A stretch of DNA of 44,225 bases from Psammoneis japonica. Lineage: Eukaryota. The stretch lies in the NCBI GenBank assembly GCA_008632985.1, contig QPGO01000102.1, positions 248,001-292,225 of the forward strand. The letters run 5' to 3'. Each line of letters opens with the position of its first letter. Positions within the stretch are counted from its first letter, which is position 1. The position numbers were made by a program, and so were the translations under genes. Below, piece by piece: positions 1-44,225 of this stretch. The notes under the pieces are model-generated. The model saw only the letters and a list, made by a program, of their open reading frames with translations, searched no databases and was not told where the DNA came from.

Positions 1-686
1 GTAGTACGAGGACAGACTGTCCGTGACTGAGCACGCGGGTTTGATGACTCGAAAAAGATCTGCAAAATTGGCGCGCCGGAATTCTCCGGTCATCAATCTC
101 AGAATCGACGAAAAGAAGGCGAGAGTCGCATCGAGCTGCTCTGTGTTGTGACTGATCTTTGAAAGGTAAGCCTTTATCTCTGTTCATATCAATATCTTGT
201 GTTGCTTATACTATGAGTATGATTCTCACTTCTCATGTTTGGTTTGTCGTCGTGTCGATCGTTTGGACGCAAGAGTCGACTCTATCGGCACACGAGGTGC
301 GTCGGACGTCAAGAGACTCCTCATGACAGCATCATACCCGCAGCGTTATCACTAGGTGAGTATTGAATCGACACAATGCTATTCTTCAATTTCCTATTTA
401 TAAAATGTATTGCTCATTGACTGTTTTGTTCCTTGTTGATTGTTGGTTCGATGTCGTTCAGCCCTGAAGAACGAACGAATTGCAATAACACGCATACACT
501 GCACTCGGCTCGGCATTGGTGGCTGTGTACCAATTGCTATCATTCGACACAGTGAGCACTCAATCACACCATTGTTCATACTGAACTCTTTTGTTTCTGA
601 TGCACTTCCAACCATTCGTCGTTTGCTGTTGTGATGCCGAAGGAGTCGCACGTGTTTCGTATTGCAGCTAAATATGTCGCATCACC

Positions 687-3377
687 ATGCCTCCCAAGCA
701 ACACAAGAATCTTGACAAAGGACAAAAGACCATTGGCACCTTTTTCAGTCCCCGTGCCATGGCTAATGCGGCAGCTGGCATCACAAGCAAGTTCAAGACA
801 ACTGCCAGAACTCCTGCCATTGCGCTACCACTGAAACGAAAAGCAGCTGATGCACCGGCCGGAAAAAAGTCCAAAATGCCCAAATATACCGTGCAATCCA
901 CACTGCCAATCGGAAGTTTTTTTCAGAGTCCACTACCCGCTCCTTCTCTCAAGACGCCTTCTGCTATTGTTGCGGACCATCGTCCTACTGGCGACGAATC
1001 ATCTACAGAGAATGCCGACACTACCGGTGCACATGGTGCTACCAAGTCCGATGGCGAGACTGAATCAGCTACCAGCCCATCTGACTCCATTGTTGCTACA
1101 AATGGATTGTCGTTGGACGAAGCTCTAAAAGAAGCAACCGAGAATGGCAGCAACGAGGACGACAAATCGTGTGTTCAGGAAGACAATGAGTCCGGCAGCT
1201 ACACCCATGGCAAAGAGATGCCACACAACGAAAAGGACTTTTACAAGCGATTGATCATGCCAACGTTTAGCTCCAACGTGGCCAGAGAAACTGCCAAGCC
1301 GCATTGTGAAGCCATGGTGGCAATTGCTGAAAAACACCACTTCATTGAACGTCCAGACGGGCATTGTTCGGACCAAATGCTCACCCGAGCTGTCACCAAG
1401 AGCCCTGGTGTTTATGGTGTTCAAAAGGATGCACTGGTAAAGATTGGTGCAAGCAGCAACATGCACAACCGTCGCAACATTTCAAAAGATATCGAGCAAC
1501 ACGACCAATTTCGTGTCATGATCAATCTCAACTGCACCGACGCCGACTTTGATGCAGAGATGCAAGTAGTTTACCGGAACTTTATTGATGCTATTGACAA
1601 AGCTGATGGATTGAGCGAGTTTCAGCATTTTTTTTTCATCGAGCTGTTGCGAGACCGGCATGGGGAAAGCCTGGGACCCAAGAAAATGATTTGGTTATTG
1701 ATGTTGGAATTCGGCCTGCAACAGAGAGAGAATCTTCCGGCGCCGTTTGAGTGTATGATGCACAAGGAATCTGTTGCGCAACTCTATTATGATTTGGCGG
1801 AATCAAGCTGTAACTCGGTCACCAATCATCTTTCCAAGATCATTGGTTGTGCAAGGGAGAATCCGTCGCTTCCATTCGTTTTCGCCATCTCTAGTTGGAA
1901 GACTGGACACGATGGTTTGTCCAGCAAGATCTTGGCCACCCTTTGCATTGTTTTGCACGAGCATCTACAATGTGATGCGCTCCCTTGTCCAGCGGTCCAC
2001 AACGCCGTGACTGCTGAAGAGAAGCACTCGACAGCGTACACGGACCAACAGAAGGCTGCCGCTCGGCTTGTCTTGTGCTGCCACATGCAACACCTGATCG
2101 AGTCACCGTTTGGAGTTGTGTTCCTGGACTCGAACAACTTGATGCTTCGTGATGACCCCAATTTCCATCGGAGCGCAGCTCAGGTTCTTGAGGACCATGG
2201 CTTTCGAGAGGTCGAATGCATCCCATTTGGCGAGATTCGTCTGTTTTTGGATGAGAGCAAGCTTCGCGCAGTTTTCTTGCACAAGCCACTGTGCATTGCG
2301 AGCGACAGTCGGGTGTGTGTTCCAATGATGTTTCGTGTTCGGCATGCATTGTCGCTGTCAGTTCTCTGTGACGTTGCTCGAGTGCTTCGGGGCGACGAAC
2401 TTCTGAACCCAAGTGTCAAGTTTGCAATCCCATCAATGGCATTCTTGGGTTCCAGGTGGGTCGACTCGGTCTTCATCAAAATCTTTTTGTGTGTTCAGCC
2501 ATTAGCAAGGATTGTTTCTCTGGAGCTGAAACGAATGCATTGATTGAGAATGACCTTGCGAAAACGGTTGGAGAAGACGCGCCTGTTTCAAAGATGGTTC
2601 GCGTAGAGTGCTCGGCAAGGTGAGTCCATCTGCTTTGTTCTTTTGCATCATTGCATCCTGCTGACAGCAGCCTCTTCGTGCCATCCTCTGTTGCCAAGTG
2701 GCAAGAAACGTGCAGCAGATGCATTGCGTCCTGTTGATCGAGTCTTGCTGCACCAGTTCCGCTCTGTCATTGGCCATGCTCAGCAAGGTGAGGAAGAGCA
2801 AATGCATCTCAAGATGTGTGAGCTTGCCAAGAAGGGTCCAGGCGGCACAACTGCGGACAAGAAAACGTTCAACTGTAGACTCAAAGAGACCATCATGAAC
2901 CAAGCCATTCCTGGTTCGGCTTTGGCACTGCACCTCATTTCTCTGCATGAGCGACATGCGAACAACACGGGCAATCGTCAATCTGGACCTGGCAAGGGTG
3001 AGAGCAGAGCTGAGGTTGCAGACAACGATGCAATGGTGAAGGATCTTGTGGATGCTTGCCAACCCACTGCAAGTGGCAAGCCTGGACTGGCATTCTGGGC
3101 AAAGGAGGCAAGCAGAGAATGCTTTGTAGAGCCAACGGGGCGCTCGTTGTCGGATTGCGGGGACCATCTTTTTCCTGGCGACAGCTACAATGAAGTTGCA
3201 GGCATGACATGTGAAGGCATTAGAGAGCATTGCAAGTCTTGCCGAACGTTCAAGGGAAACGCCAATTCTGTCACTTTTGAGCGGCATCCTCATTTGGACA
3301 TCAAAAGGGTGAAATGCAAGAGGGACAAGAGACGCAAGGTCAGAGTCACTGTGGGTGAATGCAGGGTGGAGTTGTGA
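687..3377 (+). CDS. Multi-copy gene of unknown function with a GIY-YIG/T5orf172-like motif; 3' half TpA-mutated, possibly pseudogenising
   Basis: 618-aa ORF 687-2543 plus a continuing ORF 2643-3377. Intron-like GTGAGT...CTGACAG at ~2620-2670; exact splice/frameshift structure unresolved. PGVYGV...VKIGASSNMHNR resembles a GIY-YIG/T5orf172 signature (my recognition, not a database hit). Degenerate copies at 7230-9745. Confidence 0.5.
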
Positions 3378-4113
3378 ACGGACATGTGTTGTGTCAATTT
3401 GTGTTCAGTGATTGCCAAAGCTGAGCATGACTTCTTTGATTGGAGCAAAAGTTGCCGTGCTGGGAAAGAAGCCCCATTTGGTTGTTGAGCTTGTGTTTGG
3501 TGATCCTCGTGAATACGAAAAAGGTGCTGCAGCACAGTGGGGTGTTGCAGACTCTGCTGCAGAGAAGTGGGCCATGCTGCAGACATTTGATTGATCCTCG
3601 TGAATGCAGACAAAGCAATTTCATTTGATCTTCATTGTGCCGTGTGCAGCAGTTGGCTGTGCATTTGCTCAGTGGAAAGGATGCATTTCTGATTTGAAGT
3701 TTTGTCCTTTTTTCATGTCTCGCTGTGTGGAGGTGCGCAATCTTTGCTGTCAAAAATTGCGTTTCAAGCAGCTGTGCTTTTGCAAGAAGAAATTGATGCC
3801 TGTGCAGTGCTTTTGCAACTTTCGAAACATCGCCTTGCGACAAACGTGCCGGTGCAGCAATTGCAAACACTCCATCAGAGTCATCGTGACGGGATGCTCA
3901 TTGTTTTCTCAAGCGCTCCAGACACAACACACACATTTTTCACGAAGTGACAATGAAGCTGGAGACGCTGTTTCATCACGGTTGATTCCTCATGCAAGGT
4001 GAGATGCTCGTGAGATCATCCCCATTTGTGCAAATGATGTGTGCGCACAAGCTCTGTCTTGACATGTGCTGACAGTGTGTCTTTCTGCTTTTTTCTCTCC
4101 GCTTGTCTCAGCG

Positions 4114-4290
4114 CAGTTGCTTTTGATTGTGTCTCTCATCTTGTCCAAGGTGGAGTCTTCTCTTGGTTTCCGAAAGCTTCAGATCTGTGGACAAGGGCCA
4201 GAATGACTCCCTCCTTGCCAATCCAGGATTGTCGCCAGCAAGTCCCCAGCTTGTGTGACGAAGTGTCGGCAAGTTGCAACAATTGAAGAC
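4114..4290. repeat. Degenerate dispersed repeat, copy A (partner at 17838-18012)
   Basis: CAGTTGCTTTTGA...TCTTGTCCAAGGTG...GTCTTCT...GATCTG collinear with 17838 onward. Confidence 0.6.
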
Positions 4291-6423
4291 CCATCTCAGA
4301 CAAGTGGAGCACATCAAGACAGCTTCAAGACTCACCAACTGGAGCGCAGCAGCGTGAAATCAAAGTTCTCCAAATCTTTTTCATCTCAAGTGATGGCAAA
4401 GAGGCTGTCAGATGCAAAACACAAACAGCACATGTGCTGCATCAATGGTGATGGGATCTAAAAAGGGAGCTGTTTTGGCATGGGAAAAGGCTGGCAGAGC
4501 AAAGGTCAACATGATGAGCTCAAAGCATGGGCGCCACATGGAAGGTGTCAGAGCAAAGGTTGACAGGATGCGCTCAAAATGCAAGCACTGAATGGAAGGT
4601 GGCAAGGCTGGCAGATCAAGTGGAGAGAGTGGTTTGAAGCACAAGAGCAACTCGCCTGTTGCTGAAAAAAGTGAAAAGAGCAAGAAATGTTGCTCCCAGC
4701 TGGGAGGTCTGCAAAGGAGAAATGTGCTTGTTGTTGTGGTGCTTGGCCCGGTTGTGCATTTTTTTTTGTTGTGCGCATGCATCGCACATCATTGAGCTCT
4801 GTCGTGTGTCGGCAACGGCGCTTTTTGTTTTGCACACGCATGGTCTGGGGCAGTGGAAGGACGCAGAAAACCAAGGCAAGGGAAGCGAGTGAGCCAAAAA
4901 CAAGGAAGGATGGCAGGATTTGGATTGCATCACAAAAAACAGCAGTGGCATCATCATCTCATCAAGCGATGTGCACTGCCTGTCTTCCTTCAGCATTGCG
5001 GTTGCCTGCCCAGCGCACTTGTGCATGTTCTCACCATCAATCTGATTTGTTGAGCCAGTGCTGCAGTGGCCAAGCTGCTGCATGAGCAAGACTCTGAAAT
5101 GACACACCAAGAAGTGACAACCCAATTTTCTCATGGCGCCCATTTTCTTTTTTGTGGATTGTTGTCTAAATGATGATTGCACCACATCTGGCGGGCATTG
5201 AACGCGCGCTCTTTTGAGCTTTTGTGGTCTCTCCAGCAGCACCCCATTTTTTGCCCACATTGTTCTCTTGTGCTCTTTGTTCTTTTCTTCAGATTGAGAC
5301 CATGATGGGAGAAATCATGCATCTTGCCTTGTTGGTGGACAAGGCAAAATGACTGCTGTTGAGTCTCAGCATGCTTTTCACTGTGTGATGGCATTTGGGC
5401 TCTTTGGCTTTGAAGGTCAGTGTTTCACGCAGGCACTGCAGCAACACACAATGGACCATGGCATCATGGCAACAATTCCTTTTGGTGGCTTGACACAGAG
5501 AGACATCCTTTTCTGCCAGAGTTGCCAGTCTGTGGTCATTGGTGAGAACGAGCGGCATTGAAGAGAACAATCTCTCCATCTGCCAGCTGCTGGTGCATTG
5601 TAGATTGCTGTGTTTGTGTTGTTGGCAAGCAGCAGCACACCATTTCACTCTCAGCATCATTTCATCATTTTAGTCACCATTTGTCTCACACTCAGTCCAC
5701 TCTGTTTTTGCTGACAATGTCAGATTGGATGAAATCAACATGCAGAGGGGAGACGTCATGCATCATGCACTGTGCCTCATGGACTGCAAAATGGTTGCCA
5801 TGTCATCATCAGTGACAAGAAAAGCCGCGCTGCACAATGATGTCAACGAGCGGCACTGCTGATCAGAGTGGTGTCTCAATTTCTCATTTCTGCATCTTGC
5901 TGTGCCATCGGATCTGCAGATTGTCATGCACATGGATGAGTCTCAACACAATTCATCACTGTGTTCTTGCCTCACTCTTGGACTCTTCTTCATTCTGAAC
6001 TCATCATGCCAGCATTTGGCAGAATCATCATGATGTGATGAACGCTTTGCAAGTCACAAGTGATGATGTTTCAGAGTTTGCTGTTTGTGCAGCATGGCAT
6101 TGATTTGTTTCCTGTTCAGCATTTTGCAGCAGAAGGACCGGCATGCATCACAAATGAAACACTCAAAAAATGGCATGGCAGCAACACTGCAAATCTTTCT
6201 GTCATGGGCATCTCATGCTGTTTGCTTTGTTTGCATTTTGCACACATGCCGTTGCTTGCGTGCTGGTGTGCTTTGAGACGTGCTGCTTGCTTTGATTGAC
6301 ACATCATTGCTCTTCTTTGAATGTGGTGAGCATGCAACATGTGATGAATCACAAGGATGACAAACAAATTTGTGCATCTGGCCAGCACTCTTTCTTCTCT
6401 TTTTTGCAGACAACCAATGATTC

Positions 6424-6508
6424 TGGTCCAAGTCTGTCCTCCAAGAATGCCACTCTGACTGAAGCGCTGTGTGTGTTGATGGTGGTCCAAGTCTGTCCTC
6501 CAAGAATG
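6424..6508. repeat. 26-bp direct repeat, period 59
   Basis: TGGTCCAAGTCTGTCCTCCAAGAATG at 6424 and 6483. Confidence 0.85.
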
Positions 6509-7229
6509 GTGCTCTGACCAAAGCATTGTGCATGTTGAAGATTTTGACAATCTTTCCCATCAAGGCAGTGTCTGATTTTTGTTTCTTGTGGCACTCGGAT
6601 CTGCGGTGAAAGGAGGGGAATGACTTGTGCCTTGTCAATCTGGGGCTGTCATCATTGAGTCAATGCTTTGTGGTGACAAGTGTTGGCAAGCTGCAGGAAC
6701 TTGAGAAGACCTCAAGACTTGCTGCCTCAAGACACACCTCTGCATGCCCTGCTTCTGTGTGGCAAAGTTTCAGAGATTTGGCACTGTCCGGCTCACACAT
6801 GGGGGGCATTGCTGATTTTGGCATTTGCTTCATTTGCTTGAGCTTTGCATCTCATTTGGCTGCCTCAATGCAGACAACAATGCAGCACCATGTTGTGGGC
6901 AATGAAAGACTGGCCACATGAAGAGAGGTGCTGATGCACACTCTCAAGCTCCCAAAACATTCATTGAGAAAAAGCGCGCAGAGCGCAACTGCGCAACAAG
7001 CAATTGTTCCCAACACACCAACGTGCTTTGTGCAACAAATCATTTTGACCATTGAGATGTTTTGCTGGCCTGCATTCATCAGGAAAAAGGAAGTTGACAA
7101 ACAACCATGTGTGGCTGGTGGCTGGAAAGTGCACAACAAGAGCTTTCAACTGATGCGCACACCTGAAAATCAACCATTTGAGCTGTTTTGAGCTCCATCA
7201 GCACCTTTTCATGTGGCCAGTCTCAAGTC

Positions 7230-7520
7230 AACTTCGTTGATGCTTTTTACAAAGCTGAGGGATTGAGCGAGTTTCAACATTTTTTTTCATTGAGCTGTTG
7301 CTTGCAAGACCACCTTGGGAAAAACCTGGGACCCAAAAAATGACTTGGTTGTTGATGTTGGAATTTGGCCTGCTGCAACAGAGAGAGAATCTTCCTGTGC
7401 CATTTGAGTGCATGATGCACAAGGAATCTGTTGCACAACTGCACTGTGATTTGGCACAATCAAGCTGCAGCTCAGTCATCAACTCATCTTTCTAAGATCA
7501 TCCATCACGCAAATGAGAAC
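7230..7520 (+). pseudogene. Degenerate fragment of the 687 gene (matches ~1580-1860)
   Basis: GGATTGAGCGAGTTTCA...GATGTTGGAATT...CACAAGGAATCTGTTGC shared; translation WLLMLEFGL..QRENLP.PFECMMHKESVAQL. Confidence 0.9.
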
Positions 7521-7549
7521 CTGTTGATTCATTTGTTTTTCCCATCTGC

Positions 7550-7815
7550 CAATTGGGGGCTTTTCCAGAGTCCACTGCCTGCTCCTGCTCTCAAGATGCA
7601 CTCTGTTGTGATTGCCAACAACCCTGCAATTTTGCCATGTTGCTGCCAAGTCCAACAGCAAGACTGAATGAGCTGCCAGCCCATCTGACTCCATTGTTGC
7701 TGCAAACAGATTGTCGTTGGGTGCAGCTCTAAAAAATGCAACCATGAATGGCGGCAATGCCAGCAGTTGTGAGAACAATTGACCACACATTCAAGAAGAC
7801 AATGAGTCTGACAGC
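7550..7815 (+). pseudogene. Degenerate fragment of the 687 gene (matches ~905-1200, with an internal deletion)
   Basis: CAGAGTCCACTgCCtGCTCC and CCAGCCCATCTGACTCCATTGTTGCTgCA; the source copy has TA at these g positions. Confidence 0.9.
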
Positions 7816-7854
7816 AATGTCCACAGCAATGAGAGCCAATGCCAGACCATTTTC

Positions 7855-9745
7855 AAGATGCCACACAACAAAAAGGACTTCTACAAGCAAATGATCATGC
7901 CAACATTCAGCTCCAACATGGCCCAAGAAACTGCCAAGCTGCGCTGCAAAGCCATGGCAGCATGCGCTGAAAAGTGCCATGTCATTGAGCATCCACCAGA
8001 CGGGTGCTGTTTGGACCAAATGTCCACCTGAGCTGTTGCCAAGAGTCCTGGCATTTACGGGGTGCTCAAAAGGATGCACTGGAAAAGGTTGGAGCAAGCA
8101 GCATCATGCACAACTGCTGCAACCTTTCAAAAGATGTCAAGCAATGCAGCCAATTTTGTGTCATGGCCAATCTTGATTGCACCAACACTGACTTTGATGC
8201 AGAGATGCAAGTTGTTCACAGAGACTTTCTTGATGCTCTCTGTGAAGCTGAGGGATTGAGTGATTTTTTTTCATCAAGCTGTTGCAAGACCACCACGGGG
8301 AAAACCTGGGGCCCAAAAAATGCTTTGGTTGTTGATGCTGGAGCTTGGCGTGCAACAGTGAGAGAATTTTCCTGCACCATTTGAGTGCATGATGCACACA
8401 AGGAAACCATTGCACAACTCCTCCATTGCAATTTGGTGGAATCAAACTGCAGCTTGGTCACCAATCATCTTTCCAAGATTGTCAGTTGTGCAAATGAGAA
8501 CCTGTCACTTCCACTCATTTTTGCCATCTCCAGCTAGAAGACCAGAGACATGGTGGCTCACCCAGCAATGTCTTGAGACCCCTTTGCATCATTTTGCATG
8601 AGCATCTGCAATGTGATGCACTCCCTCATCCAGCAGTCCACAGCGCTGCAACTGCCAAAGAGAAGTGCTTGACGGCAGCATGCATGGACCAACAAAAGGC
8701 CACCAATCAGCCAGTCTTGTGCTGCCACATGCAATGCCTGACTGAACCACCCTTTTGGAGCTGCACTCTTGGACTTGAGCAACTTGACATTTGATGACAA
8801 CCCCAATTTCCATCGGGGTGCAGCTCAGGTTCTTGAGAACCATGGCTTTCGACAGGTCAAATGTGTGCCCTGTTTGGCAAGATTCATCTGTTTTTGGATG
8901 CAAGCAAGCTTTGCACAATTTTCTTGCACAAACCACCGTGCATTGCAAGCAACAGTCAGGCATGCATTCCCATGATGTTTTGTGTTCACTGTGTGTTGTC
9001 ACTGTCAGCACTCCACAATGTTGCTTGAGTGTTGGCTGAGCCTTGCTGCACACCAGCTCTGGCCACTCCATCATTTGCCATGCTCAGCAAGGCAAGGAAG
9101 AGCAAACGCATCTTGAGATGCACAAGCTTGCCAAAAAGGGTTGGGCAGCACAGCTGTTGACAAAAAGACTTTCAGCTGCAGACTCAAAGAGATCATCAGC
9201 CAATCCATTCCTGGCCCAGCTTTGGTGCTGCACCTCATTTCTCTTCATGACCAACATGGGAAAAAACAGGGGCAACGACACTCTGGACCTGGCGTGGGTG
9301 AAGCCAGAGAAGAGGTTGCAGAGAATGATTCAAAGGGAAGAATCTTGTGGATGCTTGCCAACCCACTGCAAGTGGCGAGTCTGAGTGCACATTTTGGGCA
9401 AAGGAGACAAGCAACAATGCTTTGCAGAACCAACGGCCCGGAGCACTCATTTTGTCTGATTGCTGGGGCCATCTTTTTCCTGGCAACAGCTGCAATGAAG
9501 TTGCTGGCATGGTGCATGAAGGCATCAAAGAGTGTTCCAAGGCTTGCCAAACATTCAAAGGAAACTTCAATTCCATCACTTGTGATTGGCACCCTCATTT
9601 GCACATCAAGAAGGTGAGGTGCAACATGGGCAAGAGACAGGAGGTCCAAGTCACTGTGGGTGGAATGCACGGGGGAATCATGAGCTGATGTGTGTGTTGT
9701 GTCAATTTGCACTCAGTGATGGCCAAAGCTCAGTGTGACTTCTTT
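7855..9745 (+). pseudogene. Long degenerate copy of the 687 gene (matches ~1215-3437, lacking ~2390-2740)
   Basis: Collinear from GATGCCACACAAC..AAAAGGACTT to GCCAAAGCT...GACTTCTTT, with many frameshifts and TA->TG/CA and CG->TG/CA changes. Confidence 0.9.
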
Positions 9746-9819
9746 GCACCATGGAGTGCCTGTGCAAGCAGCAGAAGGAAGCCACCAGAATGGCAAGGCT
9801 TGTTGGAGCTGGCGCATGT

Positions 9820-10093
9820 TGACAGGATTTGAACAGGATTTGGGTGCGCGCAAAATGTCGCGCGCTGTTCAGTTTGCCGCGCACAGTTTTGTGTGCTTCA
9901 GTTCCGCGCGTTCGCACGATGTAGTTTGCTTTCGAGCCACAAGGCTCACAAGAACAACAACAGTGGCCCGATTGTGCTGACTTGCACATCTTTCGGCTCC
10001 TGCAACGGTCTCTGAGCGGAGACTCATCTGCCATTTAGACAGCAGCAAGGAGTTGTTGTTTGAATTCTTGCCATTTGCCTTCAATTTCTGTCA
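9820..10093 (+). repeat. 5' LTR
   Basis: Direct repeat of 16618-16893; TG...CA termini. Confidence 0.97.
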
Positions 10094-10899
10094 GATTGAC
10101 AGTCTTGCTCATTGTCAACCCATTGAGCAACCGCCATCGTCATCGTTGATTTGCCGACGATGCCACCTCAATTCTGCGTGGACCTCCGTGTGTGTTCTAC
10201 GTGCATCGGCAAGTCTGCGCACATTCAACACCAGGCATCGGCAGGAATTTAACGTCGCCATCAAGTCTCCTCACCGCTGGACATCTGGATTGATTGCACT
10301 GCCTTTTGTCGCTGAAGACATGCGCTCAACGGTCATGTCCAAGTCTGTCCTTGATCCTCATCCCTTGATGCACCCATTCAACGGTTGACGGTCAAGAACC
10401 CTGCATTTTCAAGGATCTTCATCGCTGAAGACACACATGTGCACATGTCTTCACGGCCAAGAACTTGCACCCACTCTTTGGACTCTACAAGCACACCGAG
10501 TCTGTTGTGCCTGATCCACCCCGGACCACTGGTGCTCTGCAGTTCTGCTGGGTCCACGAGGACGACTGTGAGAGCAAGCAGCAGTGATTGCAGCCTGCGT
10601 TGGGGCGAGGGTGTTTTCCCGCGTTTGTTCGTTCGTCCACAGCGCCCAACGCCTGCGTCAACTGGCCAGCCTGATGGGAAATCCAACCGATGTAAAATGA
10701 GAATGGTTCCGGGGTCTTGTCCACCTCCAGTCAGCTTGCCTGCAGGGGTTTGCAACCCGCTGCTCCACTCGCAAGCAACCCAAAGCGCAGCTGGCTGTGG
10801 GCTCGGACGTGCCGGCACAACTCTCAGGGCCGGATGGGAAGTTTGGCACTTGACAACGAACGGGATGACACAGCCCGGCAACTTCTGATTTTAAGACAG

Positions 10900-10960
10900 T
10901 TCAAGATTTCAAGTCAAGTCTGTTTCAAGTCAAGTCTGTTCTCACCCAAGTTTCAAGTCT
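10900..10960 (+). repeat. TTTCAAGTCAAGTC short repeats in the retrotransposon leader
   Basis: TTCAAG/TCAAGTC units repeated several times just upstream of gag. Confidence 0.7.
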
Positions 10961-11011
10961 GCCTTCGCGTCCCAACCAGAATCGCTTGTTCTGACACCGC
11001 TTTTGTCTGCC

Positions 11012-14000
11012 ATGGTTCTCACTTGTCAGCAACAAACTGATGGTTTCGAGCACCTTGTTGGAACTGTGCTTGCCCAAGGTGCTGGAAGCCCTCTTCGTTT
11101 GGCTTTGACCCATGACGGCACGGACTCGTGTCAAGAACTGTTCACGTTCATGCCGTCCCAAATCGACTCGCTTGAGTGCGACAACGGCACTGATGTGATC
11201 CCTTTGCCCCATGGTATAAGAACATGTTGGCAGCTCAGTTGGTCTGCACATTGTCAAAGCACACAAAGGTCTTGATGTTGCCAATGACTCCTCGTTGTTC
11301 ACGCACAAGGAGTTCCTTGCCTGCCGCCTCAGCCCCGACTGCATGTCGTCTGTGTCCGTCGGCAGCTCGCCTCTCGCACCTCCGCACGTCACCAACCCGA
11401 CCAAGGCACATGACCCAGTGCAAGACTTCAAGCGAGGTGTCAAGTGTGACCCCACTGCTTTCACGGCTCTCAAATCGACAAGCAGTGGCACACTTGGCAC
11501 ACCTCACTTGTGGCACAAGCCCGTGCCCAAGACGTCGAGTGCACTCTAGACTCGTCGTACAAACCGACCAGCCCCGAAGACAAACTGCTCTTTGCTGAAC
11601 AGCAAAAGCACATGTTCGCCATCTTCGAACACATCCTTCTCACCGATGAGGGCAAGGCTCTCATTCGCGAAAATGTGGGGTCTTCTGATGCCCAGACCGT
11701 CTGCCGTGCCTTGTCCGAGCATGCGCTCGCCTCCACCCGCGCATCTGTCGAGTCCTCCACCTTGCTCGCGCACCTTGCCACAGCACGTCTTGGTGATGGT
11801 GCTTGGAAAGGTCCGACCCACGGGTTCATCCTTCATTGCAGGATCAGCTGCGCAAGTGTGAGGCACTCATCCCGGCCAGTGACCACTTCTCTGAAGGACA
11901 GAAGCGTGTCATGCTCGAGAATGCCGCACATCCTGTCGAGGAACTCCGTGCCATCAAGAACCAAGCTGATCAGCATCACACGCAGAGTGGCAAGAGCCTC
12001 ATGTGATCAACATTGTGGCTTGCTCCTCTCCGCGGCGGCCCAATGCGACAGTGCGTTTCAACCCAAGACGACACCTCGAGCTCCCCGATGCGCCATGTGC
12101 ACACACGACGTCCACTCCGAGGAACCATCCGATGATGTGTTCCATGACATCGACAGCGACATTGACGTCCTTCAGGCTGACGCTGCCTGCACTGGCGGTC
12201 CCAGCCCCACCGGTGACCAATGGAAACGTCTCCCCCCCGACCACCAACGGATTTGGGATTCGTTGCCCCATTCCTCCAAGGCGATCATCCTTGAGCATTC
12301 TCGGCCGCCTCCCCGCAACCCGCGAGCCAGCAACTGCCATGAGTCCATTGTGGCCAACCTTCACGACCAACGACTTGGGAGTGACGGTGATGTCAACTTG
12401 TCCAACATGACTCCTGCTGACTCTGGTGACCCCGCTCCAAATGTGGGTGCCACTTCAGATGATCCCATCCTGGCGCACCTCACCAAGTGCAAGCCACTGC
12501 CACCCGGTGATCTGCACCGCCTGTTGTCTCCCAACCAAGCCTCCAATGCTGGTCGACCGGGCCCATCCGCCACTCCCTCTGCCTCGCCTGCTCCTGCAGA
12601 TGACACGGAACTTAACGGCCGCACTTGCCACCACGTCAATGACCACAATGTCGTTTGCTCTGCCTCCGCTCATGGCTCCACACGCACTGGTGCTCAGTCA
12701 ATCGTGGAGCCAACGGCGGCATTGCTGGCGATGACGTTCGCGTCATTGCATGCACCTCTTGCCAAGTCGACGTTCAGGGAATTGACAACCTTCAATTGGT
12801 GGACATCCCCATTGTCACCGCTGGTGCCGTCATTGAGACACAGCATGGTCCCGTCATCACCATCCTCCATCAGCACGCATGCACGGGAAAGGGCAAGACC
12901 ATTCATTCCTGTGGCCAGCTCGAATGGTGCAAACATGATGTCAACGATTGCTCCATCAAGGTGCCCAACGGCTTGCAATGTATCGCCACCCCTGATGGCC
13001 ATGTCATCCCAATTGACATCAAGGGCGGCCTGCCTTGTGTTGCCATGCGACCCCACACTGACGCCAAATGGGACACCCTGCCCCATGTCATCCTCACGGT
13101 GATGACACATGGGACCCTTCCGTCCTTGATCACTCCATCACTGATGACGACCAGTGGTGCAACGCGATCTCTGTCCTGCAGGATGATCCCACTGCCAACC
13201 CATTTGATGAATGCGGCAACTGCCGTCACCGTGTCGTTGTCAACAAGGCCATCATGTCCGCCTCCTTCTCTGCCGATCACGTCCGCCCTCAATGACCACC
13301 TCATTCCCAATGATGACATGTTCTGCGAGTGTCATCTGCACGCGATTGACCCCAAGGATGACAACGTTCCAACCCCGGAGTGCACTGTGCAGCCCAAGGA
13401 CCCCCCCTGCGAGTCTCTTCAGCCTTGCTTTGGTTTCCAACCCACCGATGCGGTTCATCGTACTTTCGACTGCACCATGCAGCATGCCCGCATGCCCGCC
13501 GGTGCTCACCTTAAGAAGGCCCACAAATCACCCAACCCTGCCCTTAATGTCCACCGCTGCAACGAGCCCATCGCCACTGACACCGTCCATGCCAACACCC
13601 CGGCCGTCAACTCTGGTTGCACTGGCACCCAATTGTTTGTTGGCACCGAGTCCACCGTCACTGACGTCTGCGGCACCAAAATGGACAAAGAGTTTGTCAA
13701 CACACTCGAGGATCAGATCCGTGAGCGTGGTGCTCCATCCAAACTCATCAGCAACCGTGCTCAAGTTGAGATCAGCAACAAGGTGCTCGGGATCCTACGA
13801 GCCCTCTTTGTCTCCAGCTGGCAAAGTGAGCCTCACCAGCAACACCAAAACTTTGCCGAACGTCGACACCAGACCGTGAAGTGCATGGCGAACACTGTCA
13901 TGGACCGTTTTGGTTCGCCTGCCCACACATGGCTGCTGGCGCTCATGTGCGTGTGCTTCATGCTCAACCATGCAGCGTCCCCACGTCTCCACTGGCACAC

Positions 14001-16610
14001 GCCCCTCGAGACTCTCACTGGCTCCACCCCGGACATCAGCCCATTGCTTCACTTTCACTGGTGGGAACCCGTGTGCTTCCACCTCGATGACTCCGATTGG
14101 CCGTCCAAATCCCGTGAGTTGCGTGGACGCTTTGTTGCCATTGCTGAGCATGTCGGCCACCAGATGACCTTCAAGATTCTCTCTGACGACACTCAGAAGA
14201 CCCTCTGCTGGTCCAACGTACGACCCGCCACCACCGATCCTGCCGTTCGAAACCTGCACCTTGATCCTCTTGACGGGGAGCCACCTGAACCCATCATCAA
14301 ATCTTGCCATGACGACAACCCCGTCGACTCTCCTGATGGGGTGATCAGGACACCCAAGATGCCAGTTTTCGATCCGCAAGACATCATCGGATGCACCTTC
14401 CTCATGCAGCCACAAGAGGACAGACAACGCCACAGAGCTCGCATTGTCAAGGCCATCAAAGAGCACGAATGGAAAGTGAACGGCAACCCCGAGCTCACTG
14501 AGTTCATCTGCTCTGTCAACAACGATGAACACAAGGAAGTCCTGGCCTGCAACAACATCATGAATCACACTGAGCAAGAAGACAAAGACACTGCTGTTTG
14601 GAAATTTTGACGCATTGTGTCACACAAAGGACCTCTGAAGCCTCATGACCCAACCTGGAAAGGCTCAAGCTGCAACACCATGCTTGAATGGGAAAGTGGG
14701 GAGATCACGTCTGAGCCTCTTGCCATCATGCCAAGGACAACCCTGTCACCTGCGCCATCTGTGCACGAGAGAACGGACTTCTTGACACTGATGGCTGGAA
14801 GCGGTTCCGCACCATCGCGAGGCACCAGAAGAAGCCATTCCGCATGGCCAACCAAGCCAAGCTTCGCTCCTTCTGCACTGCACCTTGCTGCAAGTGCAGG
14901 TGCGAAGTTCCCCGGAACTGCAAAAATGCCATGTCACCAGACGAATGCAACGGCAATGGCAAATGGGGAGACGCAACTAATCTGGAGATGGACCAACTCA
15001 ATGAATACGAAGTCTTTCATGACTGCGGGCCCTCCGAGTCTTCCACTCCTCCTGCGGGACACAAGGAGATCCGAGTGCACCTGGTGTGCGACGTGAAACA
15101 TGGCGGCCGCCACAAGGCATGACTCGCAGCCGATGGGCACCTCACGGACGTGCCCATCGACAGTGTCTGCTCCGGAGCAGTCTCCCTCCATGGCCTTCGG
15201 CTGATGATTTTCCTGGCCGAACTCAACGAGTTGGAGACATGGGCCACCGACATTGGCAATGCCCACCTTGAAGCCACCACCAAGGAGAAGCTGCACATCA
15301 CAGCTGGACCCGATTTTGGCAAACTCAAAGGCCACATTCTTGTCATCCACAAGGCCCTGCATGGGCTGCGCAGCTCCGGTCTCCGCTGGCATGAGCGCTT
15401 CGCCGACTGCCTGCGAGCTGAAGGTTTCTTCCCCTGCCGCGCCGAACCCGACATTTGGATGCGCAGGAATGGCGACCACTGCGAATGCATTGCCGTTTGT
15501 GTGGATGACCTCGCCATTGCCATGAAGGATCCTCAATCTTTCGTCGACACTCTCACGGAAAAGTGCAAGTTCAAGCTCAAGGGTGCGGGACCGATTGAGT
15601 TCCACCCAGGCTGCGACTTTTCCTGGGATCCTGATGGCACCTTGTGCCTGTCTCCGCGCAAGTGCATCAAACGTGTGGTCGACAGCTGCACATGACTGTT
15701 TGGGGAGAAACCTGCCACCAACACCCTGTCACCTCTGGAGAAGGGTGGCCACCCCGAACTGGACACTTCCGAACTGCTGGGGCCCGATGGCATTCAACAG
15801 TTCCAGTCTCTTGTTGGTTCACTCCAATGGGCAGTGTCCCTTGGTCAAATTGACGTTGCCACGGCCGTCATGTCACTCTCTGGCTTCCGAGCTGCGCCCC
15901 GTCAAGGCCACTTGGATCGTGCCAAACGCGTCTGTGGGTGCCTCTCCAAGATGCGACACGGCGCTCTCCGCGTTCACATGGAAGAGCCCGACCATTCGGA
16001 TCTCCCTGCTCCGGCCTGTGAATGGATGCATTCCGTGTGCGGCGAGGCAGAAGAGATGATCCCGAAGGACGCTCCACCGCCCCTTGGCAAGTTCGTCACT
16101 GCCACCCACTGCGTCGATGCAAACTTGTGCCATTGCATGCTCACCGGATGCTCTGTCATGGGAATGCTCCACTTCCTCAACAAATTGCCGGCTGATTGGT
16201 TCTCTAAGAAGCAAGCCACCATGGAGACTGCGACCTGCGGGTCTGAATTTGTTGCCACAAGGACTTGTGTCGAGCAGATTGTCGACCTGCGCATCACCCT
16301 GCACTGCCTCGGCGTCCCGATCCGTGGCATCAGTTGCATGTTCGGTGACAACAAGTCGGTTGTAGACAGTGCCACCATCCCACACTCCAAGTTACACAAG
16401 CGACACACCACACTGTCGTTCCACCGTGTGTGTGAGGCAATTGCCTCTGGTTGCCTTGAGCTCCACTTCATCGAAGGATCCCGCAACCCTGCTGACATTC
16501 TCAGCAAGCATTGGGGTTGCTCCCAAGTCTGGGACCTTCTCCGCCCCCTCATGTTCTGGAACTTCATTCCATCCAAAGTCGAATCTGTTTCTGTGACTCC
16601 TCAAGCAAAC
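11012..16610 (+). pseudogene. gag-pol (gag, protease, integrase, RT, RNase H) with frameshifts and stops
   Basis: Starts MVLT at ATG 11012. Protease-like VNRGANGGIAG; integrase IATDT..LISNRAQ..QNFAER; RT ATDIGNA(H)L..KAL(H)GL..(C)VDD at 15498-15509; RNase H (C)VDAN..AT(C)GSEF..FGDN..NPADILSK. In-frame TGA stops at 14608, 15120 and 15693. 3' end approximate. Confidence 0.95.
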
Positions 16611-16617
16611 TGGGGAG

Positions 16618-16893
16618 TGACAGGATTTGAGCAGGATTTGGGTGCGCGCAAAATGTCGCACGCTGTTCAGTTTACTGTGCACAGTTTTGTGTGCTTTAGT
16701 TCCACGCGTTCGCGCGTGATGCAGTTTGCTTTCGAGCCACAAGGCTCACAAGAACAATGACAGCAGCCCGATCACACCGACTTGCACGTCTTTCGGCTCC
16801 TGCAATGGTCTCTGAGCGGAGACTCATCTGCCATTTAGACAGCAGCAAGGAGTTGTTGTTTGAATTCTTGCCATTTGCCTTCAATTTCTGTCA
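16618..16893 (+). repeat. 3' LTR
   Basis: Direct repeat of 9820-10093, preceded by a polypurine tract. Confidence 0.97.
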
Positions 16894-17837
16894 CATGTTG
16901 TGGTGCACGTGCAGCAGCAGAAACAGAGACAAGAAGCCTTGTGGGCTTCTAAATTCTGCAATGATTTTTTTCATTCATTCTTCTTCATTGTCATGCCATG
17001 CACAGCCAGCATTTGGGTGTGCTCTTTGCTCAGCAGAAAGTGTGTGTTTCTGATCACAGCTCAGTTTCAACTTGTCATTGTCTCCTTTTGGGTGGCTGTG
17101 CTTTTGCAAAAAATGATGCACAAGCCGCGCAGCACATGGCAGCGGCAGAAGGATGCAAAATCTAAAAGGAAAAGCCCTTTGGAAACCAAGGGAAGACAGG
17201 GGAAATGCCAAGGGAGGAGGCAGGTTGGCAGGTCAGCAGAAAAAACACCACAAGTGTCATTTTTGGTGCATCACCTGCTGCACCCTTCTCAAGCCTTTTG
17301 GTTGCCCACCGCCCACCCAGAACATTGTTTGTGTTGATTGCGAGATCTGCCAGAGCTGAAATGGCATTGTCAGCACTGTGGTCAAGAGAAAAGAGAGCCC
17401 CACTCTGCATGGCAGTTCTTGTGTGCAGCATCCATTTCTTTCTTGTCGATTGCCATCAAAAAGATGGAATCACATTGCACAAGTCTTGAGTGCATGAATG
17501 ACTTGTTTGTTCACTTCTGCATGCTTGGCTTGTTTGAACTTTGTTGTTGCTCCATTCCTTGTTGCTTTTGCTCTTTGTTCTTTTTTCTGATTGAAGTGGA
17601 GGGGAGACCTTCACACATGTTGCTCCCCATTGACTGACATTGACTGACATGGCAAAATGGCGTTGAGCCTCCAGTGCTGCACATCACAACACACAACTTT
17701 TCTCAGAGCAGCAAGGAAACTTTGAACACTGTGCCATCATGCCTGATTGCCCACACAAGGCAAGACACACTTTTGGGATTGTGTCTGTTGGCATGCATGG
17801 TGCACACATTTCTCTTGTTTCACTTGTGTCACCTCCT

Positions 17838-18012
17838 CAGTTGCTTTTGACTCTGTCTTGTCCAAGGTGATGTCTTCTTTTTTTTTCTGCCAGCCTTTGG
17901 ATCTGCAGAGAACAATGGGAACAACTTCCAGCTTGTCAGCCCAGGGTCATCATCATCAGGTCCACACTTTGTTGGTGAATGATGAGGAGGCACCAACAAG
18001 TTTCACAAGCTG
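17838..18012. repeat. Degenerate dispersed repeat, copy B (partner at 4114-4290)
   Basis: CAGTTGCTTTTGA..TCTTGTCCAAGGTGATGTCTTCT collinear with 4114 onward. Confidence 0.6.
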
Positions 18013-19318
18013 ATTGTTTCTTGTTGTGCTCTGATCAGCAAAGGAGGTCCGGGGCAACTTGCACCTGACAAATTTTGGGTTGTTGTCTTCCGGCCCAGAT
18101 TTTGTGAGGATGAATTGTCAGCTGCTGGCTTGTTGCAGTGGCTGAAGATGCTTGCTGTCATTGGATGGTGAGCAAAGTGGGATGAAGTGAGCTGGCTGGG
18201 GGCGCAGCATCTGAGTGGTGTCACGATGTGAGGCCAGCTTGGCTTTTTTTGAGCAGGAGACAAAGTGGCTCACTTTGGAGATGCTCTCAAAGAGCCCACA
18301 GAGCAGGGCGGGAGCCTGTGGGCTCCTTGCAGCACACCTGCCCACAATTTTGTTGCCACCGGTGCTTGCAAGAGACAAACAGCAGCGAGAGAGAGCCAAG
18401 CTGGCTCACCTTGGCAGCGCTGTCCTGCAAACCTGTGTTTTGTGGCAGCACACTTGATTTTGAGGAACTGTTGAATCTGCAGAATTCTTGCTTCTCACAT
18501 TTTACTCTGCTTGCTCTGTTTTTGCTGGTTTGGACTGCTTTCCTTGTGTGTGTGTCGCACATTTTTTGTGGCACTTTTTTGGCGCCGGCGCAGTTGCTCC
18601 CCTCTCTTTGTGTGGCGATGTTTTTGCTCTCCAGAGCTGCGGTCAGGTGCTGCACGCACAAGTTGTTGATGTCAAGCAGATGTTCACCTCCCAAACAACT
18701 TTTCCAAAGGCTTGTTCCTGCATCAGCATCACAAAACAACGTGTGCTGTTTTCACACTCGTCCTCTTCTCTGAGGCTCCCCATGGTGGGCACCCTGACTG
18801 GAGCTGCCACTTCTCAGAGTTTTCAACAGAGATCCTTGTGATGGTGGCTCTGCACCACAGGCCAAAAATGACTGTCACCCAACTTTCGATTGAGAGGAAA
18901 CAGGCATGGAATTGTGAACATCTTCGAAGATCGAGCGGAGACAGAGGCGGAGAGCGCCGCCACATCGGCACGCACACAGGCAGCCAGATTGAGATCAGCC
19001 AGCCAGGCTGGCCAGGGACACACGGCATTTTGTCGCATTTGGCGACATTTTCTTAAATGAGTTGATGATTTGTCGCGAAAAGACGCGAATTGCGACAAAA
19101 TGTCCGGGTTGGTGATAAACGGGACAGAAACATTGTTCAACCAAGTGACAAAATGATCAATGTCATCATTCACAACCAACCTGAACGTTTGGCGATGTCG
19201 TTTCAACAAGTGGGGCAATCAACAGAATTTGGCGATCGATGTCATCGACGAAAATTCATCCGACAAAATTTGTCGCACACGACAAAATTTGTCGCATCCG
19301 ACAAATTTTGTCGGCGTG

Positions 19319-19418
19319 CGACACGACACGACACGACACGACAAGACACGACACGACAAGACACGACAAGACACGACAAGACACGACAAGACACGACAAG
19401 ACACGACACGACACGACG
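19319..19418. repeat. Pentamer tandem array (ACACG/ACAAG)n
   Basis: Read directly; about 20 units. Confidence 0.95.
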
Positions 19419-19701
19419 ACTCACGAACGAAACACCCATGCCCCCCGCACACGCCAACCGACCGCTAACATCTCCGTTGACACTGCCGGCATGTCTCTTT
19501 TGCACGATGATGCAAAGCGACGATCATGCCGCTCTCGGCGGTCTCCATGCTCTCGTCAATGCAGGGACAACATCGTACGCTTCTACACAGTGCAACGGAA
19601 TGTACCGGCATGTGTTGCTGCACTGTACCTTTCATCACTGCGACTGAGCACTTCTGAATGTTGGGGAGCGTTGCGTCATCGGTGTGTCGCAAACGTCCGT
19701 C

Positions 19702-19797
19702 TGTCGGCGTTTGTCGGCTCTTGTCGGCGTTTGTCGTACGTTGTCGGGGTTTGTCGGGGTTTGTCGGGGCTTGTCGGGGTTTGTCGGGGTTTGTCGG
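19702..19797. repeat. Decamer tandem array (TTGTCGGGGT-like)n
   Basis: Read directly; roughly mirrors the CGACA-rich array in the left arm. Confidence 0.9.
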
Positions 19798-20419
19798 ATA
19801 CGACAAAATTTGTCGTACGTCCGACAAAATTTGTCGTATCCGACAAAATTTGTCGTACGTACGACAAAATCGCCAAAACATTAATTAACAAGTACAGTCT
19901 TCGCCGAAAGTTAAATTCATCATGTGGCACTGTAGTTGATATAACGTCTGTGTTTAGGACACGCCATCGCCAATTAAATGATGATTTTGTCTTATTTATC
20001 GCCAACGTTTGAAATTTGTCTCAAAGGGCGTTTTTCACGACAAATCGTCCAATTCATTTATGGGAATGTCGCAATTGGCGACAAAATGCCGTGTGTCCCA
20101 GGCACGCAGAGTGGTTCGGATGAAGGTCTGCCTGTCGTCAGAATTCCTACACAAAAATACGTAGCAGCAGTACTATGAAATTACGTCACGGATCTTTGAG
20201 GATTGTTCACACTTCAGACGCGCGACGCGACGAAGGAAGGCAATGGTACCAATGGTGCGGAACCGCGTTTTTTCGTTGCAAAGTTATCAGCATCCACAGG
20301 ATAACACTAGTAGGTACAGTGACAGAACACCCCATCTTTATATAGAGTACTGTAAAGGAGTTGTAATCACTTCCGGCAAAGTCAAACAAGCAAGCTTCAG
20401 CTAGCATCGACCTTACCTC

Positions 20420-23400
20420 ATGTCGGCACCAACGTCGCGTCCGGTTCATCCGTGTGCCTTGTCTGTCTTTGATGGAAGCATCGGAGCAGAATACTCGACA
20501 TGGGCGCACCTTATCCCTGGTAACTTGCCAAACTTAGTGACTGCTCAGAGTTCTACGCTTAGGATTTACCGAGTGCATGAAGAGACAGGAACATGCATTC
20601 TGGTAGAGTCCTTTAGCAATCTAGCCGGGAGTGTTTGCTTTCTCGATACTCTGTCGTCTCAGGACGAGCCCGATGCCCTCTTGATTGGGTTTTCGGGTCA
20701 TCCTCGATTAGCTATTGTGACTCTTTCCAAGGAAAAGGCATCGTATCCACTCTTGCTCGCAACTAGCTTGCTGGATCTGTCGCCTGCTCTTGCAGATGCG
20801 AGTTTGGGATCAGTAACGCCGCTAGAGCAAGACATGGTTGTTGGTATTGACCACCACAAGAGTAAAAAGTCGGTATCGGTATGCGTCATTTTGGGTGGTG
20901 GCGTTGCAGTTGCAACCCTGACTTTGCAGCATTCCAAGGACGGTTGGTATGCTAATGATCCTTATATGCTGCCCCTGGCAACGCTTTGCGACAAGACTTT
21001 AAATTCGGAAGAATCCGTCGGGTCGACAAAGCAAACCAAAAAGACACCAGCAGGAGCGACTGGCAACGTGCCATCTATTGCTCATGGCTTTGGGGATATT
21101 TTACACTCATGCTTTCTCGAGGGGTACTTGGAACCCACGCTTTGTTTGTTGCACTCCAACAAATCCGGACGTGCGTGTTCCGCAAGGTTGGGAAGGGCAT
21201 CGGCTGATACGACCGGGACAAGGAATTTCATGGTGGTGACCACCATTAGTGTGTCTGTGCTACATCAAAGGAGTGCGGTCTTGTGGTCGGTCGCCGTACC
21301 TGCGGATGCATTGCTATTGCAACCTTACAAGTGCGGAGTCATGGTGCAGAGTGTAAACTCTATCATGCATATTGCAAATTCGGGGAGGGTAGAAAATCTA
21401 CTGGGAGTGAATGGGTGGGTACGATCGACTTTACCTCCTGGTCTGGAGGTCCAAACGAACCCATGGCCACTGCCGAAACTTGCGATACAGTTGGATGGTG
21501 CGCACATTTCTATTTTGGTTGACGATTCAAAAGACGCCACCAGCGCCATTGTAGCCTTACGTGGAGGGCAATTGTACACGTTAAACTGGGATGGAAGGCA
21601 TTGTGGATTGGCGCCCATGCCATGGACGCTGGGGACGATCGGACAAGTCGCCAACCTCCGTGCGTGGCCCCTTGGCGACTTGAAAGAAATCATGCCAAAG
21701 AAAATCGTCAAGGCCGACAAGCAGAGTTCAAAACTGGGAATACTCTTCGTGGGAAGTCGAATGGGAGATGCATCACTCCTAGCGTATGGGCTTGAGAACA
21801 ATGTGGTATTAGCAGACTTCAATGATAACAAACGCGAGGGAGGAACAAAGCGCAAACGGGACGAAGATAATGGCGAAGTTGTCATCAAGAAGGAGCCTAC
21901 TCCCAAGAGCGCAGCAGAAGAATATGAAGCTATGCTTCAGTTAGAGGAAGATGCCCTTTATGCACCTACTGACACGGACCACCTCCAAGAACCGGATATT
22001 GTCCCTCCGAGCGACGATGATGAAGAGTATGTTTCGGAAACCCTGGCCCACGAAGCAAACCGTCCAAAGCTAAAATCAATGACGGCTGTTCGTACCTTGA
22101 CAACCTTGGACTCCATCACTGCTCTTGGACCGGTGGGCGAGGGATGCGTAGGTCCTTTGACAGGAGCCGCAAGCAAATCGCCTTCACAAGTTGTCTCTTC
22201 TGCGAGTGCCGGTTCCCTTTCTTGCAATACTCATGTTTTGCCCTGCGGGCATGGATCAAGTGGTGGTTTGGCTCTGGTTACCACGCCTGGACGTGACGAC
22301 CGCTCAATCATGGCCGAGGCCGACTGTCTCAATATGACTTGCCTGTTTGGTTTACCAAAACACGGATTAGTACTCCTGGGAAAGTCGAAAGGGATGCATG
22401 TTTTAAAGCTAAAGAAGCAAACGGAACTCGAGGATGTGGATTTGATTAGTTGGTGCGGGGGTATCGATGACCCTGATTCGACAACTTTGTGGAATCCCCT
22501 GCACGTGTTGTTGCGAACTTGTATAATGAGTGCATCGGAGCTGAGCGACGAATTTGACGAAGCGTACATGGTACTGCTGGTCGAGGACAGCCAAAGCGAT
22601 GAATCGTTTCCAAGGATCCAACAAACTCCATTGTTGTTTTGAAACAAAGTGAAGAAAAGTTGCAAGTGGCATTTGTGTATGAAATTGGACAAGGTCAGGG
22701 ATCCTTACTTTCAGTGACTCCGATGATTCGCCATGACGATGACTGGAGTCCGACGCTTTACTTTGGGTGTACCTGGTCTTCTGGTAATGGAACGGTTACT
22801 ACGATTAGACCGCCAAACGCCAACGACGAAGAATTTACAGGAGCTGATTCAATCTTTGATGGCGAAGTCGTTGAAAAGATGGAAATTGAGGAAGAAGAGG
22901 AGAACTATGATCAATATTACCAAAGCAATAGAATTGTTGCCATGGATGTATTCGTTTCGGCAAAAGGGCTTTTTCTTCCTCCGTCAAGTAAGGATTCGAA
23001 GCTCACTGTAAACCAGGCAGAGGCGAAAAAAGCGAGCAAGCAGTCTACGAAACAAGAGAAGATCGAAGCGACTACTTCGGTTAGCAACATTATCCCATCT
23101 GACGACCAACTGGCAATATTTGACGAGGAAGATCTGGAGTTGTACGCCCCTGAGGAAAGAGAGACGACCGCTTCTTCGAGTGTCACGACGAAGCCTTTCG
23201 CAACGAAGTCGATTGATGCCAAGAACAAGGAACTCTACATTGCCGTATGTCGTCAGTCGGGGCTTTTACAGATTCATCGCCTACCTGTGGTTGGCGGCAC
23301 AATGACACAGTCAGAATTGGTATGGGAATCACCGGGATGTGGCCACGGAATGCCGGCACTTTTTCCCAACATTGCCGGGAATGCCTCGCCCAGAACTCCA

Positions 23401-25914
23401 AGAATGCACACGGTTCATACTGCTGAATTTCGATTCTTTGTGTGCGGCCCATCTCTGGATATTCCCAAAAAGGTGCAGCCTACCGGCTTATCAGATTTTC
23501 GGACCTTGTGCATCGCCATTGAAACCACCGCAGGAGACGTGTACCTGTATAAGATGGAGCAAAGCCCCGCTAATGGGACGACCTTCGTCCGATCACCACT
23601 TGGTGTTGTTGGCAGACCGAGTCTGGAGCAATCAAGACACCGGGCCAAACTGAAACGAAAAGGCATTTTGCCAAGCTCCGCGAGTAATGAAGAATCCGAT
23701 CCCAACACACTACGCTACAATAGTCTGCATCCGTTTCGGGGGATATCGGGCCAGGACGGTTTGTTTGCAGCGTGTGCTCGACCGTTGTGGTTTGTTTCTG
23801 AGCGAGGGTCGCCTACCTTTCTTTGCCATCGGTCTCGGCATGTTGCACCCGCTGGTGGAAAGTTTCGACCGGTTGCCGGATTCTGCTCCGGACTGTTTGT
23901 AAGTATTTTGTCATCCGTACTTGTTCTCATTGCGCTCTCTTTGCACTCACGTGATTTTATCAATTGTAGAAGCAGGGAAAATCTGCTGTCGGTGGTGGTG
24001 GGTTCCTCACACTACACGAACGTGTTGGTCGTGTCGGTAGCCAGCGCTTGACTTGTTTCCGCGGGTAAGTTCAGTCTGATGCTTAGACCTACTGCTTGTG
24101 TCTGCGTCTCATAAAGATTACCTTGTCTATGTTTTTTTTTTCAGATTACCAAACGTATTTGCTTCCTACGGATTCTTTCCTGGATCCGGACTATGTGTCG
24201 AGAAAGTGCCGCTTGGTGTAACTGTGCGCCAGATCCAATTCATCGACGACTCGCACGTTTCTTCCCGCGAACACCCGCTTTATGCAGCGCTGATCTCACG
24301 TGAGTTGGAGCAGGATCAGACAAACTTGAATGACGACGGCCTTACGACAGAAGAAAGGGAGAGGCAACAAAAAGAAAAGGAAGACGCAAAAATCAAAAGA
24401 CAAGTCGAAGCAGACCTGGGCGGTTTCGACATGGAGCAGGAGTGGGTAGAGGAAATTGAGCGGGAGAATTGCTTTGATGTGGACAAAGCGATTGGTGGCG
24501 CACCGCCAATCCGCAAGAGCGCGTATGCTCTTTGGATTGTGGATGCATCCAACAACTGGAACGTTGTGGATTCATATGAACTCGATGAATACGAACACGG
24601 ACTAACTATGAGTGTAATGTCGCTAACCGACGTAAGTATCTGTAATCACTTTGTTTCGCTGCGTTTGTGATCGAACCAGCGGCTGATCCTCTTGGTATTG
24701 CTGAACAGGTTGCTGACGAAACGGGCAAAGTGGCGACTATCGTTGAGACGACTGAAACTGATAATTTGTTCATCACTGTTGGAACTGGGGTCGTGGATCA
24801 AGATGGAGAAGACGTTGCTTCCAAGGGCCGAGTTCTTTTATTTGAAGTCAAGCGAGAGAAATCCGCGGTAACTGGGGCTGCTGCGGACTTGTCCCTCGTA
24901 TACGAAAAGAACATCATGCACGGTCCAGTGACATCTCTAAGCTGCCTGTCGTGCGAAGGTCGCCAACGCATAATCATTGGAGCCGGATCTGACGTTAATG
25001 TGGAGCAATGGGGCAACGGCAAGCTCACGCAGGTTGGTTTCTTCCGAGCACAAATGCACATCAAGGACATTTTGTTGTTTAAGACGTTCTTTATCTTGAG
25101 CGATGCGTGAGTACAAGCGCTCGAATTGCCTTTCTTTCTCCTCGGTTTTGTTGCGACGTAGTTCCTTACGACCATTCTTTACTGTATGTTTTCCCCAATC
25201 AGATATGATTCGTTGTATTTCTTGGTGTGGCGTGAATCTGACAAGAGCTTAACGCTGCTCGCAAAGGACTACGAGCCGGTTCCGGTGTATGCGTCGGGTA
25301 TCATGAGTCGCGGAGGCTCCGTTTCGTTTGTCTGTCACGACGATAGACAAAATCTTCAGTTCTTTCAGTATGCTCCTGGTGATGCCGCAGCTCGTGGTGG
25401 CAACAAGCTGGTTTGTCGAGCCGATTATCACTTGGGCTCACAAACCGTATCCATGCAAAGCCACTTTTGCCGGTCCAGCCTTCTCATCAACTCGGCTACT
25501 ACGACCAGCACGCTAGAAGCACTAAAGCAGCAAGACACGTTCGTAGGGCGGACCGATGATGATCAGCGCATGGGTGTTAACTTTGGCACCTCTGATGGGG
25601 GATTGGTGGCGGTCGTGCCACTGAGTGAACCAGCATTTTGGCGTCTCACAGCGCTGCAGAGTGTCCTGACGAATGCGCTGGAAAGTCATTGCTCTCTTAG
25701 TCATCGAGCTTGGCGGTTGTATCGGAGGACTCCCCGACGAAGTGGATGCCGCAGCAATGACCGAAAAAAGGGAGTCATTGACGGAGATCTTGTGCTACAG
25801 TATGCTGATTTGGACCTGCCGGAACAAGAAGATGTGGCGAGTTCAATCGGGTCAACCGTAGAGTTGATTTTGGACAATCTCTTGGAAGTCCGGTGTGCCA
25901 GCATGGTAGTTTAA
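20420..25914 (+). CDS. CPSF1: Cleavage and polyadenylation specificity factor subunit 1 (CPSF160)
   Basis: N-terminal NLVTAQSSTLRIY, LFVGSRMGDASLL, GED...KGRVLLF, LTLLAKDY and C-terminal GVIDGDLVLQY motifs. Introns 23899-23969, 24065-24144, 24632-24708 and 25107-25202 keep frame; one 1-nt frameshift near 22608. Confidence 0.93.
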
Positions 25915-25962
25915 CGATAGCAGCAAGATATTGAAGACTCTGGTAGTGATAGTTTTCTTCTG

Positions 25963-26470
25963 TCAAAGACTTTTGTACTTGTACTTTGCTTCTTTAGTTC
26001 TTGGAGCGCTTTTGTCGTCATGTTGGCGTCTCGTCTAAACATGATGGAACAAAGACACGTAAAGGTGTTTCCAACCGCTATGGCCACGTGCGGCTCCATG
26101 CCATGATCGAGTTGATTTTTCAAGGTGTACAACGGTACAAGAGGAATGAGCACCGGAATAAAGTGGATCACGTAGTCCCACGATTCGAGCGGACAAGGTT
26201 TGATGCGTTGTTCGAGGCACGCATGTGGAGAATGGCAGCGTACACAGAATGGGCAAATAGGTGCTTCCAACCATCATTTTTAGCAGGAACAAGAAACGCA
26301 ACTGCCATGGATACAATTGCCATCAAGACGCAAACGAAGCTAAACACACGGTTGACCTTTTGCTGCTGTTGCATGGCGGCTTGTTGGAGAGTTTCAACAA
26401 TCTGTTCCTGCTCATCCTCGTCTAAAGGTGTCGCTGTATCATCTTTCTCTTGATTTGTCCGGCGTCTCAT
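25963..26470 (-). CDS. Small multi-pass membrane protein (conserved hypothetical)
   Basis: MRRR..LDEDEQEQIV N-terminus, several hydrophobic segments and a C-terminal KYKYKSL* recovered across two apparent 1-nt indels (~26180, ~25993). Confidence 0.65.
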
Positions 26471-26971
26471 GATGACAATGATGTAGTTCTTATGTTGTTA
26501 CTGCTTCTGAATGTTGTTGTTATTATCGCTGTTAGCCATTGCTGTTTGCAGGAGGAGCGCCAAGCCAAAGCGGGAATGACGGGGGATGTATCCACGTTCT
26601 GGCCAGATGTGCCAAGCCTCTTTTTTCCGATACTGTTCTTTCATATATATAATTTTTTATACTGTATTGGTTGTCGGAGTGAATTTTGGAATTTCATAAT
26701 CTCTACTATCACACTTTATGTACTTCATTTCCGTTGAAACGACTGTCATGCGTCGTGACAAAGAGCCGCGACCACAGATCAAATTTTTGCAGGGATCTAC
26801 CATTGCGTCGACTACACACAACAAATTCGACGAGAAAAAGTGGGACTTTAGCTTTATCCTCCCTCAACAGCTCCCTTCTCATCACATCACTCTTGTTACT
26901 TTGCTTTCCCATCGTTCAATCGAGAGAGATTGCGTTTAAGGACCTTGGAGATAATAGAATACAGCTCAGCA

Positions 26972-28701
26972 ATGAAGGTCGAACATTGCCTCGGATGGCT
27001 TTTGTATTATCGATATTGCTGTTGGATCACCAAGTGCTATGTGAAAACGTGAAAAAGGAGCTTCCAGTTGACCGAGTGCGAGGTGTAAAGAGACCACTTC
27101 ATCGCCGTCTGAAAGAAGATAAAAAAGAAAAGAAGTGTGAGAATACCCTCGGCGCTACGTGTCCCCCAACCCCGCCTCCGACCCCTAGGCCAACGCCACC
27201 TCCCACGCCACTTCCGACCCTTGAACCAACTCCACCTCCTTCACGCACCCCGACACGTGCACCATCACCGCCTCCTACCCCAGCGCCGAGCCCTTCTCCA
27301 ACTGCTCTGCCTACGCAAGCCCCGACGCCTCGACCAACTCTCGCGCCTTCTCCACCCCCTACGCCAGGACCGACTTCTACTCCTTCACTGACGCCAACGT
27401 CTGCACCGAGCTCTAGCCCATCACAGGCGCCGACGCTATCATTTGCTCCGACAGATGTGCCATCAAGTTCACCCACCGACTTTCCTTCGGAGCTACCGTC
27501 AAGTTCGCCCACTGACTTTCCTTCGGAGCTACCATCAGCGTCTCCTGCACCATCAGCTTCTCCAACGGCATCACCTGCACCAAGTTTGTCTCCTTCGGGA
27601 GCACCATCAGCTTCTCCAACGGCATCATCTGTCCCCAGTTTGTTTCCTTCGGGAGCACCATCAGCTTCTCCAACGGCAACGGCAGTTCCGACTGTGCAAC
27701 GACTTGAATCAGAAGAGATTACCAATGAAGATGGCACCAATGCAACAGTGACGACTTGTGTACGGAAACCAGAAGAAAGTCTAGAAGCTGAGGAACCTTG
27801 TATTATAACTATACAATGTTTCTTGTGGAAGGAGCAGATCCTAAGGTGATTGTGGACGACATTCAAGCCGGTCTTCATGTCGACTTGGCGAAGACCTTGA
27901 TGACATGCGATTTTTCTCGGAGGAGGCGGTTCCTACAAGCAAGAGATGATTTTTACGTTCTATCTACAAACCCAACGGATCAAGTCAGCTTTTGCAGTGA
28001 CGATGAAGTTGTGTCAGGATCAGACTGCTACAAGGTGGAAGGAGGAATTACGTCTGTTTTTACGGCTCCTGCAACAGATGCTGAGCTCGAGAGTACATTT
28101 GGCCCAGCCATTGCAGACTTCTTACAATCCGAAGCAGAAAGCAACCCTGACATTAATTCAATATCGGGATTTGAGATAACTGATACCCCTCCCGGAGATA
28201 GAGAAAATGGTCCAGGCAGTGGAATCATAGCTCCTGACAACCCCTCGAATGGAGGTTTCGATAATTGGATCATTATTGTGGCGTGCGTAGGAGCTGGTAT
28301 CGCTCTCATCATTCCTATAACGGCAGCTGTGATTTACCGCCGTCGTCGACGACGACGACGACGTAGGGGCCCTACCTCTAAGAAATCGTCCAACAACGTG
28401 GTAGCGAGGGAGGTTCAAACCGGACCCGACATTACGATTCTTCAAGAAGAAGAGGAGGAGAGCGACGATGACTTTCAAGGTGGCTATATAATGGATAGAA
28501 TTGAAGATGGGGGCCCCAGAAGTCATGGGTCCGGTGGAAGAGGGAATCGACTATTATTATCCAGAAGAGGAGAAAGAAAAGAAGTCTGATCCAACCTTTT
28601 TGAGCACACGCCAAATATCGGACTTGGCTCCTAATCGAGATATGACAGGAAACGAAGGGAATGCGAGGAAGTACGTGTCACCTGATACAGTCATGTTGTA
28701 G
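26972..28701 (+). CDS. Type-I membrane, Pro/Ser/Thr-rich (PT.P/PSASP repeat) cell-surface protein
   Basis: Hydrophobic N-terminus (start ATG 26972 or 26995), HRRL motif, PTP/PSASP repeats, Cys-containing domain, TM segment followed by poly-Arg. Joined across 1-nt frameshifts near 27795 and 28510. Confidence 0.75.
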
Positions 28702-29419
28702 ACAGAGCATGACTTGAATGCTAGCCTTTGGAGAGCCAGTGATGACACTGTTTTTTTTAAGCTTCATCCTTTCGGTGACAAAGGATCGTTCATGAGGTTG
28801 TGCGTCACATTATTGTTCTTTTTCTTCTCGTGAGAACTGTCCTTTAATGAGTTCACACCGAGTCGTCCTCCAGAAATGCATAATCACGCTTCATAGACTC
28901 GTACTTAGATATTTTGATTTTGTAAAATGAAAGTGATTCAAACCTAGTTAGATTTTTCCACTCTACCAGCTGCCCTGTTGGCAAAACGGAATGCGCATCG
29001 TCAACATCTAATTGCAGTTTTGGTCGATATCATGCCGCCGATGACAAGGACCGACTCGTGACGCTCAATGTTTTAGGCATTGCTAGCACAACTACTTGAA
29101 CGTGCAATTTTGCTTTTCGTTGTGATTCTTCTACAAAGAATTACTATTTCTATCGCGAGATCGGCTGTAGCTACAAACCACAGGCGACGGCAAAACTCTT
29201 ATCAGCTCGACGCTTATACACCAGCTCCAAGCCGATATCCTGAGCATGAACAAATGCAGTGACGGCTGGACTACTATCAACCGGAAAGAGCAAAGCCGTC
29301 AGAATTCCTACAACGCTTCACTAGCTCCAAGCCAGTGAACATGGTTTTCAAATGAAAAGTGGGCCATCTTGCTAAAGAGAGTTTGTTGGTTTCTGTGCAA
29401 CCAACGCTCCCTAATGGAT

Positions 29420-30475
29420 TCACTCGGACGACGAGCTCTCGTTTGTCTCTTGACTAATGGGCTTGTTCCTGCGAGGCCTCCACCTGGCGGCATTGCACGC
29501 AGCCTTATGATTCTCCCAATCTCTGGTGAGGCAATCGTTGTTGCAGTACCAGGTAATGTCACATCGATTGCACACCTGCATGTCCTCCGATTCCCTACCG
29601 CAACTGCGACACGTTGGAACTATCGTACTCAGTTCTGCTTGAGCCGAAGTACAAAGCCTTTCAACATGCTGATCAGCCCCAGCATTGAAATCGAGGGTCT
29701 CTCTGAGGAAAGCGTCGCCTCCTGCAGCAAGGAGGGCAGAAGGGTTCCCATACAGGTCTTCATCGGACAACACTGACAAAAGCGCGCATCCGAAAACTTG
29801 AATTGATTCGTTGCCCTGGAATCTCTTCAAGCATGCCAGAATTGTTGGGATTGCTCCAAAACCAATAAGCTCCGATACTGAGAATGAGAGTTGATCATCG
29901 CTTTCATCCCGAAATACTTCATCCATGGTAGTACTCAGTGCCAGTGCCTCCAGCGCATACCGACATAGAATCTCGTCCTTGGTAACTTTTAGAACCGCCG
30001 TTGTCGCTCGAATACTTCCAGCTTGTATGACAGCATTGAGATGGTCTCCCGTCAGCAATACCAAAATAAGGAGTCCACGCTGCACGCATTCAGCGGCTAT
30101 CTCAGCGTTCCTATCTTCCTGATAGTCGATTAAGACAGTCTTGATGAGAGCAATGACAACCGGGATGCCGCCGTCACGGACAACTTCTTGCTTGTGCGTT
30201 TTGCTGCGGCACACAGCATGGGCAAGTATGCCGTTACCTGTTCGTAGAATATCTCTATCTTGAGGTTTCTCACGCATCAAGGATATGAACGAAGCAATGC
30301 CTCCAGCATCCAGAACAGCCGGCAATACACGATCCTTGTCCGTGTCGAGGGCAAACGAGAGCCGTTCAAAGGCACTCATTTTCATGTTATCGTCAGTTGA
30401 TGCCATCCTGATTACCAACTCTGAAACATGCCGCCTCGTGTCTTTTAGTCTATTGCGTCGGCTTTTCTTTCCCAT
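29420..30475 (-). CDS. ARM-repeat plus MYND zinc-finger protein
   Basis: MGKKSRR start; armadillo-like GGI..I repeats; C-terminal CRSC..CNRC...YCNNDC...DWENHKAAC. Confidence 0.88.
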   Translation of the reverse strand: MGKKSRRNRLKDTRRHVSELVIRMASTDDNMKMSAFERLSFALDTDKDRVLPAVLDAGGIASFISLMREKPQDRDILRTGNGILAHAVCRSKTHKQEVVRDGGIPVVIALIKTVLIDYQEDRNAEIAAECVQRGLLILVLLTGDHLNAVIQAGSIRATTAVLKVTKDEILCRYALEALALSTTMDEVFRDESDDQLSFSVSELIGFGAIPTILACLKRFQGNESIQVFGCALLSVLSDEDLYGNPSALLAAGGDAFLRETLDFNAGADQHVERLCTSAQAELSTIVPTCRSCGRESEDMQVCNRCDITWYCNNDCLTRDWENHKAACNAARWRPRRNKPISQETNESSSSE

Positions 30476-30891
30476 GGTCAAGTCAACTCTTTGATTTTTC
30501 TATGACAGCTACTAGCAATGCCACGCGCTGTTTTTTGTTTTTGGGCTGTTGTGCCTTCGTCCGTCACTAGTCCCTGCTGCTGCCTGCGCTGCGCGCCACG
30601 CACGCACGCGCAAGCAAAGCGCTTGAAATTTTTCTATGGACAGACCCACAGACCGCGAAAATTTGGGTAAAACCTTCACAAATCCAACGTTGAACGAGGG
30701 ACAATGGCCAGCCACAATTCTGTTCCGTTTTCCAGTCGAATCTACGGCGTCCTAGGGATGCACAGTAGGCTGTAGTACAATGTGCACGAGAAGCTGCTCA
30801 TTTGGGCGGAAGTGAGTGCTCATAAAATTCTCTCGACAACATTTTGTGTGCCACCACATTTTGATCCTCAGAAAACACAGCGACATTCACC

Positions 30892-31938
30892 ATGATTCTT
30901 AAATCATTGCTCTTGGCTACCCTCCTTGCCCCCTCCATGGCGAACGATACCGACGATCACTCACATCGTGATCTTCAAAACGGTAGGGGCGTCAAGGCTC
31001 GAGTCTCGCGACTCGAACGCAAGGTTGACGATATCTACCACACGCTTGACTACCTGAAGGGCTTATTTGACCCCGACAATAACTTCTATGGCCTCTTTGA
31101 GAGTTTCTCCAACTTGGAAGAAAACTACAAGCACTTACAGGAACAATACGACTGCTTGAGGTCGTCAGGCTATCATGTAAATGAATATGGCGATCTCGTT
31201 CAAGACTTTCATTGCTACGGACAGTACTACCAGCACAACTTGGGACATGTGGTTGGTCCTCCTGGCCGCTGCGACTGTCACGATGACTACCCAAACGACT
31301 ACCACGACGATGACTCGGATGACATTGGCGAAATCACCGTTCTTCCGTCCTGCCGTGCCTACTACGAAGCCGGGTATACCCACGATGGAATCTACGCGAT
31401 TGATCCCGATGGTCCAAACAACGGCGTTGACGTTTTCAAGGTGTGGTGCGACCAAACCACAACGATTCAGACTCCTGCTGGTGTGAATGTGACTGGTGGA
31501 TGGGCCCTCTTTGCGTACCACCGTGGTGGACAAAATCCCAAGAAAATCCTTCGGAGCTTTGTGAGCCCCGATGAGTTTGCCGTCTCGTTCGATAACCACT
31601 GGAAGGCGATCCGTAGCACCATGGAATATGGAATGATCTTTATCGATGAGTTCAACCAGACTACTGCCATCTCCAAGGACGTGTTGGAAAATGAAACAAA
31701 CTGCCACAGCCCAAGTCAGAACCCAAGTCTCATTGGCGGACGAAACAAGTTTCTCTTTTGGAAGGAAGCGGATTGCAATGCCGATGGCGAAGACTATTGT
31801 GGCGTCACGTTACACGCCAACCGTGCTGCTGGAGCGTCTCTTGCCGCACAATGTGGGGTCGAAATCTTTGATGCATGGCCGTACAATGGTACATTGTCGT
31901 TCTACGAGCAGCGAGAACTCAAGTACTTTGTCGGCTAG
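30892..31938 (+). CDS. Secreted protein with a fibrinogen C-terminal-like domain
   Basis: Signal peptide, coiled coil, GPPG, then SCRAYY..DGIYAIDPDG..FKVWCDQTT..GGW. Confidence 0.8.
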   Translation: MILKSLLLATLLAPSMANDTDDHSHRDLQNGRGVKARVSRLERKVDDIYHTLDYLKGLFDPDNNFYGLFESFSNLEENYKHLQEQYDCLRSSGYHVNEYGDLVQDFHCYGQYYQHNLGHVVGPPGRCDCHDDYPNDYHDDDSDDIGEITVLPSCRAYYEAGYTHDGIYAIDPDGPNNGVDVFKVWCDQTTTIQTPAGVNVTGGWALFAYHRGGQNPKKILRSFVSPDEFAVSFDNHWKAIRSTMEYGMIFIDEFNQTTAISKDVLENETNCHSPSQNPSLIGGRNKFLFWKEADCNADGEDYCGVTLHANRAAGASLAAQCGVEIFDAWPYNGTLSFYEQRELKYFVG

Positions 31939-32517
31939 ATCGGCAACCTTGAATCAGGCGATAGGAAACTAGTCTAATTAGTTTAGGTGATCATTAGACG
32001 AAAAGCTGTACCATTAGCCTATTTAGCCTGTAATGCACTACCGGTATGAATACATCGTAGGGAATGAATCGGCTGAGTTGTTCACTGATGGCTTCAAGGA
32101 AGGCAACACTCTCTACAGCGCGAGAAAATAGCCGCACATTCTCTAGCTAGAGACAATATTCTTCCAAAAGGTCTGTGAAGAATCAGGAAAGACTAGGTCC
32201 AGGCTAGCTACTGTAGCGTTGAATGGACTCTAGCTCTAGAGATGGTACTAGAGTAAATAGTGAAAAGGAGGAGGGCACGCTAGTTTCCAAAATGCGTTTG
32301 TCTTTGTTCGATCAAGCTATCTGAGTCAGTGTCCGACAGAAATGACACAGACAACTTTTTACTTCCAAACCACTTACTTCGGTTCTCTAACGTAGAATTC
32401 TACGTAACTTCCAGTACAAGTCACACACCATTTCAGCGGCACTCAACACACGACGGTCGCGAAAAGCGCATCAACCGTGTGAGATTGTTGTCAGCAACGG
32501 GGTAAATAGAAACAACC

Positions 32518-33154
32518 ATGCCTCCTTCTCAATCAGTTCAAGTATTCGGAAAGTGAGTGAAAAATAGCGCTAAGTGGATGGGTATGACGGGTGTTCTTGA
32601 TGAAAAGCGTTGTAGATCGAGCGGCCATGGCGTGTTGCTCCGCTTTTTTGTTTGGGTTATGTGTCCGTCTCTATCGATGGGACCATGATGTTTTAGCGCG
32701 TAGAAAAAAGGCCTCCCTCTGACGCTTCATTTTCTTTTTTTCCCTGTTGCTGTATAGGAAAAAGACTGCAACGGCATGTGCGTTTGCCAAGCAGGGCCGA
32801 GGCCTCATCAAGGTGAACGGCCAGCCCATTGAGAACATTGAGCCAGAGTCGCTTCGTCTGAAGGTGTTTGAGCCAGTGTTGATTGTTGGGCAAGATAAGT
32901 TCTCCAACTTGGATATCAGGATCCGAGTCAAGGGAGGTGGTATGACTGCTCAAATTTATGCCATTCGTGCCGCTATTGCCAAATCGATTGTTGCATACCA
33001 CGCCAAGTATGTTGACGAGAGTTCCAAGAATGAGCTTCGCAACACCTTGATCCAGTATGACCGCAACTTGCTTGTCTCTGATCCCCGTCGGTGTGAACCG
33101 AAAAAGTATGGTGGACGCAGTGCTCGTTCGCGTTTCCAGAAATCTTATCGTTAA
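32518..33154 (+). CDS. RPS16: 40S ribosomal protein S16 (uS9)
   Basis: Exon 1 32518-32552 ([12 protein letters not shown]), intron 32553-32757, exon 2 KKTATA...[24 protein letters not shown]. Confidence 0.98.
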
Positions 33155-33637
33155 GCAATAGTAACACCCTTTGTGGATAAGAAAACGTCAAGTTGTAGTA
33201 GTGCTAGAGTAGGAGAGTTAGAAACTAGGAGTAGAGTAGCACATTCTAGATCTTGCGTTTGAAATGCAATCTTATTGCGACAAAACTAGAGATTCAGGAG
33301 ATCGCTACGTTAACATATTCCGTGCTTTGGAAGAAGCTGACAATGGATAGATGCGTTGGAAGTGTTCATCTAGTATACTACTTATCGGGTCTACGTCACA
33401 CTTTTAAAGCATCCATACATCAACCCTACACTCTCCGCGTATTCACGCTACTTGTAGCTAGAAGTAGAGAGCATAATGTAGAATCAATTTTGGACCAAGC
33501 AACTTAAACTATACTTGGTTGTAGCCTATTCACTAGTCACAAAACACATTCAAGATGATATATTTTTATGCCAAGCACACTCTTGTGTTGGTGTGTCGCG
33601 CGCCCCCGCAAAAGGCACTGTAGTCTGACGCAAAAGA

Positions 33638-35088
33638 TCAAAAGTCGGCATCAAAGCTTAGCGTATTGCTATTTGTCGCTTCATGTTTTGCATCTGAAGA
33701 AACCGAAGCCATGACACCACTCTTTTGGTATTCTGCTACTCGCTTTTCAAAGAAATTTGTTTTGCCTTCGAGACTAATCATGTCCATCCCTGCGAAAGAG
33801 AGAATGATATAGACGAGAAAAGAAGGGTAAGCGACCACAAAACCAGACGATAACTTGCCCCATGTGTGCACCTCCATCGTTTTTACTTACAGTCAAATGG
33901 ATTCTTACTCCCATACATGGGTCGGTATCCTAAATCTTGCAACAATCGATCCGCCACAAACTCAATGTATTGTCCCATGAGTTTGGCATTCATACCGATT
34001 AGACTGACAGGTAGCGCGTCGCAGATGAATTCCTTCTCCACCTCCACGGCTTGTCCAATGATGCGTTGAATATCCGTCTGAGACAGTTTTCGTTCCAGTT
34101 TGGAGTACAAGTGACAAGCAAAGGAACAATGCAATCCCTCGTCGCGTGATATCAATTCATTGGAAAAGGTCAAGCCGGGCATGAGTCCACGCTTCTTGAG
34201 CCAGAAAATGGCACAAAAGGCACCCGAAAAAAAGATACCCTCCACAGCCGCAAATGCCACGAGGCGTTCTGCAAAGGACGCGTCGGATCCAATGTACCGT
34301 TGCGCCCACTTGGCTTTGCGTTCGACCGATGGAACCGACGTGTGTGCCGAAAAGAGGACACTCCGATCTTTGGGATCGGAAATGTACGTGTCAATCAAGA
34401 GACAATAGGTTTCTTGATGAATGCTCTCCATGGCCATTTGAAATCCGTAAAAGCAACGTGCTTCTGGGACTGTGACTTCCCGACAGAAGCGTTCTGCCAA
34501 GTTTTCCACCACAATTCCGTCTGCGCCTGCAAAGAAAGCCAGAACCATGGAGATAAAGTGACGTTCATTGTCGTTGAGGCCCTCGTGCCAATCCACCAAG
34601 TCGGAGCTTAGATCAATTTCATCTGCTGTCCAGAAGGAAGCCACGTGTTGTTTGTACATATTCCACAAGTCAGGGTGTTCAATTGGAAACAAGGAGAAGC
34701 GTGATCCATCGTCGTCTGTTCTGCAGATGGGTTCTACAAAAGGAGACTCTGATGGATCGTCCTTGATTTGCTGTTGTTGTGATTGATTTAACTCCTCGGA
34801 CTGTGCGCTTCGTGATAGCTTGGGAGTATGAGATGAGACTGATGGACCTCCGCCTCGAAATCGATCTTCTGTCCTTGCAGTCCCTGTATTGAACTTGTCG
34901 ATGTTGTTACTGTTGTTGTCGCTGCTGCAATCACCTCCTCGAATTCTCCTCCATGTATCCGGCATTCTAGTAGATCGGTGTTTTCCCCATGGTGGTCGCG
35001 CCCATTCTCGCGAAGAGTATGATAGTCTTGGTAATTGACTTATTGAAATTGATAAAGATGATACAGAAAACAGAAGAAGCGGTAGCAT
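33638..35088 (-). CDS. RNR2: Ribonucleotide reductase small subunit with N-terminal extension
   Basis: [48 protein letters not shown]; intron 33790-33890; C-terminal exon [18 protein letters not shown]...FDADF. Start may be 35088 or 35136. Confidence 0.96.
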
Positions 35089-35728
35089 GACACGTTTCAG
35101 TGCCAGATGGCAGCTCGCAGAGCCCATGATTCCCATGATGTGTAGGTGAAAGGCCCTTTTGCGAGTTTGATTTTATAAAAACAGAGAGGAAGACCAGTCA
35201 CTCTCCAAACATGTAATTGTGAATGCCCCTCCCTTTGCTGGCGTCGAAAAGGCAAACGCCCAGTCTCCTGAGTATAAGTAAACAGTAGGTTTTGATGGGT
35301 CGGAAGTGAGCGATAGCGACGCCGTCATCAAGATGCGGGGATGCGCTGGGGTGCGGTGGCACTTTTTATCAGGTTATCTTTTGTGGTCGAACGGAAATCT
35401 AAGCACATACAAATCTCGTAGAAAATGTACTACGAAATTTGTAGCTCAACGGATACACGTGTTGCTTTGATTGGACGCCAGCTCACCGGCGTCTACGATT
35501 ATTCTGGTATTCGTTCTACGTCGCATGTCCTGATCGGCGCTCAGACAAGCAGACAAGAATCGCCGCGCGCCAAAAAGATCTCGTGGTGAAACAAGCGGTT
35601 ATGCCGGTCTCATTTTTTCAACATTTGCGAAGTACCTCAACCTTATTCTCTCCGTCTCGTTTGCTTGCAAATAAATTTCCTGAATACGCCTTTGCGTCAG
35701 CTCTGTTATATTCTACTGTATACGCATA

Positions 35729-36802
35729 ATGACGGATGATATGTTACAAGGACAAGAGATTGCAAAGCTTTTGCGATCGGAAGGGCCGGTTGTAAAGTGT
35801 GTATTGCTGCGTGCAAAAAATGACAATCGTAAGCAGAGCGCAAGCAATGAAAAAGAACCAAAAGTCTTAGTTGATTTGATTGAACAAGTAGAGGTGGATA
35901 CTACCCCGAAAAAATCAATGGTTTCTCAGATTTTGGGAGGGCCTTTTACGTTTCTGGGACAATATGAACAGGAGGGTATTGTCCTTATGATTCGTCGTCC
36001 TGACAGAGAAGATGAGGATGATGACGAGCACGAGGGGAAAACTGACGATGCTTTACCTTTGAATCCACACAAGTTACAGCCTCCTTTTGATGAAGCCGAG
36101 GTGCGGGGAGATATTTTGATTCTCCGTGTAGCTCCTACCGAAGAAGAGTTGAACAACACAAAAGAAGCTTCTGAGACTGAACACGCATCCATTGAAAGTC
36201 TCTCAAACGAGGAGTTCTTCAAGGATTACACCAAGGAAGAGTACATCCAGTTTGCGTCGCGTACTGACATTGTCGCTCCGGAAATTGAAGAAGCTTCCGA
36301 AGAGGAAGAAGAAGAGGTCAGCGAAGAGGAAGAAGAAGACAATGATGAAGAGTACGATGTCGCTGAAGACCTGGGAAGCGATGAGGAGGAGGAAGACGAA
36401 CAAGTCATGATGATGAATCTATTAATGGGACAAATCTTGAAACGTTTTAGAGAAGAAAATGGCAGGGGACCTGACACAGAAGAGCTTCTTAATCTACGTG
36501 CTACACTTGCTGAGAAGCTTGGCATCGAGCTGCCTCCTCAGCCTGAATGCCAGTCGCCTAAGAAAAAGAAAATTGTGGAGAATGGCGATGATGCCGATAG
36601 TCCCTTCAAGTCCATTCTGGTTCGAAAGCGTACAGTCAGTGCAGAAGATAGCGACGACGAGAATGACGCATCAGCAAGTGATCCCGAAGCCAAGCGTGTC
36701 AAATTCTCTCATCAGGTGGCGTCGGAAGAGCAGAAGGAGCCGGGGTCCGAAGTCGTCCAGGAAGCGGCAGTTGCTGCAGAAAAGACGACGCAAGTCAGCT
36801 AA
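35729..36802 (+). CDS. Acidic hypothetical protein
   Basis: 357-aa ORF with normal codon composition; LGGPFTFLGQY and NPHKLQPPF..VRGDILILR segments, Glu/Asp tracts, NLS-like PKKKK. Confidence 0.8.
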   Translation: MTDDMLQGQEIAKLLRSEGPVVKCVLLRAKNDNRKQSASNEKEPKVLVDLIEQVEVDTTPKKSMVSQILGGPFTFLGQYEQEGIVLMIRRPDREDEDDDEHEGKTDDALPLNPHKLQPPFDEAEVRGDILILRVAPTEEELNNTKEASETEHASIESLSNEEFFKDYTKEEYIQFASRTDIVAPEIEEASEEEEEEVSEEEEEDNDEEYDVAEDLGSDEEEEDEQVMMMNLLMGQILKRFREENGRGPDTEELLNLRATLAEKLGIELPPQPECQSPKKKKIVENGDDADSPFKSILVRKRTVSAEDSDDENDASASDPEAKRVKFSHQVASEEQKEPGSEVVQEAAVAAEKTTQVS

Positions 36803-37040
36803 TACGTGACTCTTGGTTGTGGGCTAGGTCATAGAGGGGTACCCTTATTGTTGTAAATAGCATCAGAATAATCGCTCCGTGTAGTATTCTGTACTAGTAC
36901 AAGTAAAGTACCAAGCGTAAAACAAATGCAGGTTCTAGAGCTACCAACAGTCTAGTTTCTCCTATTTCGTGCGCACAATCAAATTATTTAGCCGGTTGCA
37001 GCCCCACCCTTTTCCGGTGTTTGCGTGTCTCTCGTCGTTT

Positions 37041-38769
37041 CTACGCAAACAACCCGCCCATCCCTGCAGCGTAAGCCATGGGCTTAACACTAGGGTGAGG
37101 CACCGCCTGGTACTGGGTGAATTTCGGTTCCAGACTAGCGTCAAAGTGGATAAACGCGCCCTTGTTACCCATCGTGTCACAGTAGTTGGGGGCAGAGAAG
37201 ACAGTGATACATTTGCCACCGTGTTCTACCAAGTAGCCCTCGTCCTTGACTTCATGTGATCGAACCAAGAGACTCAAGTCATTCCTTTCCAAAAACGCTG
37301 CAGTCAAGTCAGGACCAAAGGAGAATCCCACACCCCGCTTGGAAGGAGCTTTGCCCGGGAACGGCTGAGGATCACTCCAAAGCAGGTCGCTCATGAGCCC
37401 AGAGTCAGGCGGTTCACGCCCGCGCTTGATTCTTCGAACATCTTCCAATGTTACGCCCTCTGCGCAAGGTAAGCCACCGTGCGTGACAAACACCTTATTC
37501 TCCAACACTGCAGCCAGAGGCAAATGTCCAAACACTTCAAGGAACAACTCAAAAATCTTGTCGTCGTACTTGGCCTTGACCTCTCCCTCAAAGCCATAGA
37601 TACGGTTCATGTTTTTCGTTTCGTGATTGCCTCGTGTCAAGTAGATGGCTTCTGGGCAGGATATTTTGATGAGCAAAAAGGTGAGAATCACCTCGACAGA
37701 AAAGGAACCTCGATCCACAAAGTCGCCATTGAACAAGTACGGGTTTGTCGCAGAGGGGAAACCGTTCAGTTCAAAAACGTTCATGACATCATAAAACTGC
37801 CCATGCGTGTCACCGCAGACAGTAATACGTGGAGCTGCGTTCTGATCATCAGAAGGGGGCTCTTGGGGAATCGGGATTTCCATTAGACTCCAGAGGTTCT
37901 CAAAGTATGTTTTGCAGCTTAGAAGCAACCGAGCCACGTAGCGTTTGTGAATCAGCTTTTGATTCTTGAATCGTTCAACCGCGGCCTGTAGAATTAGCAA
38001 ACGAGTGAGAAGGACTGTGAGACAATCTATAGGTTCCCGTAACTTCTTGGCATCCATCGTATCTCCAACATCTTCTCACCTTTGCAAAGTCCATTGGCAA
38101 GTTTCCGGGCTGAAATAGTGCTGCCTCTGCTTCAAGGTCATCCATTGGTCCTTCTGGTGAAGGATTTGGTCCATCATATCCAGACGCGTCAATAGAGATT
38201 GCATTAGGATCATAAGTCGCCGAGAGCGGCTCGGTTTTAGCCGAAACAATGGCGGCAGCAAAGGCTTCTGCACGGATTACCTTTTCGCATTCAGCAAGCC
38301 TTTTCCTAGCATCACGATCTTTTGGAAATAGCTTGCACACACTCCGAAAGTCCTTGCGTGCAGCTTTGAATTTGTTAAGCGCAAAGTACGCAGATGCTCT
38401 CCTGTAGTATGCCTTTGCATAGGATGGGTCAGAATCAATTGCGCCCGACGCATCCTCCAGAGCCAATCCGTAATTCTCAACTTTGATATAAGCCTGAGCT
38501 CGATTCGAAAGCACAATGGCATTCTGTGGAGTATACTCGAGTGCTTCGGAATAAAACTCAATCGCTTGTAAGAAGTGCCCCTTCACCATTTCTTCGTTTC
38601 CTTTTTGTTTCAGCTCCAACGATTTCGCGTCGGCGTCGGGATCACCTGACCGATCCACAATCTCCAAAATCGGTGGCGGAGGGTCACTCGTTTCATCTGA
38701 TGCTTCCGATTCCAGCGTTGGAGCTGCGGATGGCATGGTGGAACCAGACTTTTCTTCCTCGCTCGTCAT
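37041..38769 (-). CDS. PPP5C: Ser/Thr protein phosphatase 5 (TPR plus PPP domain)
   Basis: Three TPRs (LKQKGN, LSNRAQAY, KAYYRRA); intron 37986-38079; GDTHGQ, GDFVDRG, RGNHE, SAPNYC and C-terminal HP.VKPMAYA. Confidence 0.97.
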
Positions 38770-38979
38770 TTCTTCTTCTCTTGAGATGGATAAGGGAAAC
38801 TGGAGGTCTGCAGAGGTCACTATATAGCAAGTAAGAGAGGTCGCAACTCGCAACAAAGGCATGCAACATGCAACAGCTTGCGGCGCTTTTGAAGTGGTGA
38901 AGTCGAAGTCCCAAGTGTCGTTCTCTATCGCGCGCGCGCGTCTTGTTATCGCGCCACCATCGGTACAGTACCGGTAGCA

Positions 38980-40262
38980 GCAGACTGGTGGGAATGCGTG
39001 GCATCGTCAACAGCACAAGCCCATGTCACTCCACTTGTTGCTCATTGTGGGGTGGAGGAGCACAGGCCATCCTTCTTCAACCTCCACAACATTGACACAA
39101 GAGCTCTTGTCAACAAAGAAAGTGGCACCATTGACATAAGCTGTGCTGCCTCTGGTGCCTTTTTCACTGGACTGCTGCTTCCTTCTTCAACCGCTGGCTG
39201 GTGTTTTGCTCTCCTCTGAGTGACCAGCTCTTCAGCACCCCCCCTCCCTCTCCACCCTGGAAAACTCAGCTTTCTGTCTTTGACTGCACCCACCAGCCTT
39301 TGATGCCATCATTTCTGGGTGGCCCCACTCACAAACAAAGCAAGAGAGGGTGTGGGCGTCAGCCGAAAAGCCAGCTGTGCTCTGGTGTGCCTTTGTTTTT
39401 TGCTGACTCTTGCTCTGCTTCTCTTCTGAGTCACCAGATCCAGCCCCTCCCACTCCACCCTGGAACTCAGCTTCCCATCTTCCACACCCGCCAGCCCTCA
39501 CCGTGTGTGTGATGCCTTCTTGCTCCTCATCTTTCGAGCTTGCTTGTCAGTTGGTTGTTGAACTCCCAACAAGTCTGTCCTGCACTCAACAACAACCCCA
39601 AACCGCACTGTGTTGGAGAAGATGCTTCTTTGGCCAGGGCGACTCTTGCTCTGCTTCTCTTCTGAGTCACCAGCTCCAGACCCCCCCCCCCACTTCACCC
39701 TGGGAACTCAGATTCTTGTCTTCCACCCCACCAGCCTTTGATGCCTTTTCTCCTTCTTGGTGAAAGCTCAGCAAGAGTTTGTCTCCTCTGCAGTGCTGGG
39801 TGATGGGTGAGACAGAACCCCAGCCCTCTGTGCCGAGCAGGGGAGCTTTTCTGAGCCGCCAGCTCCAGCCGTCCTGCTCCACCCTGGAACTCAGACTCCT
39901 GTCTTTCACCCCATCAGCTTTTGATGTCTTCTCTCCTTCTTGACACAAAAGCTTGGCAAGAGCCCGTGTCTTCGCTGGTGTGGCGTCGAGACGACACAAG
40001 CAAGACCCCAACCCTCCCAGCCGAGAGCTTTTGCACTTTGCACAGAGAGTGCTTTGACCACTGACTCCTGTTTTGCTCCTCTTTCTGGGTCACCAGTTCC
40101 AGCCCTCCCACTCCACTCTGGAACTCAGCTTCCCGTCTTCCACACCCGCCAGCCTTCACCGTGTGATGCCTTCTCGCTCCTCATCTTTCGAGCTTGCTTG
40201 TAGGTCAGTTGTTGAACTCCCGACAAGTCTGTCCTGCGCTCAACGAGAACCCCAAACCGCAT
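38980..40262. repeat. Local degenerate tandem repeat island, TpA-free
   Basis: Core CTGAGTCACCAG...CCACCCTGGAACTCAG recurs near 39216, 39426, 39662, 39851 and 40085; ~200-bp units 39404-39608 and 40062-40261. Only one TA seen (39137) between 38980 and 40200. Confidence 0.88.
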
Positions 40263-40520
40263 TTTAGGTTGGAGATGATGGACGCACCAAGCACCAACAT
40301 GCGGTTTGGACAGCTAGCGCTGTCTGCTGTCCAACAAAATAAATAGACGCCCCCCTGTGATGTTAACCTGCATGCCTGCATAACCTTGCAAAATAACAAC
40401 GAACTTGCCTTTCGTTTTCGGCTGGATAGGAAGAACTGGAGGAGGAATCTCGAGAGTGTCCACCACTCTGCCACTACCCACTACTACTAGAGGAGTGGTT
40501 CCTGTCCTTCGATTTGAAAG

Positions 40521-42575
40521 ATGTTGTCTGGGCAGATTTACACATCCTCGCACTTGTTGTCTGAAATTGCAGGCGTGAGAGATTTGGAGAAGCACGGCAA
40601 TGGCGCAGCGATGCAGGTCGGCGTAAATTGCATCGAGCTGAAGAAGTTGGCTTTGGAAACGCGTATCGGCGTGTTTCTGCGCACGCGCTTGGTACCAAGT
40701 GGACATGTGTTTCAGGAAATGGCTGTGGCTGGAAGCGAAATTTCGGATGTAATAATGTATTCTCAACTCGACATTTATGACACTGAGGACTGGGATTTTT
40801 GCCGAAGTCGCATTGTGGCACCCAAGGATAAAAGGCTATTCGACAGTATTCGCGAAGCGACTGAAATTTGTCTCGAGGCGGTGAGATTTGAGCACTCCAG
40901 CCGTCAGCGCCAGGCCCATATTGACAGTGCTCTCCAAGTGTGCCCTAAGCACTGCGCCATGGCTCACTTTCTCAAATTCGAACTCTTTGTTGTTCAAAGA
41001 GAACTTGACGTTAGAGACAAGAAGTTAATGAAAAAGGCCTAGGTATCTGCGTTCCGCCGTATCGGCGGGAAAGCTTGCGGCTGAATTGGTCAGGGCGCAA
41101 GATTTTTGTCCTGGAAAGTTTTATACTTGGGTGCCAACGCGCTGGTTGGTTCGCTCCACTTACATTTTGGGGTGCGCACTTTGTCGAATGGGGCGCTGGG
41201 ATGACGCTGACCAAGCATTCAAGGAATGTCTCGCAATGGACTCCGGTGACAAGCTCGGGCGCGGCACAAGCAATTGATTGCCGTATTAGAACGAGATGGG
41301 TCACGGGTGGTGACGAACTCGAGTGGCTGCTCCAAGCCAAGTTTGGCGAAGATGAGAAAAAGGACAAGGTATACGCTTTATTCAACTACACACGGGCGTT
41401 ACAAGCGTTTTGTGTCCAGGGAGATTGTGACAAAAGCCGGTCGCTTCTTGAATATGCTGTGAAGAAAAATTCGCACGTCCCGCCTACTCTTTGGCGTGGG
41501 AAAACACCAAGCGTGCAGCAGAAATCATGATGCTCGGTACCGATACGGAAGCGGCGGATTACTGTAGTGACAATGCTCGCTATTGGTACGAAACTACCGG
41601 TGCTCTCGACTGGTTGGAACGGGTATACTGCGAAGTAAAGGCGATTGAACCCATCACAAATAGTTCCGAATTCGCCAGCTCCTCGTGCAGGCTTCTCAAT
41701 TAATGATGGACGCCTCTGAGACATTGCATTCGCCGGCTCGTAAGCGCATCAAAGAACAAGGAATGGAAAAGCTTGATCACATCGAGAAGCTCATAAGTAA
41801 TGATAGCAGAAGTAGCAGCCAACGACTGAAACTCATACTTCACCATCAAAGGGGTATGTTCTTGGTCGAACTGGCAGACTTTGCAAGCGCACTTGCCCAG
41901 TTCAACTCGGCACTGTGCCTTTGTGATCCGGTGAGTGACAAGGACACGATAAAGGAACTCTTTTACAATCGCGCCGACTGCAAGAAACAAGCTGGTGACT
42001 TGCGCGGAGCCTTGGACGATTATACCTTTGTCTACCAGCGCTTTGGGGCGTTCAGTACCGCTATCGAAAACATTCGACAGCTCGAGGCACAGCTTGGAGC
42101 TTCCTCCGTGCTGCCACCGCGACAGTCGTTTCCAGATGTAGATGCTAATGGAGAAGCGCAGACAGTCAACGATGCGATGGCGGAGATCGTGAATAACATG
42201 CCCAAGGTTGATTTGATTTCACAACACAAGTCGTCGGAACGCTGTTCCAACTGCCAGCATGGCGGCATTAAGTTAGCAGTGTGTGACGGGTGCAAGGAGA
42301 TAAAGTTTTGCAGCAAGCAGTGCCAAATAGCGTCGTGGAAGGCCTTTCACAAATACGTTTGCGTAGGGAGCAAAAGTCGGATTGCAACGGGGACGAAAGT
42401 GACGGTGAAAGGACTTGAAAACGCAACCCAGCATAACGGTAAGCAAGGTGTGGTGACTGATTATCTCCCCGACAGGAAGCGGTTTGTGGTGGAATTTGTA
42501 TCCGAAGATGGCGGCGAAAACAAAACGTTCAAGTTGAGTCTTCGACCGCAGAAGCTATCTCAAAATGTAGCTTGA
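40521..42575 (+). CDS. TPR and MYND zinc-finger protein (several apparent frameshifts)
   Basis: Consecutive overlapping ORFs; TPR-like LFYNRADCKKQAGDLRGALDDY; MYND CSNC..CDGCKEIKFCSKQCQIASWKAFHKYVC; C-terminal GL.NA..HNGKQG domain. Start uncertain. Confidence 0.75.
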
Positions 42576-43334
42576 ATGCAATTGCTACCGGTATCCCTGG
42601 ACAACCTCTCGTATCCTAAAAGCGCTCGTTAATAAATATCTTTGTAAGGACTTGTCAGGACCAATTCTTTTGTTTGCACACAAAATGCTGCCAATGTCCC
42701 CAGAGAAGCCAGAGGCGGTCAAGACGAAGAGGAGTGGCGCTACGCACAAACAAGGTATAGGACGTGTGAATGGCACAGGAGTTTTTGACTTCGCCCCACG
42801 TGTCGTGGAAGGAAGACGAGTGTCGACTTGAGTTGAACAAACCTTGGTTGATTCGGTGATACTGTTGTTAGCTACAGTAGCGCCAAAGAACTCAGAGTTC
42901 GAAGTTGATACAAAAATAATACTTCTGCCAGCTAAATTGCCCGTTTAGTGCGCACTCTAAGTTCCTGGTCTTTGTACTTCCTCAGACTTTCTATCCCGTA
43001 GACGTATTCTATAATTTTGTCGACAGCAGGATAATGATGGACGCAGGTAGGCACGGACCTTCTCCGTTCGTCTTTAGCCAGGTACCCCAACAGGCACGAG
43101 CAAGACAACATAGACCTGGGGTCAAAAAGCTCCAGTATGCGAGAATCACAACAAAGGTGGAAGACTTTGAACACGCATAAGTCGCTTTTTGGGAGAGAAA
43201 CAAGAATCGCTACAGTATACAGAATTAACCTCGACAGCTGAGCTGTGTCTCTGAGTCGAATACAGCGTCCTTGTTGTAATTTCTAGAACCACTAAACTCA
43301 CGCAATTCTACAATTCACTGACTGTCTCTGAACT

Positions 43335-43747
43335 CTAAGGAGCTGGGAAGGACTGCTGGCAGTTGTTGATGGCTGAACCACAGGTACGGGGCCAGGTAAT
43401 CATCTTCTCGAGGAAATCCTGAATCGACTTGATAAAGGAGAAGCACGCTTCAAACGGCTGCGAGTATAGTAAAGAACATGCGAAAGGACACAAGTGAGTG
43501 TATGGTGAACTTACTGCGAAAATCAACAGTCAGGTGGACAGCAAAGCTACCATATGACAACAGCGAAAAACCGAGAGAAATCGCAAAGCCCAACAGAAAG
43601 ATACCGATCTCACATCTCGATTAGTAGATCGCTCACCTGAAGGAAGATCCAGAACGCAGCGCAAATACCAGCAATTGGCCATGCGATGAATATGAGGAGA
43701 ATGAGCCACAAGATGGCGAAGATAGGGTTGCTTTGTCCGAATCCCAT
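43335..43747 (-). CDS. Small membrane protein (77 aa)
   Basis: Exon 1 43747-43637 (MGFGQSNPIFAILWLILLIFIAWPIAGICAAFWIFLQ), GT-AG intron 43636-43458, exon 2 in frame (PFEACF...FPAP*). Confidence 0.8.
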
Positions 43748-44225
43748 GTTGATAGATGAAAGTGGTTGTCAGAAATCGATCCGGCTGGAAAGTGAGAAGC
43801 TTTTGCGGGCGCAAGCTGTGAAAAAATTGCGGGAAAACCAATGCCGCGAGCGTGTGCGTTGATTGCATGTCAACTACATTGATTTCCTATGTTTATGAAG
43901 GAAGTATTGAATTTTCAAATGCTCTTTGGAAAGATCAAGAATAAAACTACATTCGCAGTTGAATAATGAAAATAAAAACTATTAAGTATTCCGTTATTAA
44001 GAAAGTATAAATCTGAATTTTTGGCGGGAAACTTTTGAAAAACACACATCGCGTTCCGCAGAAAAAGATCTTTGTTCATGCATGTTGAAACTGCGTTCCG
44101 ATGAAGTACCGAACGGTACAATCTGTCGCCTCATCAGTCTCACGTCGGCCCACGCCCACCTGCAATTATCATTCCTCTTACCACACATCATTTGCCTAAA
44201 AACCCCTTGCGGTGTAGATTGTGCC

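Follow-up and report, generated by a model that had tools for sequence, protein, structure and literature searches.

Within a 44,225-nt window of the diatom Psammoneis japonica, one long domain has lost nearly all of its TpA dinucleotides, and TpG and CpA are enriched in their place. We favor the explanation, with a probability of about 0.7, that a silenced repeat island has been mutated in place, on DNA, by A:T→G:C changes at TpA, presumably through adenine deamination directed by chromatin state or foreignness. The window (assembly GCA_008632985.1, contig QPGO01000102.1, positions 248,001-292,225, forward strand) is part of the diatom nuclear genome. It records fixed differences, from which TpA hypermutation is inferred in one sample.

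TpA-specific A:T→G:C hypermutation has been reported in only one preprint, on the chlorarachniophyte Bigelowiella natans (Mettrop et al., bioRxiv 10.64898/2026.01.13.699255, 2026 preprint). The diatom is a second, distant lineage. A full-text literature search found no report of TpA hypermutation in diatoms.

A domain nearly free of TpA

The domain contains 46-47 TA dinucleotides, compared with ~580 expected at the observed/expected ratio (o/e) of the rest of the window (Poisson P = 3e-183). Each of 200 mononucleotide shuffles of the domain contains at least 925. The o/e values in the domain are 0.05 for TA, 0.53 for CG (n = 601), 1.68 for TG (n = 1787) and 1.68 for CA (n = 1779), against 0.58, 0.98, 1.20 and 1.14, respectively, in the window outside it. 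The first-pass annotation had described a near absence of TA next to normal flanks, as these values bear out, and its estimate of ~50 TA in 2100-19500 becomes 49 on recounting. The 17 one-kilobase windows of 2001-19000 hold 0-7 TA apiece (o/e 0.00-0.13), and the remaining full windows, apart from 39001-40000, hold 22-67 (o/e 0.34-0.81).

The domain's excess of TG plus CA (~1083) roughly equals its TA deficit (~534) plus its CG deficit (~510), and CG o/e falls to 0.13-0.4 in places. Ordinary CpG decay supplies about half of the TG/CA excess, a contribution that the first-pass annotation overlooked.

Table 1. Features of the window (positions in the window)
Feature	Position	Strand	Details
Copy A, gene-like unit	687..3438	+	ORF 687-2543, same frame onward to ~3377
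TpA-depleted, TpG/CpA-enriched domain	2038..19054	.	17,017 bp; dinucleotide counts
Copy C, partial third copy of gene-like unit	7230..7547	+	82% identity to 1578-1890
Copy B, diverged TA-free, CpG-poor paralog of copy A	7636..9746	+	76-79% identity to 1032-2384, 2732-3438
copia 5' LTR	9820..10096	+	92% identical to 16618-16896
Decayed Ty1/copia pol	13810..16640	+	RT at 15123-15695; tblastn of 6 homologs, two frames
copia 3' LTR	16618..16896	+	Pair of 9820..10096
TIR-bounded element, internal CGACA / TTTGTCG arrays	19011..20103	.	54-nt inverted repeat, 83% complementary
Second TA-free, CpG-poor island, internal direct repeats	39138..40200	.	Dinucleotide counts

As the first-pass annotation recognized, modified bases of heterochromatin might be miscalled as TG or CA during sequencing or assembly. 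CpG and TpA are both palindromic, strand-specific miscalls could yield either product, and the sequence is present in one sample only. We used k-mer depth and unitigs from the single sequencing run that contains the window sequence; its type of library is unrecorded, and it may well be the sample behind the window's assembly. Unitigs at the depth of unique DNA in this run (~60), which need accurate reads, agree with the TA-free unique parts over ~6 kb, apart from at most 17 other letters. One differs from 7406-9371 by 1 letter and 1 gap in 1967 bp, and another differs from 16865-19038 by 6 letters and 1 gap in 2173 bp. Moreover, the changes are surrounded by real divergence (indels, transversions, a frameshift, and the imperfectly matching LTRs), and database entries from other data sets include three proteins with the same partial Tyr-to-Cys/His pattern, one of them also seen as locus L019. 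The artefact explanation is largely refuted and very improbable.

Specificity for TpA in a copia retrotransposon

The domain carries a Ty1/copia element, recognized by an LTR pair around a pol region with an RVT_2-type reverse transcriptase (RT; E = 7.6e-16). The Pfam search matched no integrase or gag in the element. The pol region is broken by in-frame TGA stops and, near 14730, by one frameshift. Its homologs at E ≤ 1e-10 number 1785; identity is 52-67% for the 120 that were listed, all of which have PF07727 on record. Other members of the family amount to roughly 700-1800 depth-equivalents, and the TA readings here are those of the window copy.

We compared 14730-16640 with the 120 listed homologs of the 1785, over 387 conserved columns. 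At the 22 conserved Tyr columns, the window encodes Cys (TGY) 17 times, His (CAY) three times, and Phe and Tyr once each. Second-position A→G changes occur at 17/22 sites preceded by T, 0/25 by C, 0/31 by A and 3/45 by G. The frequency is thus 17/22 at TpA compared with 3/101 elsewhere (Fisher P = 9e-14). At the 39 Tyr positions of one homolog, P0135, the window reads TGY (24), CAY (7), TTC (6), TAC (1) and GTG (1). Earlier claims that the polarity is A:T→G:C at TpA, with a TpA-specific A→G excess, and that both outcomes lie on one strand agree with these counts. Of 26 conserved Arg CGN columns, 7 now encode His, Cys, Trp or Gln. The RT motif is CVDD in the window, and the homolog consensus is YVDD. 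TA poverty is not a trait of the copia lineage: TA o/e ranges from 0.33 to 1.06 in 80 related copia loci of metagenomic origin, whose median share of Cys plus His at Tyr positions is 2.6%.

Repeats undergo gene conversion, and GC-biased conversion runs from AT to GC. Such conversion among repeats, or selection, could in combination with CpG decay dispense with a targeted mutator. However, biased conversion is not dinucleotide-specific, and A→G is rare outside TpA. Selection for TA avoidance is implausible in decayed, non-coding sequence whose catalytic Tyr has been destroyed, and single-copy DNA is also affected. This explanation seems to us most unlikely.

The DNA reveals the outcome, A:T→G:C at TpA on both strands, but says nothing of the chemistry. 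A process other than deamination could operate in this chromatin, such as error-prone repair synthesis (Pol eta-like or linked to mismatch repair) or the repair of TpA lesions or nicks (a TA photoproduct or a TA-cutting nuclease), and the regional pattern fits chromatin-dependent repair. The Pol eta motif is WA, with A→G at both TpA and ApA. However, single A→G changes at ApA second positions (Asn, Lys) number 0/31, against 17/22 at TpA, which disfavors the Pol eta WA→WG mutagenesis that the first-pass annotation had offered as a candidate. Furthermore, the outcome is nearly pure transition (Tyr→Phe 1/22 versus Cys/His 20/22), and the ~240-fold elevation over background estimated from the LTRs is large for passive repair errors. 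A non-deaminase process therefore appears unlikely.

Mutation after insertion

Across 276 columns, the LTR pair has 16 substitution events: four TG/CA double differences, three TA/non-TA, eight CpG-linked and one other. Outside YpR steps, the LTRs differ at 1 in 132 sites. Because nearly all differences between the LTRs lie at YpR steps, TA was lost in place after insertion. The estimated TA loss per LTR is 0.84-0.88. The corresponding rate is ~240-280 times background (95% interval ~43 to 11,000) and ~6-7 times that of CpG decay.

A-to-I editing of retrotransposon transcripts by an ADAR- or ADAT-like enzyme with a 5'-U preference, fixed by reverse transcription before integration, would fit part of the copia changes. 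These have a sense-strand bias for A→G (TGY:CAY 17:3, or 24:7; P = 0.003; 7:0 at palindromic GTAC), and ADARs favor U 5' of the edited A, according to the B. natans authors (10.64898/2026.01.13.699255). However, the four TG/CA and three TA/non-TA differences between the LTRs postdate integration, and three to seven Tyr codons were changed by T→C, which is impossible from editing of plus-strand RNA. Copy B and the single-copy flanks, which are not retroelements, are TA-free to the same degree, and the domain edges do not track element ends. ADAR/ADAT hyperediting, which would be restricted to retroelements and one strand and be the same in both LTRs, is rejected, since unique and paralog DNA is depleted and the LTRs have seven TA-linked differences. 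RNA editing is at most an addition to the copia signal, and as an explanation of the domain it is improbable. The post-insertion divergence at YpR and the equal depletion of single-copy, non-retroelement DNA instead support the action on DNA that was proposed in the first-pass annotation.

A duplicated gene-like unit

The predicted product of copy A has 106 distant homologs and matched no Pfam family. Copy B keeps only three of the 24 TA dinucleotides of copy A in 1000-2037; 21 are changed, with TG at nine and CA at six (15 in all). Among 52 CG dinucleotides in the same interval, copy B keeps four and has CA at 26 and TG at 20. At sites outside YpR steps, transitions between the copies are only 6-12%. 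The interval, where copy A keeps TA, also has 25 TG/CA double differences between copies A and B. Thus, copy A must be partly mutated too, although paralog contigs back this at only six positions. Farther along copy A (2038-3400), 46 CG remain, which is near normal, versus four to five TA.

The segment 3176-5206 was compared with its two to three near-identical copies, and 0/18 of the differences listed involve TA. TA loss in this segment is therefore older than a later duplication and so cannot be dated in place.

Edges and copy number

The left edge of the domain is sharp: at ~2037-2040, within ORF 687-2543, TA density falls from 3-7 to 0-2 per 200 bp. The right edge lies at 19470-19800, within the TIR element, which has three TA in 19011-19470 and 22 in 19471-20103. 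The edges are thus positional, cutting through the ORF/repeat unit and the TIR element instead of falling at element borders.

Depth of k-mers in the single run puts 9432-17399 at very high copy number and 1464-7439 at two to three copies. In contrast, 7440-9431 and 17400-18727 are single-copy and TA-free to the same degree. The summed depth of the TIR element is 2668-3555, compared with ~60 in unique DNA. The earlier description of the domain as repeats consequently applies to the first two intervals and not to the single-copy ones. The proposed repeat-directed mutator keeps its action on DNA, but a RIP-like homology trigger is not supported, since the duplicated unit is little affected in its 5' half (1032-2037) and unique DNA is hit.

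Comparison with known systems

The first-pass annotation knew of no named system of this kind, yet the signature has already been measured in B. natans. Mutation-accumulation lines of that species undergo TpA→TpG/CpA hypermutation of integrated viral DNA, in which two viral inserts acquired 231 new mutations, 230 of them A>G or T>C and, according to the authors, all of these at TpA (10.64898/2026.01.13.699255). New mutations are episodic between lines. The genome also contains 124 TpA-depleted, CpA+TpG-enriched clusters, and RT and DDE domains are over-represented among low-TpA coding sequences. In the authors' proposal, an ADAT2-like enzyme deaminates adenine as a genome defence, with Bn78255 as an unproven candidate (10.64898/2026.01.13.699255).

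The preprint's thresholds for long-term traces are at least three consecutive 1-kb windows in which Rho_TpA is at most 0.43 together with a Rho_CpA+TpG of at least 1.52. In the diatom domain, 17/17 windows pass for TpA and 13/17 pass for both, including a run of eight (3001-10000). As in the described B. natans cases, change is TpA→TpG/CpA and nearly all A:T→G:C (17/22 versus 3/101 in copia; 21/24 in the A/B pair). It occupies a discrete domain of foreign or mobile DNA, judging from its edges, its copia, TIR and paralog content and its LTR rate of ~240 times background. Both organisms have clusters of depleted 1-kb windows, enriched there in RT/transposase sequences, and rates that are orders of magnitude above background.

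The two cases also differ. B. natans is a chlorarachniophyte (Rhizaria), whereas diatoms are stramenopiles. The targets there are giant-virus and virophage inserts; here, they are a copia element, a gene-like unit that has been duplicated and the unique DNA that adjoins them. TA o/e is 0.45 in the NCLDV insert there, compared with 0.05, near saturation, here. CpG decay is superimposed in the diatom, and CpG is unmentioned in the available text of that preprint. A sense-strand bias is seen here. Finally, new mutations were observed there, and only fixed differences are read here.

Like the diatom pattern, fungal RIP is a transition hypermutation that works by domain, inactivates repeated or foreign DNA, leaks slightly into neighbors and leaves a dinucleotide signature. 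However, RIP makes TA (CpA→TpA), whereas here TA is removed and CpA/TpG made. RIP is also homology-triggered, whereas here mutation largely bypasses one half of a duplicated unit yet reaches single-copy DNA. The RIP signature of TpA excess with CpA/TpG deficit is contradicted by the o/e values of the domain (TA 0.05; TG and CA each 1.68). Deamination of 5mC at CpG in methylated transposons, which contributes roughly half of the extra TG/CA here, has no means of removing TpA. In the LTRs, TA is lost ~6 times faster, and its loss is also seen where CpG is near normal. APOBEC3 and ADAR in animals likewise produce deaminase-type, context-dependent clustered transitions that inactivate retroelements. 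However, they mark the cDNA or RNA of the element, whereas here unique, non-retroelement DNA is affected too and the LTRs diverged after integration. Moreover, APOBEC changes are C-to-T.

Possible mechanism and significance

The mutator presumably acts in place on a silenced island comprising the copia LTR element, the duplicated gene-like unit and the sequence that separates and flanks them. Change of the A of TpA on the top strand would give TpG, and change on the bottom strand would give CpA, with conversion run nearly to saturation. Decay of methylated CpG to TpG/CpA would be superimposed, slower and uneven. Probably, an enzyme deaminates adenine to hypoxanthine within DNA; it could be TadA/ADAT-like or another deaminase that prefers a 5' T. 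The choice of target would depend on chromatin state or foreign-DNA recognition and not on homology. The sense-strand bias in copia may reflect single-stranded exposure of the non-template strand.

A broader proposal can be made only tentatively, at somewhat less than even odds. Distant SAR lineages, the diatoms and the chlorarachniophytes, might share a defence based on a DNA adenine deaminase that is directed by chromatin or foreignness and strictly requires a 5' T. Its diatom version would attack transposons and neighboring DNA until no TpA is left, several-fold faster than 5mC decay, reaching a few hundred bases beyond element borders and preferring the non-template strand. If so, it would be a natural chromatin-programmable A-to-G DNA editor, a mirror image of fungal RIP.

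The saturated diatom case shows that the process is peculiar neither to one lineage nor to giant-virus inserts. It can inactivate retrotransposons, as the change of catalytic YVDD to CVDD illustrates, and TpA loss can be told apart from CpG methylation decay, which it outpaces. With two distant hosts, the responsible gene can be sought by comparison, and diatoms include genetically tractable species. A natural A-to-G DNA mutator in a double-strand context would be of interest to the genome-defence and base-editing fields.

Reading frames and a second island

TAA and TAG triplets occur at 1.8 and 1.7 per kb in the TA-free DNA, versus 15.8 and 18.3 elsewhere. DNA without these stops yields long spurious ORFs, such as 11450-13102 and 12643-14610, which bears on annotation. 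The second island has 0 TA in 1063 bp, with o/e values of 0.29 for CG, 1.61 for TG and 1.39 for CA. Its direct repeats (39403-39624 and 40061-40280) are 87% identical.

Composition of the TpA-depleted domain

The first-pass annotation had counted about 50 TA by hand at 2100-19500 and had described TA as normal in the flanks; both statements hold. The interval contains 49 of the window's 1056 TA, and the TpA-depleted domain itself (2038-19054) contains 46-47. All 17 of the 1-kb windows from 2001 to 19000 have 0-7 TA (observed/expected, o/e, 0.00-0.13), versus 22-67 (o/e 0.34-0.81) in full 1-kb windows elsewhere, with 39001-40000 as the exception. Within the 17,017 bp of the domain, TA occurs 46 times (o/e 0.05), CG 601 times (0.53), TG 1787 times (1.68) and CA 1779 times (1.68). 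Corresponding o/e values in the rest of the window are 0.58, 0.98, 1.20 and 1.14. At the o/e of the rest, 580 TA would be expected in the domain (Poisson P = 3e-183), and the minimum in 200 shufflings of the domain was 925.

The excess of TG and CA that was noted at first pass is real, but loss of TA is only one source of it. Arithmetic on the dinucleotide counts gives deficits of ~534 TA and ~510 CG and an excess of ~1083 TG+CA. The two deficits together balance the excess, which therefore derives from both.

Among the surviving TA dinucleotides of the domain, T follows in 2 of 46 and A precedes in 3 of 46 (281 and 238 of ~1005 in the rest). This could mean that the favored substrate is ATA/TAT or that new TA arises in other contexts.

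The trinucleotides TAA and TAG occur at 1.8 and 1.7 per kb in the domain, versus 15.8 and 18.3 in the rest, and this scarcity explains the many long, empty ORFs of the domain. Two plus-strand ORFs, 11450-13102 and 12643-14610 (550 and 655 codons, stop to stop), mostly lack a family match. They are probably open merely through the absence of TAA and TAG, and constitute a trap for gene callers.

A second island, 39138-40200, has no TA in 1063 bp and a CG o/e of 0.29. It is C/T-rich, lies between the PP5-type phosphatase gene and the next ORFs, and contains internal direct repeats with units of ~220 and ~100 nt that are 74-87% alike.

Contents of the domain

Features of the domain and its flanks
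Feature	Position	Strand	Remarks
Copy A of a gene-like unit	687-3377	+	ORF 687-2543; same frame again at 2607-3377 after two in-frame stops; 3' part in domain
Unassigned DNA	3439-7229
Copy C (partial)	7230-7547
Copy B	7636-9746		76-79% identical to copy A
Ty1/copia LTR retrotransposon	9820-16896		LTRs 92% identical; RVT_2 at E = 7.6e-16
copia pol remnants	13810-16640		one frameshift; in-frame TGA stops
Unassigned DNA	16897-19010
TIR-bounded element, ~1.1 kb	19011-20103		54-nt inverted repeats, 83% complementary
RNR small chain	33883-35136	-
PP5-type phosphatase with TPR repeats	37041-38862	-
Two zf-MYND proteins, CPSF_A-domain piece, DUF5880 protein	in flanks

Pfam searches with 28 + 40 stop-to-stop ORFs, taken from the domain and its flanks, found RVT_2 alone. 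The family of copy A comprises 106 distant homologs at E = 1e-3 or better (best identity 41%), many of 800-1100 amino acids. Pfam recognized no domain in ORF 687-2543 or in 12 homologs, apart from one sub-threshold chance match, and the Atlas returned no usable match for this ORF. Copy B lacks the segment matching 2385-2731 of copy A. This absence and the two in-frame stops may reflect either an intron or decay of the 3' third.

The TIR-bounded element has CGACA-type 5/10-mer arrays at 19299-19437, complementary TTGTCGG-type 10-mers at 19692-19801, and TTTGTCG...CGACAAA palindromes, and it has no Pfam-matching ORF.

The proposal that repeats are the target describes part of the domain. Summed contig depth over the copia region is 39,000-107,000, versus ~60 for unique sequence, or ~700-1800 copy-equivalents at a likeness of at least 90%. 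The TIR-bounded element, at 2668-3555 versus ~60, is suggested to have ~45-60 copies, and 1464-7439 has ~2-3. However, 7440-9431 and 17400-18727 are single-copy.

Support from sequencing reads

The first-pass annotation pointed to miscalling of modified bases in long reads as an explanation that would remove the phenomenon. This is very unlikely. One read run (X1), whose library type is not on record, contains 0.72 of the sampled words of the stretch, and two others (X2 and X3, same sample) contain next to none. X1 unitigs with a depth of ~60 reproduce the unique TA-free parts closely, with one other letter and one gap in 1967 bp (7406-9371) and six other letters and one gap in 2173 bp (16865-19038). 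X1 unitigs also differ by four letters over 5497-6170 and by one over 6945-7432. Unitigs of such length and depth require accurate reads. This support is independent of the assembler but not of the culture, and the assembly may itself derive from the X1 sample. Among the runs listed, no RNA run contains words of the stretch.

TpA specificity in copia Pol

Because an amino acid fixes the first two letters of its codon, conserved protein columns provide a clean test of sequence context. Alignment of Pol (14730-16640) with 120 homologs gave 387 conserved columns; the N-terminal part (13810-14736) aligns poorly (identity at 63 of 177 conserved columns) and does not enter the context counts. In the 22 conserved Tyr columns, the window encodes Cys 17 times and His three times, by TGY and CAY codons, and Tyr and Phe once each. 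In the reverse transcriptase catalytic motif, the window has CVDD in place of the YVDD of the homolog consensus. Similarly, the 39 Tyr positions of one homolog (P0135) correspond to 24 TGY, seven CAY, one TAC, six TTC and one GTG in the window.

At second codon positions, A has become G in 17 of 22 cases that follow T (Tyr), versus none of 25 that follow C (His or Gln), none of 31 that follow A (Asn or Lys) and 3 of 45 that follow G (Asp or Glu). The TpA-specific excess of A-to-G changes is thus present (17/22 versus 3/101 in other contexts; Fisher P = 9e-14). Two Lys-to-Arg changes involve CGY codons and so are not single steps. First-position T-to-C changes occur at 3 of 22 TpA sites versus 1 of 50 elsewhere (P = 0.08). 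Because A-to-G change is almost confined to TpA, a general drive from AT to GC, such as biased gene conversion, is rejected. A WA motif of the Pol eta type is rejected too, as no ApA site changed by a single A-to-G step; Pol eta-type mutagenesis, an option in the original proposal, is thus disfavored. Decay of CpG is also visible, since 7 of 26 conserved Arg columns have turned to His, Cys, Trp or Gln.

The gene-like family offers just six columns with at least 40% Tyr, two of them in the TA-free part, at identities of 24-30%. Cell counts, which at these identities carry no weight either way, give Tyr in 3 of 288 cells in the TA-free part versus 164 of 502 in the 5' part, Cys+His in 36 of 288 versus 71 of 502 (no excess), and more Phe (84 versus 49).

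Low TA does not characterize this copia lineage as a whole. Eighty related metagenome loci have TA o/e values of 0.33-1.06, mostly 0.6-0.9, and a median Cys+His share of 2.6% at Tyr positions. The 120 protein matches listed have median Tyr and Cys contents of 4.6% and 1.1%, versus 0% and 4.95% in the window's stretch. Mutated copies may be underrepresented among these relatives, since one of the two search patterns included a motif with an obligatory Tyr or Phe. Three of the 120 listed proteins, which come from other public data sets, have a partial Tyr-to-Cys/His pattern: P0199 (4 Tyr, 7 Cys and 5 His in 22 columns), P0130 (12 Tyr, 6 Cys and 4 His in 25) and P0174 (10 Tyr, 1 Cys and 6 His in 20). 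One metagenome locus, L019 (2561 bp; TA o/e 0.33; 3 Cys and 6 His in 33), is probably the contig of P0174. These sequences hint that the process may also occur in other organisms.

Mutation in place

The two LTRs of a retrotransposon are identical at integration. Over 276 aligned columns, the pair in the window now shows 16 substitution events and a single 2-nt indel. Four events are TG/CA doubles, three are TA versus TG or CA, eight are CG versus TG or CA, and one is of another kind; sites outside pyrimidine-purine (YpR) steps show one difference in 132. Independent resolution of an ancestral TA in the two LTRs is expected to leave a TG/CA double. Doubles could otherwise come from flux between existing TG and CA, but such flux is not seen at conserved Pol codons, where His is kept in 17 of 18 columns (none to Cys), Cys in four of four, and Trp in 10 of 10.

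A simple two-lineage estimate gives 11-14 ancestral TA per LTR, or 4-5% of dinucleotides (3.9% in the flanks), with losses per LTR of 0.84-0.88 for TA and 0.27 for CpG. The per-site TA rate is estimated at ~240-280 times that of other sites, with a 95% interval (~43 to 11,000) that is wide because there is a single background event.

The duplicated gene-like unit, which is not a retroelement, presents the same picture. From 1000 to 2037, copy A has 24 TA, of which copy B keeps three and has nine as TG and six as CA; of 52 CG in copy A, it retains four and has 26 as CA and 20 as TG. Outside YpR steps, the copies differ by 6-12% transitions. In the same interval, 25 TG/CA doubles (16 + 9) separate A and B although A retains TA, so copy A must itself have been mutated in part. 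At 6 of the 14 places listed in 1301-2000, a TG or CA of the window corresponds to TA in contigs from other copies; this supports the conclusion without proving it.

Loss of TA and decay of CpG are separable, and the former is faster. Copy A at 2038-3400 is down to 4-5 TA yet retains 46 CG, and the copia interior has CG o/e values of 0.64-0.79 with TA o/e values of 0.02-0.13. None of the 18 differences listed between 3176-5206 and its near-identical copies involves TA, and 12 involve CpG. Thus, the segment was duplicated after TA loss, and CpG decay continued later.

As far as can be judged from sequence, the LTR pair, copy B and the Tyr codons support the original proposal of DNA-level, TpA-specific A:T-to-G:C hypermutation on either strand. 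The chemistry is presumably adenine deamination.

Strand bias

Outcomes at Tyr codons of copia Pol favor TG over CA by 17:3 in the conserved columns (P = 0.003) and by 24:7 in the comparison with P0135 (P = 0.003). The palindromic context GTAC gives 7:0 toward the sense strand (P = 0.016). Raw counts in copia pol are balanced (256 TG, 271 CA; the relatives' median TG share is 0.48), and raw TG and CA counts per segment reveal no gross asymmetry; the bias is therefore carried solely by Tyr codons. It fits exposure of the non-template strand. The same ratios in copia Pol would be equally well explained, for some of the copia changes, by RNA editing before reverse transcription.

Edges and targeting

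The left edge (~2037-2040) falls within an ORF and within the duplicated unit, which starts at or before 1032. The right edge falls within the TIR-bounded element, whose left 460 bp have 3 TA and whose right 633 bp have 22. Edges that ignore element borders, and a duplicated unit of which one half is spared, favor positional targeting over homology sensing of the RIP type; the repeat (homology) trigger finds no support. We infer that the targeting signal is positional and chromatin-like, with some spreading.

A precedent in Bigelowiella natans

The first-pass annotation knew of no named system of this kind, a statement that is now outdated. Mettrop et al. (bioRxiv 10.64898/2026.01.13.699255, dated 2026-04-14) describe mutation-accumulation lines of B. 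natans in which 231 of 302 nuclear point mutations lie in two regions, one of integrated giant-virus DNA and one of virophage DNA. Changes of the A>G or T>C kind make up 230 of these 231, all of them at TpA according to the authors. Rates are ~6e-7, and some lines only are affected. The B. natans genome has 124 clusters of 1-kb windows in which TpA is depleted and CpA+TpG enriched, and RT, endonuclease-RT and DDE domains are enriched among its low-TpA coding sequences. An ADAT2-like DNA adenine deaminase is proposed by the authors, as yet untested. The paper mentions neither diatoms, CpG nor retrotransposons.

When the B. natans cluster criterion, as given there, is applied to the domain, every one of the 17 windows satisfies the TpA threshold, and 13 satisfy the second threshold as well. 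The >1000-fold rate of that report and the ~240-280-fold LTR estimate are of a like order of magnitude. Full-text literature searches yielded this paper as the sole relevant work and no diatom report of a TpA-to-TpG/CpA signature. The diatom domain is thus a second case of a process described once, and its lineage is a distant one of major ecological importance. It adds transposon targets, near-saturation, positional edges, strand bias, and a loss of TA that is separable from CpG decay and quicker.

Host genome and flanking genes

Every named best match of the RNR protein is from a diatom (Nitzschia, Cylindrotheca, Pseudo-nitzschia and others), with identities of 63-91% among the 120 matches listed. 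Judged by these matches, the window is diatom nuclear genome and not Bigelowiella.

The PP5-type phosphatase gene consists of two overlapping ORFs (37041-38057 and 37975-38862), suggesting that it has a short intron or a frameshift. Within ORF 26686-27849, positions 27529-27708 hold 3-4 tandem units of 54 nt (18 codons), with a weak, sub-threshold match to a PT disordered repeat.

Follow-up and report, generated by a model that had tools for sequence, protein, structure and literature searches.

The 44,225-nt stretch of DNA analysed here (the window) contains two blocks from which the dinucleotide TpA has almost disappeared, and the larger one includes a dead retrotransposon whose translation has lost nearly all tyrosines. 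The initial annotation had described a recoding of tyrosine to cysteine and histidine in a copia gag-pol region; the process proved to be real and based on TA, but wider than gag-pol, since it covers blocks of 17.5 kb and 1.25 kb. In the reading that we favour, with a probability of roughly 70%, TpA was erased at the DNA level after integration, in a positionally targeted manner and by a TadA/ADAT-like enzyme, as in Bigelowiella natans. The following regions of the window are concerned:

2040..19570, no strand assigned: TpA desert 1, the hypermutated block of 17.5 kb, from dinucleotide counts
1..2039, no strand assigned: partly depleted left shoulder of desert 1, TA observed/expected (o/e) 0.42, CG 0.94
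39001..40250, no strand assigned: TpA desert 2 of 1.25 kb, 2 TA observed vs 61 expected, CG o/e 0.30
1032..3357, + strand: repeat copy A, 79% identity to copy B, with the left desert edge (~2040) inside
7636..9662, + strand: repeat copy B, entirely within desert 1
19011..20103, no strand assigned: 1.1-kb element with 54-nt terminal inverted repeats (TIRs) and CGACAAAATTTGTCG palindromes, with the right desert edge inside

Desert 1 contains 49 TA dinucleotides, whereas 1032 are expected from its base composition (o/e 0.047). TG (o/e 1.68) and CA (1.66) are enriched, their gains match the TA deficit in the deserts, and CG stands at 0.56, whereas the host DNA adjoining both deserts has a normal TA o/e of 0.60 and a CG o/e of 0.97-1.0. 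The o/e of AA (1.10) and of AT (1.04) indicates no depletion. Both deserts consist of repeats, the neighbouring genes are normal, and the host genes in the window are diatom-like; desert 2 spans about five degenerate tandem units of 210-240 bp, detected by self-BLAST, immediately upstream of a PPP5-like gene. TpA is under-represented in most genomes, the host DNA itself has an o/e of 0.60, and the CpG decay indicates sufficient age of the block for context-dependent changes to have built up. These points would be compatible with the absence of a dedicated process, be it through neutral decay at a slow pace, deficient repair of untranscribed DNA, gene conversion biased towards GC, or counter-selection of TA. 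We regard this as very improbable, because more than 90% of the TA is gone from a young element with one LTR mismatch outside CG- and TA-derived sites and because the desert edges are sharp. Gene conversion should also have raised GC at AA, AT and TT, which are unchanged, and selection cannot favour the loss of a catalytic tyrosine in an element with seven stops and two frameshifts.

With respect to its extent, desert 1 ends within repeats on both sides. The left third of repeat A lies in the shoulder and retains TA at positions that read TG or CA in copy B; TA sites of copy A read TG (10) or CA (9) in copy B, and 51 sites are discordant between TG and CA. The right edge, sharp to within ~250 bp, divides the TIR element, whose arms (19011-19064 and 20050-20103) are 83% complementary and contain 2 TA in the inner and 18 in the outer arm. 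Since the edges cut through repeats, targeting appears to follow position, and neither the element nor homology. Moreover, the flanks at 7338-9338 and 17343-18676 are TA-free at a summed depth of 62-73, like that of single-copy contigs, although summed contig depth does not equal copy number and the flanks may be old repeats. Judged by sequencing-run depth, with the same restriction, low-copy sequence is mutated as strongly as the multi-copy element.

RIP of Neurospora and other ascomycetes converts C to T (CpA to TpA), follows sequence duplication and can extend into neighbouring sequence. It resembles the process in the window in that near-saturating, dinucleotide-specific transitions kill transposons in place in DNA, but it raises TpA and lowers GC, whereas TpA is erased here and GC is raised (0.56 in the retrotransposon vs a median of ~0.48 in the loci of its relatives). 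RIP was rejected on these grounds, as it predicts C->T at CpA, TpA gain and AT enrichment, and also because it acts over the full duplicated length, whereas the repeat copy and the TIR element are each mutated over part of their length, TA being kept in the left third of repeat A and in the outer TIR arm.

The retrotransposon in desert 1 comprises the following features:

9820..16893, + strand: complete, dead Ty1/copia-type LTR retrotransposon, recognised by LTR pair, target-site duplication and gag-pol match, TA o/e 0.075
9815..9819, + strand: left copy of the target-site duplication CATGT, with the identical 5 bases at 16894-16898
16894..16898, + strand: right copy of the target-site duplication CATGT, pairing with the left copy
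9820..10093, + strand: 5' LTR of 274 bp, 20 mismatches when aligned to the 3' LTR
16618..16893, + strand: 3' LTR of 276 bp, aligned to the 5' LTR
11012..12694, + strand: gag-pol segment 1 (gag and N-terminal part), tblastn match to P0004 residues 1-580 with 28% identity
12697..14721, + strand: gag-pol segment 2 (protease/integrase part), tblastn match to P0004 residues 582-1237 with 54% identity
14730..16559, + strand: gag-pol segment 3 (RT and RNase H), tblastn match to P0004 residues 1241-1848 with 63% identity
15156..15683, + strand: RVT_2 reverse-transcriptase domain, Pfam PF07727, E = 7.6e-16
15498..15500, + strand: TGT codon changing YVDD to CVDD; the window reads ...IAVCVDD, and YVDD is invariant in the relatives

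The LTRs are direct, have TG..CA ends and are flanked by the 5-bp target-site duplication on both sides. In-frame TGA stops number four in segment 1, one in segment 2, which is separated from segment 1 by one frameshift, and two in segment 3, which follows a second frameshift, making seven stops and two frameshifts in total; segments 1 and 3 each retain a single Tyr codon, and segment 2 retains none. The RVT_2 domain is also present in intact relatives, and an rve integrase domain was found by Pfam neither in the window nor in these relatives. Upstream of the RT, the consensus of the relatives shows a legible D..D(35)E spacing, which recurs with a D->N change at 13744-13872 of the window; the motif residues of the window read ..ATDTV.. 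(13570-13596), ..LISNRAQ.. (13744-13770, the catalytic D now being N) and ..NFAER.. (13849-13872).

All 12 peptides quoted in the initial annotation are present, 11 of them in a single frame at 15078-16526 and HQHACTGKG at 12868-12894, and the few surviving Tyr codons amount to two in frame, at 11558 and 15006. The change in the RT active-site motif is confirmed by the TGT codon at 15498-15500. In a consensus built from 30 intact relatives, every quoted position is Tyr, with the motifs YEYIAVYVDD, NAYLEA, KVYI, KALYGL, VYSGVVSL, HLVYDVKH, THYVDANLYH, ATYGSEF, LRYLGVP, SYMFGDN, HWGYxQ and HQYAYxGKG; accordingly, the relatives encode Tyr, and not Cys or His, at these sites. For a comparison across columns, 86 full-length relatives (at least 1700 aa, among 120 matches listed) were aligned to the window by tblastn, and the 654 columns with at least 80% agreement among at least 40 relatives were taken as conserved. 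Retention in such columns was 1/33 for Tyr and 546/621 for other residues (Fisher p = 2.5e-26); the corresponding values were 2/58 and 825/1027 at a threshold of 50%, and 1/20 and 320/346 at 95%. No other conserved residue comes near Tyr in its frequency of substitution. The replacements include 21 Cys (19 TGC, 2 TGT) and 7 His (3 CAC, 4 CAT), and since every Tyr codon begins with TA, the erasure of TpA turns Tyr into Cys (TGY) or His (CAY). The Tyr of the relatives and the column counts bear out the proposed direction of change, in which TA is ancestral and the changes are TAY->TGY and TAY->CAY. Four conserved Tyr columns read Phe (all TTC), which the TpA process leaves unexplained.

The translation of the element contains 0.11% Tyr (2/1846), 4.98% Cys and 5.69% His, compared with 3.85%, 0.91% and 3.48% in the relatives, a shift far outside chance. 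Part of the Cys and His excess stems from CpG decay of Arg codons (CGY->TGY or CAY), and conserved Arg is retained in just 33 of 48 columns. Among the 107 replaced conserved columns, 41 fit TA->TG/CA and 32 fit CG->TG/CA, the rest being 5 other transitions, 17 transversions and 12 multi-step changes. At the nucleotide level, gag-pol has 2.9 TA per kb vs 50.3 in the loci of 30 relatives, a loss of ~94%, and the sum of TA, TG, CA and CG per kb is 253 vs 244. The gains of TG and CA are symmetric across the element, and desert-like composition was found in none of 79 metagenome loci of relatives (TA o/e 0.44-0.96).

The timing of the loss can be deduced from the LTR pair. Its 20 mismatches include 19 at TA, CG, TG or CA dinucleotides, and the remainder of the LTR has a single mismatch. 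The sites comprise 3 with TA vs TG/CA, 4 discordant between TG and CA and 8 with CG vs TG/CA, and the two LTRs share 1 TA and 11 CG. CpG decay alone would yield ~0.7 discordant sites in place of the 4 observed (P(4 or more) = 0.007), and altogether seven TA-derived sites differ between the LTRs, in a sample that is small and in which the direction is ambiguous at each of the three TA vs TG/CA sites. Because the LTRs differ almost solely at TA- and CG-derived dinucleotides, most of the change occurred after integration and at the DNA level, and the single mismatch elsewhere implies that TA sites changed at two to three orders of magnitude above background. The loss per LTR calculated from the site counts is ~0.6-0.7 for TA and ~0.27 for CG; the former is lower than the ~94% in gag-pol, so that some of the TA may already have been lost before integration.

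That last difference would be expected if a transcript of the retrotransposon had undergone A-to-I editing by an ADAR- or ADAT-like enzyme before reverse transcription and integration of the edited copy, and ADAR-type editing does prefer a 5' U and act on repeat-derived RNA, according to the available text of a preprint (bioRxiv 10.64898/2026.01.13.699255). Such hyper-editing fixed by retrotransposition was nevertheless rejected as highly improbable, and the data already contradict it for the bulk of the signal: the LTRs, identical at integration, now differ at the seven TA-derived sites; editing of one RNA strand would yield one product, whereas TG and CA gains are symmetric; DNA that is not retro-transcribed, namely the tandem array, the inner half of the TIR element and the low-copy flanks, is equally TA-free; and neither AA nor CA is depleted. 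ADAR and APOBEC3 of animals also produce clusters of deaminase-type transitions in mobile elements, ADAR with its 5' U preference, but they act on RNA or pre-integration cDNA and mark one strand, unlike the process in the window with its post-integration LTR divergence, two equally common products and mutated non-retroelement sequence.

CpG decay accompanies the TpA loss in the block at a slower pace. Within desert 1 the CG o/e varies between 0.13 and 0.8 and Arg codons have become TGN or CAN, and the span is narrower than that of the TA loss, with normal CG at 2001-3000 and 19000-19570. CpG decay of the kind caused by 5-methylcytosine deamination in silenced transposons is present in desert 1 but cannot yield TA->TG/CA.

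The conversion has a strand preference. Of 27 sites with TAC on one strand only, 25 were converted at the A of the TAC strand (p = 6e-6), and the 3:1 excess of Cys over His arises because the converted strand prefers 5'-TAC. Surviving TA is enriched in the YTAR context (23/51 vs 163/934 in host DNA), and TAC makes up 27% of its strand contexts vs 30% in the host, without the depletion that a simple TAC preference predicts. Two hypermutated relatives in public data, P0279 and P0274, have more His than Cys, and a determinant besides TAC may act there. TadA and ADAT2-ADAT3, the tRNA adenosine deaminases from which adenine base editors were derived, natively target A34, which follows the invariant U33, and the bacterial tRNA-Arg loop reads U-A-C-G. 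This target matches the 5'-TAC preference, so that a TadA/ADAT-like adenine deaminase would fit the bias; these are RNA enzymes, whereas the process in the window acted on chromosomal DNA.

Thymine chemistry could leave the same pattern across a domain: a TET/JBP-type oxidase might form 5-hydroxymethyl- or 5-formyluracil at the T of 5'-(G)TA-3', whose mispairing with G gives T->C, i.e. A->G on the opposite strand. TpA is self-complementary, so the sequence cannot separate T->C from A->G, and the 25/27 bias is equally readable as a GTA bias for T. Kinetoplastid telomere repeats and dinoflagellate DNA carry base J and 5hmU in T-A contexts, and 5-formyluracil gives AT->GC transitions. We nonetheless consider an oxidase unlikely, since the 5hmU:A pair is weakly mutagenic and U-A-C is the native TadA substrate. 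Moreover, among the papers listed in a literature search on 5-hydroxymethyluracil and diatoms, every title concerned dinoflagellates, and the available text of one review makes no mention of a TpA preference. For the deaminase reading, natural ADAT2 activity on chromosomal DNA has been claimed only for amphioxus and a trypanosome, as cited in the available preprint text (bioRxiv 10.64898/2026.01.13.699255). No deaminase gene is located within the 44,225-nt window.

Systematic miscalls at modified bases in heterochromatin, with TA really being there, hardly come into question. Base modifications do cause such miscalls on some long-read platforms, and the sole run containing the sequence may be the source sample of the assembly itself. 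However, contigs of run X1 (word depth 57-78) agree with the desert apart from 0-6 letters per 0.5-2.2 kb, and other copies in the same run show TA where the window has TG/CA (10234). The frameshifts, CGA->TGA stops and transversions are typical of genuine decay, and copia fragments devoid of Tyr are also present in ENA and JGI assemblies unrelated to this one. Among 150 protein representatives, five are copia fragments that lack Tyr, are rich in Cys and His, and carry one of these two residues where the conserved columns have Tyr. 'Proteins' without Tyr have already entered public protein sets in this way. TA-free DNA lacks TAA and TAG stops and hence gives rise to long spurious ORFs, and one of 655 aa lies within the dead element.

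A literature search for TpA hypermutation in diatoms yielded no report, B. natans being the only known precedent. In this species, mutation-accumulation lines demonstrated hypermutation of NCLDV and virophage DNA experimentally, all at TpA -> TpG/CpA and in a single-copy integrated virus, with de novo mutations at ~1000 times the background rate; an ADAT2-like candidate enzyme was proposed, and TpA-depleted coding sequences were enriched in reverse-transcriptase and DDE-endonuclease domains (Mettrop et al., bioRxiv 10.64898/2026.01.13.699255, available text). As far as that text allows comparison, both cases share exclusive TpA->TpG/CpA change in kb-scale blocks of foreign or mobile DNA and long-term TpA depletion with CpA and TpG gain. 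The B. natans process is also independent of copy number, which may hold for the window as well, where flanks with single-copy-like depth are TA-free and repeats are mutated in part, although depth is not copy number and the flanks may be old repeats. They differ in the host, a chlorarachniophyte (rhizarian) vs a diatom (stramenopile), in the target, an integrated giant virus vs an LTR retrotransposon and other repeats, and in TpA o/e, 0.45 in the NCLDV region vs a near-saturated 0.05 here. The B. natans mutations were seen in real time, whereas all evidence for the process in the window was read from one assembled sequence rather than from de novo mutations, with the rate obtained indirectly from the LTR pair. 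The 5'-TAC preference and the co-occurring CpG decay are features of the window that the available preprint text does not mention; beyond that text, the present data add near-saturating loss, post-integration LTR evidence, edges running through repeats, the strand preference and a TA loss faster than CpG decay.

In the proposed mechanism, a Ty1/copia-type element integrated into what is now a 17.5-kb repeat-derived block of a diatom-like genome, and a DNA-level process subsequently changed nearly all TpA in the block into TpG or CpA by A->G on either strand, whereby TAA and TAG stops disappeared and TGA was the sole remaining stop. Targeting would be positional, i.e. by a chromatin-like domain, and probably serve defence; a putative TadA/ADAT-like adenine deaminase would act on silenced DNA, with preference for the A in 5'-TAC-3', and convert A to inosine, which is read as G. 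Ordinary CpG->TpG/CpA decay proceeded more slowly in the same block.

For such elements, LTR divergence is unusable for dating. More tentatively, and as a possibility rather than an expectation, diatoms might have a dedicated TadA/ADAT-derived, 5'-TAC-preferring DNA adenine deaminase for defence, which is aimed at silenced chromatin domains and not at repeats as such and belongs to the same system as that of Bigelowiella, an ancient 'reverse RIP' common to SAR by which invading DNA loses its TpA and hence its Tyr codons and two of three stops. A natural A->G editor of chromosomal DNA would interest the base-editing field. If the favoured reading holds, TpA-directed hypermutation would no longer be confined to one chlorarachniophyte but would include another lineage that is ecologically dominant and genetically tractable, and both the enzyme and its targeting would become testable in diatoms.

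The block between positions 2040 and 19570 (desert 1), which includes a dead Ty1/copia-type LTR retrotransposon (copia element, 9820-16893), contains 49 TpA dinucleotides, whereas 1032 are expected from its base composition (observed/expected ratio, o/e, 0.047). A second TpA-poor block at 39001-40250 (desert 2) retains two of 61 expected TpA. In both deserts TG and CA are raised to o/e values of approximately 1.4-1.7, as compared with 1.07-1.24 in the gene-bearing DNA of the window, where TA shows an o/e of 0.60 and CG of approximately 1.0. The recoding of tyrosine to cysteine and histidine that the initial annotation had described for the copia gag-pol is real, but it is not restricted to the gag-pol and rather represents one visible consequence of the block-wide loss of TpA. 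The sum of TA, TG, CA and CG amounts to 253 per kb in the copia gag-pol versus 244 per kb in the loci of 30 relatives, with 2.9 versus 50.3 TA per kb and gains of TG and CA that are similar in size. No desert-like locus was detected among 79 relatives' loci from metagenomes (TA o/e 0.44-0.96), a set leaning to intact copies since one of the two scan patterns held Tyr and the best 80 of 580 matches were used. The older core of desert 1 (4001-9000 and 17001-18750) is also poor in CG (o/e 0.13-0.4), and its outer parts at 2001-3000 and 19000-19570 are TA-free yet normal in CG; CpG decay spans less DNA than the TA loss, and both processes are partly uncoupled.

The copia element is complete, with LTRs at 9820-10093 and 16618-16893, TG..CA ends and a flanking 5-bp duplication (CATGT). 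A database search with the 655-aa ORF at 12643-14610 yielded 512 relatives, and 86 of the 120 listed are full-length polyproteins of at least 1700 aa. The alignment of these 86 relatives is split over three frames (11012-12694, 12697-14721 and 14730-16559), so that the copia element carries two frameshifts; its gag-pol moreover contains seven in-frame stops, each of them TGA. The dead sequence at 11450-14610 gives very long ORFs of 550 and 655 aa, because TA-free DNA is devoid of TAA and TAG stops.

All twelve peptides quoted in support of the tyrosine recoding were found, at 12868-12894 and 15078-16526, as was the TGT codon at 15498-15500, and the consensus of 30 intact relatives carries Tyr at each of the Cys/His sites, including the invariant YVDD. 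Among 654 conserved columns, one of the 33 with Tyr retains it, as compared with 546 of the 621 with other residues (p = 2.5e-26), a contrast that holds at column-conservation thresholds of 50% and 95%. The conserved Tyr columns are now occupied by TGC (19), TGT (2), CAC (3), CAT (4) and TTC (4) codons. In the copia translation, Tyr accounts for 0.11% of the residues versus 3.85% in relatives, Cys for 4.98% versus 0.91% and His for 5.69% versus 3.48%. Arg ranks next among the affected residues; it is kept in 33 of 48 conserved columns and is lost via CGN to TGN or CAN, that is, by CpG decay. A single step from TA to TG/CA fits 41 of the 107 replaced conserved columns and a step from CG to TG/CA another 32, the rest comprising 5 other transitions, 17 transversions and 12 multi-step changes; these counts are upper bounds, as the most favourable ancestral codon was chosen per column. 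The proposed direction of mutation, with TA as the ancestral state and Tyr lost to Cys and His, is confirmed. Four conserved Tyr columns (11615, 14077, 15801 and 16200) encode Phe (TTC). TpA hypermutation does not account for these, which call for either an A to T transversion or an earlier change specific to the lineage.

The LTRs of such an element are identical at the time of integration. Across 274 aligned positions the present pair differs at 20, of which 19 are located at TA, CG, TG or CA dinucleotides: eight sites oppose CG to TG/CA, three oppose TA to TG/CA and four are discordant (TG versus CA), with 11 CG and one TA common to both copies. A discordant site implies an ancestral TA or CG that changed independently in both LTRs. 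CpG decay alone, with a per-LTR loss of approximately 0.27, predicts approximately 0.7 discordant sites (P = 0.007 for four or more), and all three TA-related counts are matched by approximately ten TA sites in the ancestor, each LTR having lost a fraction of approximately 0.6-0.7. TA sites changed several times faster than CpG and, since only one LTR mismatch lies elsewhere, two to three orders of magnitude faster than ordinary sites. The older sequence hosting the copia insertion includes a pair of 79% identical repeats, A (1032-3357) and B (7636-9662), which agrees with the LTR pair on timing: where A keeps TA, B carries TG (10 sites) or CA (9 sites), and 51 sites are discordant for TG and CA. 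Most of the TpA loss came after integration, in DNA. The LTR and A/B differences, the symmetric gains of TG and CA and the involvement of non-retroelement sequence rule out pre-integration RNA editing as the principal cause.

A Pfam scan of the remainder of both deserts, comprising 79 ORFs, revealed no recognisable domain, only three sub-threshold chance matches. The following repeat structures are associated with the deserts:

19011-20103: TIR element of 1.1 kb with 54-nt terminal inverted repeats and many CGACAAAATTTGTCG palindromes; desert 1 ends inside it
39001-40280: desert 2, consisting of approximately five degenerate 210-240-bp tandem units, TA-free and CpG-poor, directly upstream of a PPP5-like gene (ORF end 39006)

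When the five tandem units in desert 2 are aligned with one another, the informative columns are too few. The TIR element, a candidate foldback or MITE-like element, also contains (CGACA)n between 19319 and 19417 as well as a 10-bp CGTTTGTCGG array spanning 19698-19797, and its summed contig depth of 2,269-4,152 in a run of the containing sample suggests that it is repeated.

The left edge of desert 1 (approximately 2040) is located inside repeat A, the left third of which keeps TA (o/e 0.34-0.5); the matching part of repeat B is without TA. The right edge is sharp (approximately 250 bp) and falls inside the TIR element, with two TA in the inner arm and 18 in the outer arm; towards the middle of the element the two arms are strongly diverged, beyond per-site counting. 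The TpA loss appears to be targeted by position. Measured as summed contig word depth, which gives no copy number, in one run of one public sample that may itself be the assembly source, the copia element reaches 44,000-112,000 (12,865 pieces at a likeness of at least 80%), and this pile-up of contigs indicates that the family is highly repeated in that sample; at depths of 62-73, the regions 7338-9338 and 17343-18676 resemble single-copy contigs and are nevertheless TA-free. Four public runs contain the window sequence, all from one sample of one study, and no RNA run containing it is listed among public sequencing runs. In one run, the window differs from other copies at 278-318 places per transition type versus 32-52 per transversion type, and 40 of the 1,528 differing places include CpG-type and TA-type changes alongside others. 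At a loose end of the aligned contigs (10234), other copies carry TA or CG at sites where the window has TG or CA.

The mutated RNase H ORF matches 12,065 public protein representatives; among the best 150 of them, five (P0279, P0274, P0371, P0331 and P0281) that originate from ENA and JGI assemblies appear hypermutated-like, with Tyr contents of 0-0.5%, Cys of 3-5% and His of 5-7%, and with Cys or His at conserved Tyr columns in patterns unlike those of the window. The differing patterns of these Tyr-free representatives indicate that other copia lineages were affected independently, and their presence in public sets reflects gene callers having made 'proteins' of stop-poor DNA. P0279 and P0274 carry mostly His at the conserved Tyr columns, opposite to the copia copy of the window, which may reflect a strand bias of the individual copy or some other context dependence. 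A scan of viral contigs with the mutated RNase H ORF detected no relative.

The target motif was deduced from 20 A/B sites pooled with 28 Tyr to Cys/His codons, each TA offering one A per strand. In 25 of the 27 cases with 5'-TAC on a single strand, conversion affected the TAC strand (p = 6e-6); the same test for TAY in general gave 25 of 30. The TAC preference of the converted strand accounts for the 3:1 ratio of Cys over His at Tyr (TAC) codons, and the copia element as a whole is free of strand bias. The context YTAR, in which neither strand reads TAY, is found at 23 of 51 surviving TA sites versus 163 of 934 sites in host DNA (p = 9e-6). A simple TAC rule is nevertheless weakened by the share of TAC among surviving strand contexts, which is near that of host DNA (27% versus 30%), and by the two His-rich hypermutated relatives; a purine or pyrimidine base before the Tyr to His codons made no significant difference (4/11 versus 3/17). 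Bacterial TadA edits the U33-A34-C35 loop and early adenine base editors prefer YAC, both of which correspond to the 5'-TAC preference of the desert conversions. This match favours adenine deamination over an oxidation of thymine; the sequence by itself does not tell them apart, and we consider thymine oxidation an unlikely origin of the changes.

Outside the flagged region, the window holds intron-poor eukaryotic genes:

20405-25914: CPSF_A/DDB1-like gene
33883-35172, minus strand: ribonucleotide reductase (RNR) small chain
37041-39006, minus strand: PPP5-type phosphatase
elsewhere in the window: DUF5880 protein and MYND-finger proteins

The RNR core shares 87-91% identity with the best 120 database proteins, and the organism-named entries among these are all diatoms (Nitzschia, Cylindrotheca, Pseudo-nitzschia, Synedra, Odontella and others). 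The host is accordingly regarded as a diatom, probably of the pennate group, and is distinct from Bigelowiella. The ORF at 26683-27849 shows a weak PT-repeat match and tandem repeats of 36 and 54 bp between 27190 and 27678, and the surrounding kilobase is locally GC-rich and C-skewed. A stop-free frame of 623 aa at 672-2543 (plus strand) crosses the left edge of desert 1 and part of repeat A; it matched no Pfam family, a search for homologues at near lengths returned none, and it could be an orphan gene carried by the repeat, or else not a gene.

A comparable process is described in a preprint on mutation-accumulation lines of Bigelowiella natans, in which 231 of 302 de novo nuclear mutations fell into two integrated viral regions, all bar one being A to G or T to C and every such change occurring on TpA, at a rate of approximately 6e-7 per site per generation or approximately 1000 times the background (Mettrop et al., bioRxiv 10.64898/2026.01.13.699255). 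Only some lines show the process, and the large viral region is present in a single copy; 124 clusters are depleted in TpA and enriched in CpA and TpG, TpA-depleted coding sequences are enriched in reverse-transcriptase and DDE domains, and an ADAT2-like DNA adenine deaminase was suggested by the authors. The preprint text makes no mention of diatoms or of a base preference 3' of A. The process is of the same kind as that in the window, which represents its long-term, near-saturated footprint in a diatom. RIP follows an analogous logic but is opposite in both its chemistry and its result, and the deserts lack the features that define it. Our literature search on TpA hypermutation, RIP-like processes and hypermutated elements in diatoms yielded no diatom report and the B. 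natans preprint as the sole relevant source; passages from Maumus et al. 2009 (PMC2806351) and Hoguin et al. 2023 (PMC9998398) describe no such signature.

Accordingly, the deserts are best described as the product of a block-wide, post-integration hypermutation of TpA to TpG/CpA in silenced repeat DNA of a diatom, for which we infer the enzyme and the way of targeting. One recent preprint on a different lineage has already made this kind of process known; within the reach of our searches, the novel aspects are its occurrence in a diatom, the saturation, the positional edges and the TAC preference.
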